A DNA stretch of 64,000 bases from a virus. Positions 1 through 64,000 of this stretch are shown here, in pieces. The notes below the pieces were generated by a model. That model saw only the letters and a list, made by a program, of their open reading frames with translations. It made no database searches and was not told the origin of the DNA. Position 1 is the first letter of the stretch, and every line of letters begins with the position of its first letter. The DNA lies in IMG/VR virus record IMGVR_UViG_3300044678_003030, positions 29,957 through 93,956 of that record. The stretch is one strand, 5' to 3'. Made by a program: the position numbers and the translations under genes.

Positions 1-855
1 AAGCACTTGGACTCGCCGCATGTTTTTGCGCACGAGTACGGGCACCACCAGTTCGATCAAACACCTATCGGTAGCGCTGTTCAACACCCTGTTTTTCGAG
101 GGATTTCTAACTACGCGAACATCCCGTTGAGCGCTTTGGCGGGAGTTGCCGCTGCTCGTTCTGACAAGAAGTGGGCTCCTTACGTAGGGGCTCTTGCTCC
201 GGTGTTGACTTCGTTGCCAGTTCTCGGCTCTGAGTACATGGCGACGCGGAACGCTATGGGGCTTATGCGCGACGCTGGGGCTTCCACGCAGCAGATCGCT
301 GACAGTAAGAGAGAGCTCGCTGGTGCGTATGGGAGTTACGCGACACAAGCCCTGCTGGCAGCAGCCGCGTACGCCGCGCCGTTTTTGGCGAAGAAGTACT
401 GGCGTACAGCTCCTCCTCCCCCCAGGTGGGGAGACGAGGAGTACATCAGAGGAGGGGAGGAAAATACCAAGGCGGCATCGCTCTTGGATATGGCGCCGAA
501 CTGGGATAGCCCTGTGCGCGCGCGTGTGATTCAGGGAGGGGTAACTGGCGGCGCGGCGGGGCTTCTCGCGGGCATTCCCGTAGGTCTTTTGGCTCCAAGG
601 CTGTATGGTGGTAGCGACGACCGGCTTAGGGGTGTGTTGTCGGCAGCAGGCAGCATGGGGCTATTGGGTATGGGTTCCGGTGCGATAGCAGGCAGCGTTC
701 TTGGTGGTTACGAAGAAGGGCTTCAATACGGGAGTCATCCCGATAAGTACGACTATGACCCGATTGTTCAATACACCTATCCCCCGGACCCGCTCGGGGC
801 GGTAGCCAATAGGCTCGGCGTTCGCGATGGTGAGCGTTTTCGGGGTGCTCGGTGA
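1..855 (+). CDS. Zincin-like (HExxH) metallopeptidase with Gly-rich hydrophobic segments; probably 5'-truncated
   Basis: AHEYGHH motif, then LPVLGSEYMATRNA and AYGSY, resembling neutral zinc metallopeptidases; frame is open from base 1; TKAAS motif precedes a Gly-zipper module. Confidence 0.6.
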   Translation, partial: KHLDSPHVFAHEYGHHQFDQTPIGSAVQHPVFRGISNYANIPLSALAGVAAARSDKKWAPYVGALAPVLTSLPVLGSEYMATRNAMGLMRDAGASTQQIADSKRELAGAYGSYATQALLAAAAYAAPFLAKKYWRTAPPPPRWGDEEYIRGGEENTKAASLLDMAPNWDSPVRARVIQGGVTGGAAGLLAGIPVGLLAPRLYGGSDDRLRGVLSAAGSMGLLGMGSGAIAGSVLGGYEEGLQYGSHPDKYDYDPIVQYTYPPDPLGAVANRLGVRDGERFRGAR

Positions 856-3800
856 GCCACTCCCACCGCTGGTCGTCTTTCTACGTCCCCGGCGACGCCT
901 ATCGGTACTGCGCGTGCGGCGCGATCGAGACGGTCTCGCCGGATGGCGAGCACGGGCCTGTGCCGGCCAAGGAGGAGGGATTCGTCCGTCGCCACATCGA
1001 GCGCCTGGAGAAGAGCGCGGAGGCGCTCAAGAAGACGCTTGGGCCCTTCACCTTCGAGATCGATCGGCCCGAAGGAACTACGAAGGCGTGGCCCGGTGGC
1101 AAGTCCTTTACGTACCCCGTCGACTACGGATTCTTTCCGAAGCTCGAAGGGGAGGACGGGGAGGGACTGGATGCGTTCGTGGGAGATGACCCGCACGGTC
1201 ACCTGGAGTCCTTCCAGAAGCTCAAGCCGAACAAGGACGGCAAGCTCGTCGCCGACGAGACGAAGTACCTGCTCGGCGTGAACGACCGTCAACGCGAGAC
1301 CATCTACAAGCTCTACGGGCGAGAGATCAACGCGCGTCGCGTGTACGACACATGGGAGGCGGTGGAGCGGTCGTTGGCGCGGTTCGAGAAGGAGGCGTCT
1401 GAGCCGGAGGAAACTCCGGTTTGGGAGAAGGACGTTCGCGACGCCGCCGGGGTTGCGCTCGCAGGGCTTGGCGCACGAAGTCTTGCGCATGGGGCTGCGG
1501 AGGACCTGCTAGGCGCGCAGAGGTTCTACCACGGTACTGGTGATGCAGCGGCAGCGGCGATTCGCCGTGATGGCCTTTTGGCTTCAATGGGAGGTAACCC
1601 CAACGGCAGTGCGTCTCTTTCGGGAGTCCAGTCTTACGTAAAGAATTCAAAGGGTCATGTACACGTCGGCACGGGCTTTTTAGGTGCGCAGGCGGCTCGC
1701 GGCTACGCCTCGCTCGTGGATGCCAAGGAGCGTAATCCGCTTCTTTCCAACGAAGGCGCAATGTACGCGTACCTGCGTGGGATGGGCCCTGGGCACAAAG
1801 GCACTGTTCTTCAGGGCGCTGTCCCGTACGAGTGGCTCTCCAGCAACTTTTCACCGGACCCTGATAGCGGCGGTAGCAGCGCTGCCCTCAAGGGGCAGGT
1901 GGACATCGGAGCCTCCCACATTTCAGACGGCGCCGTAGGTCTTCGAGACCTCTACAAGAATCGAGCTCCTGACCTCCTTGGGTACGTGAAGCGCAACCCA
2001 CGTCGTGTTGCGCATGGCGCCTTGATGGCCGGAGGGTCTTTGGCCGCTGTGTACGCTGCATATCGACTGGCCAAGATGATCCAGGACCGACACAGTAGCC
2101 CAGAGCAGGAGCCTGTTGTGGAAGCAAAGCTCGGAGCTGCCGATGCCCCCTCGAATCTTCTCGGACTCGTGGGCACGCCTCAGTACTACCTGACGCGCGC
2201 CGCTGACTTCCGTCGCCGACACCCTGATCTCCGCGCTCCTGACTACTACAACGAGTACGGCGATCGCTACGCCCACCGCTTCGAGAGCCAGACTCGTCCT
2301 CGGCTCTCTCCGGCCGGGCAGGCGTGGTTCGACAAGACCAAGCACGGCCTTCAGTATGCGATCGAGCAGAAGCGCCTCGAAGACCCTGAAGGGTTCGACG
2401 CCCTTGAGCGTGACCCCAAGGCGTTCCACCGCTTCGCGTACGACACGCACGGCCCGGTGTACCTGAACTCAGGGATTCGCAAGCTGCCGCTGCGCGACCT
2501 CATGCGCGTGGCGCGCACGCCAGACCTCAAGGATGTCATCAACCGAGATGGTCTACGTCTTGTGGGGCAGGTCTTGAATCCGTTCAACAAGGCGGCCTCG
2601 GTCAAGGAGGCGCGAGTCCCTACTCATGTGAAGCAGTACCGCCGCGCGCTTCAGATGTTGGCAGAAGGGCAACACGACTTCCACGGCACCGCGAATCTTC
2701 CTGGTGTTGTACGGACCGGTCGTGTTGTTGGCGGGAAGAATGACGCGTACCATACAGGCGGCAAAGCGTACTTTTCGCGCGGTTTTCCACTGGCTGAGTA
2801 CTTTGACTACGAGACCTCGAAGTACAACGATGGAGGGTTCGCCTTCCCTCGTGTACAGATGGACAAGAACAAAGCGGAGATCATTCCGGGGACACCTGCA
2901 ACCTTGCCGGTTCCCTACGTAGCTGCTTGGCACGCCCCCCTTCAACAGGGCGCTACCGTCTTTGTGACGTCTCCCGCTGCGAAAGTGCGCGAGGCAGCAA
3001 GCGCCGCGCAACGTAAGTTCAATCTGCGCCGCGTTGACCCCGAGGCTTACGCCCTCGCCGTTGAGACCCTGAAGGGCAACGTGTCTCCTGGTGCTTCCCA
3101 GCACATACTCAAGAACCTCGAAGGTCCGTATACCCCGGTTATGCCAGCGCCTTCAATTTCCGCCTCCTCTGTTGCAACCCCTCCCGCTGCGCCCTCTGTC
3201 TATTCCATCCTCAATCGCCGCAACGCCGCGATCGCAGGCGGTACCCTCGCCACGGCTGCCGCGCTGTACGGAGGCCACCGTTGGCTTCGTTCACGGCGTG
3301 AAAAGGAACAAGAAAAGGTCGCTGACGCAGTGGAACAAGACCCGTCCGAACAGCCGCCGAAGAAGTCCTGGCTACGTCGCAACGCGGCCCCGATTGCAGG
3401 GCTGACGACGGCAGCGGTAGTTGCACCGCTTCTCTATCGCTACCTGCGTAAGCAGCGACTGAGCAATGACCCCGCACTCCGCTCGATTCAAGAGGCATCG
3501 GGCGGCAGGTTCGGCCGCATCCTTGAAGGGCGGCAAGAGGCGATGTCTGCGCCACGTCGTTGGCTCGACCGATTGATCTACTCAGGTGGCGGCGATGTCC
3601 ACTACCAGGACAACCTCATCGAGGCGGCGCGCAAGAGTGGCAAGGTGCCGCAGGTTGAGGGGGTGCTCCTTCACAACGCGCCAGGGAAGCAGCTTGCACA
3701 GGGGGCCTCAAACCTTATCGCGAATCGTGATTCCGATGCGGTGTCGAGCATCTTTGACAACGGTAACAAGTGGCAGGAGTACAACATCTTCGAGCACTTT

Positions 3801-4862
3801 GCGCCGGGGTCCATGGGAAAGACCGAGAACGTTGCAGACGTTCTCGCTGACATGGGGCACAACCTCGGAGCTCGCAACCCGCGAGAGCGCGGACAGCAGG
3901 TCGAAGCCTTCCGTAAGGCCATGTCCAACAACGGCGCGCGTAGGCGAGACATGCTCGCGGAGCTTCAGAGTAACCTCCGTCAAAGGTTTGGGGACGGCTT
4001 CCTTCTCAAGGACGTCGACGCTGCTGCTACGGGGGGGAAGTTCCCCTCGGATCTGCACAACTTCACAGATCTTGTGAACGAGGATTCGCCTGCGGCGAAG
4101 ACTCTGATCAACGCGATCAAGGATCCGCGAAGTGTGATCGCGCAGTCGAAGCTGCCGCTCGCTCAAGGATCGTGGCTCGACCGGCAGTTTGCCAAGCTCC
4201 GTGGCCTGCCATCTACGCAGGAAGTTCGTGTCCATGTGATGAACGGTGCGGTCGCCCCGGACCTCACAGTGCCGCGCTTCTCTCCGACGATGTGGCTCAC
4301 CGGACGAAAGACGATGCGCGGCGCGGACCAGTACGCGCGTGATCTGCTTACGAAGTTGCCCGAGGAGCTTCAGCGCGGGACGTATGCGATGGACGTCGCA
4401 CCGCTCGTGGGTGGCGGGTACAAACTCATTGAGTCTAATCCTGGTTACCGTAGTGGTTTCTTGAGCCCCGGTAACCATCCGGTAATCGGACCTCTTCTGC
4501 ACAAGCAGTTCACTGGCCAGCACAGCCAAATGGTTTCTGGCCTTGGTGCCGGCGCGGGCGCTGTTGGCGGAGGGCTTACGGCAGCGGCTGGTGCGCGGTA
4601 CCTCGCCAACCGGCAGCAGCCGGAGCAAGAGTCTGAGCTTCACGGCGTGAAACAAGCCAGCGCCTTCGACGCCCTCAACTGGGTCCCCGCTCCTTTCCAG
4701 GGGCGCGTGCAGTCCCCGCAAGAAATCGTCTACGCCGCGCGCTCTACCCCTGCTCTCGCGGCGACACAGGAGAACCTTCGGCTGCTTCAGGTCGCCCAGG
4801 ACCCCTACGGCACCGGGTCTCCGACGCAGGGCGTCTCTCACCATCGACGTCATCACGGCTAG
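852..4862 (+). CDS. Polyvalent multi-domain protein: PPase-like, ART-like, unknown, second ART-like and ATP-grasp domains
   Basis: YPVDYGFFPKLEGEDGEGLDAFV (family I PPase-like); RFYHGT..IRRDGL and DFHGT (ADP-ribosyltransferase-like); NKW..FLLKD..QEVRVHV..AMDV..LIESNP (ATP-grasp); domains separated by K-x-A motifs and hydrophobic helices. Confidence 0.7.
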   Translation: MSHSHRWSSFYVPGDAYRYCACGAIETVSPDGEHGPVPAKEEGFVRRHIERLEKSAEALKKTLGPFTFEIDRPEGTTKAWPGGKSFTYPVDYGFFPKLEGEDGEGLDAFVGDDPHGHLESFQKLKPNKDGKLVADETKYLLGVNDRQRETIYKLYGREINARRVYDTWEAVERSLARFEKEASEPEETPVWEKDVRDAAGVALAGLGARSLAHGAAEDLLGAQRFYHGTGDAAAAAIRRDGLLASMGGNPNGSASLSGVQSYVKNSKGHVHVGTGFLGAQAARGYASLVDAKERNPLLSNEGAMYAYLRGMGPGHKGTVLQGAVPYEWLSSNFSPDPDSGGSSAALKGQVDIGASHISDGAVGLRDLYKNRAPDLLGYVKRNPRRVAHGALMAGGSLAAVYAAYRLAKMIQDRHSSPEQEPVVEAKLGAADAPSNLLGLVGTPQYYLTRAADFRRRHPDLRAPDYYNEYGDRYAHRFESQTRPRLSPAGQAWFDKTKHGLQYAIEQKRLEDPEGFDALERDPKAFHRFAYDTHGPVYLNSGIRKLPLRDLMRVARTPDLKDVINRDGLRLVGQVLNPFNKAASVKEARVPTHVKQYRRALQMLAEGQHDFHGTANLPGVVRTGRVVGGKNDAYHTGGKAYFSRGFPLAEYFDYETSKYNDGGFAFPRVQMDKNKAEIIPGTPATLPVPYVAAWHAPLQQGATVFVTSPAAKVREAASAAQRKFNLRRVDPEAYALAVETLKGNVSPGASQHILKNLEGPYTPVMPAPSISASSVATPPAAPSVYSILNRRNAAIAGGTLATAAALYGGHRWLRSRREKEQEKVADAVEQDPSEQPPKKSWLRRNAAPIAGLTTAAVVAPLLYRYLRKQRLSNDPALRSIQEASGGRFGRILEGRQEAMSAPRRWLDRLIYSGGGDVHYQDNLIEAARKSGKVPQVEGVLLHNAPGKQLAQGASNLIANRDSDAVSSIFDNGNKWQEYNIFEHFAPGSMGKTENVADVLADMGHNLGARNPRERGQQVEAFRKAMSNNGARRRDMLAELQSNLRQRFGDGFLLKDVDAAATGGKFPSDLHNFTDLVNEDSPAAKTLINAIKDPRSVIAQSKLPLAQGSWLDRQFAKLRGLPSTQEVRVHVMNGAVAPDLTVPRFSPTMWLTGRKTMRGADQYARDLLTKLPEELQRGTYAMDVAPLVGGGYKLIESNPGYRSGFLSPGNHPVIGPLLHKQFTGQHSQMVSGLGAGAGAVGGGLTAAAGARYLANRQQPEQESELHGVKQASAFDALNWVPAPFQGRVQSPQEIVYAARSTPALAATQENLRLLQVAQDPYGTGSPTQGVSHHRRHHG
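3290..3302. promoter_or_regulatory. TTCAC-N3-GTGAA site
   Basis: TTCACGGCGTGAA. Confidence 0.85.
4639..4651. promoter_or_regulatory. TTCAC-N3-GTGAA site
   Basis: TTCACGGCGTGAA. Confidence 0.85.
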
Positions 4863-4880
4863 CGTGATAGGGTCTGAGAC

Positions 4881-5204
4881 ATGCTCTCGTTCGACCCTGT
4901 GGGCCACTGCCCTGCGTGCCAAAAGATGAGGAAGAAGCCGCGAAATCAGCTAGGTGACTTCGCGCCGATCGATACGTGCGTGTGCCGCAAGGGTCAGGGC
5001 ACGTTCGGCGCCTACGTCGACCGTCTCTACGCCCATGTCGACCTCGGCAAGGACGACACACGCGAGGTCTTGATGGTCCTCTGCACGCTGCTCGGGCGTG
5101 CGCAGGGCGCCGTGCTCGTCGGGGACCGCAAGGCATTGCGCGAGGCGCTCGCGCAGCTCTCGGCGATCGTCTGGCGGCTCGGGGAATCGCTGGAGTCAAC
5201 GTGA
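4881..5204 (+). CDS. Hypothetical protein with CxxC and CxC
   Basis: 107-aa ORF filling the gap; its stop overlaps the next GTG start (GTGA). Confidence 0.5.
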   Translation: MLSFDPVGHCPACQKMRKKPRNQLGDFAPIDTCVCRKGQGTFGAYVDRLYAHVDLGKDDTREVLMVLCTLLGRAQGAVLVGDRKALREALAQLSAIVWRLGESLEST

Positions 5205-5743
5205 ACAAAGAAGGTTGGGTCGAAGTCATCACAGGGCCGATGTTCTCGGGTAAGACCGAGGCTTTTGTTCACCGGGTGAACAGGGCGACGCGGCAGCGGC
5301 AGCTTGTTCGTGTCTTTCGCCCTACGGCCGATTCTCGCACGAAGGAGATTATTTCCCACTCGGGTCACAAGCTCCACCCCTCTTCGTACCTCAAAGAGGC
5401 GTACATCGCCGACCTCCTGGATGCCAAGTACGGGACGTCGATGGTGGCCATCGACGAGGCACAGTTCTTCCCTCCGAGCATTGTGCCTTGGGTCAAGGGG
5501 GCGTCCGAGCGCGGGTTGCGCGTGATTATCGCCGGGCTTGATCGTGATTATCGTGGCGAGGCTTTCGGGTCGATGAAGGACCTCATCTTCCTCGCTGATC
5601 ATGTCGATAAGCTACCGGCCGTCTGTGCTGTTTGCTGCCGTGATGCCACGCGCACGCAGCGCAAAGATCCGAGCGGGCCTGTCACCCTCGTCGGCGCGGA
5701 AGACCTCTACGAGCCTCGCTGCAAGCTCTGCCACCGATTCTAA
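5201..5743 (+). CDS. tdk: Thymidine kinase (type II)
   Basis: GPMFSGKT Walker A, IDEAQFF, AGLDRDYRGEAF, CxxC...YEPRCxxC; start placed at GTG 5201 rather than 4976. Confidence 0.95.
   Translation: MNKEGWVEVITGPMFSGKTEAFVHRVNRATRQRQLVRVFRPTADSRTKEIISHSGHKLHPSSYLKEAYIADLLDAKYGTSMVAIDEAQFFPPSIVPWVKGASERGLRVIIAGLDRDYRGEAFGSMKDLIFLADHVDKLPAVCAVCCRDATRTQRKDPSGPVTLVGAEDLYEPRCKLCHRF
5268..5280. promoter_or_regulatory. TTCAC-N3-GTGAA site
   Basis: TTCACCGGGTGAA. Confidence 0.85.
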
Positions 5744-5783
5744 AATCGGCCCTGCGTGCAGGTATAAGACTGTGTCCAGAACC
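5742..5783 (+). promoter_or_regulatory. Putative promoter AAAA-N15-GGTATAA, copy 1
   Basis: AAAA 5742-5745 and GGTATAA 5761-5767; same spacing in two further copies, each upstream of a small gene. Confidence 0.65.
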
Positions 5784-5836
5784 CTCTGGCTTGCGTCAAT
5801 TCGGCGCGGCACACGAGGACGGACGGAGTTCACATC

Positions 5837-6508
5837 ATGACGCAGAGCAACAACATCAAGCGGGTCGAACTCTCCAACGCCACCGGGGCCGACGAGGTCG
5901 ATGTCGTCAACCGCAAGCTCATCGACGAGACCTTTCGGGGTCGAGTCGCCCGGCACCTCCTCGCGGCCGGCGCCGCCTCCTCGCTCGTCGCCGACCTCGC
6001 CGAGCTCTACGGTCTGGGGGTGCTCGACACCGGGTCGCCCACTCGGGCGGCGAGCCGTTTCCTCCCGGTGACGGACGCCGCCGTCGCGATCGTCGACGCT
6101 GGTGGAGGCGGTGGGTTCGTCGACGCCGCGATCACCGAATACCTCGGGGGTCACGACCCCCGGAACGTCGTGATCCTGGTCCGCCGGATGGGCGAGTGCG
6201 GCGTCACCGGGCCCGCCAGGGCGCTCGTCGCGGAGCACATGCTCGCGCTCATCGGCGCGACCGACCGCTCGTTGCCCGCGCTCCGGCCCGTCTGGGCGGA
6301 GCTCGATCGCCTCGGTTCGGCGATCGCGATGGCGCGGCGCGGCCTCGGGACCAACAAGGTCTCGTCGGCGCTCCCTGAGCTCGTGAACGCGTGGCTCAGC
6401 GGGCGGCAGATGCACCTCGACGAGGCCGTCAACCGCGTGACCGCCACGCGAGGCAAGACCGTCGCACGGGCGTTCGCGCAAGCGGAGCTGCGCGCCCGCG
6501 CCGACTGA
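5837..6508 (+). CDS. Hypothetical protein (223 aa)
   Basis: ATG with GGAG upstream, high GC3, between a promoter motif and a terminator. Confidence 0.75.
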   Translation: MTQSNNIKRVELSNATGADEVDVVNRKLIDETFRGRVARHLLAAGAASSLVADLAELYGLGVLDTGSPTRAASRFLPVTDAAVAIVDAGGGGGFVDAAITEYLGGHDPRNVVILVRRMGECGVTGPARALVAEHMLALIGATDRSLPALRPVWAELDRLGSAIAMARRGLGTNKVSSALPELVNAWLSGRQMHLDEAVNRVTATRGKTVARAFAQAELRARAD

Positions 6509-6526
6509 GCTGCGCGCCCGCGCCGA
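6485..6526. repeat. 20-bp direct repeat GAGCTGCGCGCCCGCGCCGA spanning the stop codon
   Basis: Copies at 6485-6504 and 6507-6526. Confidence 0.85.
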
Positions 6527-6567
6527 GGCCCCGGTTCACGCCGGGGCCTCGGGCGTGGCTTTCTTTT
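6523..6567 (+). terminator. Intrinsic terminator
   Basis: 12-bp perfect stem CCGAGGCCCCGG/CCGGGGCCTCGG, loop TTCACG, then TTTCTTTT. Confidence 0.75.
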
Positions 6568-6570
6568 GCC

Positions 6571-6600
6571 AAAAGCCCTTCCGTTATGCGGTATAACAAC
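6571..6600 (+). promoter_or_regulatory. Putative promoter AAAA-N15-GGTATAA, copy 2
   Basis: AAAA 6571-6574 and GGTATAA 6590-6596. Confidence 0.65.
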
Positions 6601-6646
6601 AGTGCGACGATCTGTGGCTTCCCCTCGTCGCACGGAGGGTCTATCG

Positions 6647-6910
6647 ATGTTCATCAATCAGTTCAAGTCACGCTTTCGCTTCACCCGGGATCTCTACGCC
6701 GGGGAGAACCACGCCATCCTGCTCGACCAGCGCATCCGGGAGCGCATGCGCGAGACCGGCCATGACCAGGGCGTCAACCAGGGTGCAGCACGCGCGCAGG
6801 GGGGCGCCTTCGGCGACGGCATCACCGGGGCCTGGAGGATGTTCCAGGCGGCTCGCGCCTTCGCGCCGATCCGTGACGCGATGATCGACGCGCACTACGC
6901 CGGGCGCTGA
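6647..6910 (+). CDS. Hypothetical protein (87 aa)
   Basis: ATG 6647 with GGAGG at 6634; bounded by promoter and terminator. Confidence 0.7.
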   Translation: MFINQFKSRFRFTRDLYAGENHAILLDQRIRERMRETGHDQGVNQGAARAQGGAFGDGITGAWRMFQAARAFAPIRDAMIDAHYAGR

Positions 6911-6923
6911 TACACCTGTCCTT

Positions 6924-6966
6924 CGGGGCCACGGTTCGCGCCGTGGCCCCGGGTGACGTTTCTTTT
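6924..6966 (+). terminator. Intrinsic terminator
   Basis: 11-bp stem CGGGGCCACGG/CCGTGGCCCCG, loop TTCGCG, then TTTCTTTT. Confidence 0.75.
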
Positions 6967-6972
6967 GCTCTC

Positions 6973-7016
6973 AAAAACAGGCGCCGAGATCGGGTATAAG
7001 AACATGTCCAGGAACC
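6973..7016 (+). promoter_or_regulatory. Putative promoter AAAA-N15-GGTATAA, copy 3
   Basis: A-tract ends 6977, GGTATAA 6993-6999; downstream TGTCCAG(G)AACC shared with copy 1. Confidence 0.65.
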
Positions 7017-7066
7017 AATGGACGCGCGATGGTCGCGCGTCACTTCGGTTGGACACGAGGTTCCAC

Positions 7067-7342
7067 ATGATTCAGAGCATCCGCACCGGGTTCGTTGGCG
7101 TCAGCTCCACCCTCAGCTACTGGGGAGCCGTCGCGAGGCAGGAGCCGCGTGCCGTGGCGCTGACACAAGAGCTCGTGGGTTGGTACAACCATGAACTGGA
7201 CACCATTATCGCAACCAGCGGTAGGCTGGACACGCTGCGTGCGAAGATCGTGTACATTCGGCGTGCCCATCTCCTGGGCAGGCGCTTCACGGCGGTATGC
7301 CGGGCGCGGATCCGCGCCGAGTACGGCGGCGAAGGCGAGTGA
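7067..7342 (+). CDS. Hypothetical protein (91 aa)
   Basis: ATG 7067 with GAGG upstream; leader ACACGAGG..CACAT similar to that of the 5837 gene. Confidence 0.6.
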   Translation: MIQSIRTGFVGVSSTLSYWGAVARQEPRAVALTQELVGWYNHELDTIIATSGRLDTLRAKIVYIRRAHLLGRRFTAVCRARIRAEYGGEGE

Positions 7343-7354
7343 TCTCCAGGTCCC

Positions 7355-7391
7355 GGGGCGGTAACGCTTCGGGGCCCCCCGCCTCTTTTTT
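7355..7391 (+). terminator. Probable terminator between convergent genes
   Basis: GC-rich imperfect stem followed by a T run. Confidence 0.5.
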
Positions 7392-7393
7392 GG

Positions 7394-7783
7394 CTACTGG
7401 AGGAGCCAGATGTCGGCCTTGAACCCTGCGACGCTCGACAGGTAGAGCGTCCGCGCGGTGCCGACGGGCGTGAAGAGGAGGATCTTGGCGCGTTCGGTCG
7501 GAACCGGGTCTGCGTCCATCGACAGGCGCGTCGGCACGCTGTCGTTGTTCGTGTCCCACTTCAGGTCGAGCGTCCCCGCGCGCAGCTCGACGAAGATGGC
7601 CTTCGGCGCAGTGATCGACCCGTCCGACACCGCGAGGTTCGTCTGGGCCGTCGCCATGTCGTACTCCAGCACGGCCTTCTGGCTGTAGTTGAGGACGAAG
7701 TCGAGCGCCATCGGTCCGGGGACCGCGCGATCGGTCAGGGTGAGGGAGAGGGTGCCTGCTGCCTTGAGCTGCTTCGCCGCCAT
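7394..7783 (-). CDS. Hypothetical protein, possibly virion-associated
   Basis: High-GC3 ORF; likely start MAAKQ (7783) or MPTLR (7801). Confidence 0.6.
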   Translation of the reverse strand: MAAKQLKAAGTLSLTLTDRAVPGPMALDFVLNYSQKAVLEYDMATAQTNLAVSDGSITAPKAIFVELRAGTLDLKWDTNNDSVPTRLSMDADPVPTERAKILLFTPVGTARTLYLSSVAGFKADIWLLQ

Positions 7784-7801
7784 ACCCCGTAGGGTAGGCA
7801 T

Positions 7802-7814
7802 TTCACGCGGTGAA
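7802..7814. promoter_or_regulatory. TTCAC-N3-GTGAA site
   Basis: TTCACGCGGTGAA; contains endolysin stop codon. Confidence 0.85.
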
Positions 7815-8594
7815 GCCGAAGGCTCTGATGCCGTGTGCGTAGCCGCGTGCCTTGAGCGCTGCGACCGTCGCGGGACCAGGATCGCCATCGGCAGTCACCC
7901 CGAGCTCGCGCTGGCGCTCTCTCCAGATGGCGTCGGCGTCGGGCGAGAAGAAGTCGAACTTCTCGACGCCAACGGCTTCCAGGGCGAGCCACATCGCATC
8001 GCCAGGATCGCCGATCCCGCGCCCCTGATCACCCTGGTAGTGGCCGAAGACGCCGACAGGGCCCTGGTAGGCGTCGAGGTTCAGGCGCTTGCGCCCCACG
8101 CGGTAGGGCCAGTGCGTCTGGAACTGCACGCCGGTCTGACCGCAGAGCCACCGTACGAGCCGCGCGGTCACGTCGAGCTGCCCCTGGTAGATCGAGGCGT
8201 CGCGGCTGAACTGCACGATCTCGATGCCGATCGAGTCGAAGCTCACGCCCGGCATGTGGTACGCCACTTCGGTGATGAGGTCGCACGTCTGGATCACCGA
8301 GCCGTCACGGTCGACGAGGAGGTGCGCGCCGGCCTGCCCAGCATTGCCGGTCCAGTAGCGGACATTGTCCTCTGCTGCGTTACCAGGAGGACCAAACCCA
8401 GGTAGGATCACCTGAGGGCGCTGGTCCCTCCCGCCAGGAATGCCCCCTGTCGAGTGAATGATGATTCGACGGATTCGAGGCTTGGGTCGTGAGCGCCCAT
8501 CGTTCCCCATCTTCAGTCGAATAGCGTTGTTGTCCCGCCAGTTCGACGTCACGATCCCAGGGACTTCCTTGGCGACACCATTGAGGATCAACAT
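7803..8594 (-). CDS. Endolysin: N-acetylmuramoyl-L-alanine amidase (Amidase_2) with C-terminal peptidoglycan-binding motif
   Basis: IIIHST, AHLLVDRDG, AYH, SIGIEI, GH...DPG; C-terminal QRELGVTADGDPGPATVAAL. Confidence 0.85.
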   Translation of the reverse strand: MLILNGVAKEVPGIVTSNWRDNNAIRLKMGNDGRSRPKPRIRRIIIHSTGGIPGGRDQRPQVILPGFGPPGNAAEDNVRYWTGNAGQAGAHLLVDRDGSVIQTCDLITEVAYHMPGVSFDSIGIEIVQFSRDASIYQGQLDVTARLVRWLCGQTGVQFQTHWPYRVGRKRLNLDAYQGPVGVFGHYQGDQGRGIGDPGDAMWLALEAVGVEKFDFFSPDADAIWRERQRELGVTADGDPGPATVAALKARGYAHGIRAFGFTA

Positions 8595-9210
8595 GCAGAC
8601 ACCTCGACTCAAGTCTAACGATCGGCGCGAACTCGAACGTGCTGTTTACCACGGGTTGAAGTGGCGTGGCTGCTATTGGCGCGCAGGCTTCGATTTCAAT
8701 GGCAAGGAGGTCGCGGTCGCGATGGTGCCGCCGTACCTGCTCAATGAAATTGAGCGCGGGGCTACGACCATCGAGCGAGTCTCGCGGAACCTTGCGCGGC
8801 GTAGCCTCGTTACAAGTCGGGGCCCCTGTGACTTTGACGAGTATTGCGGCCTCTGGGATGAAGCTGTGAGCTACGCCCTCGGGGTGAGGGAAGACGCTCG
8901 AAGGGCCGCTGAGTGCGGGCGTGCTGCTCTGGAAGCTGTTCGCCGAGGCGCGTGGTACGAAGCGGTCGAGCAAGCGTATCAAGCCTACGCGTGTGAGCGC
9001 CTGTACGTCTGGCGTGGACGTTTTTGGTTGCGGTTGCTACACGCGATCACAGACTTCCTGGTACGGTCTGGGTATGGACACATCCACCCCTACATCTTCC
9101 CTCGATCCCACCCAAGAGACCCGCCGCCCGTACACGGTCCTCGTCGTCGATCACCGTCCCGAAGGCGCAAGCGACGCCGAGGCGCAGGCGATGGGCGCGG
9201 AGGCGTGTGA
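8593..9210 (+). CDS. Hypothetical protein
   Basis: Only long ORF over 8600-9070; start uncertain. Confidence 0.4.
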   Translation: MQTPRLKSNDRRELERAVYHGLKWRGCYWRAGFDFNGKEVAVAMVPPYLLNEIERGATTIERVSRNLARRSLVTSRGPCDFDEYCGLWDEAVSYALGVREDARRAAECGRAALEAVRRGAWYEAVEQAYQAYACERLYVWRGRFWLRLLHAITDFLVRSGYGHIHPYIFPRSHPRDPPPVHGPRRRSPSRRRKRRRGAGDGRGGV

Positions 9211-9445
9211 CGCCTTCACGCGCATTCACAACCGTGACCACAGCGTCTCGATCGCGTCCACCGGGTCAGACGGAGAGCCGCTGAGCGTTCACGAGCTCTT
9301 CTTTCACTGGGAGATGCTGGGGCGCTACATCGTGAGCAAGGCGGATCTGGCACAGGCGGCTGACTTGCGGTTGGTGCGGTTTCTCACCGCAGTCCTCTCA
9401 CAGGTCAGGCTTCAGGATGTCCTCAAGCCTTCCCCTCCGCTCTGA
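9074..9445 (+). CDS. Hypothetical protein
   Basis: ORF from ATG 9074 with protein-like composition. Confidence 0.5.
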   Translation: MDTSTPTSSLDPTQETRRPYTVLVVDHRPEGASDAEAQAMGAEACDAFTRIHNRDHSVSIASTGSDGEPLSVHELFFHWEMLGRYIVSKADLAQAADLRLVRFLTAVLSQVRLQDVLKPSPPL

Positions 9446-9848
9446 GCCGCCGCTTCGTCGATGTCTTGTAGTCTGGCTGAACTCGTGCCGCGAGAGGGTG
9501 CTCTCGGTGGGTGCGCGGGTTCAGCGCGCCTCCCGCCCCCACACTGACCTTCTGCACGCCGATGTCCCCGTGTGAGTGCACGTAGCCGGCCTTGTGCGCC
9601 TTGGCGCCAGGGGTGTCGAGCACCGTCTTGCGGTTGCCAGAGTCGCCTGTGATCCAGAGGTCAGGGGCTGTGAGGAAGACCTGTTTGGCTGCAAGCCCAC
9701 ACGGCTCGACCACAGGGCTGAAGTCCTCGTTGCAGCGCACAGAGTCTTCGACTCCGCACGGGCACGGCGGGCTGTTTGGCTTGCTGCTGATCGAGCAGAA
9801 GATCTCGAAGGTGTGCCCTTCAGGGCAGCGGAACTCGTAGGTCGGCAT
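9423..9848 (-). CDS. FmdB-family zinc-ribbon protein
   Basis: N-terminal MPTYEFRCPEGHTFE...CPCG. Confidence 0.75.
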   Translation of the reverse strand: MPTYEFRCPEGHTFEIFCSISSKPNSPPCPCGVEDSVRCNEDFSPVVEPCGLAAKQVFLTAPDLWITGDSGNRKTVLDTPGAKAHKAGYVHSHGDIGVQKVSVGAGGALNPRTHREHPLAARVQPDYKTSTKRRLRAEGKA

Positions 9849-9849
9849 G

Positions 9850-11550
9850 TTACTCCGGTCGACAACCAGCGTCTGGGCCGGCCGTCGGTTGCATGGCGGC
9901 GTCGAATGCCACCAGCGGGTCAGGGCTTGCGGTAGACGTTACAGGGTCGGCGGGACGGGTGCCATCAACAGACGTGATGCCTGCGATGACAGGGTCTTCT
10001 TCGCTATCGCCAAAGAAGGTCTCAAACGCTCGCAAGGCCCGAAGCACGGGCTCGGGATCGGGGCCTACGGCGACGAGCACAAACCCCGTGACGTACTCTG
10101 AGCCGAATGTGAAGTCGGGTCGGTCGGGGCTTTCGTCGAGGTCGAATGCGCGCGTCATGTCGCCAAGGAAGGTGCCGACGCTGCCCTGCCCTTGGCCCAC
10201 GTAGCAGTGTGCGCCGGCCTGCGTGTTCATGAGGAGGGCGTTGATTCGTTCAAGATAGCGCGTGAGCTCGTCGGCCTTCTTTGTGTAGCGATCAGCTTCT
10301 CGGGAGAGGAATGTGATCACGGCGTTCGTGTCGTCGTTCACCGTCTTGACCATGTCGCCGAAGACTTGAACCTCTTCCTTCACCCGGTCGATGAGGCCAG
10401 ACACAGCCGGGAACACCCTCGCGACGCTCGGTGTCCGCATCCAGTCAGGAGGTGTCCCGTTCGAAGCTGCGCGGAGGGTACGGCGTCGGTCGAGGCGTAC
10501 CGCAGCGCAAGACGAGAGCGCCGTGAAGCCGAGGTCGGTCTCTCCGCTGCCGCTGTCAGAACGAACCCGGAATGCGACGTTGTAGAAGTAGTCGACACCC
10601 TCATCGAGGTTCGCAGACTCCACCCATCGAGACGTGATGCCGTCGTATCGGTGCAGGGCTACGACTTCTGAGCCGTATTCGCCCTGGATGCCTTGCGAGA
10701 GTTCGCGATTGCCGAACAGGTCTTGGACGACTTGAACGGTACGGACACGAAAGTCGCGCGATCGGATCACTGCGTAGTGCGTCGCTGAGAGCGTGGTGTC
10801 GCCGTCTACGCGGGTGGTCGGCGACATACGATCCCACGTGATCACGACTCGGTTTTGCCTACCCGACGGCCGAGCTCTCACGTTCCTTGGCACGAAGGAC
10901 ACGGCGTTGCGATCGGCCGGGACCGTGTTGGCGTCGGCACCAAGGCCGAGCAGGCGCGAGAAGAACGCGGCCACTGACGCGGCGGCGGTGATGTCCTGAG
11001 CGCCTCCGACGACAATTGTGTAGGCCCAGTAGCTGTCTCGGGTGAACTGAGGCCGGTTCTCGTCGCCAGCGTCGTGCAGGCTATCGGCGACGCATCGCAG
11101 GAACCACGCGTTGCCGCCAACGAAGGCAGCCTCAGGGTCGAAGGCTTGCCGCCACGTCGGGAGATTCTTGAGCTCAGCCGCTGAGCTTACGCCCTTGAGG
11201 ATGTTCGCTACAGGGGCGTCGACGAACGTGCTTGGCCCGCCTTCGGGCGCCGGGATCAGGCCGAGCAACCCCTTTTTTGGAAGCGGCACCACCAAGGCGT
11301 AGACGGCAGCGTCGTCGAGCGCGGCGTCGAGCGCGGCGTTGGCTGTCGCGATCAGCCCTTGGACTGCCGCGTTGAACGCCATGACGTTCGGTTGGTCCAG
11401 GCTCGACGCGAGCGCTCGGGCAGCTTCAAGGGCTACGCGCGCCCCTTGAATCCCGGCTTTCACTGCGTGAAGCCCTTCACTGACCGCCCCGCCCGCTGCG
11501 GAGAGCTCAGCCGGTGGTTTGACGCTTAGGCTCTTCCAAAGTCCGGCCAC
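9850..11550 (-). CDS. Hypothetical protein, probably virion/baseplate-associated (566 aa)
   Basis: Long ORF in the tail operon; beta-rich central region (VVITW...YFYNV). Confidence 0.6.
   Translation of the reverse strand: MAGLWKSLSVKPPAELSAAGGAVSEGLHAVKAGIQGARVALEAARALASSLDQPNVMAFNAAVQGLIATANAALDAALDDAAVYALVVPLPKKGLLGLIPAPEGGPSTFVDAPVANILKGVSSAAELKNLPTWRQAFDPEAAFVGGNAWFLRCVADSLHDAGDENRPQFTRDSYWAYTIVVGGAQDITAAASVAAFFSRLLGLGADANTVPADRNAVSFVPRNVRARPSGRQNRVVITWDRMSPTTRVDGDTTLSATHYAVIRSRDFRVRTVQVVQDLFGNRELSQGIQGEYGSEVVALHRYDGITSRWVESANLDEGVDYFYNVAFRVRSDSGSGETDLGFTALSSCAAVRLDRRRTLRAASNGTPPDWMRTPSVARVFPAVSGLIDRVKEEVQVFGDMVKTVNDDTNAVITFLSREADRYTKKADELTRYLERINALLMNTQAGAHCYVGQGQGSVGTFLGDMTRAFDLDESPDRPDFTFGSEYVTGFVLVAVGPDPEPVLRALRAFETFFGDSEEDPVIAGITSVDGTRPADPVTSTASPDPLVAFDAAMQPTAGPDAGCRPE
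11459..11471. promoter_or_regulatory. TTCAC-N3-GTGAA site
   Basis: TTCACTGCGTGAA. Confidence 0.85.
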
Positions 11551-11685
11551 GCGCCGCCTCCAGTTGTTGTATGCGCGTCAGCTTGTCCTCTAGCTCGCGC
11601 TGCATTAGGGTGACCAGAGTCTGCGCCACTCGTTCAATCGCGTGAAGGACGCGTGGCCGTCTCGTCCACATGGGAAGAAGGGTAC

Positions 11686-12255
11686 ATGAAGATCTCGGAA
11701 TATCACAAGGCTCACGGGCTCTCTGGCGTTCTCCGTGCGTTCGACTCGAACACAGAGATCCACTTCACGTTCGAGAAGGGCAAGACTCGAACGGGGGTTG
11801 AGCTCAACCTCGGGGGGCACATCATCGAAGGCTACCTGGAGATCACAGGTGTGCCGACCAAGGATCCGAACGCTGAGTTCGACGTGGCTCTGAGCCTTCT
11901 GGTCGGTCCGCGCCCTGCGCAGGACTACCAGCCCAATCCTCGGTCTGTCGGGGGCAACAAGGGTCCCGTCGCGACCCCGGAGCCCACCTACGAGCTTCCC
12001 CCTGCGCCTCCTGGCATGGTGCCGATCGCGGAGAAGAAGACGGAGCCGGCGAAGTACGAGCCTGTCGGCAGATTCGACCCAGGACCCCCGCCGCCGCCCC
12101 CGGAGCCGGCCGAGGTGGATGAGCCGGAGCCCGAGACGGCGAAGCTCGCCGTGATCCTCACGCCCGAGGAGGTCAGGAAGCAGGAGCAGCAGGGGCAGAA
12201 GGAGCAGCAGGGGCAGAAGTCGCAGAAGGCTCAGAAGGCCCAGAAGGGCCGCTGA
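11686..12255 (+). CDS. Hypothetical protein with Pro-rich and Q/K-repeat tail
   Basis: ATG 11686 after purine-rich leader; high GC3; KEQQGQ and QKA repeats. Confidence 0.65.
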   Translation: MKISEYHKAHGLSGVLRAFDSNTEIHFTFEKGKTRTGVELNLGGHIIEGYLEITGVPTKDPNAEFDVALSLLVGPRPAQDYQPNPRSVGGNKGPVATPEPTYELPPAPPGMVPIAEKKTEPAKYEPVGRFDPGPPPPPPEPAEVDEPEPETAKLAVILTPEEVRKQEQQGQKEQQGQKSQKAQKAQKGR

Positions 12256-13443
12256 TCAGGACGCGACGCCGACGGTTCCTGAGAGGATGACCTCGTCGAG
12301 GCTGAGCGCGACGAGGGCATCTTCACCGGCCACGCAGCCGGCAGTGACCAGGGCGGTGTCGGCGACCTGGAGCGTCACGGCGGTGTCCGTGTACGCGATC
12401 ACGTCCACGCTCGCGCCACCGATCGAAGCCACCGGGGTCTCGCCGCAGCCGCCGCAGAGGTAGGTGCGGGGGATCGGAGTGCTCGCCACGACGTCGTCGC
12501 CGTTCGTGCCCACGACCTCGGCGAAGAAGTGCTTCTGCGCCGTCGCGTTGTTGTTGATCTGCGCTGCGACGACGCTCGCGTCCGCATTTCCGCTGCCCGT
12601 CGCCGGGGTGACGGTCAGCAGCTTCGTGCTCGTGTTCACGGCCACCGACCCACCCCCCGACGGGGCGAGCACGGTGACGGACCACTCGTTCCCACGGCTC
12701 CCAGGCAGCAGCCGCGTGACGCGCAGGCGCGTGCGAGCGAGCGTGGTCGGGAGGTCCACGAACGCCTGCCCGGCGCCAGCGTGGCGCTCGTTGTGGGTGA
12801 GGACGATCCCGTTCACCGGGCATCGCACGTCTCCGGTGCCGCCGCCGACGCAGGTCACGTGCTTGGTCACCGCGCCAGTGAACTGCGCAGCGATCGTGTT
12901 CGCCTGCGTTCCGCTGCCGCCCGACGCCGGGGTCACGTTGACCGTGACAGCACCGTCCAGGCCGTAGACGAGCTCCACGCCCGCCGAGCCAGGGGCCTTG
13001 AGGTTGATCGTGACCTTCTGACCGCGAGGGCCCTTCCCGGCAGCCGTGAACGTGAGCTGGCTCGACCCGGTACCGAGCACGGCCGACGCCTTGCGGCCAG
13101 CGATCAGGTTCTGACCACGGAAGGTGACGCTCTGGGTTCCACCAGAGAGGGAGAGGGCGCCGCCCTCTGCCTGGAGGAACCGGGGGCGCTCGTCAGACAG
13201 GACGTCGTAGCTCATGAGTGGAGACGTCCGGGTGGTGCCGGGGATCTGAACTCGCATCTGCGAGAGCTTCTCCAGCGACTGCCGGATTCCGGTCTCGAAC
13301 TCCGAGCGGGTCACGTAGATCTCGGCGCTCTGCCCTGCCGAGAGCGACACGGAGACGAACTGCTGGTCGAGCTTGTAGGGGGTCAGCCCGACGAAGTCGC
13401 CGACCGAGAAGTCGCCAAAGGCGGTGATGGCAATGCGGATCAT
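12256..13443 (-). CDS. Virion structural (tail-associated) protein
   Basis: Gly/Thr/Val-rich with internal repeats (T..PA.G....A..AAQ); GGAG RBS; tail operon position. Confidence 0.6.
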   Translation of the reverse strand: MIRIAITAFGDFSVGDFVGLTPYKLDQQFVSVSLSAGQSAEIYVTRSEFETGIRQSLEKLSQMRVQIPGTTRTSPLMSYDVLSDERPRFLQAEGGALSLSGGTQSVTFRGQNLIAGRKASAVLGTGSSQLTFTAAGKGPRGQKVTINLKAPGSAGVELVYGLDGAVTVNVTPASGGSGTQANTIAAQFTGAVTKHVTCVGGGTGDVRCPVNGIVLTHNERHAGAGQAFVDLPTTLARTRLRVTRLLPGSRGNEWSVTVLAPSGGGSVAVNTSTKLLTVTPATGSGNADASVVAAQINNNATAQKHFFAEVVGTNGDDVVASTPIPRTYLCGGCGETPVASIGGASVDVIAYTDTAVTLQVADTALVTAGCVAGEDALVALSLDEVILSGTVGVAS

Positions 13444-13477
13444 CTATCTCTCCTGGAGGTGGTCGTTCGCGACGTAA

Positions 13478-14830
13478 TCATAGGACCACGTCTTCATTCT
13501 TCATCGAGTTCAGGTCGATGCTCAGCGGGGAGCCGATGAGCGGCGCGAGCGACGGGGATGCGACAGGTCCTGGGTGCACATGAGCCCCGACGAGGGCCTT
13601 CGTGTTGTTGTAGTCGGCTTGGAGCGCCTCAAGCTGCGTACGCAGCGCCTCGTAGTTCACGGCGTGAAAACGGGGGTTGCGGCCGAGCTTTACTCCATCA
13701 GGAATGGTGGTCTTGAGGATGACCGACCCAGTGCCCATCTCGACGGTGTAGTCGCCTGTTCTCGTCCGGTGTGTCTGTCCGCCCGTTACGACGGTCACGT
13801 CGAGACCGCCGCCGTAGGTGAAGTTGCCGCGCCCTGCGACTGTCGCGCGATCGTCGCGCAATACGGTCGAGGATCTGTCTTGGCCGACAGAGAGCGCGTC
13901 GTTGCCTGAGACTTCAGCGCGGCGCCCTGCCTCATAGAGCGATGACGCGGCGCCTGCGATACGAATCGTGTCAGTCCCGGCGACTTGAGTATCGCGGTCA
14001 CCGGCGATTCGGACAGGCGCGCTTCCTCCACCATCTGTTTGGTCGATGCCGCCTGCGGCAAAGATCTCCAGCCGGCCTTCAGCGCTGACGTGCCAGCGGA
14101 ACAATGTTTGACCGCGCGGTGTCGTGATCTCGAAGTTCACGAGGTCCCCGAGGTGCCCCACATCCAGGTGGATTGTGTAGCGAGATTCGTCGGGCCCTGT
14201 CTGGGTGAGCTGGTCTGCGCCGCCGCGCCACGTGAAGGACGTCTTGCCGTCTTCGTTGATGACTCTGGACTCTCCCATCCAGGTGAGGATGCTCATCACC
14301 CCTGCGATGAGCTGGACGTGGTCGTTGTCACCAAAGAGGCGTAGCTGCGCGAGCGGCCCTCCGCTCAACAGCGCCACAGGTCCTTGCCCGAGCGCCAATG
14401 CTGCGCCACCCGGGCCACGGAGCACTGTGTCTCCCGGCAACAGGTCGTTCGGCTCATCACCGGCGCGTGCTGTGGCGCCGTAGTTACGTGCGAGGTTCGG
14501 GTCTTGGCCACCGTAGCCGCTGACACCCATGACGGACTCTTCGCGGCGACCCTCGGTGCGGCGACCCTCAGGGGGGAGGATGCCCACGATGTAGGGCTCT
14601 CCGAGAGAGTGGTCGACGACGACAGGTGTGCCGTTTGGAATGAGACCGAGGTCTCCTGGAAACGCGCGCATGCGTGGCATGGCAGCGACGCCGTTGGCGA
14701 TGGCAACTTGATAGACGTGTCCGTCAGCATCACAGCTCACCACAGATCCGCGCTCGCGCCGGTTGTGTGGTGAGGCTGTCGGTGATGGAGGTGGACTCGG
14801 AGGAGCGGCAGGTGAACGTCGGCGAACCAT
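13478..14830 (-). CDS. Baseplate central spike (gp5/gpV/VgrG-like)
   Basis: OB-like N-terminus (GTPVVV..PYIVG), VxG beta-helix repeats, C-terminal HVH metal-binding tip; likely start MVRRRS. Confidence 0.65.
   Translation of the reverse strand: MVRRRSPAAPPSPPPSPTASPHNRRERGSVVSCDADGHVYQVAIANGVAAMPRMRAFPGDLGLIPNGTPVVVDHSLGEPYIVGILPPEGRRTEGRREESVMGVSGYGGQDPNLARNYGATARAGDEPNDLLPGDTVLRGPGGAALALGQGPVALLSGGPLAQLRLFGDNDHVQLIAGVMSILTWMGESRVINEDGKTSFTWRGGADQLTQTGPDESRYTIHLDVGHLGDLVNFEITTPRGQTLFRWHVSAEGRLEIFAAGGIDQTDGGGSAPVRIAGDRDTQVAGTDTIRIAGAASSLYEAGRRAEVSGNDALSVGQDRSSTVLRDDRATVAGRGNFTYGGGLDVTVVTGGQTHRTRTGDYTVEMGTGSVILKTTIPDGVKLGRNPRFHAVNYEALRTQLEALQADYNNTKALVGAHVHPGPVASPSLAPLIGSPLSIDLNSMKNEDVVL
13656..13668. 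promoter_or_regulatory. TTCAC-N3-GTGAA site
   Basis: TTCACGGCGTGAA. Confidence 0.85.
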
Positions 14831-14852
14831 GAGGATCGCGAGCCTACGCCGC

Positions 14853-15635
14853 TTACGGGAGAGAAGCCACCGTGGGGTCACCCAGCGCGGCGTCAGGGAA
14901 GCCGCCGACCCGGTTCGAGATCGGTGTGGGGAACACGTCGTTCGCGAGGCCGAGCACAGCGTCCATGAGGTTGCGCCCGACTTCAGGGTTCTCCATCGAG
15001 TCGGTCGCTTGGTAGGGCAGCACGCGATCACACATGCCCGACACGGCCTCGGCGATCATGTTGCCGCCCGAGGTGATCTGCGCACCCCAGGAGTCGATCA
15101 TGCAGAGCTCCAGGTAGAACGACATGATCGAGGTGTGCGACTTCGACTTGACGATCACCGCCATCCCGAACGGGATGTAGAAGAGTTCGCTGTCGAGGTT
15201 CAGGAACGCTTGCGAGTCAGGCTGCCCCTCGAACGCCGCAGGGTCGTCGAAGCGGTCCACCTGGATGCCGGCTTCGACGGCGTTGTGGTAGAGCGCTCGC
15301 AGGAGGTTGCGCCCGTTGATCAGGCAGCGGTTGACCTGCCAACGGGACTGCGACTTGCCGCGAAGGAAGAAGGAGCGGCCCGAGCCGATGGCCATCACCG
15401 GAGTGAGCGGCACGCTCGTCTGCACAGAGAAGTTCAAGAACATCCCGAGCGCCATCAGCGTACGGGTGGAGCTTCGCTGCGGCCGAACGACTCCCTTACG
15501 AGCAGGGCCCGCGAGGATGAGCGTGTCGTCCGGGTGCGCGGCCTCGTAGGCCGAGTTGTCGAGCATGCGCTCGACGTGGTGACGCTGGAAGTTCCAGGAA
15601 CCCAGCGACTTGGTCACTCCGATCGGGTATGCCAT
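14853..15635 (-). CDS. Tail tube-like protein
   Basis: 260 aa, downstream of sheath; beta-rich pattern (NFSVQ..IGSGR..YLELCMIDSWG). Confidence 0.55.
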   Translation of the reverse strand: MAYPIGVTKSLGSWNFQRHHVERMLDNSAYEAAHPDDTLILAGPARKGVVRPQRSSTRTLMALGMFLNFSVQTSVPLTPVMAIGSGRSFFLRGKSQSRWQVNRCLINGRNLLRALYHNAVEAGIQVDRFDDPAAFEGQPDSQAFLNLDSELFYIPFGMAVIVKSKSHTSIMSFYLELCMIDSWGAQITSGGNMIAEAVSGMCDRVLPYQATDSMENPEVGRNLMDAVLGLANDVFPTPISNRVGGFPDAALGDPTVASLP

Positions 15636-15661
15636 CCTCTATCTCCGGGTGAAAGCGTAGG

Positions 15662-16264
15662 TCAGTGAGCCTGCTGCGGGCGTAGCGCTGAGTGGAGCAT
15701 ACCCGCCCCCATGACACCGAGACCGCCGACGTCGTAGAGGCTCATCGAGTCACCGTGTCGGACTTTGTCAGCCGAAGTGAGCCCGAGTGTCGCCAAGCCG
15801 AAAGCGTTGAGCGCCGTCGTCAGGTCTTGGTTGTCGTGGATACGGTCGGAGAGGTACGGCAGCAGAAAGGCGCCGTAGCCGGCGGCGTTGGCGGCGCGGT
15901 GCCACGCCGGATCGTCATTCGCGCGCTTCGTGAGCCCACCGAGCGACAGTGTTTCACTCAGTGAAGCGCTCAGCTTGACGGTGGACTGCGGCTTGAACGC
16001 CGGCTGCGAGGTCGTCATCTTGAAAGACCCGGCAGGGTCCTTGAAACTGTCTTTGATGTGACTCGCGTTGAAGCCAAGCGTCGACGCAAGGCCCGTTCCC
16101 GACTGGCCGATGAGCCCGCCTACGAGCGGTACCTTGCTGCGCGCGAAGTTGTACGCGAACTGCCCCGCACCGCTGGAGAGAGCCTTGGACCCGAAGGCCT
16201 TGGCTCCGGCCAGCGCGAGACCGCCGGCCAGGGCGGTCTTTTCGCAGAGACCGCCGAGGGGCAT
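15662..16264 (-). CDS. Hypothetical K-x-A-containing protein with hydrophobic segments
   Basis: EKTA and TKRA each followed by Gly/Ala-rich hydrophobic modules. Confidence 0.6.
   Translation of the reverse strand: MPLGGLCEKTALAGGLALAGAKAFGSKALSSGAGQFAYNFARSKVPLVGGLIGQSGTGLASTLGFNASHIKDSFKDPAGSFKMTTSQPAFKPQSTVKLSASLSETLSLGGLTKRANDDPAWHRAANAAGYGAFLLPYLSDRIHDNQDLTTALNAFGLATLGLTSADKVRHGDSMSLYDVGGLGVMGAGMLHSALRPQQAH
15953..15965. promoter_or_regulatory. TTCAC-N3-GTGAA site
   Basis: TTCACTCAGTGAA. Confidence 0.85.
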
Positions 16265-19200
16265 CAGACCACCACGTAGAGATCGATGCCGTTGACGGGC
16301 TTCGCGATTTCGACGTTGACGTACATCTGGTAGCGGTCCTTGGCGAAGTCAGCGACCTTGATCAGGTTGACCTTGCCGTCGACCAGAGGCGGGCCGATGC
16401 GAGCGACGCGCCGCCCCTTGAGGTTCTCCATGCCATCAGAGACGGCACGGAACATCTCGTTGCTCGTCTCGGGGAGCACGTTGTACTGCCCGAGGAAGTC
16501 TTCGAGGATGTCCTGGAGGAACATCGACACGAAGTCGAGGTTGCGCACCACCGAGAGCTCGCCGGTCTCGACGGCCGTCGTGTCGGTGGTGAGCTGGTGC
16601 AGGCACACCGGCAGATCGGTCGGGCGGCGCTGGTGTAGGACGAACCAGCCACCATCGGAGAGCCGCGAGAGCTGACGCTCGTTGAAGTAGCCGGTCGAGT
16701 AGCGCAGGCGCCGGATGCCGGCGAACCCCAGGTTCGTGAGGCCGGCCTGAGGCGGGAGACCCGCGAGGGCACCACCGACGATCGCAGCCGCGTAGAAGCC
16801 AGGGAGCCACCCGGAAGGCTCTGCCACCGTAGGCACCGTTCGCGGCACCGACCCGTCGGGGATGTCCGCGAGTTCCACGTCCGAGGGCCATACGAGCGTG
16901 ACGCGCTTGGTGCGGAAGCTCTGCGCGAGGCTTGTCAGGGTGGTGACCTGCTCGTCCTTCGAGAGCGAGCGGCGCACACGGTAGCGCATGGCGTTGGGGG
17001 CCGCGTTGTCGACGGAGCGGCCTGCGTAGTCCCGCATGTAGTAGTGCGGGAGCTCGTTCGACGCAGACGAGGAGTCGTCGCGCCCGTTCTGGATCAGGAT
17101 CCGCTGCTCGTTGATCACCTGCGCCACGAGGTAGGTGTGCACGCGCCCATCGAACGCACCCGACGTGTAGTCGTTCGCGTCGATCGGGATCTCGATCGTG
17201 TCGCCAGGGCGGATGTTGGAGGTGAGGAACGTCGCCTGCGCGTCTTCCAGCCGGTCGAAGAGCGCGTCGTTGATGATCACCTCTGCCGCGTTGGTGCTCA
17301 CCGCGAGCTCAACGGCCGTGGCCGCGACCGCGCCCGTGACGGTAGATGTGCCGTTCGCCAGCACCTCTGCCGTGACGATCCCAGAGATCACGGTGTGCGC
17401 GTCGGCCAGCGCCTTGACGGCGTTGTGCGTGGTCACGTTGTTCACGTACGTGACGGTGATCGCGAAGCCAGAGATCGTGATACCCGGGGCAGTACCCGCG
17501 ACGTACGCGACAGTGTACGGCCCGCCGAAGACCGTCGGTGCACGCATCGACCAACGGATCTGGCCGGTGTTCTGCGTGATCGTGACCGCAGCGAGCTTGG
17601 AGACACGAGTCGTGCCGTCAGGCCCCTTGATCTGGATCTCGATGTCGCCAGCGCCCGTGCCAGCGGTGTCGTCCCACCGGCTCGTTCCCGGTTCGATCTC
17701 CAGCACCGAAGCGTTCCCGGGGTACGCCGGGTTCGTATCGGTGTAGTTGTTGTTGACGTGCGAGACGCGATGCGTTCCACGACGGTTCTGCCAACCGGAG
17801 GGAGCGCCGGAAGACGGGAGGCCGAACGTGATCAGGTCTCCAGGGAGCACAGCGGCGAGGCTGAACACCGCAGCAGCATTGACGGACACCGTACGGTACT
17901 TGCCAGAAGAGGCGCCCGGCTGCTGCGCGATGCCGTTGATCGTGCCGTCGTACACGGTCTCCGCCACAGGGAGGACACCGCTGCCGAGCACGCCACGAAA
18001 CTTCTGCTGTACACCGTCGCGGATCGCGGCGGTCGGATCGGACAGGGTGTCGACCCCGAACTTGTACGACGCCAGGATCGACGTGTCGTTCGTCAGCGGC
18101 ACGACCGCCCACATGTCACGACGGGCCTCCATGGCGGCGAGCGCCACAGCGTGACCGCCTGCGTCGTCCGACGGGACGCCGAAGTACATCATCGGTGCGG
18201 TGCCCGAGTTTTCGAGCGCCTTCTTCAGGCCGACCGCCAGGGGGTTGCGCGCATCTACGCGGCCGATACCCGTGATGTTCGTCACTCCGCTGCGCGACAC
18301 GACGTCGACGGCGCTCACGCTGCCGATCTCCTGGAGATCCTGGCGCAGCGCGCGGTAGGCGAGGTAGACCTGCGCGTAAGAGAGGCGGCGGCTGGCCGTG
18401 GAGGTCGACGGAGACGGCGTCGCCACCGAGGGCACGGGCGTGATGGCCACGCTGAGGGAGATGCCGCCCTTGAGCACCATCTGGTCATTCCCGGGCAGCG
18501 GGAACGTGATGTACTCGTGGTTTTCGTCGAGGAGCTCGGTGTTCGCGAGCGTACGCTCGATTCGGGCCTCGCCCGTAGCGTTGTAGGCCCAGAGCGAGGC
18601 GCTCGTCGCGCCTCCGGCCATGCCGGTCACGACGAAGCCAACGTGCGTGACCGTCTCCGTGACCGACTGATTACCCTCGGCGCCGCCGATGGTGTTGATC
18701 AGGTCGATGCCATCAGTGCCGTAGTTCGTAGTGTCGATGTTGAGCGACGGGGCAGCGTCGATGGCGGCCTTGATGAGCGCGCGCATCTGGGTCGCGGTCT
18801 CCGAGCCCGTGAAGATGATCCGACGAAGCGTCGCCGTCGGGGTCACCGAGGCATCGCTGTCGAACTGAAAGGTCACGGCCGGGTTGGTGCCGTCGTTGAG
18901 GACGAACGTTTCGCCGTCGGCGATGTTCGCGCCGGTGGTCGTCACGATGCGCCCCGTGGCCTTTGCGTCGCCCGTGGGCAGCGCCGACGTGATGCGGAGC
19001 TTGGTCGCGTCGGTGGCGAGTCCGTCTGCGTTGGGTTCGCCGACGGTCATCACTGTACGGACGACGGACTGCGTACCGCGCGACGAGGTCACGATGACGC
19101 GGTCACCGGGACGCACCCCGGCAGCGATGAGGTCTCCCCCAGGGAACGTCAGCAGCGTGCGGTCGCTCTCGGAAGTGGTGACCGACGACCCGAGCGACGA

Positions 19201-19536
19201 CCCGAGGCTCGCCTGGGTTGATCCGAGGATGACCTTCGGGGCGCCGAGGTAGATGCGGACGGAGGTGTGGTCGACCACGGATCCAGGGCTCTGCGCCGGG
19301 TAGGCGTTGACCGTGACCGCAGCTTCCCCGGTTGCAGGGGGCGTGTAGACGTCGCTCCCTCCCGCAGGTCGATCGAGCGACCCGTAGGTTGAGTCGAGGA
19401 GGATCTCTGCCGCGTCCTCGGGGTAGTCCTTGATGTCGTAGCAAGGGCCTACGATGATCGAGTTGAGGTCCGGGGTTGTCGGCGTCCCCGAGGGCTGCTG
19501 GATTTCCTGATAGACAGTGACAAGCGGTCGGGCCAC
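16264..19536 (-). CDS. Tail sheath protein (contractile tail), 1090 aa
   Basis: N-terminal RPLVTVYQE; C-terminal HQLTT..ELSVVRNLDFV..FLGQYN..VEIAKPVNGIDL typical of sheath proteins. Confidence 0.8.
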   Translation of the reverse strand: MARPLVTVYQEIQQPSGTPTTPDLNSIIVGPCYDIKDYPEDAAEILLDSTYGSLDRPAGGSDVYTPPATGEAAVTVNAYPAQSPGSVVDHTSVRIYLGAPKVILGSTQASLGSSLGSSVTTSESDRTLLTFPGGDLIAAGVRPGDRVIVTSSRGTQSVVRTVMTVGEPNADGLATDATKLRITSALPTGDAKATGRIVTTTGANIADGETFVLNDGTNPAVTFQFDSDASVTPTATLRRIIFTGSETATQMRALIKAAIDAAPSLNIDTTNYGTDGIDLINTIGGAEGNQSVTETVTHVGFVVTGMAGGATSASLWAYNATGEARIERTLANTELLDENHEYITFPLPGNDQMVLKGGISLSVAITPVPSVATPSPSTSTASRRLSYAQVYLAYRALRQDLQEIGSVSAVDVVSRSGVTNITGIGRVDARNPLAVGLKKALENSGTAPMMYFGVPSDDAGGHAVALAAMEARRDMWAVVPLTNDTSILASYKFGVDTLSDPTAAIRDGVQQKFRGVLGSGVLPVAETVYDGTINGIAQQPGASSGKYRTVSVNAAAVFSLAAVLPGDLITFGLPSSGAPSGWQNRRGTHRVSHVNNNYTDTNPAYPGNASVLEIEPGTSRWDDTAGTGAGDIEIQIKGPDGTTRVSKLAAVTITQNTGQIRWSMRAPTVFGGPYTVAYVAGTAPGITISGFAITVTYVNNVTTHNAVKALADAHTVISGIVTAEVLANGTSTVTGAVAATAVELAVSTNAAEVIINDALFDRLEDAQATFLTSNIRPGDTIEIPIDANDYTSGAFDGRVHTYLVAQVINEQRILIQNGRDDSSSASNELPHYYMRDYAGRSVDNAAPNAMRYRVRRSLSKDEQVTTLTSLAQSFRTKRVTLVWPSDVELADIPDGSVPRTVPTVAEPSGWLPGFYAAAIVGGALAGLPPQAGLTNLGFAGIRRLRYSTGYFNERQLSRLSDGGWFVLHQRRPTDLPVCLHQLTTDTTAVETGELSVVRNLDFVSMFLQDILEDFLGQYNVLPETSNEMFRAVSDGMENLKGRRVARIGPPLVDGKVNLIKVADFAKDRYQMYVNVEIAKPVNGIDLYVVV

Positions 19537-19583
19537 GGTTTGGTCTCCTTGAGGTCTCGCAGGAAGGTTAGGTGCAGGTGGAT

Positions 19584-19596
19584 TTCACCGCGTGAA
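19584..19596. promoter_or_regulatory. TTCAC-N3-GTGAA site
   Basis: TTCACCGCGTGAA; contains a stop codon. Confidence 0.85.
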
Positions 19597-20277
19597 GCCG
19601 CGCATCGCGAGTTCGAGTACCGACACGCGACCCGTGCTTACAGCGAGCGAGATTTCTTGGAGCAGTGTGGCGATCGGCTTTGTTGACCACTTGAATTCGT
19701 TGATGACGCGAAAGCTGACGACCGCGACGTACCCGGGAGCTTCAGCTTCGTTGTCTTTTGCTTCTTGTGGCTCTGTGAGCGCGGGTAGCCCGATCTCATG
19801 CAGCTTCATGACTTCGCGGATCTGGTTGGCGCAGACGGCGACGTGTGAACGGACGATGTCTGCGATCGTAGCGGCTTCCCCGGGTTCTCTGCCGTAGCAC
19901 CTGACCGCGATGGTGAGGTAGTCGTGTGCGTAGAAGTCTTGGCGCCGATCGGGCAGTCGGACAGCGGCCCTGTTGCCGACAACAACTTGTTGAAGTTGCG
20001 CGCTTGGAACACTGACAACGACGCGAGGGAAGGTATTGCGCGCTTGCGGCTCGTTCGCGTAGACGCTCGTCACGTAGATCGGGTCGGGATTGTCGCTGGT
20101 CCCGTCTTGTGTCTCTTCTCGTGTGAATGATGGTGACCAGCGCCATGGCATACTCGGCTCGTCAAAGCGCGCCTGGATGACAGCAACGAACACCCCAACG
20201 AGACCCAGGAGGCTACCGGGCAGGACATCTTCTGCTCCGCCCTTGACCTTCGCACCCTTGTCGCCTTCGAGGTCCAT
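19585..20277 (-). CDS. Putative tail terminator/neck protein
   Basis: Between neck and sheath genes; FPRVVV motif. Confidence 0.45.
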   Translation of the reverse strand: MDLEGDKGAKVKGGAEDVLPGSLLGLVGVFVAVIQARFDEPSMPWRWSPSFTREETQDGTSDNPDPIYVTSVYANEPQARNTFPRVVVSVPSAQLQQVVVGNRAAVRLPDRRQDFYAHDYLTIAVRCYGREPGEAATIADIVRSHVAVCANQIREVMKLHEIGLPALTEPQEAKDNEAEAPGYVAVVSFRVINEFKWSTKPIATLLQEISLAVSTGRVSVLELAMRGFTR

Positions 20278-21098
20278 TAGAACAACGGTAGAACAGAGGA
20301 GGGATCTACCCGAAGGTGGTAGAGAGCGTGACCACGGTCCAGCTCTGCAACCGTGATTGTTTGGTGCGCAGGTTCGAGTCCGATACGCACTTCGTCGCGC
20401 TCCATCACACGATACCTCTGGTTGGTCTGGAGGAGCACAAGGACGTCATCCTTGTCGACCTGCGGGACATCTGTCGTCGTGAGCCTCATTGAGGAACCGT
20501 CTGACTTTGGCTTGCCGGTGGTGCGCTCGATCCCGCTGCCAGAGAACTTCACGAAGACTTTCACGGGGTTTAGAAAGCCGCCATCAAAGGTTGTTCCCCA
20601 ACAGACCTTGCAGCCTGAGCGCGTCGACACGCCAGTCTTCTTGTCGAAGCATTGCGGACACCTCAGGCCCCACACGCGAGCCTTGAGTAGGATCGCCTCA
20701 TGCCCGACGACTCTCTCCAGGCCGATGCGTGTGTCACGTGCCAACTTGCGGCGGATCCCGTTGCGCCGACCTTGCGCCGCAGGGCCAATTTCGAAGACGT
20801 CTACGAGCGTGGTCCCCTCGACCGAGACACGGTAGTAGACCGCCTGGAAGAAACGAGAGGTGTTGGGGAGGGGGTTCGCCTCACCGTCGTGGGCGCCGTC
20901 GCGAGGCAGCTCATCGAGGATGGCGTAACGGTTCTTCAGTCCTTCAGCGACGAGGTCCCACGGTCCATCAGGGCCGCCGCTGCGTTCCACCCGGAACGTG
21001 ACGTCCGTTTGATCGTTGTTCGCGACGTCTCGCAGTGTCCACTGGATGAAGTGGCCACGCGGAGGGTAGGTTCGGCTCAGGATGATCTTGACGCGCAC
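20277..21098 (-). CDS. Putative head-tail connector (neck) protein with Zn finger
   Basis: CPQC...CKVCWGTTFDGGF; directly downstream of capsid gene. Confidence 0.55.
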   Translation of the reverse strand: MRVKIILSRTYPPRGHFIQWTLRDVANNDQTDVTFRVERSGGPDGPWDLVAEGLKNRYAILDELPRDGAHDGEANPLPNTSRFFQAVYYRVSVEGTTLVDVFEIGPAAQGRRNGIRRKLARDTRIGLERVVGHEAILLKARVWGLRCPQCFDKKTGVSTRSGCKVCWGTTFDGGFLNPVKVFVKFSGSGIERTTGKPKSDGSSMRLTTTDVPQVDKDDVLVLLQTNQRYRVMERDEVRIGLEPAHQTITVAELDRGHALYHLRVDPSSVLPLF

Positions 21099-21104
21099 GC
21101 CGGT

Positions 21105-21117
21105 TTCACTCCGTGAA
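21105..21117. promoter_or_regulatory. TTCAC-N3-GTGAA site
   Basis: TTCACTCCGTGAA; intergenic. Confidence 0.85.
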
Positions 21118-21146
21118 GAGTGTAGGCGTGCGCGGCGAGGTCGGGA

Positions 21147-22058
21147 TCAGGCGAAGACGAGGTGCTGGACCGACTCGAAGTTCCCGATGCCGATGCCCGG
21201 CGCCGAGTACGAGTCGAAGGAGATGACGTCGCGCTTCTGCTCGATGAACATCGTCGCGTCCTGGAGCAGGTAGAAGCGGCCGAGGAACTCGTTCGGGGCG
21301 AGCACCCAGCACTCCTTCTTGTCGTAGACGTGCACCTTGGTGGTCACGACCGCAGGGACGCCGTAGAGGTGGTCCTCGCCGTCGATGCCCTCGCGGTAGT
21401 GCTTCGACGCGATGTCGTTGCCGAGCGCGGTCGCAGGGAGGTCCATCGCTTCACGGAAGAGTCGCTTGGTCAGCAGGAGCTTGCCGATCGGGCGGCGGCG
21501 GTCGTCCATCGCCTGGAACGAGCGCTTGAACGCGTTCGAGGTGAACGACGACGCGCCGGTGCGCTGGATGGTCGAGTTCCGGTTCACGATCGAGAGGAGC
21601 GTGCGCCGGAAGTAGTGGTCCTCCTGGTCGCCCATCTTCTTGACCGAGTTGTCGGCGATGACCTTGCGGATATCCATCCGGTAGGTCATGAGCTCCCACT
21701 TCGTCTTCTTGTACGTCGGCGTGGTGATCTTGCCGAAGTAGATCTCGTAGCGGTCGCCCTTGATCCAGTGGGCCTCGGGGGTGCCGGTGAGCTCGACCCA
21801 CGTCGCGTAGGTCTCGTCGTCGCCCGGCTCCTTCTCCACGATCTTCATCGGGCGGTCGGTCGTGGAGACGCGGTCGATCTCGTCGTCCGCGAGACCGATC
21901 GGCTCCATGACCTCACGGACCGCCGCCTCCTGGAGGATCAGGTTGCGGATGAAGGAGTTCGAGGCGTCCTCGGCCTCCTTCGTCTGGCCGCTGTCCAGCA
22001 TGGAAAGGAAGCGCGAGTTGTAGACGCGCGTCTGCACCTGAGTCGTTTCCGTCTTCAT
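21147..22058 (-). CDS. Major capsid protein (HK97-like fold inferred)
   Basis: 303 aa, very strong codon bias, downstream of protease/scaffold genes; HLYGVPAVVT motif. Confidence 0.7.
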   Translation of the reverse strand: MKTETTQVQTRVYNSRFLSMLDSGQTKEAEDASNSFIRNLILQEAAVREVMEPIGLADDEIDRVSTTDRPMKIVEKEPGDDETYATWVELTGTPEAHWIKGDRYEIYFGKITTPTYKKTKWELMTYRMDIRKVIADNSVKKMGDQEDHYFRRTLLSIVNRNSTIQRTGASSFTSNAFKRSFQAMDDRRRPIGKLLLTKRLFREAMDLPATALGNDIASKHYREGIDGEDHLYGVPAVVTTKVHVYDKKECWVLAPNEFLGRFYLLQDATMFIEQKRDVISFDSYSAPGIGIGNFESVQHLVFA

Positions 22059-22112
22059 CGTCCTGTCACTCCAAGAAAGCGTGGGGCTCTTTGTTGCTCG
22101 TTGTCGTTCGTG

Positions 22113-22625
22113 TCAGGTCGACTGCGGCATGATCACGTCGAGCGCGCCGTTCGCACGGAGCGCGCGAGGCCCCACGTACGCGATGTGCTTGATGTTGTCG
22201 TTGGCCAGCAGCTTCGGCGCGAGGTTGCCATCGACCGAGGGCGACGGCACGAGGGGCTGCCCTGCCGCGTACGAGGCCGCGTCGATCTTCGTGGTCTCGA
22301 ATCGCCCGCCGAGGAAGGCGAAGACGGAGCCGTCGAAGGAGAAGTCGTTGTTGCCGGAGAACACGCAGAAGTAGAGCTTCGGCATGTCGGTCCCGATGAC
22401 GCAGTCGGTCGCCTTGACCCAGTTGCCCTCGGCGTTCATCTCGATGATGAGTCCGCCCTCCCAGTCACCCTGGACCGGAGTTCCGTTGTCGCCGGGGACG
22501 CCGACGCCGTCACCAGCCGCGATGGCCTCGGCGACGTTCTGGGGCTGAACGTTCAGCCAGATGGCGCACATCGCGCCGGTCTGCGGCTCGTTGGTCTTGA
22601 GGTTGAACTTGGACGAGAACTTCAT
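22113..22625 (-). CDS. Putative capsid decoration/cement protein
   Basis: 170 aa, strong codon bias, immediately upstream of capsid gene; YAAGQPLV motif. Confidence 0.5.
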   Translation of the reverse strand: MKFSSKFNLKTNEPQTGAMCAIWLNVQPQNVAEAIAAGDGVGVPGDNGTPVQGDWEGGLIIEMNAEGNWVKATDCVIGTDMPKLYFCVFSGNNDFSFDGSVFAFLGGRFETTKIDAASYAAGQPLVPSPSVDGNLAPKLLANDNIKHIAYVGPRALRANGALDVIMPQST

Positions 22626-22661
22626 TGGTGTCTTTCCTTGCCAGAAATACTAGGACGTGGT

Positions 22662-23075
22662 TCAGCGCCGGCTGTTGATGAGGTCTTCACCGAAGTTGTC
22701 GAACGCCTGCTTGTAGCGCTCCGCGCGCGTGCCCTGCGGGGCCTCACGCCGAGCCGACGGGTCAGAGCGTTCACTCGGTGAACCGAGGTCGTTCACGCGA
22801 AGGGAAGCCGCAGCGAGCTTCTCGACGGCGGCGCGCGCAGCGGGGTTCTCGGCCACTTCGTCAGGGAGGTCTTCACCCGTGGCGCGGCGGTAGGCGCTGC
22901 CGAAGGACTCGTCTTCTGCCTTCTTCACAGGCATCGCCTGTGGCTGCGCAGCTTGAACCGCTTTGGGAGCGGGAACTTCCTTCGCCTTCTTCGGCAGTTC
23001 CTTCATCGCCTTGGCCGTCATGACATCGGTCAGGGCTTCCAGGGCGCTTGCGATCTTTTCGTGGAGGTCGTTCAT
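22662..23075 (-). CDS. Scaffold-like/internal head protein
   Basis: Helical Ala/Lys/Glu-rich; EKIA, VKKA, EKLA. Confidence 0.6.
   Translation of the reverse strand: MNDLHEKIASALEALTDVMTAKAMKELPKKAKEVPAPKAVQAAQPQAMPVKKAEDESFGSAYRRATGEDLPDEVAENPAARAAVEKLAAASLRVNDLGSPSERSDPSARREAPQGTRAERYKQAFDNFGEDLINSRR
22770..22782. promoter_or_regulatory. TTCAC-N3-GTGAA site
   Basis: TTCACTCGGTGAA. Confidence 0.85.
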
Positions 23076-23434
23076 CGGGGCACTCGCTTCAAAAGGCTAA
23101 GCGCCCCGAGGGCGCGTACAGCGGCAGCACGCTTCTCGCGCAAGTCGAAGGCCCGATCGATGCCGGCGACGCGCACGGAGTCGGCGAGAGCACGGACCTT
23201 GCCGACAGCAGACCCGTCACAGGACGCGATCTTCTCGACGAGCTCTGCGCGACGAGCGGAGAGCGCGGCGTAGTCAGCCGTTTTCACCGCGTGAACGTCA
23301 GCGATCGTGAACGGTAGGTCCCCCGCTACACGCACTGCCTGTGAGAGCGCGCCCAAGGCCCGAGCGTACGGGTCGTCGTGTGCGCGCTTCTCCGCTCCAT
23401 CGAGGTCACGAAGCGTGTCAGCCAATGTACCCAT
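23072..23434 (-). CDS. Internal head protein candidate
   Basis: Start MGTLAD; EKRA x2, VKTA, EKIA. Confidence 0.55.
   Translation of the reverse strand: MGTLADTLRDLDGAEKRAHDDPYARALGALSQAVRVAGDLPFTIADVHAVKTADYAALSARRAELVEKIASCDGSAVGKVRALADSVRVAGIDRAFDLREKRAAAVRALGALSLLKRVPR
23283..23295. promoter_or_regulatory. TTCAC-N3-GTGAA site
   Basis: TTCACCGCGTGAA. Confidence 0.85.
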
Positions 23435-23780
23435 TCGGTACCCCCATCGACTGCGGTTGATCGTCCTTGGTGAGGTGGTGATAGAGCGCATACGCCACAG
23501 GACCCACCACGGCCCCTGTGTACCCGCGTGTCCCACCTTCAGGCGTACTCATGGAGTTCCCGACGATACCGCCCATCGCCCCGGCCAGGATCGACTCCAT
23601 GTCCTTCCCTTGAGGGGCGATGACTGAGCCGATACCGGCGCCCGCCAGCGCGGGGCCGTGGATCTTGAGCTGCTGACCGAACGCCTCCGGGGAGAACGCG
23701 GCTGACTTGCTCAGCTCGTCGAAGGCAGCTCCCTTCAGCCCGGCGTGAAGCCGGACCAGCTCGGCGTCCGTGTGGCGCAT
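23418..23780 (-). CDS. Gly-zipper membrane-type protein
   Basis: Start MRHTD; SKSAA followed by GAGIGS..GAMGGIVG..GAVVG. Confidence 0.55.
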   Translation of the reverse strand: MRHTDAELVRLHAGLKGAAFDELSKSAAFSPEAFGQQLKIHGPALAGAGIGSVIAPQGKDMESILAGAMGGIVGNSMSTPEGGTRGYTGAVVGPVAYALYHHLTKDDQPQSMGVPNGYIG

Positions 23781-24340
23781 CAGCGGCCGATCGCCTGCTT
23801 GAGCGATTCGTAGCCGTTGAGGTAGTGCCCGGCGCCGAGCTCCTGGTACTGGCGCAGCTCGTTGTTCGCAGCCGTCTTGTCCTGCCCGCTCGCGGCGCGC
23901 TGCTCGTTGTAGCCACGCTCGACCTCGCGCAGGAAGCCCGCAGGGTCGGCCTGCGCCAGCTTGGCGAGCTCGATCGTACGGGGGTCGATGCCAGCGGCGG
24001 CTTCCTTCGCCATCTTCTCGGCGGCTTCGCCCGCCGACGTGAAGGTCGCCAGGGCCTGCTCCGCGAACGCAGCCCCGGCGAGCTTGCCTCGGCGGAACGC
24101 GCGCTCGTCGTTGGCCGCCTCGATCGCCTGGGCCTCCTTGGTCAGCACGTCGCTGACGGTGGTCGCGCTCGCCTCCTTGACGGACCCGAGCCCCGACACG
24201 ACTTCGCGCATCGACTGGTCGAGCGTCGAGGCTGCCGGAGCGGAGGGCGCAGGCGAGGCGGTACCGGGCTGCCCGGCCGTCTTCGCCTCGGCGGTCTTCG
24301 TGGTCTGGTTCAGGTTTCCGATCAGGCTCTTGATCTGCAT
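23780..24340 (-). CDS. Scaffold-like/internal head protein
   Basis: GAGG RBS, strong codon bias, about 10 K-x-A motifs in 186 aa. Confidence 0.65.
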   Translation of the reverse strand: MQIKSLIGNLNQTTKTAEAKTAGQPGTASPAPSAPAASTLDQSMREVVSGLGSVKEASATTVSDVLTKEAQAIEAANDERAFRRGKLAGAAFAEQALATFTSAGEAAEKMAKEAAAGIDPRTIELAKLAQADPAGFLREVERGYNEQRAASGQDKTAANNELRQYQELGAGHYLNGYESLKQAIGR

Positions 24341-24357
24341 TACGTTCCTCTTGGAGG

Positions 24358-26226
24358 TCAGGACAGGAGTAGCGCACCAAGCGCGCCGCTGAAGTCGTCG
24401 AGCGATAGGGTAGGCGGTTCGGTCGAGTCTTCTGCCTGCTTCTCCCAGCGCTCGAAGTGATCATCGGCGAGATCTGAGATGCGGGTGCGGCGTCGCATCT
24501 CTGCGGCCATGTTCCCGCTGTGGCATTGCGCCGGCAGCCGCTCGGCGTAGTCCGAGGCAAACTTGGCCAGGACGGAGGCCAGCTTGAACTCGGTTCCCCC
24601 GGAGACGCGGACGCCTTGGTCGGTCAGGTACGCCGGGTTCCGGTACGGGCGAGCGGCGCGTAGAACGTGAGGGGCGGTCACTGCGCCAAGTCCGATTCCA
24701 CCGAGCGTAGAAGCCACGGGGTTCACGCCGCCGAGCCCGTAGAGCCCGAGCCCGTAGAGGGCTGACAACCCGACCGTCGTACCTACGAGACCCTTCATGT
24801 CTTCGTGGTTGGCGCGCATGGCGGCGCCACGGGTCGTCGTGTAGCGGTGCCCCGTATTCGGGTCCGTCATCGATAGGAGATCGGTCCTCGGCGGTTCTTG
24901 CGCAGAGGTCAGATAGCCGGGTCCGAGAGGAGGGTCGACCGTCTGGTTCACGCGCTGCTTGAGCCAGTCGTCCATCGAGGCGAGCTTGGCTTCGACCTCT
25001 GCGGACGGGCGCCTCGGGTCGATGGTCACATAGGCCCCGAGCTCTTCGGCGAGCTTCGGGTATCGCCCCATGATCGAGAGCACGGACGGCTGGAGCGTGA
25101 CCATCCTGTCGAGCAAACGAGCAGAAGGGATCACGCCTGCGGTCTTGCGCAGGAAGACGCGCGCGAACTCGCTCGCCGTGAGAGACGCGTTCTTGGACGC
25201 GAGCGTCGAGAGCAGGGCGTCGAACGGCAAGCCAGCGAGGTCAGCGACTTGCGCCTCAGTCGCGCTAACCGGAGCCTTGAGGGGCACGGTCTGCCGGTAC
25301 TGGCGGATCGCCTGGATGTCGGGCGCTGTACGGACAGCCTCGATGTCTCCCGCGATCTCCTTCTGGATGTCGGAGACCTTGTTTACGGCCGCTCGCTTGG
25401 CTTCGTAGTCGGCAACCTTTTCACCGAGTGAAGCTCCTGTACGGATCACGTACGCATCCTCGGCGACCTTCTTGAGCATGAACCCTGTGCGGTCTGCCGG
25501 GCGCCACACGAAGGAGATGTCGAAGAAGCTCGGTGATGGGTTGAGCGCGCAGTTCCTGATCCCCGTCGCCGGATCGATCTGGCGCATCGCCGAGCGGAGG
25601 TGCTCGCAGTAGTCCTTGCGGGTCGGGGCTCGGTGTCCGCACTTGGCGCACACGTCCCAACGGACGTTGCAGCCCATCGACACAGCCGGGAATTCACCTG
25701 CGTTGATCTTGCCGACGAGCTCAGGGTCGAGGCGATTCCTGATCTCCAGCAGGAGCTCGCTCCGGTGCATGGAGCTGTTCCAGAACGCCTTCTCGATTCG
25801 ACCGAGCGACTTGCGGGGGTCCTTGTTGACGTGGTGCTTGTAGATCCCGCCACGTGTCTCGAAGGTCTTGTAGTGCTGGGTGACAACTTCGTCCGGGGAG
25901 ATCCAACCTTCGAGGTTGCGCGGTTGACACCCTGGATGGCCACAGGTTGCCCGCTCTCCCACGCGGTAGGTGCGCTCCGGGAAGGCGTCGCCGTTGCGGT
26001 TGTCATCGTAGTACTCGTAGGCGCCGAACGCGTTGACGAGGACGATCGTGCATCCTTCGCGAGGGGTGACCGTCTTGATGTAGTCGAACGCCTCAGACGC
26101 GGTCTTTTCGGACGAACCCGGACGTTCGGTGTACCAACGGCCCTTCTCAGAACGAGCGATGACGCGCAGCGTCGGTTCGCCGGTCTTGGGGAAGTAGTCG
26201 TCGAGCTCGATGATTTTGGTGAACAT
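24358..26226 (-). CDS. Prohead maturation protease with Zn-finger insertion and C-terminal extensions
   Basis: NRNGDAFP, YKHH, VSMG (putative catalytic Ser), CAKC..YCEH, FFDISFVWRPAD, consistent with HK97/assemblin-type phage proteases; upstream of capsid genes. Confidence 0.75.
   Translation of the reverse strand: MFTKIIELDDYFPKTGEPTLRVIARSEKGRWYTERPGSSEKTASEAFDYIKTVTPREGCTIVLVNAFGAYEYYDDNRNGDAFPERTYRVGERATCGHPGCQPRNLEGWISPDEVVTQHYKTFETRGGIYKHHVNKDPRKSLGRIEKAFWNSSMHRSELLLEIRNRLDPELVGKINAGEFPAVSMGCNVRWDVCAKCGHRAPTRKDYCEHLRSAMRQIDPATGIRNCALNPSPSFFDISFVWRPADRTGFMLKKVAEDAYVIRTGASLGEKVADYEAKRAAVNKVSDIQKEIAGDIEAVRTAPDIQAIRQYRQTVPLKAPVSATEAQVADLAGLPFDALLSTLASKNASLTASEFARVFLRKTAGVIPSARLLDRMVTLQPSVLSIMGRYPKLAEELGAYVTIDPRRPSAEVEAKLASMDDWLKQRVNQTVDPPLGPGYLTSAQEPPRTDLLSMTDPNTGHRYTTTRGAAMRANHEDMKGLVGTTVGLSALYGLGLYGLGGVNPVASTLGGIGLGAVTAPHVLRAARPYRNPAYLTDQGVRVSGGTEFKLASVLAKFASDYAERLPAQCHSGNMAAEMRRRTRISDLADDHFERWEKQAEDSTEPPTLSLDDFSGALGALLLS
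25420..25432. promoter_or_regulatory. TTCAC-N3-GTGAA site
   Basis: TTCACCGAGTGAA. Confidence 0.85.
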
Positions 26227-27650
26227 CAGAAGACCGGCGCCGAGTACGCCTTGACGCGGTCAGAGAGCTGGTCGACGTCTTGCGCAGTGAGCTGCCCCTT
26301 GCCCCATCCGAGCATGTCGAGCGGTAGGTCCTTGTTCCCGGCGTTGAAGTGGTCCATCAGGCGTTGACGGTTGCCAGGGTCGCTGAAGATCTTGCTTGCG
26401 GGGGACAAGCTGCCAAGGTCTTCAGCCGCCCGGCTGAGCAGGTCGTACTGCCGCTGTGCCTGCCGTGTCTTGGACAGGGCCTGAGCCGCCTCCAGCGTCC
26501 GCTGGTCCATGAGCTCCTTGACGACTTGCCCACCGACCGCGCCGAGGGGCATACCCAGGAGCCCACCCATCGCAGCGCCGCGCAGCCGGTTGTCCTTGTC
26601 GTCCCACGCGCCGATGCCCGCGCCTCCGACCGCACCGATTCCCGCTCCGATGACACGGGGGTCGGTGTAGAAAGAGGCGGGGATGCCTGCGGTCTTCGGC
26701 TGAGCTTGTGCCGTCTTGAGCGGCCACATCTCGCGAAAGCTCTCCAGGTCTTCATCAGAGACCCGATCTCGGGGGTCACGGAGTGACGCCGCGAGGCGGC
26801 GATAACGTTCTGCGTCTCCCCCTTCCAGGCCGCCGAAGTAGCTGTCTTGGATATCGGGATGCCGCAACATCACGGTTTCGGGGTCGATCGTTTCATGGAG
26901 CGTTGCCCCTGGAAGATGTGCTTGAAGCTGCGCGAGGTCGAACGGAACGGGGGGCGCGGGCGGCGGCGCGGGCGGCGCCTTCTTGCCCCTGAACCAGTCG
27001 AGCATCCCTGCGGTCTTCTCCGCCTCGCGGGTGAGGTAGCAGAGGTCGTCGATCGCTGCCTCGGCCGAGAGCGTGGCGAGCTTCTCGGCCTCTTGCTCGG
27101 TGACCTCTCCCTTCGCGCGCAGATCGGCGATCTTGGCGTCGACGAGGTAGTTGCTCGCGAAGCTGCGCGCAGCCTCTTCTCGCTCTTCACGGGACGAAGC
27201 GGTCTTGGTGCCGGTGCGCTCGGTCTCGCTCCAAACACGCAGCGCTTCACCAGCAAGCCATTGCACGGGGTCGTTTGTACGCGCTGCGGCGATCTTCATC
27301 CGCTCCCACAGGCCCCGCTGCTCAGCGGCGACGGTCGTGCGGTAGCCCACTGAGGCGGTCTTCTCCTGTGCGCCCAGAAGAACTTTCACGGCGTGAAAGT
27401 CTGGCGTGAAGCTCTCGGCTTCCGCGAGCTTCGAGTCACCGCACAGTGACCGCATGTCGTCGAACCCGGCTGCGAGCGCAGCCTCCTTGGTGATGTCTCC
27501 ACTGATTGTCTCGCCGAGGTAGCGAGCCACGCTCGGGAGGTCCCATGAGTCCGGGGCGTTGACGTCTCCCGTGTGACGAAGGTACTCCGTCGCGAACTTG
27601 GGGAAGCCGAAGACACGAATGGCCTCTCCGGCCTTGCGGTAGGGGTGCAT
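26226..27650 (-). CDS. K-x-A-rich internal head protein with Gly-zipper module
   Basis: More than 10 K-x-A motifs; GAGIGAVGGAGIG..NRLRGAAMGG. Confidence 0.65.
   Translation of the reverse strand: MHPYRKAGEAIRVFGFPKFATEYLRHTGDVNAPDSWDLPSVARYLGETISGDITKEAALAAGFDDMRSLCGDSKLAEAESFTPDFHAVKVLLGAQEKTASVGYRTTVAAEQRGLWERMKIAAARTNDPVQWLAGEALRVWSETERTGTKTASSREEREEAARSFASNYLVDAKIADLRAKGEVTEQEAEKLATLSAEAAIDDLCYLTREAEKTAGMLDWFRGKKAPPAPPPAPPVPFDLAQLQAHLPGATLHETIDPETVMLRHPDIQDSYFGGLEGGDAERYRRLAASLRDPRDRVSDEDLESFREMWPLKTAQAQPKTAGIPASFYTDPRVIGAGIGAVGGAGIGAWDDKDNRLRGAAMGGLLGMPLGAVGGQVVKELMDQRTLEAAQALSKTRQAQRQYDLLSRAAEDLGSLSPASKIFSDPGNRQRLMDHFNAGNKDLPLDMLGWGKGQLTAQDVDQLSDRVKAYSAPVF
27385..27397. promoter_or_regulatory. 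TTCAC-N3-GTGAA site
   Basis: TTCACGGCGTGAA. Confidence 0.85.
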
Positions 27651-28291
27651 TACTGGCCTCCGATTTCGCCGCGCCCTTGGCGCACAGTCTTCTCGATGTC
27701 GGCGAGGGACTTGGCGGTTGCGAAGTCGAGCTGGCCGCCGATCGTGGCTCCCTGGTTGAGGAAGTTCTGAGTGACCAGCGGGTCCATCGCGAGCGAGGGG
27801 GCGTAGGTCTTGAACGACCCGTACAGGCGCCGAATCATCTCAGGGTTCTCTCGGTGGATTCTGGCGAGCTCAGGGTCCATACCCAGGACCTCGTCAAACA
27901 CCTTGCGCTGCTTGGGCTCGGTGTAGAGCTTCTTCTTGAGCACCGACTGAAGAGCGTTGAACGGGCGCTTGATGCCGATGTCGGCGACCGCATTGGCGAG
28001 CGCGCCTGTTGCGACGTCCTGGAACTTCGGAGCAGCGGCAGCAAACGTGAGAGGAGAACCCTCGCTCACGTCCGCCAGCTTGCGGGTTGCAAACGCCTCG
28101 TGGCTCTGCTTGACGGTCAACTTGGGCAGCGCCGCTGTCATGTCGTGTCGCCTTGCGTTTGAGAGATCGAGCATTCGAGCCTCTTGCTCATCTTGCACCT
28201 TGCCGCTGCGCACGACCGCCGCAGCGGCTGTCGCAGCCAGCGCTGCGGGCACGAGTCGGTTGGTGGTCGTTGCCATCAGGACCTGCACCAC
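27650..28291 (-). CDS. Hypothetical head-module protein
   Basis: Abutting ORF; start 28291 or 28276. Confidence 0.6.
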   Translation of the reverse strand: MVQVLMATTTNRLVPAALAATAAAAVVRSGKVQDEQEARMLDLSNARRHDMTAALPKLTVKQSHEAFATRKLADVSEGSPLTFAAAAPKFQDVATGALANAVADIGIKRPFNALQSVLKKKLYTEPKQRKVFDEVLGMDPELARIHRENPEMIRRLYGSFKTYAPSLAMDPLVTQNFLNQGATIGGQLDFATAKSLADIEKTVRQGRGEIGGQ

Positions 28292-29127
28292 ACATCGAAC
28301 TCTTGCTTGAGCTTGTCACGCTCGGCGCAGAGCGACTCGTAGTGGCTTCGACCCTCTTCGTGCTCGACACGCGCCTTGGTCGCGACCTTGAGCAGAGAGG
28401 TCATCGTATTCGGCTTGCCGTCGGGGATTCGCTCGATGAGCGCTGCGACTTTTTCCTGCGGCAGATCAATCGCGCTGTGGCACGCCCGAGTGAGGGCGAC
28501 GTTGAGGTCAGGGAGGGAGTCCCCGCCGAGCACCGCGAGCGCGTTCTTGCAGAAGCCGTCGAGGTCGCGGTTCAACGGCCTGAGGTGGAAGGAGACGCGG
28601 TCGACAGCATCGGTCCAGCGCTGTTCGAGCGAGCCGAGCTTGATCTTGAGCTCGTGAGCAGCCTTCTCGGCCTTGTGGTAGCGGATGTCGAGCGGGATCT
28701 CTGCGGGGATGTAGCGAGCGGCGCGACGCGCGTCCTCTTCGTAGGACGCGGTCTTGATCGACGCCGACACGACCACATCTTCACGCAGCCGCGCCATCTC
28801 GTCTGGCAGGTCTGGATAGGAGTGGGAGTCCGACGCGGTCTTGGTCGCGGCGTCGTCGAAGAGCCGCCCGATGACGACCACTTCATCGGCGACAGGGAAC
28901 GCAACGTTCTTGTCGCCGCCTTGAATCGACGCGAACTTCGACTCGAAGGTGTGCACGTTCACGGCCCGGCAGAGCCGGCGAACTTGCTCCTCGTTGAGGC
29001 TTTCGTCACGAGCGGTCTTGGTGACCAGCTCATTGAGGTCTGCGCCGTTCTGCCCTTGCCCGGCTTCGTAGGCCGAAGCGAGCTCGGCAGCCTTCGCATC
29101 GAACAGCGAGTTCGTCCACGTTGCCAT
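28276..29127 (-). CDS. Hypothetical head-module protein
   Basis: TKTA x2, IKTA, EKVA, LKVA; abutting genes. Confidence 0.65.
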   Translation of the reverse strand: MATWTNSLFDAKAAELASAYEAGQGQNGADLNELVTKTARDESLNEEQVRRLCRAVNVHTFESKFASIQGGDKNVAFPVADEVVVIGRLFDDAATKTASDSHSYPDLPDEMARLREDVVVSASIKTASYEEDARRAARYIPAEIPLDIRYHKAEKAAHELKIKLGSLEQRWTDAVDRVSFHLRPLNRDLDGFCKNALAVLGGDSLPDLNVALTRACHSAIDLPQEKVAALIERIPDGKPNTMTSLLKVATKARVEHEEGRSHYESLCAERDKLKQEFDVWCRS

Positions 29128-29138
29128 ACGAGCAAAGC

Positions 29139-29843
29139 CTAGTCCTTGAGACCGGCGATCTCGTTGATGTTGACGCTGGCCTGCTCGGGCGTCTTTGTCT
29201 CGTCGACGAGGTGCAAGGCCAGTTTGATCGCGTGCGCAGCGTTGTCGCCATGGCTCGCGCTCTTCTCGTTCACGAGGGCGGCGGCGCGCAATAGCTCGGG
29301 GGCGAGCCGCAATGCGGCTTGTGCCTTGGTGGTTTCAATGTCCAGCCCTCGGTTGTCGAGGAAGCGGACGTAGAGGTCACCGAGGACAGCGCGCATGACC
29401 TCTTTGGGGTCAACAGGCTTGCGGTCGCCCACGCGAAACTTGTCCGCGAGGAATGTGGGTCCTTGTTGCGTAGCGCTGAGGTAGTACTGCCTCTGGTCAT
29501 CAGTGCAGTTGACTGATCGTGCGTACGCGTAGACGTCGAGCGCGTGCCGGAACACGGAGACGTCAAAGAAGAGGTGCCGATAAACATCCGTCACGACTTC
29601 CGGTAGGTCCAGGGCGTCACGCAGGACCGCGTTGCTCGCCTTGCCCAGGAGCAGCGCATCGACGATGTGCCGGTACTCTGGCGATACGTAGATGAGGTAG
29701 GCGTCCTCGATGTGAGCGATCAGCGACGTGTCGCCGGCCGTTTTCACGAGGTGAAAAAGGGCGCTTTCCCTGGGATCGGTGCTCTCACATACGGGTGAGG
29801 AGAGCACCGATTGGGCGCGATGATCAGGCGATCGCCGGGGCAT
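29139..29843 (-). CDS. Hypothetical protein
   Basis: 234-aa ORF in operon. Confidence 0.6.
   Translation of the reverse strand: MPRRSPDHRAQSVLSSPVCESTDPRESALFHLVKTAGDTSLIAHIEDAYLIYVSPEYRHIVDALLLGKASNAVLRDALDLPEVVTDVYRHLFFDVSVFRHALDVYAYARSVNCTDDQRQYYLSATQQGPTFLADKFRVGDRKPVDPKEVMRAVLGDLYVRFLDNRGLDIETTKAQAALRLAPELLRAAALVNEKSASHGDNAAHAIKLALHLVDETKTPEQASVNINEIAGLKD
29743..29755. promoter_or_regulatory. TTCAC-N3-GTGAA site
   Basis: TTCACGAGGTGAA. Confidence 0.85.
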
Positions 29844-29847
29844 CGGC

Positions 29848-32644
<2,797 letters not shown>

Positions 32645-32649
<5 letters not shown>

Positions 32650-32657
32650 GCCGTGAA
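32645..32657. promoter_or_regulatory. TTCAC-N3-GTGAA site
   Basis: TTCACGCCGTGAA; contains the possible GTG start of the 933-aa gene. Confidence 0.85.
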
Positions 32658-32677
32658 CTTGGTGCGCGGAGGCTTGA

Positions 32678-34435
32678 TCAGCCCGTGGCGAGGAGCTCGC
32701 GCAGGCGAGAGTCGCGGTTGGACGGGGGAGCCGCGAGGATCTGCTGGAGTGCAGCGACCTTCTGCGACTCGGTCCAGCCGACCGGGAGCGCGCTGCCGTA
32801 GGCGGCGGCGACCTTGCTGAAGGACGCCATGTAGCTCGCGTCCGCAGCCTTCTTGTCTTCGCGCGCGACGACGTTGTCGGCGTTGACGAAGGGCACGCCG
32901 GCGCGCGGAGCCTGGACGACAGTCTCCGGGGTCGACGGTGCGCTCACGGGAGCCTTGCCCTGCGCGTTCTCGGCGTAGCCTGCGGGGCGCTGCTGCTTCT
33001 CCACCGCCGCGAGCTCGTCCGTCTTTGCGGCGTCGGCGACCGTGTTGGGGCCGTGCGGGGTGAGCGAGCCAGCTCCGGCGAGCTTGAGCTTCGAGGCGAA
33101 GGTCTGCGGGTTGCGACGCGCAGCAGCGGTCTTCGCGAACTCGGTCTTGACGAGCCACCGCGTCTCAGCCGAGGCGCACTTGGTGAGCGCATCGCGGTTG
33201 TCGGCGAACACACTGCGCAGGAGCGCGCTGGCGTCGGCGGCGGTCTTCGCGACGTGCGCGACGTGCGCGAGCACCTCCTGCCCCTGCGGGTGGTCCATGA
33301 GCCCGGCGACGGCAGCCTGGGACTCATCGTCCTCGGGGGCGAGGGACTTGAGCTTCTCCCAGATCATCTGGAGCAGCGCGGTCTGCTCGTCAGCGGGCGC
33401 CCCTTCGGCGGGCATGGGCGGCTCCGCGTCAGTCAGACCTTCGGCCGGGTTGCCGTCCCCGAACTCCGTGTCCTCACCACCGGCCAGCTTGTTGCCGAGC
33501 GCCGCAGCGGCGAGCTTGGTCGCCTGCCGCTCCGCCTTGTAGGCGTTGTAGTTGACGCTCGCGACCTTGGCGTACTCGCGAGCGGTGCTCGCGACAGCCG
33601 GGACCTGCTTGGCGATCTGCTCGTCGGTCGCGATCTTGATCAGCCGATCCGCGAGGAAGCCGATCACACCGGCCTGCGGCGCCTTGCCCATGGACGCAAC
33701 CTTGACGAGCGCGTCCTGGTCCTCCTTCTTGAGCGTCGCCATCGCGGCCTTGACGTGCGCGTCGTTGAGCGCCGCGAACACGGGCGTCATGAACCCAGCA
33801 GCGGCGACCTTGGCCACGCGCTCCTCCACACCGGCCTGCTTGAGCCCCACGTAGAGGCGCTCGGCGGCGGCCTTGGCGCTCTGGTCAGTGAGCGAGTTCG
33901 CGATCATCGGCGAGATCTCTGGCCGGGCCGGGTCAGCGATTTCCTTGGGGCCGGTGATGCCAGGAGCAGGGAGAAGCGTGTCGGCGCCCTGCGGCTGCTC
34001 GGCGTAGCCGACGGGGCGTTGCGAGATCTCCAGGGCCGCCATCGCGTCTGTGTTGGCCGCGTCGATCAGCGTGTTGGGACCCGCCTCGGTGAGCGATCCG
34101 GCGCCCGCCTGCTTGAGCATGCGGTCGATCCAGAAGTTCGAGGCGGCGCCAGCGCGGCCACAAAGGTCTTCGACCGAAGCCGTCTTGGTTCGGCCTTGCG
34201 GCGCGTGACCCATCTTCGAGAGGTTGGTTGCAGCCTCAATGAGGCGAGCCTCGATCTCCAGCGCCGCCTCCTTGGGGAGCAGCTCGGTGACGATCTCGGG
34301 GCCGCTCCACTCCTGGGAGATCTGCTCGATCGCAGCGGCGGCGACCTTCTCGTTCGGCCACCCCGGGTGGCGACCTGCGTCACTCGACGCTTCGTTGATG
34401 CCGGTGATGAGAGTACGGATCGCGAGGTTGCTCAT
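32678..34435 (-). CDS. K-x-A-rich internal head protein with duplicated ~43-aa module
   Basis: About 20 K-x-A motifs; GAGSLT..GPNT..DAA.TD..AA.E..QRP.GYAE..QG twice. Confidence 0.7.
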   Translation of the reverse strand: MSNLAIRTLITGINEASSDAGRHPGWPNEKVAAAAIEQISQEWSGPEIVTELLPKEAALEIEARLIEAATNLSKMGHAPQGRTKTASVEDLCGRAGAASNFWIDRMLKQAGAGSLTEAGPNTLIDAANTDAMAALEISQRPVGYAEQPQGADTLLPAPGITGPKEIADPARPEISPMIANSLTDQSAKAAAERLYVGLKQAGVEERVAKVAAAGFMTPVFAALNDAHVKAAMATLKKEDQDALVKVASMGKAPQAGVIGFLADRLIKIATDEQIAKQVPAVASTAREYAKVASVNYNAYKAERQATKLAAAALGNKLAGGEDTEFGDGNPAEGLTDAEPPMPAEGAPADEQTALLQMIWEKLKSLAPEDDESQAAVAGLMDHPQGQEVLAHVAHVAKTAADASALLRSVFADNRDALTKCASAETRWLVKTEFAKTAAARRNPQTFASKLKLAGAGSLTPHGPNTVADAAKTDELAAVEKQQRPAGYAENAQGKAPVSAPSTPETVVQAPRAGVPFVNADNVVAREDKKAADASYMASFSKVAAAYGSALPVGWTESQKVAALQQILAAPPSNRDSRLRELLATG

Positions 34436-35397
34436 GCGGGGTTCCTTTGCGGAGAGTAGTCTAGGCGAGGATGGGAATCTCCCGTGGGCGCAGGGGCCTT
34501 GGACAGGAGCTTACGCCCACCATGAATGGCGGCGCCGGAGAGGAGTAGCGCGCTTACGGGGTTCTGCTTCACGGCATCGATGACAAAGCCTTTGAGATCT
34601 GCCGTCTTCGGGGGAAGCATCTGCTGCACGGGTTGCTGCACGGGTTGCTGCACGGGTTGCTGCACGGGTTGCTGCACGGGTTGCTGCGGGGCCTTGGGAT
34701 CGAACTTCGACCCAACCCACTGGCCGAGCTGCTGGATCGGTTGCTGAATCAGGACAGCTCCGGGGATACCGAGGCGCGAGGTCAACGGTGCTGCGGCGAG
34801 CCCGGCGACCATGCCACCGATGTTGCGCCCAAGGTTGGTTCGGCCCTGGCGCGCGATACGGGCGGCGTTCATTGCAGGCCCGAGCAGGCCCAAGGCCGTA
34901 CCGAGCGGGTTGCCCCGGGGGACGTAGAAGTCACGCGCCATTCCCAGGTAGCCCTTTTCCCGAAACTGACGGTCGAGGGCGAGCGGCGAGCCGAAGACGT
35001 TTTCCCTGAGCCCTTCGCCGACGACATGTCCGACGTTTTTGGCCCACCCGCCAAAGCCCTTGCCGTATCCTATCGCGGCAGGCATGAACGAGGCGCCGTT
35101 CGGTTGGATGACCTTGCCATCCATCTTGAAGGCGCGATTCTCCGGCATTCGCATCACGGGTTGATGTGCGCCGTAAGCCTGCATTCCGAGGATGTGCTTG
35201 CCAAAGAAGTTTGGCTGGAAGAATCCGTCTTGTGTGGACCCGGCGAGACGGTTGTGGAGGAACCCTGTTGGGGCCTGCACCTCGGGGGTGCTGTGGAACG
35301 GCAGTCCGTGCTCGTCGAATAGAAAGCGGCCAAACCCCTTGGCTTTTGCCACCACGTCGTCGACGACCGCTGCCTCTTTCACGCCGTGAAATGTCAT
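34432..35397 (-). CDS. Hypothetical protein with hydrophobic segments and QQPV repeats
   Basis: VKEAA, PKTAD; QQPV x5. Confidence 0.65.
   Translation of the reverse strand: MTFHGVKEAAVVDDVVAKAKGFGRFLFDEHGLPFHSTPEVQAPTGFLHNRLAGSTQDGFFQPNFFGKHILGMQAYGAHQPVMRMPENRAFKMDGKVIQPNGASFMPAAIGYGKGFGGWAKNVGHVVGEGLRENVFGSPLALDRQFREKGYLGMARDFYVPRGNPLGTALGLLGPAMNAARIARQGRTNLGRNIGGMVAGLAAAPLTSRLGIPGAVLIQQPIQQLGQWVGSKFDPKAPQQPVQQPVQQPVQQPVQQPVQQMLPPKTADLKGFVIDAVKQNPVSALLLSGAAIHGGRKLLSKAPAPTGDSHPRLDYSPQRNPA
34622..34687. repeat. 12-bp tandem repeat TGCTGCACGGGT x5.5
   Basis: Directly visible; encodes QQPV on the minus strand. Confidence 0.95.
35378..35390. promoter_or_regulatory. TTCAC-N3-GTGAA site
   Basis: TTCACGCCGTGAA. 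Confidence 0.85.
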
Positions 35398-37199
35398 CAG
35401 TAGGTACCGTCCAGCCCCTGCCGCAGTTCAGCGCCGAAAGCGTAGGCAGGCACAGGGTGAACCCCGTGGATGTTCGAGCCGAGGCCCTCAGAAGCCGCGC
35501 GCGAGATTGTACCCTTGAGACCTCGGTGTGCGAGGAGGGCGAGCCAGTCGTCATCCAGCAGCGGGTTTGTCGCCAGAGGCTTCATGACGTGTTCGATCTT
35601 CGGCATGCTACGGCTGACGAGTACCTCTCGGATGCCTTTACGGCTCAGGTCGTTGGCGACTGACGGCGTGATGCGGGTACCGAAGGTGTAATGGAACACC
35701 TCTTGGCCTAGCACCTTCCCGATGGCGTCAGCCAAGGGAACACGAGACACGTCTTTGGCGTAGGTCTCTCGGAGGCGGTTGTAGTTGACCACGTCGCCCT
35801 TGATCAGCTCCGGGTGCGATGGGTCTTGCTCGGAGATGCGGACGTGGTTCAGAACGCTCTTGGCGAGCAGTTCGAAGTGGCGCCTGTCCATCGACACGCC
35901 TTCGTTCTTGTAGACCCCAGCCAGCGAGTTCACAAGGTTCTCCCGAGACGCCCCAATTCCCTTGTAAAGCGTCAGCTTGGCAGGGTGCGGAACTCCGTCT
36001 GTCAGGGAATCACCAGCCTCCACGTGCTGGCCAACCCTCACTTTTACGGAGAGCTCGGGCTGTGAGTAGAGCTTCTCCTTGTCCACCCACACGAAGTGAC
36101 CGCCTTGAGCCGCAGGTTCGATCTTCGTCACGACACCGTCGGCCGGCGCGAGGGTTGCTTCGTGCGCGAACGCCTTGGGGATCTCCAGGAGCTGTCGCAC
36201 TCCCTTGAGCCCCTGTGGGTTCAAATTGCGCTCACGAATCGTGAGCACCGCGTGCTTGGACCCGAGGGCCATCTGCGTAAGCGGCTCGGCGAGCGCATGC
36301 GCAGTACGGATTCCGACGTTCGTCCCAATGGAGTGGAGCTTGCCCTTTTCGTCGAGCCCCATGCACATCTGGCAGACGCCCTGCGTTGCCGTACACGTCA
36401 TAGGGCTGCGTACGGTGAAGTCGACGTCGTTCGCAGCGCGGAACTGCTGAACGACGCGCGGAGTGATCAGGGTGTTGCGCGGGATCTTGTGCTCAGAGAT
36501 GGCAAGGTATCGATCGATCGCGTGTTGATCATCGACGTGCAGGAGGACGCCGTTTTGCGTGCCACAGTCATGCGCGGTGACGACCTTGGAAGATGTGTTG
36601 GCGATGAGGAGCTTTGCCATCTCACCGGGTTGAGACACAGAGACGACGGACGCGACGTTGTTGGCGCGTGCTTCAGGCGCGACTTCCCAGTACTCAGCCG
36701 GCGAGAGACCCTCGGCATAGGAGTGCCGCACAAGGAAGGAACCGATGCCACGCCCAGGCAGGTTTGACGCGAGAGGGGTCGCGACGATCTTCATGAGCTG
36801 AGACGGGTTGCCGCGTGCCCCCGAGAGCGCCATGTGAGTCATTGACCCGGGGTGGCTCTTGGTCTGCGCCAAGAGCTGCGTCTGTGCTCCGATGACGAGC
36901 TTCTCCCTCTTGGTCGGGTCCTTCTCCGCAGCCAGAGCGTCGGCGACGTTGTTCATGATCGCGTCGCGCTCTTTGTAGAGCGGCCTTACGTCAGACACGC
37001 CGACGGTGATGCCTTCCAAGGTCGCGATCTCGTCGCCGCGCTTCTTGAGCTTCTGGATCGTCTCGACGTACTTCTGCGGGTCGGACTTCGCGAGCCCTAC
37101 GACATGGTCATGAAGCTGCCGCTGGGTCATCGGCCCTGAGACCTTGTACCCATCGGGCAACACGTTGTTGACCAGCAGATGTCCAATTGTTGTGGGCAT
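35397..37199 (-). CDS. rpoC: Phage multisubunit RNA polymerase, beta' C-terminal part
   Basis: SGARGN, SYAEGLS..EYW, DCGT, RSPMTC..GVCQMC, VGI..A.ALAEPLTQMAL..H (trigger loop), QGL..V..LLE, RHFELL; start 37199 or 37220. Confidence 0.9.
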   Translation of the reverse strand: MPTTIGHLLVNNVLPDGYKVSGPMTQRQLHDHVVGLAKSDPQKYVETIQKLKKRGDEIATLEGITVGVSDVRPLYKERDAIMNNVADALAAEKDPTKREKLVIGAQTQLLAQTKSHPGSMTHMALSGARGNPSQLMKIVATPLASNLPGRGIGSFLVRHSYAEGLSPAEYWEVAPEARANNVASVVSVSQPGEMAKLLIANTSSKVVTAHDCGTQNGVLLHVDDQHAIDRYLAISEHKIPRNTLITPRVVQQFRAANDVDFTVRSPMTCTATQGVCQMCMGLDEKGKLHSIGTNVGIRTAHALAEPLTQMALGSKHAVLTIRERNLNPQGLKGVRQLLEIPKAFAHEATLAPADGVVTKIEPAAQGGHFVWVDKEKLYSQPELSVKVRVGQHVEAGDSLTDGVPHPAKLTLYKGIGASRENLVNSLAGVYKNEGVSMDRRHFELLAKSVLNHVRISEQDPSHPELIKGDVVNYNRLRETYAKDVSRVPLADAIGKVLGQEVFHYTFGTRITPSVANDLSRKGIREVLVSRSMPKIEHVMKPLATNPLLDDDWLALLAHRGLKGTISRAASEGLGSNIHGVHPVPAYAFGAELRQGLDGTY

Positions 37200-37209
37200 T
37201 GAATGTGTG

Positions 37210-38037
37210 CTACCGAACAAATGCGTTCAGTTGTTGTACGTAGGAGGATTGTGGACCCGGCAGTCTGAGCGAAGCATCAAGCCGTGGCAGCGCCATGGCT
37301 TCGTTGCCAGGGGTCAGCCCCCGCCAACGTCCCAACTGCTTGGTCGCGGAGTCGACCGCGACTTGACGCTTCGCTGCGCTGGCGAGTGCGGGGGCTGCGT
37401 TGACCGCTTGCGTGGCTTTCCCGATCCCGTCTGCCATGTAGTGTCGGAAGTTCAACAGCCGGTTTGTTGATACATCTGGGTTTTTTGCGCTGTTGAGAAT
37501 CTTGTTCTGAACCCAGGCGCTGCTGACGGCCGTCTTGGTTGTGCGCCCCTTCAGTTTGATGCCAAGCTGCTTGAGAAGCCCAGGAGCGACGACAGGGGCC
37601 GCAGCCTTGTTGAAGCCGAACACGCTTCGAAGTGACGCGAGCTTGGACGCCTCGACGTGCGAAGGTTCCTGATTCGGGATGTTGCTCGGAAGTGGTGCGG
37701 CGTACGCAAAGAGCTGCCGTGGTGTGTTCATCCCGCTGTAGACTCCGTAGCCGAGACCCGCGAGGCCGCCGATAACGCCGCCGAGGTCTTTGCCTGCCGG
37801 GTTGTCGAGGAGGTTGCCGAGGGCCATTCCCGCCCCAACGCCTGCGGGTGTTGCGAGCGCAGAGACTCGTGCGCCGCGCTTGAACTTCTCCCACGCCGTA
37901 GGGTTCGACATCATGACCGTAATCAGCCGTCGATCCTCCGGCGTGCCGGGTTGATCCTCGTACCCATGTGTTGACGCAACCCCGGGCGGCACGTCATTGG
38001 CGGTCTTCGTGAAGCCGAATACGATGTCGAGGTTCAT
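37210..38037 (-). CDS. K-x-A-containing protein with Gly-zipper module
   Basis: VFGFTKTA, SKLAS, VFGFNKAA, TKTA; probable start MNLDIV. Confidence 0.55.
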   Translation of the reverse strand: MNLDIVFGFTKTANDVPPGVASTHGYEDQPGTPEDRRLITVMMSNPTAWEKFKRGARVSALATPAGVGAGMALGNLLDNPAGKDLGGVIGGLAGLGYGVYSGMNTPRQLFAYAAPLPSNIPNQEPSHVEASKLASLRSVFGFNKAAAPVVAPGLLKQLGIKLKGRTTKTAVSSAWVQNKILNSAKNPDVSTNRLLNFRHYMADGIGKATQAVNAAPALASAAKRQVAVDSATKQLGRWRGLTPGNEAMALPRLDASLRLPGPQSSYVQQLNAFVR

Positions 38038-38041
38038 CAGG

Positions 38042-38989
38042 TCACCAGTCGAATGGTACAGGGATCGTGGCTTCGATCTCAGATCCACGGCTTCCGGCCT
38101 CGCCACGCCTCTTGCGCAACACCGACTTGGCCTTGCCGTTCTCGTCGAATCCGAAGTCTGTCTTCTGTAGCACGTCGATGAGCGGCTGGAGCGGGTCCGC
38201 TGCGCTGGTCTTCACCGCGTGAAAACCGAAGACTTCATCGAAGGAAGCCAGCTTCGCCGGAAGTTGCAGGGGTTGGGTACGCGCTTTGACTCCGAGCAGT
38301 GCCTTCGTCTCAGGGTCTAGCTCGGCTTCGACATTGTCCGCCGTGGACTTACTCCCCAGGATCTGTCCCTTGAGGTAGTAGCCGAGCCCAGGGATTCCTT
38401 CTGTGACGACGTGCGGCAGTCCTTGGATAAGAGCCTTGGTTTTGCCAATGCGCCGTGCCAGCATTGTCGCCGCTGGGTGGGCGTCTTCGTGCATCGTCCA
38501 GTTGTCGCCGTGCGAGTGGAGATGAAAGAGGTTGTCCGGGTGCCTGTACGTCCTGAACTCGTCCTGTCCCTTTTCAGGCACTGCAATCAGGACAGACTCG
38601 AACCCGAGGTTTTGGACGTCATCTCGCGAGATATGGCTCTTGGGGATGAGCACACGCTTGTGCCCGGTACCCGCGTAAACACCCTTGGTGCGAAGAAGAT
38701 TCGCGTAGTTGTCGAAGCGGGCCTGAACTTCAGGTGAAACATCGGCGAGCTTCTCGGGGTTCGCCCTAGCAGCGTCTTCGAACTTCCCCTTGAGGTCGTA
38801 GAACCCCGGCGAGGGGTCCACGTAGAACCCCCGTCGCTTCATCTTTCGGCGAGTCTCAACAGGCTGTCCCGCTGCGAGCTTGCAGACGAGGGTACTGGCT
38901 TCGTAGGGGTGCACGCTGGAAGGGTAATGCAGGTCAGCCGATTTCGACGGGGTCGTCGACTTTGACTTCGCCGCGACGCCATGCCGCAA
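38042..38989 (-). CDS. Hypothetical protein with His-rich motif
   Basis: FHLHSHGDNWTMHEDAHP; CKLAA, EKLAD, AKLAS, VFGFHAVKTSA; start uncertain. Confidence 0.55.
   Translation of the reverse strand: MRHGVAAKSKSTTPSKSADLHYPSSVHPYEASTLVCKLAAGQPVETRRKMKRRGFYVDPSPGFYDLKGKFEDAARANPEKLADVSPEVQARFDNYANLLRTKGVYAGTGHKRVLIPKSHISRDDVQNLGFESVLIAVPEKGQDEFRTYRHPDNLFHLHSHGDNWTMHEDAHPAATMLARRIGKTKALIQGLPHVVTEGIPGLGYYLKGQILGSKSTADNVEAELDPETKALLGVKARTQPLQLPAKLASFDEVFGFHAVKTSAADPLQPLIDVLQKTDFGFDENGKAKSVLRKRRGEAGSRGSEIEATIPVPFDW
38211..38223. promoter_or_regulatory. TTCAC-N3-GTGAA site
   Basis: TTCACCGCGTGAA. Confidence 0.85.
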
Positions 38990-41900
38990 CGGCTTCGGCC
39001 TCAGTCTTGAATCGACGCACAGGTTGCGCCTTGTTGGGCGTGTACTTGAGCGCGTGCGTGATCCCGATGATCGCCTCGTGCTGCGGAAACGCCATCAGCT
39101 TGTTGGGCGTCTGGTCGGAGAGCAGCAGGTGGGACATTGTCATGCGCTTGGCGTCGTCGATACCTGCGCGGGTGAGCGGTACGTGAACCTGAAGGGTGTC
39201 ACCGTCGTAGTCCAGGTTGAAGCCCTTCTCCACGAAGGGCGAAACCCTGATCGTCTTCCCCATCGTCGGCTGTGCGTACGCGGCGACGATGCCGAAGCGG
39301 TGGAGCGTCGGCGCGCGGTTCAGTAGCACAGGCCGCTCCTTGGTCTCTTCCACGAGGCATTGCTTCGCAGCAGGCGCCCGCTTGTCGACGAGCTCTCGTG
39401 CGTGAAGCGCGCTGTAGCCCTTGCGCACCAGTCGAGCGACCAGGAGCTTGTCGAACATCTGCCAGAGCATGTCTTCAGGCAGGCTCACAGCGTCCATGTG
39501 CAGGTTGCCGTCAGGCACCGCCGTACCACGGCCAGAGACGTCTTGCTGCCTCTTCATCAGCTTGCGCTGGAAGAAGCCACCCTTTGGTGACCCTTGCCCA
39601 GAGACCTGAGTCAAGAACCCCTTGACCTCCTCCTTCTGGAGCTTCTGGTCGTCGACGGTGTGGGTCCCGAACACGGCTCCAACGGCGTTGTAGAGCGCAG
39701 CCCGGTGCTTCGGAACGTCCGAGTCAAGGACGGCGTCCTTGACGGCGTCGTTCACGTCCATGAGATGCCCGTAGAGCTTGTTCGCATCGGCGACCATGAG
39801 CTGAGACGGGTTGTTCTTCTGCTGCGTGATCGGGCGGAAGATCGGCGGAATCACAGGCACCTTCGAGAGTACGTAGGCGTTCTCCGGTCGGAGCCCCTCG
39901 GCCTTGAGGGCGCGTAGGTACTTGATCTGCTTCACCGCGTTGTTCAAGTCGCTCGCCTTGAGCATCGGCAGCTTGCCCTCAAGCTCCTTGAGTTTGGCGT
40001 CGATGTTGATGCTCGCGAGCTCCTTCTTGATGTGCCCGCCGCCCTTCTCCTTGAGGAGGTCGGTGAACCGCTTCTCGGTCAGTCCGAGGAGGCGCCGAAT
40101 CGGCTCCTCAAACACCGGGTTGGGCATGGCCTCGTGAAGGTCCACGTGGGAGTAGAGCGTGCCCTCGGTGCCGCCCGTGAGGAAGGGGTCAAACAGCCCG
40201 CCCTTTTCGGGCTTGAGGTTCTTGGCGATGAGGGTCTTGCTGTTTTGCACAGCACCCGAAGAGCGCGCCATGATGTCAGCGTCCGTCGCCGGCAGCAGGC
40301 GGAACTTGGAGCCATCCTTGCGGACCTTGACTCCCGCGCCTTCGAGCATCGCCTGGAACTTGTTGAAAGCGAACGACGGACGGTTCGCCGGGAGGGGCTG
40401 TCCGAGCTGAATCGCGCGCCAGAACGCCTCGTTCTTCTGCCCTCGGATGTTGGCGGCGTCGGAGAGCATTCCGCGTGCGTTGTGCGCCAGCAGCGCATCC
40501 ACCTCCATCTTGCCGAGGCCCTTGGCGCCTTCTTCGCCACCCTGCTTGAGGGGCTGCTCGTTGGCGTCGTAAGGGCCGACACCGTGGCCCGCGAAGTTTG
40601 TGTCCGTCGACTTGAAGAGCTTGAAGATGAAGCTCCGACCCACGAACACACCTTGTCCGTCAGGGCCGACGATCTTTCGGCCGCTCACAGGGTCGTGTAC
40701 GTGTTCGTACCCGCTGACGTTGTGCTCCTTGGCGAGCCTCTCGACCCAGTCGATGGCGTTCTCGGACGACGCGTTGTCGAAGAAGATCGGCTTCTTGGTC
40801 TTCTCCGCGATCTTACCCGCCAGAGCCTCGTGGAGCTGCGCCGGGTTGATGCGGGAGACCACGCCCGCGCTCGTCATCAGTAGCTCAACAGGATTGCCTG
40901 CGGAGTCTTTGATCATCTCCTTGTCGGAGACGATCTTGGCGACCACGCCTTTCCCGCCGAAGCGGTTCGCCAGCTTGTCGCCGACCTGCATCTGCTCGTG
41001 GGTCTTCACGAGGACCGCGATCTGCGTCGGGGTACGCACGACGTCGACGACTTCTCCCTGCGTCCCATGCTCCCAGGACAGGGAGACTTCCTGCCAGGGC
41101 TTGGTGAGCGTCTTGGAGATCTTGCCGAGCATCAGGTCGGTGCCGGTGACCTGTGCCTTGGCGAGTCCTGCGACGAGGAGGTCGTGGTGGTTTACCTTCG
41201 CCCCCTTCTTCACGACGCCGGTTTCGTCGAGCTGCGCATACTGCGAGGGTTGGTACTTCGCGCCGAAGTAGACCTTGTGGCGCTTCGCCGAGAGCTCGAT
41301 CGTCGCGTTGAGCGGAAAGACCTCGCGGTACATGTGCTCGGAGGTCATTCGCTTGGCGAAGCCCTCGCTGATCACCACGGCGTCGTTGGAGTTCAGCCCG
41401 TAGTAGGGCATGTACGCGACACGCGCGTTGAGCCCTGACGCGAGCGTGCCGTTGCGCGTGAAGTTCGAGTCGCCGAGCATCTGCCCCATCTCGACGGTGT
41501 CGTTGGCCTTCACCGAGAGGGTGTGGTGCAGGCGCGTCTTCGAGGGGAAGGGGAAGTTGTCGCTGTAGGGGACCTTGATGAGCTCACGCTCGCGACGGGC
41601 CGCTTCTTTCACCGAGTGAACCTCGGCCGGGCTCGGGTTTTCCCACGGGGCGTAGCCGTGCATAAACCACTCACCGAGCGAACCCGTATTGAGATCATCA
41701 AGGCTGTCATCATGCGTAAGCTGCGGGGGCAGGACACCGTACACCACATCAGCGGCTAGCCGGGGGAGACGCTTGCCGGCAGAGGCCAACGCACCATCCG
41801 CGCCAGGGTAATTGAACATGTACCGAACGTCGCGCCCGGCCAGCCCTGCGTTCATTGCGGCGTGGTTTGCCCAGATGCGCCCGTAGCTCGCCGTCTTCGA

Positions 41901-44006
41901 CCCCTTCCGGTAGTCCTCGATCTCTTCCTTGAGATCATCCCAGGAGGCGTACTCGACGCGGTTGACACAGCGAGTCTTCGGCTTGCGCTCGATCTGACGC
42001 AGGACCGTGTCGACCTTCTCCATGGGGACGCCGACGATGAACTTCACATCGGCCGGCTTCCACTCACCATCTTCGTTCTGTTCGTCGGTGTCGACGGAGA
42101 CCAGGGCGCCGTCAGGGTCGTCACCGACCCAGAAGTCCAGGGAGTCGCCATCAGGGCCTTCGAAGCCCGGGAGGTAGCCATAGTCGCAGGGGAAGGGATG
42201 ACCCCAGGGCTTCTCGCCCTTCTCGATCTCGATTTCGAAGGTGAAGGGCCCGTGCTTCTTGGACTGCGCCACCGGGCGGTCCGCGAGCTTCTCTTCCTCT
42301 GCGGCCCTCTTGGCGCGGCGCGGCTCAATGTAGATGAACCCGTGTTCGATCTTGCGCACAATGCCGCTCACGGGCGCGAGCGGCACAACCATGCGGCCGT
42401 AGAAGTCCTCATAGGACCCCCCGTCCGGGTGTTTGACCTGCACCAAGGGCGCCTCCCGCTGAAGCAGTGGCAGACCCTGTGTCTGCATCTTGGAGCCCAT
42501 GATCGCACGGTTCCCCTGGATCGAGTGCAGGAGAGGGATCAGGCTCGTGGCCGGCGAGTAGGTGTGCGAGACGTGGAGCTGCTGATAGTCAACGTCCTTG
42601 GCGTCGACCTTCTGGACCTGCCCTTGGTGAAGCGCGTCTACACGCCCCTGCATGCGCTGATGCGGGAAGGCGATGACTTTGCTCATCATGTCCGAGGCGT
42701 TCACGAACTCGGTCTTGTTGGTCCGTGCGTTCCTGAGCGGTGTGTAGAGGTTGCCCTCTTCGTCTCGGTGAGCGGCGATCGTGGCGCGGATGTCGACGCC
42801 TGCGTGGCCGCTCTCTGGCGTGCGGATCGGGTCGAGGATGCCGAAGTGCGTCGCGTGCGTGAGGCGTGTTGAAAAAGGGATCGCGCGCTCACTGGGAATG
42901 CCGCCCTCTCCGAGCGCTGTGACCTTCACCGAGTGATCGAGGAGCTCAAGCGGGTTGATTCCCGTGGGCACCGCTGAAAGGGCGCTCGACGTGATGAACT
43001 GGCGCAGCGGCTGGGAGAAAGGAGCTGGCTTGAGAGAGCCTCGGATCTCCTGCTTGCCGTTGAGCGCCATGCGAGCCTTCGGAGCCCATTCGCGCGCGGT
43101 GAGCTTCACGCGCTCTGCGAGAAAGTCGTCCACGCTGTGGAATGTCTTGAACGCGAGCGAGTCGGCGTCGTCCTCCGGGTCTTGACCCCTGTGCACGCGG
43201 AGCAGCTTTTGCGCTGCGGCGAGGAGCGCAGGCGGGGTGACCTTGTCGTGTGACGCCCCGAGCGTGATGCGCGTGACGTGCGCGTCCATCACGGTGTTTC
43301 CGAAGCGCTTGATGACCTCTGCGAGCTTCTCGGTGTGGCTCGCCTTGGCATTGAACACGGACTCGTGCGCGAGCTTTTGGTAGAGCTTCGCGATCGAGAT
43401 CTCCTCCTTGCCGCCGAAGAGCGCCTTGTTGGCGTCAGCGATGGGAGCGCCGAGCTCGCGCGCGATGACCTCATGGGTGACCCCGAGGGCGCGTAGCACA
43501 GGGTAGAGCGGGATGTTCGTCGAGTCGTAGACGAGGTAGAACGCTGACTTCGCCGGGTCGATCGTGACGTTGAAGTTCGCACCCTTGGAGAGGTTGAACG
43601 TCGTGTGCAGCTCCCCGTTCGCGCTCCGCTGCGTGTACGCGCCAGGACGGCGACGCAGCATGTTCGCGATCTGGTACTCGTTGCCGTCCATCAGGATGGT
43701 GTGGCGTTCGGAGAACCACGGGAGGTGCGTGAGGGTGAAGTTGCGCGCCTCGTTGACGATCTTCCCGTCGCCGTCTTTCAGGACGAGCGTCCCCTTCACG
43801 GGCTCAGAGAGCGAGTCGCCGGTGAGGAGCGCGTGCTTCTGCTCCTCAGGGGAGAAGTCTCGCGCGAGCACCTTGATGTCCTTGACCTCCAGGGTGCGAC
43901 CCTTGAGATCGACGGGGAATGCGCGTTCGAGCTCCCTGACGACTTTCCCGCGCACATTTTCGCGCAGCGAGTGGGCGTCGGTGAGTACAGGTGACAGGAC
44001 AGGCAT
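38934..44006 (-). CDS. rpoB: Phage multisubunit RNA polymerase, beta fused to beta' N-terminal part, with PPase-like insertion
   Basis: beta: HFGILDPIRTPESG, NRAIMGSKMQTQ, NSNDAVVIS, GDKLANRFGGKGVV, SRIN, GLGKMEVDAL; beta': KPEKGGLF, VPVIPPIFRP, LLNRAPTLHR, catalytic FNLDYDGD. Confidence 0.92.
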   Translation of the reverse strand: MPVLSPVLTDAHSLRENVRGKVVRELERAFPVDLKGRTLEVKDIKVLARDFSPEEQKHALLTGDSLSEPVKGTLVLKDGDGKIVNEARNFTLTHLPWFSERHTILMDGNEYQIANMLRRRPGAYTQRSANGELHTTFNLSKGANFNVTIDPAKSAFYLVYDSTNIPLYPVLRALGVTHEVIARELGAPIADANKALFGGKEEISIAKLYQKLAHESVFNAKASHTEKLAEVIKRFGNTVMDAHVTRITLGASHDKVTPPALLAAAQKLLRVHRGQDPEDDADSLAFKTFHSVDDFLAERVKLTAREWAPKARMALNGKQEIRGSLKPAPFSQPLRQFITSSALSAVPTGINPLELLDHSVKVTALGEGGIPSERAIPFSTRLTHATHFGILDPIRTPESGHAGVDIRATIAAHRDEEGNLYTPLRNARTNKTEFVNASDMMSKVIAFPHQRMQGRVDALHQGQVQKVDAKDVDYQQLHVSHTYSPATSLIPLLHSIQGNRAIMGSKMQTQGLPLLQREAPLVQVKHPDGGSYEDFYGRMVVPLAPVSGIVRKIEHGFIYIEPRRAKRAAEEEKLADRPVAQSKKHGPFTFEIEIEKGEKPWGHPFPCDYGYLPGFEGPDGDSLDFWVGDDPDGALVSVDTDEQNEDGEWKPADVKFIVGVPMEKVDTVLRQIERKPKTRCVNRVEYASWDDLKEEIEDYRKGSKTASYGRIWANHAAMNAGLAGRDVRYMFNYPGADGALASAGKRLPRLAADVVYGVLPPQLTHDDSLDDLNTGSLGEWFMHGYAPWENPSPAEVHSVKEAARRERELIKVPYSDNFPFPSKTRLHHTLSVKANDTVEMGQMLGDSNFTRNGTLASGLNARVAYMPYYGLNSNDAVVISEGFAKRMTSEHMYREVFPLNATIELSAKRHKVYFGAKYQPSQYAQLDETGVVKKGAKVNHHDLLVAGLAKAQVTGTDLMLGKISKTLTKPWQEVSLSWEHGTQGEVVDVVRTPTQIAVLVKTHEQMQVGDKLANRFGGKGVVAKIVSDKEMIKDSAGNPVELLMTSAGVVSRINPAQLHEALAGKIAEKTKKPIFFDNASSENAIDWVERLAKEHNVSGYEHVHDPVSGRKIVGPDGQGVFVGRSFIFKLFKSTDTNFAGHGVGPYDANEQPLKQGGEEGAKGLGKMEVDALLAHNARGMLSDAANIRGQKNEAFWRAIQLGQPLPANRPSFAFNKFQAMLEGAGVKVRKDGSKFRLLPATDADIMARSSGAVQNSKTLIAKNLKPEKGGLFDPFLTGGTEGTLYSHVDLHEAMPNPVFEEPIRRLLGLTEKRFTDLLKEKGGGHIKKELASINIDAKLKELEGKLPMLKASDLNNAVKQIKYLRALKAEGLRPENAYVLSKVPVIPPIFRPITQQKNNPSQLMVADANKLYGHLMDVNDAVKDAVLDSDVPKHRAALYNAVGAVFGTHTVDDQKLQKEEVKGFLTQVSGQGSPKGGFFQRKLMKRQQDVSGRGTAVPDGNLHMDAVSLPEDMLWQMFDKLLVARLVRKGYSALHARELVDKRAPAAKQCLVEETKERPVLLNRAPTLHRFGIVAAYAQPTMGKTIRVSPFVEKGFNLDYDGDTLQVHVPLTRAGIDDAKRMTMSHLLLSDQTPNKLMAFPQHEAIIGITHALKYTPNKAQPVRRFKTEAEAVAAWRRGEVKVDDPVEIG
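41608..41620. promoter_or_regulatory. TTCAC-N3-GTGAA site
   Basis: TTCACCGAGTGAA; at the edge of the RNAP insertion. Confidence 0.85.
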
Positions 44007-44313
44007 GAGCGTAATACTACGCGTATTCTGTGGTAGAAGAAGTTGTGGAGGTACCTGTGTCGATGCTAAGCGCAGCGCTGTTCGCTCTCATGCACTCATA
44101 CGCGCCGTACATGCCCGGCGAGGTGCCTCCTGCCCCGGTTCCGCGCGTGCCGCTGTGTCCGGTGGTGCAACTGGCGCCGGTTCGAGTTCGTCGTGGCTTT
44201 TCCTCGACGAAGATGCAGCCTCGTAAGTACGTCTGAGGAGGTCCTCGTGGTTATTCGTTCGGTCTTCGACAAGGTGCTGCGCGCCGCGCTGCGCCTTGTC
44301 CTTCCTGCTTGAT

Positions 44314-44326
44314 TTCACGGGGTGAA
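44314..44326. promoter_or_regulatory. TTCAC-N3-GTGAA site
   Basis: TTCACGGGGTGAA; intergenic. Confidence 0.85.
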
Positions 44327-44341
44327 ACCCGCGCACCGGGC

Positions 44342-44815
44342 CTACAGCTTCGGTGCGCGGGTTTCGCCCATTGCCCGGCGAGAAGACGCTTCGAGGTCTT
44401 CTTTTGTCTTCGGGCGAGCGACACCGACGGACTTGATGATCGTCCCGTTCTTGAGCGTCGTCGTCTCGGTCTCGTAAAACCGACACACCCCGTCCGCGCG
44501 ATCTTGCAGCAGCTTTCGGTAGTCCTTGATCTGCGTGTGGGGGCAGGTGTGGTCACCCTCATCTGGTAGGACGAGGGTTCCAGCCTTGTGCCTCCCGCGG
44601 CACAGCGCGCACGACTCCCACGGGCGGAATACGACAAAGATGCAGTGGTCGAGGTCCCACTTCATCTGCTCGATCGCCCGACCGAAAGGGTTCCTCGGAT
44701 CGTCTTTTGGCACTCTCGGGTGAGCATCCTCGGGGCCGAGGGGATTGCGCAGCCCGCGTGCTTGCTTGTCTGCGGCGTCTGCCGACTCCGCGAAGTTCTC
44801 GGTGCTTGTGTTCAC
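44342..44815 (-). CDS. Hypothetical Cys/His-containing protein (157 aa)
   Basis: GTG start overlaps portal stop; CxxC and CPH. Confidence 0.55.
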   Translation of the reverse strand: MNTSTENFAESADAADKQARGLRNPLGPEDAHPRVPKDDPRNPFGRAIEQMKWDLDHCIFVVFRPWESCALCRGRHKAGTLVLPDEGDHTCPHTQIKDYRKLLQDRADGVCRFYETETTTLKNGTIIKSVGVARPKTKEDLEASSRRAMGETRAPKL

Positions 44816-46542
44816 TGCATACCACCTTGTGCTGCGCCGCCCTGCATCGAGCTGCGTGCCTCTGCTTCCTGGTTCTGCTGGATCTGCTGGATCCTTTGCA
44901 TGACCACTGCGTGCAGGATGGGTTGTGATCCTTGCAGGTTGTCGACGGCGTTGGTCCTCGCCGCCTCGTCCATCTGCATGTACTCCTGCGCCTTCTGGTC
45001 GGCCGCGCCCATCACTTGATCCGTGTTGTTGTAATCGATTGGCCCCGACGCCTGGGACTGTTGACGCGCTCGCTGGCTGAGGGAGGTCTGGATCTTGTTG
45101 ACTTCGAACTCCAGGATCTGCTGCTCCCGTAGGTCGTCGATGGTGTCTTGGCGGCGCTGCTTGCGTTCGTGGTCGGCGTCGATCTCGAACATCTCGTAGA
45201 TCGTCGTATCCGAGATTTTCCCCTGCCCCCAGAGCTGGAGCATGAGCTCCTTGCGCGCCGTGTCGTCGATCATCTTGAAGTCGCTCAGGCGCACGTCGAT
45301 CGGCGTGGTACCCAAGAACTTCGCGGTTTTGAGCTCGATCCAACGGAAGAGCCCGTTCAGGTTGTTGATGTGGTTCTGGAGCTGGTTTTCTATCATTCGC
45401 AGCGTCGTCTCGCCGCGTGTCTGCCCGAGACCGCCTTCCAGGAACTCCCTCGGCACGCCGAAGGCCAGCATGATGTTCTTCTCGGCCGCTTCGAGCTCGG
45501 CGAACGTCAGCATCGCGCGGCCTTGGCCCCCGATGTCCTGTACGCCGACGGGAACAGGGGAGATGATGATCTTGTTCGGGTCGCGCTTGAAGTCGCGGAA
45601 CCCTTGTTCCATCTTCTCGCGGAAACCGTCGAGGTCGAGCGACATGCTCGGGTCCCCTGCCACCCCTTGACCCGTGGGGTGAATCACACGCATCGGCGTG
45701 ATGTGTTCGAGCGCGACGGCTTCGTTGCCGCGCCGGAGCGCCGCCGCGAAGAGGAACATCTCGATCGCCGCTGCCACAGGGGGCAATCCCCACTCCGGTC
45801 GAAGACCCGACAGGTTTGGCATCTTCATGTGGTAGAGGTTGCCCTCGTTGAACCGGAGGAGCTTGCCCTTCTGCACCGTCTTCAGGATGCTCATCGGCAT
45901 CGTGTTGATGAGGTGCTGGTCCCCCGCGCGAATGTCCTGTCGCAGGTCTTGCGGGATCTGGAAGTAGTAGACTGACTGGTTGGTCAGCGGGTTGTGCTTG
46001 ATGTCGAGGAGCTTCGGGTCCCACCGGGTGAGATTCAGCCGGCGCGCGTCGACGAGAGGGATGTCTTTGATCTGCGCGCGCACAGCGTTTCGGCATCGTG
46101 GGCAGTCGTACTTGATCGTCAGCTTCTCCAGCGAGAAGTCGTAGTCCTCGACTGCGACGATGTCGGTCTCTGCGCGGCACCTCGGGCAACAGAGCATCCG
46201 CTTGAACGGCTCGTAGAGCGACGCTGCCGCGTTGCCGTAGACCCAGGCGTCGAAGGACATGACACCCGCGAACTCACGCGCCCGAAGGTGGTCGTCATAG
46301 AGCTCACGGTGGCGTTGGCGCTCGGCCACACCGACGTCGCCGAACTTGAGCTTGGTGAGTGGATACTCGCCAAACTTACGCACGACGGCGTATACGTGAG
46401 GCGAATGCTGAAGAAGCACCTCCGCCCAGTAGAAGCATTCCTTGATCGTTCTCGGGCGAGAACGACGGAAGATCGTGTCGAGGGGGTGCCCATGCAAGCC
46501 CTCCCGCAGGAAGGGCGATCGTTCGCCAGCGTAGTCGAGCAA
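44812..46542 (-). CDS. Portal protein with Zn-ribbon insertion
   Basis: 576 aa, first gene of virion operon; YGNA, WGLPP, AFGVPREFL; CPRC x2. Confidence 0.7.
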   Translation of the reverse strand: MLDYAGERSPFLREGLHGHPLDTIFRRSRPRTIKECFYWAEVLLQHSPHVYAVVRKFGEYPLTKLKFGDVGVAERQRHRELYDDHLRAREFAGVMSFDAWVYGNAAASLYEPFKRMLCCPRCRAETDIVAVEDYDFSLEKLTIKYDCPRCRNAVRAQIKDIPLVDARRLNLTRWDPKLLDIKHNPLTNQSVYYFQIPQDLRQDIRAGDQHLINTMPMSILKTVQKGKLLRFNEGNLYHMKMPNLSGLRPEWGLPPVAAAIEMFLFAAALRRGNEAVALEHITPMRVIHPTGQGVAGDPSMSLDLDGFREKMEQGFRDFKRDPNKIIISPVPVGVQDIGGQGRAMLTFAELEAAEKNIMLAFGVPREFLEGGLGQTRGETTLRMIENQLQNHINNLNGLFRWIELKTAKFLGTTPIDVRLSDFKMIDDTARKELMLQLWGQGKISDTTIYEMFEIDADHERKQRRQDTIDDLREQQILEFEVNKIQTSLSQRARQQSQASGPIDYNNTDQVMGAADQKAQEYMQMDEAARTNAVDNLQGSQPILHAVVMQRIQQIQQNQEAEARSSMQGGAAQGGMQ

Positions 46543-46547
46543 GGGGG

Positions 46548-46560
46548 TTCACTCCGTGAA
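46548..46560. promoter_or_regulatory. TTCAC-N3-GTGAA site
   Basis: TTCACTCCGTGAA; at the portal/helicase divergence. Confidence 0.85.
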
Positions 46561-48649
46561 ACTTGAGGGAAGCATCGTGAATCATACGCCCGTGTTCGTC
46601 CTGCGGACTAGGGACACGGGCGAATGGCGAAAGGCGTGGGGCGCGTCGCCAAGGAAGGACGACTGGATCTTTCCTGCGTACTATCCGTTTGGGCTGCGCA
46701 CGCTTGAAGACCTCGGGCGCTTTTGCCCTGGCATTACGCTCGATCCAAGCGCCGCAAAGTGGCGCGCGAAGCTCATCGAGGCTCGCGCGCTGGAAGAAAA
46801 GGCAGAGAAGTCGTGGGCCGGGAAGCAGTTTTCAGAACTCCCGTTGCCTTCGGGGTATAAGTTTTTCCGCTCACCGTTTCGGCACCAAACCTACGGGGTT
46901 GCGGTTGCTTACGCGCGCTGGCGGAAGTTCTTCCTGTGGGACATGGGCGTCGGGAAGACCGGTACGGTGCTTGAGCTCGTCCGGTTGCTCAAGGCGCTCG
47001 GTGAGTTCGAGAAGACGCTGATCATGTGCCCGCCCGTCGTGCTCTCAACCTGGGAGCGCGAAGCCAAGAAGGTTTCAGACGGTGAGATCAACGTCGTTGT
47101 GTGGGACGGTGACTGGATCAGCGACAGGGAGCTGCGGACACGGGGGTGGATTCCGCCCCGCAAGGACGTCAAGGGCACTTCCCGTGTCCCTTTTGTCCGC
47201 GAGGTTCTCACAGAACGGGCGGCGTCTGCCGACCTCGTCGTCGTGAGCTACCCAATGGCGCGGATTGAGGCGCAAGCAGCGTTCAAGGAAAACCGCGACA
47301 ACCCGCTCAGCGTCCTTGGCTTTGGGATGGCCGTCGGCGACGAGTCTCATACGCTCGGCGACTACGACAGCCAGACGACCCGTGCCGCGTTGGAATACTC
47401 CTCTAGGGCCGGGAGAAGGATCCTTCTCTCGGGGACTGCGGCGGATCATCCCAAGAAGCTCTATCCCCAGCTTCGCTTCCTCGCGCCGGGGCTGCTCCCT
47501 CTGGATTACCGGGGGTACCAGAAGCGCTACCTCGTCAAACACCCGTTCAACAAACACATCGTCGTCGGCTACAGCAACCTCAACGAGCTCAACGAGAAGG
47601 TAGACCTCGTTGCCTCACGCATGAAGAAGGCCGACTGTCTCGAAGACCTCCCCCCTCGTACGACCACGGACGTCCCGTTCCGCCTGGGGCCCAAGCAAGC
47701 CAAGCGGTACAATCAGCTCGTCGAGGAGGCTAAGGCGACGGCTGATCTTTTTTCCTCGCGCCCCGCCAGAGTTTCTTTGCGCGTGCTCACGCCAGAAGAC
47801 GAAGAGTCCATCGCCGAGGGCGACTACATCGTTCCGCCTGTTCACAAGGAGGACAAGGCATACGTCGCGGCAGCCGAAGGCGGCGTTCGCGTTTCGAAGC
47901 TGCGCCAAGTGCTCTCTGGGTTTCTTCACACGTCGCTCGACATGACTGTCTGCGACGGGTGCGACCGGATGCTCAAGTGTGTGGATAGGCGTGTGAAGCC
48001 GTACACCCCTGCGTGCAAGATAACTGAGCCGCCTCCCCTGGAGACGGTGCGCGACTTTGAGAACCCACGCCTTGACGTCTGTAAGGCGCTCCTCTCGAAC
48101 ATCCTCAACAACGACGAGACCAACAAGGTCATTATCTGGGCGAACTTCCGCCAGGAGCTTGACGACCTCGCGGCGCTTTGCACCTCCCTCGATGTTGGCT
48201 TCGTACGCGTAGATGGTTCTACGGGGTCCAAGATCCGCCACCTCGAAGACAGGTTCGAAGCGGATCCTTCGTGCCGCGTGTGGGTCGCGCAGAGCGCAAC
48301 AGGTGTTGGCATCACGCTCAATGCCGCCAACTACACGATCGACTACGCGCCGACATGGGATCGAGTGCACGACAAGCAGAAGCGTGACCGTAACTACCGG
48401 GCAGGGCAAACTCGCCCAGTCACGGAGTACAGGCTCTACGCCGACGGGACGCTTGACGAGTTCATCCTTGCGACGCTCGCCTTCAAGGACGATGTCGCGT
48501 TCACCATGCTTGAGAAGATTCGTTGCACGGGGTGTGACCACCGTGCGCGCTGTGCCAAGGAAGAGATCCGCCCTTTTCAAGAGGGCTGTATCCATCAACC
48601 GGACGTAACCAAGCTCAAAGGAAACGTTTCCGTGGTTGACGCAGACTGA
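46556..48649 (+). CDS. SNF2-family helicase/ATPase
   Basis: PFRHQ, DMGVGKT, DESH, LLSGT, KVIIW, GVGITLNAA, RNYRAGQ. Confidence 0.9.
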   Translation: MKLEGSIVNHTPVFVLRTRDTGEWRKAWGASPRKDDWIFPAYYPFGLRTLEDLGRFCPGITLDPSAAKWRAKLIEARALEEKAEKSWAGKQFSELPLPSGYKFFRSPFRHQTYGVAVAYARWRKFFLWDMGVGKTGTVLELVRLLKALGEFEKTLIMCPPVVLSTWEREAKKVSDGEINVVVWDGDWISDRELRTRGWIPPRKDVKGTSRVPFVREVLTERAASADLVVVSYPMARIEAQAAFKENRDNPLSVLGFGMAVGDESHTLGDYDSQTTRAALEYSSRAGRRILLSGTAADHPKKLYPQLRFLAPGLLPLDYRGYQKRYLVKHPFNKHIVVGYSNLNELNEKVDLVASRMKKADCLEDLPPRTTTDVPFRLGPKQAKRYNQLVEEAKATADLFSSRPARVSLRVLTPEDEESIAEGDYIVPPVHKEDKAYVAAAEGGVRVSKLRQVLSGFLHTSLDMTVCDGCDRMLKCVDRRVKPYTPACKITEPPPLETVRDFENPRLDVCKALLSNILNNDETNKVIIWANFRQELDDLAALCTSLDVGFVRVDGSTGSKIRHLEDRFEADPSCRVWVAQSATGVGITLNAANYTIDYAPTWDRVHDKQKRDRNYRAGQTRPVTEYRLYADGTLDEFILATLAFKDDVAFTMLEKIRCTGCDHRARCAKEEIRPFQEGCIHQPDVTKLKGNVSVVDAD

Positions 48650-48670
48650 CATCGAGTATCCTCCGCCCTC

Positions 48671-49213
48671 ATGGACATCACACTCAAGACCCCTGAGCTC
48701 GCGGAGGCTCTGCGCCTCTACCTTGAATCCCGGGGGTTGGTAGTCCGAAACGACACCGGGGTCGTTGTTCGCAACGGCGAGGACGGCGAGCTCCGGGTCG
48801 AGATCACCGGGGTATCACTCGGTGAAAGTCGCCCTGCCGCAACGGCACCGAGCCGCACGCCGCCACCGCGAGAGGAGCCGGCCGAGGTGCCCCTACGCCC
48901 CCACAACAGGCCGCAGACGGCGGCCATGGTGAGCATGCCTGACGCTTCCGAGTGGAAGCCAGGGCAGCTCGAACCGACCGAGACCGTCTCCATTCCTGTC
49001 GACAGGTTTCGCGTGGAGAAGGTGCCTCCAGGTGAAGTGCCTAACGCACGTGCGCTAGGTCGCCCCGTGGAGCGTATCGTGCCCGCCTACGACAACGACG
49101 GCGTCGCTGCGGAGTATCAAGTACACCCGGTGGAAGGGCTCCTCCCGAGCTCGGCGTCGGGGCCGGTTCCCGGGGAGCGTGGCAGCATGAACGACATGCC
49201 GAACGACTTCTGA
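48671..49213 (+). CDS. Hypothetical protein
   Basis: 180-aa ORF; Pro-rich C-terminal half. Confidence 0.6.
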   Translation: MDITLKTPELAEALRLYLESRGLVVRNDTGVVVRNGEDGELRVEITGVSLGESRPAATAPSRTPPPREEPAEVPLRPHNRPQTAAMVSMPDASEWKPGQLEPTETVSIPVDRFRVEKVPPGEVPNARALGRPVERIVPAYDNDGVAAEYQVHPVEGLLPSSASGPVPGERGSMNDMPNDF

Positions 49214-49298
49214 AAATCGACATGTTCCTGGTAAAAGCACTTGCCTTTCCTCTGTGGCTGCTTTACAGATCGAGCCCTCGCAAGGTAGACCTTCCTTC

Positions 49299-49616
49299 AT
49301 GACGCGACGACAGACACGGACGGCCGGCTTGTTGCACATCGAACGCATGGAAGCCGTTCGTGGGAACCTCGCCGCCAAGCGCAAGGCGGGCGGCGGCGAG
49401 CACTTCGCCGATGACCATCTCTTTCGAAAGCTCTCAACTGTGCTGTTTACGGCGTACGAAACTTCTGGCCTTTCACCGCGTGAATGTGCCATGGAGTTCT
49501 ACGGCGCCTTCGCTCACCTCTTGAACGGCAAGCCGGTAGAAACGCTACCGGCGCCGTCTCTGGAGCCCGAGGTCCACGCCGAGCTCAAGGCGTTGGCCGC
49601 TACGTCCAATGACTGA
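49299..49616 (+). CDS. Hypothetical protein
   Basis: ORF directly upstream of the ParB-like gene; start uncertain. Confidence 0.5.
   Translation: MTRRQTRTAGLLHIERMEAVRGNLAAKRKAGGGEHFADDHLFRKLSTVLFTAYETSGLSPRECAMEFYGAFAHLLNGKPVETLPAPSLEPEVHAELKALAATSND
49472..49484. promoter_or_regulatory. TTCAC-N3-GTGAA site
   Basis: TTCACCGCGTGAA; about 145 bp upstream of parB. Confidence 0.85.
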
Positions 49617-49628
49617 GGAGAACTGATC

Positions 49629-50828
49629 ATGCCCAAGAACAAGACCGCCAAGACCGCCAAGACCGAGACCGCGCCCGAGACCGCGCCCGAGACCGCCCCC
49701 CAGGTCGACGAGCGTGAGCGCGTCGGCGCCGAGATCGCCGCGCAGATGGCGGCGCTCGCCGAGCGCTACGACTTCGACGTCCCCTCCAAGACCAAGGAGG
49801 AGTACGGCGAGGTCCCCGTCGAGGAGCTCCTCAACATCGAGGGCCTCGACTCGCGCGCCAGCATGACCCCGCTGGACAAGACGTTCGTCCAGTCCCTCAA
49901 GAAGGACAACGGGGCGCCCCACCTGATCGAACCCGTCATCGCCACGTGGGCCAAGGACAAGCAGCAGAACAACAAGATCGTGCGGCTGCTCGTCGCCGGG
50001 CGCCGCCGCGTCGCCGGGTTCACGGAGAACGGGTTCAAGGTGATCCCGTGCATCTCGCGTCCGTACAACCTCAAGGACGTCCTGATCGACGCCGGCATCG
50101 AGAACCTCGACCGCAAGGGCATGAGCGGGTGGGACCTCGCGGTCTACTTCCAGCGGCTCAAGGCGGCGGGGCTCAACCAGACCGAGATCGCCGCGCGCCG
50201 TGGCGTGTCCAGCGCCACTGTCTCGCAGACCATCTCCCTCCTGACCCTGGACCACCGGGTCCAGACCCTCATGAAGAAGGGGAAGTTCGGGGCGGGCGCC
50301 GTGACCATCGGTCGCGAGCTGGCGAAGATCGAGGACCTCGACAAGCAGTACGAGGTCGCTGAGCAGGTGATCGCCGATCCCGAGCACATCTGGACGGCCT
50401 CTGATGTCCAGACGTTCGTCAAGGACATGAACGACCGGGCCGCTGCCGCCGCCAAGAAGAAGGCGGAGAAGGAGAAGGCCAAGAAGCAGGCGGCGAAGGA
50501 CGCCAAGGCGCGCGGCGAGGCGCCCGACGGCGATGAGGAGGAGGAAGAGGAGGAGGGGCCGTCGTACGCCTACGACCCCGAGGAGTTCGTCTGCCTGGAG
50601 GTCACTCCCCTTCACCTTCGCCTGGAGGACGTGAACGCGGCGGCGGTCAAGATCAAGGACGCGGCCCCGGACATCATCACGCGGGCCAAGGCGCTCAAGG
50701 AGAGCGACAACGAGCTCCTCAAGTACCTGGAGCTCCAGGGCCACATCAAGGGCCTGAAGGAGGCAGCCGGGATCGCGAAGCTGCCGAAGGCGATCCTCAC
50801 TGCCGTCGAGGCCGCCAAGACGGAGTGA
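49629..50828 (+). CDS. parB: ParB/Spo0J/KorB-like DNA-binding protein
   Basis: LIEPVI, LVAGRRRV (GxxR box), IENLDRKGMS, HTH GLNQTEIAARRGVSSATVSQTISLL; strong RBS and codon bias. Confidence 0.88.
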   Translation: MPKNKTAKTAKTETAPETAPETAPQVDERERVGAEIAAQMAALAERYDFDVPSKTKEEYGEVPVEELLNIEGLDSRASMTPLDKTFVQSLKKDNGAPHLIEPVIATWAKDKQQNNKIVRLLVAGRRRVAGFTENGFKVIPCISRPYNLKDVLIDAGIENLDRKGMSGWDLAVYFQRLKAAGLNQTEIAARRGVSSATVSQTISLLTLDHRVQTLMKKGKFGAGAVTIGRELAKIEDLDKQYEVAEQVIADPEHIWTASDVQTFVKDMNDRAAAAAKKKAEKEKAKKQAAKDAKARGEAPDGDEEEEEEEGPSYAYDPEEFVCLEVTPLHLRLEDVNAAAVKIKDAAPDIITRAKALKESDNELLKYLELQGHIKGLKEAAGIAKLPKAILTAVEAAKTE

Positions 50829-50856
50829 CCCAGTACCGCACCGCCGGGTGATGGCG

Positions 50857-50894
50857 ACGGCGCCTCTCGTTCGCGAGAGGCGCCGTTTCTATTT
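50857..50894 (+). terminator. Intrinsic terminator between convergent genes
   Basis: 13-bp stem ACGGCGCCTCTCG/CGAGAGGCGCCGT, TTCG loop, then TTCTATTT. Confidence 0.8.
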
Positions 50895-50897
50895 GCG

Positions 50898-51746
50898 CTA
50901 GAGCAACTCGCTCACGTCTGTGACACCGAGCGTGTCCAGGTACACCTTGAGCTTCCCCAGCCCTGCGTCTCGGAGCGCGGCGAGTTCGAGCGTCGTATAG
51001 ACCGACCCATCGATCGCGAAGAGCCTGAGAGCGAGCTCGTCAAGGTCGTGCTCCCCGTCTCCGATAAATCCGTAGATGTAGGAGAGGACGAGGCGTTCAC
51101 GGCGTGAAAGTCCGGCCTTGACCATGTGCCGAACGAGCGGGGCCACGTCTGACGGGCTGGCGTCGCTAGCCAGTGTCTCAGGGTCGACCGAGGCGAACGT
51201 AGGCTCCTCGAACGAGTAGTCACGCCGCTGCCCGAGGGCCATCTCAGCCTCTTCGACTCGGCGTTGTCTTCGGTTGGCCTTGCGGACGTGGTTCGGGACG
51301 TGGACCAGTTGGTCGCGGTTGAGGTACTCCTGGATTCTGACGTTGATCCAGTAGTCGGCGTAGGTGAGGAACCGCGTCCCGTGTGCTACGTCGAAGCGGT
51401 ATACGGCATCCATCAGGCCGCAGTTGCCCGCGCTGACGAGCTCCCTGAGGAGCTGTTCGTCGCGCGTGTATTTTCGCGCCACCTTGATCACGAAGCGGAG
51501 GTACCCCCTCGGGATCGTCTGCTCCAGCCGCGTGACCTTAGCTTTCCAGACCTTGAGGTCGCTCTCGATCCGGCGCCGCTTCTCTCCTGCTGGCAGCTTG
51601 TTGAGCTTCTTCTCGGCGCTCTCGACGCTTTGACGCGCGACCAACAGGTTGGTGAAGTTCTCTCTTTCTTGCGCGGCGGTAGGCTGTGTCTCACGCCCGA
51701 CCTCCAAGAAGTAGACGGACGCGATGCGGTCCTCACGTTGACTCAC
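50898..51746 (-). CDS. Sigma-70 family RNA polymerase sigma factor
   Basis: LRFVIKVARKY, ELVSAGNCGLMDAVYRFD..GTRFLTYADYWI (region 2), LSRRERLVL (region 4); GGAGG RBS. Confidence 0.9.
   Translation of the reverse strand: MSQREDRIASVYFLEVGRETQPTAAQERENFTNLLVARQSVESAEKKLNKLPAGEKRRRIESDLKVWKAKVTRLEQTIPRGYLRFVIKVARKYTRDEQLLRELVSAGNCGLMDAVYRFDVAHGTRFLTYADYWINVRIQEYLNRDQLVHVPNHVRKANRRQRRVEEAEMALGQRRDYSFEEPTFASVDPETLASDASPSDVAPLVRHMVKAGLSRRERLVLSYIYGFIGDGEHDLDELALRLFAIDGSVYTTLELAALRDAGLGKLKVYLDTLGVTDVSELL
51096..51108. promoter_or_regulatory. TTCAC-N3-GTGAA site
   Basis: TTCACGGCGTGAA. Confidence 0.85.
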
Positions 51747-51854
51747 TGATTCCTCCTAAGAAGTGAAGCCATGACTTTACCTCTGTGTCGGTCATGGACG
51801 ATACTAAGGCCCTCGATGTGCCCCTACTGGGGACGGAAAGTGTGAACTGACAAC

Positions 51855-53084
51855 ATGGCGAAGAACAACAACACCAGCAGCACCAGCAAGCCCGCTACGA
51901 CGCAGCAGGCGCCGATCGAAGCGTCGGAGGAGTCCGTCAGCGAGGCCGTCTCGGGCGAGCTCGTCACCGCCCCGCCTCCGGCTCCTGTGCAGGAGACGGG
52001 GCTCTCGCGCCCCTCCGATCGCGAGGACGATGGGGTGACCCTGCTCCACCTCGTGCAACTGCTGCCGCACAAGGCGCACCGGCTGAAGAAGTTCGTGCGC
52101 GCCTCCGAGGACGACTTCGGCAACGCCTACTCGTCGCTCGACCCGGCGTCGCAGGACGCGGTCGACGAGCTCCTCGCCCGCATGTCCGGCGACAAGATGG
52201 GCATCGAGGACGACAGCCGTGGCTTCCGCCCGATGACCCTCAAGATCCGCCAGGGGTCGAGCAACGACGCGAACTGTCCCGAACTCTGCGACGTCGGCGG
52301 CATCTACACGTCCGACGGGCGCATCCTCACCGCGCCCTCGGAGCTGCTCTCCAAGAAGGGTGGCGTCCCGATGTTCCAGCGCGCCATCGTCCTCTCCACG
52401 TGGCACGGGCGCGTCATGTTCGCGCCCCGCATCAACGGCACCACCACGCAGCTCCCCGAGTTCGGGGACGCGTCGACGAACATCCCCTACTGTCAATCGA
52501 TGGATCGGCAGAAGGGTCGGCCCGTGAAGTCGGTTCCGAACGTCGGCTCCTGCAAGGGATGCCCCTACGAGCCCTGGAAGGTGCGCGGGGAGCCGAACCT
52601 CTGCACCAATCAGGTGACGGCGGTCATCCTCCTCGTCCGCACGGACGCCGACGGGAAGCACGTCGTGTTCGACGGCCTGTATCAGGTCGACTTCTCGAAG
52701 ACCTCGGAGCCTGCCGGGCAGAGCCTCCACGATGCGGTGTCGAAGGGCAAGTACGCCTGGGAGACCTTCTTCGAGCTCGGCACCTCGAAGAAGGCCGGCA
52801 AGCCCGGTCAGGGCGACTACTTCATCTACGAGACCAAGATGGTGATGGATGGCACCGGTCGGCCCCTCAAGACGCCGGAGTCGTCGCTCGCCATGATCGA
52901 GGTCTTCTGGAAGAAGCTCATGGCGGAGTACTTCTACCCCCGCCTCGCCTTCACCTACTCCCAGGTCACGGACCGTTCCGGTGGCGCCACCGGACCGACC
53001 AGCGACATGAGCGACCTGGAGCGCAATGCGGCGAACGCGGCGAACCGCGCGCCGGGCGCTGACATGCGCGCCGACAACGTCTGA
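51855..53084 (+). CDS. Hypothetical protein, possibly ssDNA-binding/recombination
   Basis: Strong codon bias; between sigma and nuclease genes; CxxCP motif; disordered termini. Confidence 0.5.
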   Translation: MAKNNNTSSTSKPATTQQAPIEASEESVSEAVSGELVTAPPPAPVQETGLSRPSDREDDGVTLLHLVQLLPHKAHRLKKFVRASEDDFGNAYSSLDPASQDAVDELLARMSGDKMGIEDDSRGFRPMTLKIRQGSSNDANCPELCDVGGIYTSDGRILTAPSELLSKKGGVPMFQRAIVLSTWHGRVMFAPRINGTTTQLPEFGDASTNIPYCQSMDRQKGRPVKSVPNVGSCKGCPYEPWKVRGEPNLCTNQVTAVILLVRTDADGKHVVFDGLYQVDFSKTSEPAGQSLHDAVSKGKYAWETFFELGTSKKAGKPGQGDYFIYETKMVMDGTGRPLKTPESSLAMIEVFWKKLMAEYFYPRLAFTYSQVTDRSGGATGPTSDMSDLERNAANAANRAPGADMRADNV

Positions 53085-53091
53085 CCTGCCT

Positions 53092-53164
53092 CACGCACGT
53101 ACGGAGTGCCTACGGCGAATCATCGCTGTGGGTGCTCCGTACGTGCGTGCCTTCCTGTCTTTTG
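53092..53164 (+). terminator. Long hairpin (27-bp stem with G-U pairs) followed by T-rich tract
   Basis: CACGCACGTACGGAGTGCCTACGGCGA-ATCA-TCGCTGTGGGTGCTCCGTACGTGCGTG. Confidence 0.65.
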
Positions 53165-53167
53165 GTC

Positions 53168-53180
53168 TTCACGCCGTGAA
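53168..53180. promoter_or_regulatory. TTCAC-N3-GTGAA site
   Basis: TTCACGCCGTGAA. Confidence 0.85.
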
Positions 53181-53195
53181 AAGGGGTTGACTCAC

Positions 53196-54224
53196 GTGTT
53201 TCTCGAACCTGTTTTGGAGGAGCGACCGTGGTCACCCTCGAAGGCGCAAACCGCTCTCAAGTGTCCGCTCGCCTACCACCTCAAGTACCGACTCAAAGTC
53301 AAGGATGACCGTCCTGGCGGCACCGAGGCGCGTGTAGGTACGACTACGCACGCGCTCTACGAGTGGGGCCTGCGCGATGATCTGCCTGATGCGTCGACCG
53401 TGTTGGGTGAGTCGCGCAAGGCAGACGAGGCGCCGACGGCGGTGCCCGTGAGCACCCACACCGAGGAAGAGCTCGACCGGCGACTGCCGTACCTGCTCGA
53501 TCTTTTTTCGCGTGAGGAGCGCAACCAACTCGACGAAGACTCGATCGCGCTCGTGCGCTCGTTCTTGCCTCGCGTGAAGTCATTCATCCTCGGGATGCAG
53601 CGGATCGCGGTCAAGTACGGGGTGGAAGTCTTCTACCTTGAGCACCGCGCCGCGCTCGACGTGAACATGAAGGCTTGCGGGTACAACGACCCCACGGCGT
53701 TGATTCGCGGCGTCATGGACATGGGTTACCGCACGCGCGACGGCATGTACGTCGTGATCGATCACAAGACGGGGAAGCCCAAGAGCCTCGGCGACTACAA
53801 CGATCAGCTCAACAGCTACAAGCTCTTCGTCATCGAGACGCACCCCGACATCATCGGCGTTCAGTGTGGTGTCAACCACACGCGCAAGGAGCACATGGAT
53901 TGGGCCGCGCCCGAGACGCGCGAGCACATTGAGCGCAACGTCAAGGCGTGGCTCCAGCAGTACCTCAACGGAGTCGGCCTCAAGCTCGCGCAGCTCAAGG
54001 GGCGAGAAGACACGCCCAAGCCCACCCCGCTGTGCAACTGGTGCGGCTACGCAGACTTCACCAAGAAGCAGACGGACGAAGGCAAGTACTCTTACGCCGT
54101 GGGGTTTGAGCCTGACGATGTGCCCGTGTGCCCTGAGGGCATCGCGGCCATCGAGAAGAAGCCCATGGGGCCTCGGCTGGAGCGCCAGCGCCGTAGCCTG
54201 CCGCTCGTCGGACGGCTTCCGTAG
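53196..54224 (+). CDS. PD-(D/E)XK nuclease, Cas4/RecB-like
   Basis: WSPSK..KCPLAY, GTTTH, IRGVMD..VIDHKTG, QLNSY, CNWC..C. Confidence 0.85.
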   Translation: MFLEPVLEERPWSPSKAQTALKCPLAYHLKYRLKVKDDRPGGTEARVGTTTHALYEWGLRDDLPDASTVLGESRKADEAPTAVPVSTHTEEELDRRLPYLLDLFSREERNQLDEDSIALVRSFLPRVKSFILGMQRIAVKYGVEVFYLEHRAALDVNMKACGYNDPTALIRGVMDMGYRTRDGMYVVIDHKTGKPKSLGDYNDQLNSYKLFVIETHPDIIGVQCGVNHTRKEHMDWAAPETREHIERNVKAWLQQYLNGVGLKLAQLKGREDTPKPTPLCNWCGYADFTKKQTDEGKYSYAVGFEPDDVPVCPEGIAAIEKKPMGPRLERQRRSLPLVGRLP

Positions 54225-54280
54225 ACTGCCTTTGAAAGCCGGTGGTACTAGGCTTCTTCATCTAATGACGGGTGCGACGC

Positions 54281-57200
54281 ATGGCGAAGAAGCCAGCAAC
54301 CAAAGGTAACAACTCACAAACGCACAAGCAGGGCAACGGCCTGTTTTCTCGGCTTGGTGCCGCGAAGATCAGGCAGGTTGTTGAGGCGCTCATTCCCTCG
54401 CTTGACCTGGACAAGCCCCGTTCTTTCATCTTCCGTGACGGCGACGTCCTTGAGACCAACTGCATCCTTCGAGACCACAAGGATGACACGCCCTCGTGCA
54501 AGATCGATTGCCGACGGGGCACGATCCACTGCTACGGCGCGGGCTGTGGCTATCACAGCTCAAACCTCTTGCAGTGGCTGCAAGACGCGACGGGGCTCTC
54601 CTTCAAGGAGATCGCGACACAGGTCCACACCGTCACGGGGGTGCGCGCTGTCAATGACAAGGTGACCAAAGAGCTGGAGGAGCTCGATGATCACCAGCAG
54701 ATGGTCACGCTCGCGATGCGGGTGTTCAATGAGCACCTCGCGCGGTGCATCAAGCCACCTACGGGAGAGCAGCCGTACGCGAGGGACTACTCTGCGCCGT
54801 TCATGTCTGTCATCAAGCACACGCTTGATTGGCTCTTTGTCGAGAGAGGGCGCGACCCGAAGCACGTCCTCTCTTTGCCCTACGGCATCCTCCCTTCGCA
54901 GGAGATGGCTGTGCGTTTCGCCAAGGACATCCTTGACCGGATGGCTGAGGGTTACGGCACGGCGCAGCGTGCGGCCAAGCTCTCACCAGAGCGCCGTACG
55001 AAGATCGAGGCGCTCTTCGAAGCGATGATGGAGGGGGTCGACACGCGGTGGATTCACTGCGTGACATTTCACACCGGCTACGGCCTTACGACGCCTGGGT
55101 GCATCCGACTCCGTCTGCCGCGTGATGACAAGACTGACGGGACGGACACGCTCCCCGGCTCGAAGTTTTCGCCCGATGACCCGATCGGTTACTTCGGCCT
55201 CTACCTACCTCAGTACCGGACCTTCTCCCCGCAAGAGGTCAAGGACCTGCATGTCATCGTCGTTGAAGGCGAGAACGACACGCTGGCCTACGTCGAGAAG
55301 CTACTCGACAGCGGGAAGGTCGGTGTACGCGTTGTGGCGTCCATCGGCAAGCACAACGGGCTAGACCCCCTCGTCGACGCGGGCATCCAGCGCGCCTACC
55401 TCTTTGGTGACGAGCCTTCGGAGGACTACGGCAAGGGCGAAGACTGGCTTCGTCACATGCTCGCGAGCTCAGAGCGCATCGACGCCCGCCCGTTTGTGGG
55501 CTGGCAGGAACTGCGTGAGGGGTCGCCCAAAGACCCTGATGACGCGATCCGTGCTCACGGCTTTGACAAGGTCTACGCGCTTACGGCGGGCGCCAACGCG
55601 CGGTACGCCTCGGCGGAAGCCTGGGCGCTGGATCGGCTCGTGGACAACACCGCTGGCCTCGGGGCCAGCGATATGCGCGAGAAGCTCCGGTGGGGCATTG
55701 AGTTTGGCAAGTGCGTACGAAATCATGCCTCCCTCTCGGTTTATCTTGAGCAGGCTGGCAGGGTCATCGGGATTCCTCCAGCGGCTCTTCGGCGTGAGCT
55801 CGTCAAGGTCGACAATACCGAGGAGGGCTACGTCGCGCGGCTCGCAGACGTGTTGCTTCACGAGTTTCACCGGACATGCCGAAACGACACCGACGGCAAG
55901 GGTGGCGGCTCAATCGAGCTCTTCCACCGTACAACACAGACGCGACTCGCGTTCTACCTCACCGACGGCAAGGGGATGCTCGCGCAGCTCTCGGCCGTGT
56001 TCGGTGACATGTGGCGCTTCTTCAAGGACCAAGTCGGTCTGCCGCCACAGTATGAAGACCCCAACCTCGACGGGGTACCTACGTTCGACTCGCTCCCGGA
56101 CAAGCTCCGCAACCTGACGGGCTATCTGGAGATGGCGATGCACACGGTGGCCCAGGGCATCCCTTCACGCAGTGAATGTGAGGAGATTGGCCAGGGCTGC
56201 CGGTTCATGGACGACCCGCAGCGCCCTGGGACCAAGGCGTTCTACGTGCTCAACGGCTTCCACGTCTACAAGGGCGTGGTCCGCAGCGAGCCGGAGGCGT
56301 CCGTTGATTGGGCCAAGCTCGCAGGCCCCTCCGACGGGAAGTACATCTTCCTCGTCGACAAGGAGAAGACGTGGTGCGAGGAGATCCGCACCGTAGAAGA
56401 CCTCATCGCTGGCAACGCTGTGACGCGGGAAGACCTCCATGAAGCGTTGCGCGGCGCACAGGGCATCTTCCAGCGATTCTGGAGGCTCAAGCACGGGGAG
56501 ACTGACGCGCAGTTCCTCGCCTACCACCTTGCGGCTCTTGCGACCGGCTACGCCTACCGGACCAAGAGCGTCGTCCACTTCCTCGGAGACACCAACGCCG
56601 GAAAGTCGACGCTCCTCTCTTTCTTCGGCGGCACGCAGGTCCCCCGCTTTCGCCTCGTGGAAGCTGCTGACTACCGGCCGAACTACACAGCGGCGTTCAT
56701 CTGTCAGCACTGGGATCGTGTCACTACGGCGATGCTCCTCGACGAGTTCGAAGCGGAGCAGACGTCGAAGACTTCGCACAAGGGGATCCAGGTCGAAAAC
56801 ATCAGCGAGCTGATCCGACAGATCGCGTCTGAAGGCGGCACGCCAGCGAGCCGTGGCGGCAGCGACGGGCGCACGCGCACCTACCACCTTCACACGTTCG
56901 TGATGCTCACGAGCATGCTCAAGGCGACGCTTCCGCAGGACAACAATCGGCGCATGGCGATTGAGATCTACCGTAACGACGGCATCGCGCCGGAGGTCGG
57001 CGTGTTCGACGAAACGCCGCCTGAGCAGCTTCACCGCTGGCGACGCATGCTCTCGATCGGGCTCTTCAAGTTCGTGCCTGAGCTCATTCGACACTACGAG
57101 GCAGTTCGCACGAGCATCGCCCGCGTCAAGCGGGTCGACTTCAGCGTTCCTGCGCGGTTCACCGACAACCTCGTGCCGGCCGTCGCCGCCATGTCCTTCT

Positions 57201-57757
57201 TCGGTGTCGACTGGGAGACTTACCTCGTCAAGACCTTCCACGAGCGACGTTCTGCGCTTCAGGAGGTCCTCGAAGACACAGCCGCGAATGCGCTCGTACA
57301 GCGTATCCTCGGCACGCCGAACGTCAATGTCGGCGGTGACTCGCGCGCGTCCATCTCGCAGCTCCTGTCACGTGAAGACCAAGTGCCTCTGCTCAATGAT
57401 GCAGGTTGCGGAGCGTCCTTTGACAAGGACCGCAAGCTCCTGATCATCGAGTGGTACACGATCACCAGCACGGGAGGACTGCTCTCGCGCACCGGGGAGT
57501 ACAACTCCATGGGTGCGGGGCAGCTCAAGCACATGTTCGACCAGCACCCAGATGCGGCGCGTACGCACGAGTATGCTGCGCTCAACATCGAAGCGACGCT
57601 CCGCGCCTTCGGGCGCGGCAGTTCAATGCGGACGGTGTCTGCGTTGAAGCTTTCCGCCTACGTAGACAACTTGAGGAACGTTGGCGTGACTGCGCCAAGA
57701 CCCGCAGCTACCGTCGTTCCCATTCGTCGCGAAGTGTCTGCTGACGGAAACATCTGA
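54281..57757 (+). CDS. Primase-helicase fusion (Zn-binding, TOPRIM, P-loop helicase)
   Basis: C..HKDDTPS..HCYGAGC; VVEGEND, FGD, KDPDD; GDTNAGKST and LLDEFE. Confidence 0.85.
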   Translation: MAKKPATKGNNSQTHKQGNGLFSRLGAAKIRQVVEALIPSLDLDKPRSFIFRDGDVLETNCILRDHKDDTPSCKIDCRRGTIHCYGAGCGYHSSNLLQWLQDATGLSFKEIATQVHTVTGVRAVNDKVTKELEELDDHQQMVTLAMRVFNEHLARCIKPPTGEQPYARDYSAPFMSVIKHTLDWLFVERGRDPKHVLSLPYGILPSQEMAVRFAKDILDRMAEGYGTAQRAAKLSPERRTKIEALFEAMMEGVDTRWIHCVTFHTGYGLTTPGCIRLRLPRDDKTDGTDTLPGSKFSPDDPIGYFGLYLPQYRTFSPQEVKDLHVIVVEGENDTLAYVEKLLDSGKVGVRVVASIGKHNGLDPLVDAGIQRAYLFGDEPSEDYGKGEDWLRHMLASSERIDARPFVGWQELREGSPKDPDDAIRAHGFDKVYALTAGANARYASAEAWALDRLVDNTAGLGASDMREKLRWGIEFGKCVRNHASLSVYLEQAGRVIGIPPAALRRELVKVDNTEEGYVARLADVLLHEFHRTCRNDTDGKGGGSIELFHRTTQTRLAFYLTDGKGMLAQLSAVFGDMWRFFKDQVGLPPQYEDPNLDGVPTFDSLPDKLRNLTGYLEMAMHTVAQGIPSRSECEEIGQGCRFMDDPQRPGTKAFYVLNGFHVYKGVVRSEPEASVDWAKLAGPSDGKYIFLVDKEKTWCEEIRTVEDLIAGNAVTREDLHEALRGAQGIFQRFWRLKHGETDAQFLAYHLAALATGYAYRTKSVVHFLGDTNAGKSTLLSFFGGTQVPRFRLVEAADYRPNYTAAFICQHWDRVTTAMLLDEFEAEQTSKTSHKGIQVENISELIRQIASEGGTPASRGGSDGRTRTYHLHTFVMLTSMLKATLPQDNNRRMAIEIYRNDGIAPEVGVFDETPPEQLHRWRRMLSIGLFKFVPELIRHYEAVRTSIARVKRVDFSVPARFTDNLVPAVAAMSFFGVDWETYLVKTFHERRSALQEVLEDTAANALVQRILGTPNVNVGGDSRASISQLLSREDQVPLLNDAGCGASFDKDRKLLIIEWYTITSTGGLLSRTGEYNSMGAGQLKHMFDQHPDAARTHEYAALNIEATLRAFGRGSSMRTVSALKLSAYVDNLRNVGVTAPRPAATVVPIRREVSADGNI
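56164..56176. promoter_or_regulatory. TTCAC-N3-GTGAA site
   Basis: TTCACGCAGTGAA. Confidence 0.85.
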
Positions 57758-57769
57758 CAAGAGGCACTG

Positions 57770-60700
57770 ATGGCGTCTGTTTCGCTCCTTGCGCCGCCGC
57801 CCCCTTTCTCTTGCGCAGTCTGTGAGCAAGGGACGTACGCTGACAAGGCAGGACCCGGCTGTCGGGCCTGCCCGCTCTTCACAGGTACTCACTACTTTCC
57901 AAGCGGGCAAGGAGACCTCGCTTGTGATGTGCTCTTCCTGGGCGAGCACCCGGAGAAGCCTCCGCTCATCCAGGTGCAGCGCCCCGGGAAGGAGCGCCCG
58001 CTTGATCACTCCGCGTTTCAGGATGACGCGGGTCGCGTCGTACGAGGCGCCGTTGATCAACTCAAGACCGCAGAGCCCTCATTCCGAGGGCTCGTGGTTC
58101 GTTACGGGTACGCGCTTCGTTGCGCGAGTGACACAACACCGAAGAAGGCGTTGCAGGCATGCCAAGGGCCGCTTCGTCACGACTTCGAGCTGATCGCAGC
58201 AGCGCGCGCGTTCTCAGGTAAAACCACGCCTCTCGTCGTCGTCGCGCACGGTACGAACGCCCTTGCCGCCCTCGGTGTAACCGGCAAGAAGGAGGACGAC
58301 GCCAAGAACAAGGTTTTCAACGTCCGCTTCGCGGGCTTGGACTTGGTCGTGGTCTTCACGCGCAGCTTGGCCGCGATTGCTGCGTCGCCCGGCACCTACG
58401 AGTCCACGCGGCAGAACATCGCGCACGCGCTGGACATCGCAGCGGGCCAGGACGTGAAGCCTCTCACACGTGAAGGCATGGCAGCGGGCCATGTCTATCC
58501 GAAGACGCTTGAAGAAGTCGAGAAGCTCTGCGACTTCCTCATCGACTACGCCCCGCCAGGACGAGACCCGGCGACGTGGTCGATCTCTTTCGACACCGAG
58601 ACCAACACGCTCTACCCCACCAAGGGGGTTCAGCTTACGGCCGTCTCTTTCGCGTGGAACAATGGCAAGGCGTGCGCGATCGCGCTCTGGCACCACGAAA
58701 CACCGTACGACCCGGCTGCTGCGTTCGAGCACGTCAAGCGGGTGATTCGCTCCAAGCGGCTCATCCTTCACAACTACCGCTATGACGTCAAGGTCTGCTG
58801 GAAGCTCGGGATCGACATACCACAACTCGCGTGGGATACGCTCCTCGCTGAGCACATCCTTCGCGAAGACGCCAAGGGCTTTTACGGCCTAAAGGCCCTG
58901 ACCGCAGAGTTCTTCCCGGAGCTCGCAGGGTACCAGAGCAAGGTCGACGAGATCGTCGAAGAGGAAGAGAACAAGGCGATCAGCGAGACGGTCAAGGAGA
59001 GCAAGAGGGGGAAGAAGCACGAGGTCCCCCCTGTTCTTCTTGAGAAGCTCGCGCGCCTCAACCTCACGCCGAAGTTCCGCGAGGCGACGCTCCAAAAGCG
59101 CCTCGACGAGTGGCTCGCGTCAGCGCAGAGCAAGCTCATCCCTGAAGCCGGTGACGAAGAGATTCGCCGCAACATCGAGGACGCACAAGCCGTCATCGCA
59201 GCCAAGAAGGCCGGCGAGTTCAAGGCCGGGCCCAAGCCCAAAGCCGAGAAGAAGGTGCAGGTCGACGGCGCCTACGCACTGATCCCGCTGGATCAGCTTC
59301 TCTTCTACGCCGCTGTCGACGCTGACGCGACACGGCGCCTCGCACTCCTCCAGATTGACCGCATGAAGGAGGAGGACGCGCGCAACGCCGACAAGCAAGA
59401 CAAAGTCGCCCGTGTGATGCGCTTCTCGATCGAAGGTAAGAAGTTCCAGGTCATCAAGCGGAGCAAGGAGCAACATCCACGAATCGCTTTGACCCGGGAC
59501 CGTATCGTGCACCGCGCACGAGCCCTCGCCAAGATCGAATACCACGGCGTCAAGATCGACACCGAGTATCTCAAGCAGTGCCGCATCGACATCGAGCACA
59601 CTGTCGCGGAGGCGCAGCGGCGCCTCTTCGAGATGGCAGGGATGGACTTCAAGCCGAGGGGCGGCAAGCAACTGCCCAAGCTCTTCTGCGACACCGGCAT
59701 TGGCTACATCGCGCCCGACAAGGAGCGTGCGCAGTGGCTCGCCGACACACACCCCGATGTCTTCAAGTATTCGGGTGATCGCCTGATGTATCGCGTCCCT
59801 TCGAAGGAGAACGGGGACAACCCGTTGCGCTTCACGAAGAAGGGCGCAGTACAGATGGACGCCGGGTTCCTCAAGCGCGTCTCAGCCGCGTACAAGGACC
59901 CCTTCGCGGACTTGAACCTTGCATGGCGCAAGGCTGCAACGATTCGCGACTCTTTCCTCGTCAACATCTCACGCCTCGTCGAGTTCTACGGGGACGGGTT
60001 CATTCGGCCTGGGTACAACATCCCGGGCACGGCAACAGGCAGACTCTCTTCGTCCTCAGGCGTCAGGGGGATCGGCTACAACGGGCAGAACACCCCCAAG
60101 AAGCCCATCGGGACCGTGAACTGCAAGAAGCTGTTCATCCCTGATGACGACGATCACGTCTTCGTCAACATCGACGGCGCAGGCGCCGAGATCGGCATTC
60201 TCACGGCCTACGCGCCCGACAAGACGCTCATCGACGCGATCCTTGCGGGCCAAGACACGCACAGCTTCTTCTCCGCGAGCATCTTGAACCCTGAACTCGT
60301 CGCAGACGGCAAGACTGGGGAGGCGCGGCGTGCGGCGCTCAAGCTCGCTGGCATCGATGACGTGCACGCCTGGACCTACGACGACTTCTTCATCGGCGGG
60401 AAGAAGCAGGCGCTAGAAGACAAGGACTACTGCGCACGTCTTTACGAGCTGCGTGACAACATCAAGAAGGTCGTCTTCGCGACGCTCTTTGGTGGCGGCC
60501 CGAAGAAGATCGCCGAGATCGCCGGCATTCCGCTCTCGTTCGCCAAGAAGGTCATCGAGCTCTTCTTCCGCCGATTCCCGCTCGTGCCTGACGCGATCAA
60601 GCACTCGCAGTGGTGCCTCAAGACCTTCGGGTTCAACGAGACCTTCTACGGGCGCCTGCGTCGCTTCATGATCGATAACGCCCCGTCGGGCATGGTCGCC

Positions 60701-61114
60701 CGTGCGGAGCGCCAGGGATTCAACTTCCTCATCCAGTCGACGAACTCTGACATCGTGCTCGACGTCCTCACAGACCTCGATCGTGAAGTCGAAGCTCTCG
60801 GCGGCAGGCTCCTCGGCACCGTGCATGACTCCGTCATGTTTCAGTTCCCGAAGAAGTACCTCGGGCAGCTCGAAGACCTCGTTCTGGAGATCGGTACGCG
60901 CAAGGTTGCGCGAGAGAAGCCTTGGCTCCCGGTCCCCTTCAAGTGGGACATCGAGGTGGGCCCCAGCTACGGCGAGATGCAGAAGATCAAGGAGTACATG
61001 AAGGGCGTCAGGGTCGATACGACCCCTACGTTCATCGGTCACACCGAGGCTGATGTGCTCGAAGAGCTGCGGGACAACGAGCCTGTATTCGCCAGCAAGA
61101 AGGGCAAGAAGTGA
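57770..61114 (+). CDS. polA: DNA polymerase family A with N-terminal UDG-like domain and 3'-5' exonuclease
   Basis: CRACPL..VLFLGEHP (UDG4-like); FDTET, HNYRYD, YAAVD (exonuclease); TGRLSS, NIDGAGAEI, RxxxKxxxF, NFLIQS, VHDS. Confidence 0.92.
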   Translation: MASVSLLAPPPPFSCAVCEQGTYADKAGPGCRACPLFTGTHYFPSGQGDLACDVLFLGEHPEKPPLIQVQRPGKERPLDHSAFQDDAGRVVRGAVDQLKTAEPSFRGLVVRYGYALRCASDTTPKKALQACQGPLRHDFELIAAARAFSGKTTPLVVVAHGTNALAALGVTGKKEDDAKNKVFNVRFAGLDLVVVFTRSLAAIAASPGTYESTRQNIAHALDIAAGQDVKPLTREGMAAGHVYPKTLEEVEKLCDFLIDYAPPGRDPATWSISFDTETNTLYPTKGVQLTAVSFAWNNGKACAIALWHHETPYDPAAAFEHVKRVIRSKRLILHNYRYDVKVCWKLGIDIPQLAWDTLLAEHILREDAKGFYGLKALTAEFFPELAGYQSKVDEIVEEEENKAISETVKESKRGKKHEVPPVLLEKLARLNLTPKFREATLQKRLDEWLASAQSKLIPEAGDEEIRRNIEDAQAVIAAKKAGEFKAGPKPKAEKKVQVDGAYALIPLDQLLFYAAVDADATRRLALLQIDRMKEEDARNADKQDKVARVMRFSIEGKKFQVIKRSKEQHPRIALTRDRIVHRARALAKIEYHGVKIDTEYLKQCRIDIEHTVAEAQRRLFEMAGMDFKPRGGKQLPKLFCDTGIGYIAPDKERAQWLADTHPDVFKYSGDRLMYRVPSKENGDNPLRFTKKGAVQMDAGFLKRVSAAYKDPFADLNLAWRKAATIRDSFLVNISRLVEFYGDGFIRPGYNIPGTATGRLSSSSGVRGIGYNGQNTPKKPIGTVNCKKLFIPDDDDHVFVNIDGAGAEIGILTAYAPDKTLIDAILAGQDTHSFFSASILNPELVADGKTGEARRAALKLAGIDDVHAWTYDDFFIGGKKQALEDKDYCARLYELRDNIKKVVFATLFGGGPKKIAEIAGIPLSFAKKVIELFFRRFPLVPDAIKHSQWCLKTFGFNETFYGRLRRFMIDNAPSGMVARAERQGFNFLIQSTNSDIVLDVLTDLDREVEALGGRLLGTVHDSVMFQFPKKYLGQLEDLVLEIGTRKVAREKPWLPVPFKWDIEVGPSYGEMQKIKEYMKGVRVDTTPTFIGHTEADVLEELRDNEPVFASKKGKK

Positions 61115-61392
61115 TTGTTCACCGCGTGAAAGTTCTCCATGACGGGGCCTTCTACGTGGGAGATTGGCCGGGCGCTGAGCCTGCTTTGAGTCTCCTTGAC
61201 GTCATCAAGGACGCCAAGAGACACTTCGCGAGATCGTGCAAGCTCGACTCGATCGACGTTTCGATCGACGCGACCCTTGTCACACAGGACCTGAATGAAG
61301 ACCATGCCGAAGCCGAACAACAAGAAGCCCTGGTCGTGGCTGGACACCGAGACCACGGGTCTCGACCCGACCATCTGCCCGAGGTCAGGTGA
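61111..61392 (+). CDS. Possible small hypothetical protein
   Basis: GTG overlaps polA stop; overlaps next gene by about 90 nt. Confidence 0.35.
   Translation: MIVHRVKVLHDGAFYVGDWPGAEPALSLLDVIKDAKRHFARSCKLDSIDVSIDATLVTQDLNEDHAEAEQQEALVVAGHRDHGSRPDHLPEVR
61118..61130. promoter_or_regulatory. TTCAC-N3-GTGAA site
   Basis: TTCACCGCGTGAA. Confidence 0.85.
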
Positions 61393-62158
61393 GGAGCTGA
61401 AGGACGCGAGGTCCCCGTACGGGTCGCGCGTCCTTCAGGTCGCCGTGAAGTGCACGGATGACGCGCTGCGCCCGTGGACGCGCGGCGGGCGCAGCGAGTA
61501 CTGCACCGACATCAAGCTCCCTCCCGAGGTGCTCGCCGACGCGTCGTGCAAGGCGCTGGAGGTCAACGGGTTCGCCGAGGTCGTGCCCGCCAACAGCTCT
61601 TCGCTAGGGCGGTACCTCGCGTTGCCTGTGCGCCCCCTGGAGAGTCGGGACGGCAAGGACGGGACCATCCAGCACACCGCACCTGGAACTGTGAACTGGA
61701 CGTACGGCCCCGGGCAAGAGGTCAACGAGGACGTCCTCAAGGAGGCCGATGCCCTCGACAACACCGCGCTGTGGGTGATGTGCGACCCTGCGCGCTGGTT
61801 CGACGCGGAGTCTCCCGAGAAGGCGTGGGCGATCGTGCACACGATGCTCTCGGGCTGCCACCTCGTCTGCCAGAACATCCCCTTCGACCGACCGCACATC
61901 TTCAAGGAGCTCAAGCTCCTCAACATGACCTACCCCGCCGATCGGCGCGGCATCGAGATGATGACCGCGTCGAACCTCGTCGCGCAGCTTCACGGCGCGT
62001 CTTCGTGGGGTCTGGAGCTCACCTACGACACGCTCGCGGAGCGTATGGGAATGGAGAAGCTCTCTGCCCACCGCGCGTCTGGCGACGTCGATCGGATGAT
62101 GGCCGTCTACCGCTTCGTGCGAGACGCGTTCATGCGCGGCGCACGCCTGCCCGAGTGA
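61295..62158 (+). CDS. DEDDh 3'-5' exonuclease (DnaQ-like)
   Basis: LDTETTGLD, QNIPFD, HRASGDV. Confidence 0.85.
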   Translation: MKTMPKPNNKKPWSWLDTETTGLDPTICPRSGEELKDARSPYGSRVLQVAVKCTDDALRPWTRGGRSEYCTDIKLPPEVLADASCKALEVNGFAEVVPANSSSLGRYLALPVRPLESRDGKDGTIQHTAPGTVNWTYGPGQEVNEDVLKEADALDNTALWVMCDPARWFDAESPEKAWAIVHTMLSGCHLVCQNIPFDRPHIFKELKLLNMTYPADRRGIEMMTASNLVAQLHGASSWGLELTYDTLAERMGMEKLSAHRASGDVDRMMAVYRFVRDAFMRGARLPE

Positions 62159-62199
62159 CTTCTCCCGCCTTCTGCCTCTGATCTTCCTGTCGGAGTAAA

Positions 62200-62607
62200 A
62201 TGCGAAATCACGATGCGCTCATCGCCACGCACTGCGAGGCGAAGATGCCTCAGCATGTCAAGGACTTGGTCGCGCTGGCCGTGGCCGATCTGTACCACGG
62301 GCCTCCGTATCCGGGTGGCTACGAGGACCGCGCGGAAGAGCTCAGCTTGGCAGAACCTGAGCAGTACAAGGAGTACGACTTTGTCAGGTGTTGCCGAGAG
62401 ATCGATGCGTGGGCAGACGACGAGCTGCCGTCACAACTCTGGCTCGACTCTCAGAGCGACAGCATCGAAGACAGCGATCCTACCGTAGGGGCGTACGCCG
62501 AGGAGTGCGAGCGCGACGGCTGTCCGATCCTGGCAGAGGACTTCTACCTCTACGGCAGCAGGGACATTCGCAGGGCGGTGTTCGGGACCCTCGCCGGGTA
62601 CCTCTGA
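62200..62607 (+). CDS. Hypothetical acidic protein
   Basis: GGAG RBS and ATG. Confidence 0.65.
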   Translation: MRNHDALIATHCEAKMPQHVKDLVALAVADLYHGPPYPGGYEDRAEELSLAEPEQYKEYDFVRCCREIDAWADDELPSQLWLDSQSDSIEDSDPTVGAYAEECERDGCPILAEDFYLYGSRDIRRAVFGTLAGYL

Positions 62608-62616
62608 GGAGGGTGT

Positions 62617-62913
62617 ATGTCCATCACGGTCTATCGCGTCAAAGACGCGCCTGAGTATCTCCAGCGCCTTCTCTGGGCGGACAAGGCAATGGGCAACAAC
62701 CCCGAAGAGCGGCAAGCGATGTTGTGGGTCGCCACGGAGCCCAAGGAGAGCACCGCGTTCTGGGGACCGGCAGACGGCGTCGCGCAGCAAGGGTCTCTGG
62801 CTCGTGCCTTCGGCGCCGGGGTGCGGTTCTACTCGGTCGACCTGGAGACCGAGACGGTGCACTTCTTCACCGACAACAACCCCGAAGACGAACTGGCGTC
62901 TCTTTTCGGCTAG
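62617..62913 (+). CDS. Hypothetical protein
   Basis: GAGGAGG RBS and ATG. Confidence 0.7.
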   Translation: MSITVYRVKDAPEYLQRLLWADKAMGNNPEERQAMLWVATEPKESTAFWGPADGVAQQGSLARAFGAGVRFYSVDLETETVHFFTDNNPEDELASLFG

Positions 62914-62919
62914 GAACAC

Positions 62920-63438
62920 ATGAAGCACAAACCTGAGGAATACACGCTGATCGCGCTGTGGCACACGACTTCCTACTCGTACTACGTCATGGACCTTCAG
63001 CGTCAAGCCGCCAAGGATGACGCACCCCTCGACGCTGTTTACTGGGATGACAGAGGCGGGGGCCGATGGGTGTTGAGCTCCGAAATCAAGAACACCGTTT
63101 CTCGCGCGCGCTTGGGCCTGCCACCGCTGACCGGGGAAGACCGTCCTTTCAACGAACGCGTCGGGGACTTCAGCGCAGCTAGCGTGCCTGCGCATTTCTT
63201 CGCGCGCGATCCAGAGGGCGACGGCTCAAACGCCTCACGCGCGGGTTACGCGGCCAAGGCACTCATCGCGTACGATCGTGCCAAGAACAACGACGAAGAC
63301 ATTCCGACAGCAGTCGGGGACCTCCTCGCTGACTTGCGACACTTCTGCGACGGACACGGCCTCGACTTCGACGCGCTGAATGACAACGGCGCGCGGCACT
63401 ACGGCCACGAGGCCAACGAGAAGCGGTTCAAGGAGTAA
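62920..63438 (+). CDS. Hypothetical protein
   Basis: AGGA RBS; C-terminal DLLADLRHFCD..LDFD..HY..E helical motif. Confidence 0.65.
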   Translation: MKHKPEEYTLIALWHTTSYSYYVMDLQRQAAKDDAPLDAVYWDDRGGGRWVLSSEIKNTVSRARLGLPPLTGEDRPFNERVGDFSAASVPAHFFARDPEGDGSNASRAGYAAKALIAYDRAKNNDEDIPTAVGDLLADLRHFCDGHGLDFDALNDNGARHYGHEANEKRFKE

Positions 63439-63439
63439 C

Positions 63440-64000
63440 ATGCCGACCTATCAGCAGAACGACCCCAAGGGCTGGTGCGGAGACCCCTCACGCGGTGCAG
63501 CCCTCGGCCGCAGCACGATCGACCAGCCCGACGAAGACACCTTCACTGAACCCCTGACGCTCAAGCGTGTTCCGCTCGATCGCGGGGGGTACGACCCCAA
63601 CGGCACCTACTTCGGCACAGGGGAGTCGCTCTACTGGCTCGCTTCTCACGACGGCAACATCGACCTGATGTTCCGCGCCGTCAACGGGATGGCTGCGCGG
63701 CACCACGCTGAAAAGCTCTATCCGAACGCCGTGCTCCCTGATGAGATCGTCGGCCTGGACATCGAGGTCGGCGACGTCGAGCTCGATGAGTTCACGCAGG
63801 GCTACGTCGCGTGCGCTCTCTGGGTCGGTGTTCATGACGAGGAGGGCGAAACGGTCGACGGGTACGAGGTCGAGGACGTCGAGCCTGAGACGCTGCTCGC
63901 CATGAAGCGCGAATGCGCCGACTTTCAGGAAGCCAACGACGAGCTCCTGGAACAGTACTACAACCACCACACCCGAGAGTACGCGGGCCATGACTTCTTC
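63440..64000 (+). CDS. Hypothetical phage protein, 3'-truncated
   Basis: AAGGAG RBS, ATG 63440, open to window end (MPTYQQND..LDRGGYD..YVACALW..AGHDF); absent from ORF track because it has no stop. Confidence 0.7.
   Translation, partial: MPTYQQNDPKGWCGDPSRGAALGRSTIDQPDEDTFTEPLTLKRVPLDRGGYDPNGTYFGTGESLYWLASHDGNIDLMFRAVNGMAARHHAEKLYPNAVLPDEIVGLDIEVGDVELDEFTQGYVACALWVGVHDEEGETVDGYEVEDVEPETLLAMKRECADFQEANDELLEQYYNHHTREYAGHDFF

Follow-up and report, generated by a model that had tools for sequence, protein, structure and literature searches.

Three uses are known for the CTP-dependent clamps of the ParB family: ParB partitions chromosomes and plasmids, Noc mediates nucleoid occlusion and KorB silences plasmid genes. 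On the IncP-1 plasmid RK2, about 12 KorB operators (OB) are found in about 60 kb, where they are positioned relative to promoters. In the cluster A mycobacteriophages, such as L5, a 13-bp stoperator is present in 20–30 copies, also in transcribed regions, and is bound by one phage protein; stoperators are asymmetric and aligned with transcription, and it is a temperate phage's immunity repressor that reads them. As a CTP clamp, KorB slides over at least 1.5 kb (PMC11790492, PMC13768133, PMC5577506). Orphan ParBs are common on mobile elements, and the N-terminal peptide that stimulates ParA has the form (L/F/I)G(K/R)G(L/F/I) (PMC12704722).

Here we analyze a 64,000-nucleotide stretch of phage DNA (the window), which belongs to a 94-kb contig and carries both a dispersed palindrome and a parB-family gene. 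We propose that an orphan ParB probably binds this evenly spaced palindrome of about 15 bp, and that clamps would load there, slide and occupy the entire phage genome.

Results

The window contains 25 copies of the palindrome TTCAC-N3-GTGAA where 0.02 would be expected, and none of 100 shuffles reaches this count; the 94-kb contig holds 40 copies and no copy of the reversed pattern, which served as a control. Copies lie about 2.3 kb apart on average. Their gaps have a coefficient of variation of 0.40, lower than in any of 10,000 random placements (minimum 0.596), so that the copies are spread more evenly than chance would place them. The pattern scan locates them at 3290–3302, 4639–4651, 5268–5280, 7802–7814, 11459–11471, 13656–13668, 15953–15965, 19584–19596, 21105–21117, 22770–22782, 23283–23295, 25420–25432, 32645–32657, 35378–35390, 38211–38223, 44314–44326, 56164–56176 and 61118–61130, and at four positions that are kept in the relative G001 (27385–27397, 29743–29755, 53168–53180 and, inside the sigma-factor gene, 51096–51108). 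The copy at 41608–41620 lies deep within the RNA polymerase gene, that at 46548–46560 fills the 13-bp gap between the divergent 576-aa and SNF2 helicase genes, and the remaining copy (49472–49484) is described below with parB. Over half of all copies are intragenic.

Sequence information is confined to 15 bp when 50 bp on either side are examined, and the motif is thus without a promoter partner. The center is not a free N3 but follows B-S-V, with G or C as the middle base in 94% of copies, and the candidate site can be written as a quasi-palindrome of about 15 bp, tTTCAC-(g)S(c)-GTGAAa, for which the motif oligonucleotide is tTTCACGGCGTGAAa. Intragenic copies use reading frames 1 and 2, and the use of both argues for selection at the level of DNA. 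A coding artefact was rejected on the same ground, the third frame being barred only by an in-frame TGA. A sigma-type promoter was set aside because there is no −10 partner, no information outside the 15 bp, and many copies deep in long genes; an RNA hairpin or terminator because the stem has only 5 bp, relatives keep a single arm and orientation is independent of transcription; and a mobile element because the flanks of the copies are not conserved.

The original prediction equated the motif with parS half-sites separated by a 3-bp insertion. This is literally true for the present lineage, in which the TTCAC arms are contained in the half-site of parS, TGTTNCACGTGAAACA (PMC7022226), whereas relatives carry TTTAC, GTAC, ATAC or TTTCC arms. 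The motif is better described as a KorB-operator-like 13-bp odd palindrome with evolving arms, the KorB operator TTTAGC(S)GCTAAA likewise being a 13-bp odd palindrome with an S center.

The ORF at 49629–50828 (+ strand, 399 aa) encodes a true ParB-family protein of the ParB/KorB/Noc type. Pfam HTH_ParB (PF17762) matches residues 173–266 above the cut-off (E 6.6e-11), PHROG ParB-like families match at E 1e-10 to 4e-11, and a profile built from the homologues matches Spo0J, Noc and ParB at 5e-12 to 1e-8 and KorB weakly (E 6.5e-4); the match to ParB_N (PF02195; residues 97–160, 15.8 bits) is sub-threshold, and tblastn of the protein against cultured phages gave no match. The best Foldseek matches of the AlphaFold model (pLDDT 90.5) are N-domain plus helix-turn-helix (HTH) chains of ParB, Noc and KorB, with target-normalized TM scores of 0.69 for KorB (8qa9) and 0.68 for Caulobacter ParB–parS (6t1f); CTP- or CDP-bound ParB chains are matched at 5e-11, sulfiredoxin appears further down the list, and the model superposes on the DNA-binding domains of the KorB–operator and ParB–parS structures.

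The protein is made up of an N-terminal low-complexity tail (residues 1–27), a ParB/Srx-fold N-domain (about 58–165), an HTH DNA-binding domain (about 166–270), a charged linker (271–324) and a C-domain (325–399) that is confidently modeled as helical, is kept across the subfamily and has no Pfam match. A GRRR box (G124–R127; 49998–50009, +) and an ENLDR box (E158–R162; 50100–50114, +) are the counterparts of the GERR nucleotide-binding and ENLQR boxes of ParB, and align with these in the solved ParB and Noc chains 1vz0, 6sdk, 7bnr and 7ng0; G124, R127 and N159 do not vary among 60 homologues, and R162 hardly does. An Arg takes the place of the GERR Glu, and the protein may therefore hydrolyze nucleotides differently from known ParBs. 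The HTH proper (50178–50246, +) comprises helices 184–191 and 195–206, and the helix that follows it contains R229–K233 (50313–50327, +), of which R229 is invariant in the family and falls, in the alignment, on the GR of GHGRTLL in B. subtilis. The ParB N-domain (AGRRR, ENLDR) and HTH that had been read from the translation are thus borne out. A further suggestion, that KTA repeats near the N-terminus are a protease or packaging signal, finds no support: KTAKTAKT (residues 5–12) sits in the low-confidence tail and is absent even from an 87%-identical homologue, and processing and packaging roles were dropped for this want of conservation among close homologues. Phage ParBs of the 5mYOX-activator type have no DNA-binding domain (PMC13229309); the present ParB has one and was not assigned to that type.

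The expression signals first noted for parB hold up. A Shine–Dalgarno sequence, GAGGAG (49615–49620, +), lies 8 nt 5′ of the ATG; GC3 is 0.95, second from the top among 86 called genes, which points to very high expression; and the gene has its own intrinsic terminator (50856–50887, +) between the convergent parB and sigma-factor genes, a hairpin with a 14-bp stem, a TTCG loop and a T tail (−39 kcal/mol, z −4.3). The Shine–Dalgarno sequence overlaps the stop codon of a conserved small gene directly 5′ of parB (49254–49616, +), an ORF of 120 aa that belongs to no known family and likely starts at 49299 to give 105 aa. Inside this gene, 145 bp before the ATG of parB as had been noted, is the motif copy TTCACCGCGTGAA (49472–49484), whose position is kept in close relatives. 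Regardless of the motif variant, a copy recurs upstream of parB at a conserved distance, which is about 160 bp for the present clade and about 375 bp for others.

No parA lies next to the gene, as had been noticed within the window, and a wider search of the 94-kb contig and of five complete relatives found no AAA_31 ParA above the cut-off. The ParA-binding peptide is absent from all 54 phage-subfamily ParB sequences of the alignment, and is present only in the six lowest-scoring and most distant aligned sequences, which were taken as canonical ParBs. The phage ParB is therefore an orphan, lacking both ParA and the peptide that binds it. A clustered centromere of the parS kind was not seen either: sites run evenly across the whole genome, at 5–10 per 10 kb over the 172 kb of the complete relative G003.

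The phage belongs to a family with genomes of 155–195 kb and a fused RNA polymerase, for which 79 related contigs were found. The family was assembled through alignment of the RNA polymerase; searches that started from ParB, in collections of viruses, metagenomes and genomes, yielded just two loci. A syntenic ParB accompanies the motif in each of the 24 loci that bear it and have sufficient flank, so that the case expected to refute ParB as the reader, a relative with the motif and no ParB, has no example among them; of 21 large records, 20 contain ParB. The array is found in six genomes or sizeable fragments whose ParB is full-length (G000, G001, G002, G003, G015 and G017), and it is absent from two ParB-less genomes (Salmonella phage Arash and G023) and from two whose only ParB is distant (G008 and G021), a co-occurrence that is confounded by phylogeny, since no relatives are more distant than these four array-less genomes. 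Motif classification of 25-kb loci under-calls weak arrays, G015 being positive on a whole-genome scan.

The arms, of which five types are found (TTCAC, TTTAC, GTAC, ATAC and TTTCC), differ by lineage and their changes follow the ParB clade, while the layout is always 5-N3-5. TTTAC-type ParBs have 33 columns with conservation of 70% or more, of which just three differ in all three TTCAC lineages, and two of these three are in the DNA-binding domain: residue 196, at the start of the recognition helix, is G in the TTTAC type and A or S in the TTCAC lineages, and residue 233, one turn past the invariant R229, changes from R to K, S or A. The covariation of HTH residues with the motif that had been put forward as a check thus yields a modest positive signal, itself confounded by phylogeny, in that both residues track the switch from TTTAC to TTCAC in three ParB lineages. 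The recognition helices of two TTCAC-type clades are rather different from each other (SATVSQT and DAMVSQY).

In the TTTAC lineages most sites combine one strong and one weak arm; of the 123 sites in G003, only 8 are complete palindromes. Such one-strong-arm sites are unusual compared with classical parS. Relative to genes, the asymmetric sites of the complete G003 genome are oriented in the same direction in 34 cases and in the opposite direction in 39, with 50 intergenic, and there is no single switch point.

Discussion

When some 80 related phages are compared, the phage ParB emerges as the leading, if unproven, candidate reader of the palindrome. With an N-terminal nucleotide-switch domain, an HTH and a C-terminal domain that would serve in dimerization, the protein would be expected to bind the motif as a dimer. 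If it behaves as KorB, Noc and ParB do, each site would be a loading point for nucleotide-closed clamps, and these would slide about 1 kb from it; given loading sites every 2.3 kb or so, the array would then allow ParB to occupy the entire genome. Such occupancy would more likely serve to organize, mark or silence the phage's DNA than to partition it. A bolder version, which we offer tentatively and regard as somewhat unlikely, is that in this virulent-type phage family with its own virion RNA polymerase an orphan clamp, possibly impaired in hydrolysis, and evenly placed loading sites coat or condense the whole chromosome into a phage chromatin or ParB condensate, which would separate or protect the phage DNA or globally time its expression; ParB and site would co-evolve, and each lineage would consequently mark only its own DNA.

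Another phage protein could read the palindrome instead, with ParB binding elsewhere, non-specifically or as a partner. The source genome is about 53% complete by CheckV, and Pfam assigned 8 families among the 68 smaller contig proteins; with about half of the genome missing and most contig proteins outside known families, a reader could have escaped recognition. The small protein encoded upstream is the nearest candidate, as its gene, of unknown fold, adjoins parB in 21 loci with apparent translational coupling, and KorA, the small partner in the KorB system, itself binds DNA (PMC11790492). Pfam detected no DNA-binding domain in the small protein, however, and an Atlas search gave no match; apart from the sigma factor, Pfam found no other sequence-specific DNA-binding domain in the 68 smaller proteins, and ParB is the only recognizable dimeric sequence-specific DNA binder in the contig. 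The layout and arms of the palindrome fit sites of the ParB/KorB type, two residues of the ParB DNA-binding domain follow the motif switch, and no motif-bearing locus with enough flank is without ParB, all of which makes a different phage reader an unlikely explanation.

We consider it very unlikely that the motif serves as an enzyme target, whether for a nicking or cutting endonuclease, a DNA modifier or a phage primase acting at regular priming sites. The contig does encode an HNH endonuclease and a large protein with a DnaG-type zinc-ribbon match below the Pfam cut-off, and the even spacing of 1.4–3.3 kb lies within the range of lagging-strand fragment lengths. Known primase recognition sites, however, have 3–5 nt, the orientation of the asymmetric sites in G003 follows no strand or direction pattern, a palindrome nicked in both strands would leave a broken chromosome, and neither thousand-fold enrichment nor even spacing is expected of modification or restriction targets. 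That the phage recruits or soaks up a host ParB, Noc or other nucleoid protein is more improbable still: the widespread chromosomal half-site of parS does contain the arms (PMC7022226), and many half-parS sites are bound by the ParB of Pseudomonas aeruginosa (PMC10419367), but the arms vary among related phages in step with the clades of the phage's own ParB, and the 3 extra bp between them misfit canonical parS geometry.

The reading that we prefer, an orphan ParB clamp loading at its own array, can be set against the systems described for this family. KorB of RK2 shares the ParB-family fold (TM 0.69 to 8qa9), the 13-bp odd palindrome with an S center (OB TTTAGC(S)GCTAAA, TTTACG(S)CGTAAA in phage relatives) and the dispersal of many such palindromes over its own replicon, some OB sites being far from promoters (PMC11790492, PMC13768133, PMC5577506). 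The range over which KorB slides is similar to the spacing of the phage sites, and a conserved small gene stands beside the ParB gene as korA does, although the phage neighbor has no similarity to KorA. Global regulators of the KorB type repress promoters together with a partner that locks the clamp, KorA or TrbA. In contrast to RK2, the phage has about 40 sites per 94 kb, which are even and mostly intragenic, on the 155–195-kb replicon of a tailed phage in which nothing suggests plasmid maintenance; an IncC/ParA partner and a ParA-binding peptide are both lacking, and in sequence the protein resembles KorB only weakly (E 6.5e-4).

Noc of Bacillus (PMC7383237, PMC8429893) is likewise a ParB paralogue without ParA that has many palindromic sites across a chromosome, and it is among the best sequence and structure matches of the phage protein. 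Noc has a CTP switch, and a nucleotide switch is predicted for the phage ParB from its boxes; the relative L024 has TTTCC-N3-GGAAA, with arms resembling the half-sites of the Noc site NBS. Noc is a host protein, however, whose N-terminal helix ties DNA to the membrane, whereas the phage ParB has a low-complexity, low-confidence tail; NBS is a 16-bp even palindrome, and the density of the phage sites is far higher.

Chromosomal ParB–parS systems (PMC7022226, PMC7333895) have the same domain order, the GxRR and ENxxR boxes, an HTH followed by a conserved Arg, and the TTCAC/GTGAA arms inside parS. They differ in that the phage lacks ParA and the LG[KR]GL peptide, its sites are not origin-clustered and have arms 3 bp further apart, and the Glu of GERR has become Arg. 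P. aeruginosa ParB (PMC10419367) also binds very many dispersed short sites, including single half-sites that recall the one-strong-arm TTTAC sites, but there the binding is secondary to the partition role of the ParB on a bacterial chromosome, and the sites are uneven and not obviously a selected array. Relative to stoperators, the phage sites are palindromic or orientation-free and their candidate reader is a ParB.

The phage family offers a natural experiment in the evolution of specificity, with five arm variants, a fixed 5-N3-5 layout and two candidate specificity residues, and an array system of this kind may account for the frequency of orphan ParBs among mobile elements (PMC12704722). 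If the proposal is true, whole-genome occupancy of a viral chromosome, from sites tiled at the sliding range of the clamp, would be a fourth use of the ParB-family switch beside those of ParB, Noc and KorB.

Sequence and distribution of the palindrome

The window contains 25 copies of the palindrome TTCAC-N3-GTGAA, where 0.02 would be expected. The full 93,956-bp IMG/VR virus contig, of which the window forms bases 29957–93956 (63% G+C; CheckV completeness estimate 53%), contains 40, with a reversed control giving 0. Its consensus is tTTCAC-(g)S(c)-GTGAAa: a weak T precedes and a weak A follows the core, 94% of copies have G or C in the middle, and the positions flanking this base are never A on the arm side. 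Twenty-two of the 40 copies lie well inside genes and 18 touch gene ends or intergenic DNA; one sits 2.4 kb into the RNA polymerase gene. Gene-internal copies use frames 1 and 2, with frame 0 giving an in-frame TGA. Neighbouring copies are on average 2,302 bp apart (coefficient of variation of the gaps 0.40); in 10,000 random placements the coefficient never dropped below 0.596. Outside the consensus, conservation is absent for 50 bp to either side. The array is therefore a signal in its own right at the level of DNA, with copies more evenly placed than at random, and not a promoter, a terminator or a by-product of coding.

The parB gene and its product

The candidate reader is encoded by a 399-aa ORF at 49629–50828 (+), with GAGGAG 8 nt 5' of its ATG that shares bases with the stop codon ending the small ORF before it. 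Its third-position G+C of 0.95 ranks second among 86 genes delimited by a crude GC-frame caller, and a hairpin at 50856–50887, 3' of the stop codon (14-bp stem, TTCG loop, T tail), faces the convergent sigma-factor gene. Re-examination of the ORF, the GAGGAG, the third-position G+C and the hairpin bore out all descriptive statements of the original prediction, which had proposed ParB as reader of the palindrome. Adjoining the sigma-factor gene is a 409-aa gene (51855–53084, +; 47% identity with its counterpart in the relative G001) without a match in Pfam or PHROG, whose third-position G+C of 0.92 points to very high expression. At the contig start, outside the window, lies an HNH endonuclease gene (G000:C1:3-464; Pfam HNH, 2e-9).

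ParB matches Pfam HTH_ParB (6.6e-11) and four ParB-like PHROG families; the PF02195 N-domain model scores sub-threshold at 15.8 bits. A ten-homologue profile finds T. thermophilus Spo0J, Noc, B. subtilis ParB and M. xanthus ParB at 5e-12 to 1e-8 and KorB at 6.5e-4, and in the alignment with known ParBs AGRRR pairs with AGERR and IENLDR with VENLQR. The AlphaFold model (pLDDT 90.5, 60-sequence alignment), in which a charged linker and then a confident helical C-domain follow the DNA-binding domain, has nucleotide-bound ParB, Noc and KorB chains as its best Foldseek matches, with target-normalised TM-scores of 0.69 for KorB (8qa9), 0.68 for Caulobacter ParB–parS and 0.67 for Spo0J. R76, G124, R127 and N159 are invariant across the 60 sequences. 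The GERR box (49998–50009) reads GRRR, an exchange of Glu for Arg. This Glu is required for CTP hydrolysis. In M. xanthus ParB it is the residue mutated in the crystallised E93A variant (title of 7o0n). Across the phage family the position is R, Q, K, C, M, G, W, F, Y, H or E, so the hydrolysis residue of studied ParBs is not conserved; we would thus expect ParB to bind nucleotide, with turnover not predictable from sequence.

No AAA_31 match (ParA) above cut-off was found in the contig or in five complete relatives, and the ParA-binding peptide of ParBs, as defined in PMC12704722, occurs in none of 54 phage-subfamily ParB sequences. In architecture it is thus a canonical ParB, and an orphan one.

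The 415 bp preceding parB are not intergenic and hold an ORF at 49254–49616 (+) of about 105–120 aa (105 aa from the likely start at 49299), inside which lies the motif copy at 49472. Translated matches to it occur directly 5' of parB in 21 related loci. Its product starts with a basic N-terminus and ends in an acidic tail, with a conserved core (ExF..Y.HL.EG.P...LP) between them; Pfam, PHROG and Atlas gave no match to it. The ORF appears to be translationally coupled to parB. KorB has KorA and TrbA as partners (PMC13768133), and by analogy the small protein may be a partner of ParB.

Motif variants in related phages

One RNA polymerase gene (38934–44006, −) joins the beta subunit to the N-terminal portion of beta' (catalytic NLDYDGD), and the C-terminal part of beta' has a gene of its own (35397–37220, −). 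At least 79 IMG/VR contigs belong to the family that this fused subunit defines; its alignment gave 79 related loci, several from complete 172–194-kb genomes. The nearest cultured relatives, Salmonella phage Arash and three Vibrio phages, have 34% RNA polymerase identity. Public data include ten close ParB homologues, and the contigs of two of them, L002 and G001, were compared. In locus L002 (ParB 87% identical) the motif sites are apparently at the same places, with equal spacing and near-identical flanks. G001 (56%) has 23 copies in 43.8 kb, and of eight mappable gene-internal sites four are conserved in position and four have turned over. The more distant G002 (28%) keeps the gene order (SNF2 helicase, small genes, ParB, sigma factor, exonuclease, primase, DNA polymerase) and has only one TTCAC palindrome, with 50 copies of TTTAC-N3-GT in its stead.

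Throughout the family the enriched element keeps a 5-N3-5 form with an AC...GT core, but its arms vary by lineage: TTCAC in this phage, L015/16, L019, L069, L074, L084 and others; TTTAC, often as TTTACG-S-CGTAAA, in L020, L021, L023, L043, L062, L070, L078 and others; GTACG-N-CGTAC in L018, L057 and L073; ATACG-N-CGTAT in L053 and L088/89; and TTTCC-N3-GGAAA in L024 (IMGVR_UViG_3300020577_005993; 5 copies in 17.7 kb, where 0.009 would be expected). The likeness of TTCAC to parS, noted in the original prediction, is real (PMC7022226) but limited to this lineage, as relatives use other arms. The L024 arms resemble the half-site of the Noc-binding site, which suggests that the family has tried both parS-like and NBS-like arms within one 5-N3-5 frame. 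The KorB operator TTTAGC(S)GCTAAA is, like the phage motif, a 13-bp odd palindrome with an S centre.

The complete genome G003 carries 123 copies of cTTTAC-gSc-GTAmr, at 5–10 per 10 kb across all 172 kb, with a gap coefficient of variation of 0.61 that none of 5,000 random placements equalled in evenness; gaps in G017 and G001 are also more even than random (p 2e-4 and 3e-3, respectively). Most G003 sites have one strong and one degenerate arm. Which way a site points does not depend on gene direction (34 same, 39 opposite), and there is no single switch point along the genome. This excludes signals that follow the direction of transcription or replication, and is consistent with a dimer that binds through unequal arms.

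Association of ParB with the array

ParB lies 5–7 kb upstream of the polymerase gene, on the opposite strand, in all 24 motif-bearing loci with enough flank, and is present in 20 of 21 large records, including all eight that are at least 90% complete. Scans of whole genomes and large fragments located the array in six records with a full-length subfamily ParB (G000, this phage's own contig, and G001, G002, G003, G015 and G017). It is absent from the two ParB-less genomes scanned, Arash (complete) and G023 (89% complete), and from G008 and G021, which have only a distantly similar ParB. Among the 68 contig proteins of up to 450 aa, Pfam detects no other sequence-specific DNA-binding domain besides the sigma factor. 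A motif copy also sits at a fixed distance 5' of parB, about 160 bp in this clade and about 375 bp in the TTTAC and ATAC clades and L019, regardless of the local variant. In G006, a complete 179-kb relative (record of L043), the ParB match at 69778–70680 has one in-frame TAG: the gene may be a pseudogene, the stop may be recoded, or the TAG may be a sequencing error.

On a ParB tree, motif type goes with clade; TTTAC is found to either side of the midpoint root, and at least three changes are needed to account for TTCAC. Only three of the 33 columns that are at least 70% conserved in TTTAC-type proteins are changed in every one of the three TTCAC lineages. Two belong to the DNA-binding domain: residue 196, where the recognition helix starts, goes from G to A/S, and residue 233, one helical turn after the invariant R229, goes from R to K/S/A (it is P, H or E with other motif types). 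The third, residue 370, is in the C-domain. The four residues by which Caulobacter ParB prefers parS or NBS lie in its recognition helix and the helices after it (PMC7383237), so residues 196 and 233 lie where specificity residues are expected, matched by region rather than residue to residue. The covariation, which the original prediction proposed as a check, is suggestive: both residues track TTTAC/TTCAC, but the comparison is post hoc and phylogenetic confounding remains.

The relative L028 (IMGVR_UViG_3300015606_001684) has 15 TTTAC and 10 TTCAC half-site elements, with four full palindromes of each, and its ParB carries A196 and N233; L028 may represent an intermediate, or its specificity may be relaxed. 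In G013 (record of L063), the profile matches ParB in two stretches of a single 449-aa frame (166898–168109), which points to an insertion within the DNA-binding region; the TTCAC-N3-GT sites of this genome are non-palindromic.

Proposed mechanism

The most likely reading, which we hold with moderate confidence, is that ParB dimers dock on the 15-bp quasi-palindromes, which would serve as loading points for nucleotide-closed clamps with a sliding range of roughly 1 kb, as demonstrated for KorB and ParB (PMC11790492), so that the even 1.4–3.3-kb spacing would let ParB occupy the whole phage chromosome. Such occupancy could result in DNA compaction or compartmentation, in global timing of transcription by the phage polymerase, or in marking of self DNA. 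An abundant structural or global role is favoured over promoter-by-promoter control because of the very high codon bias, the indifference of the sites to gene boundaries, and the position of parB between the polymerase/helicase/sigma genes and the replication genes. Some copies, such as that at 46548, do fall precisely at a gene start or between genes that diverge, and a regulatory component is therefore likely as well.

The suggestion, made from its N-terminal KTAKTAKT repeats, that ParB may be packaged is unsupported: the repeats lie in a low-confidence tail and are not conserved (the 87%-identical homologue reads KNKTPKSKPE), and Arash, whose polymerase, sigma factor and a helicase are virion proteins (PMC10585845), is the only relative with a virion proteome and is without ParB.

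Full-text literature searches returned no paper on this motif or on ParB sites arrayed at even spacing in a phage genome. As a class, orphan ParBs are already known from mobile elements (PMC12704722), and we regard the present system as a KorB/Noc-like ParB with dispersed sites.
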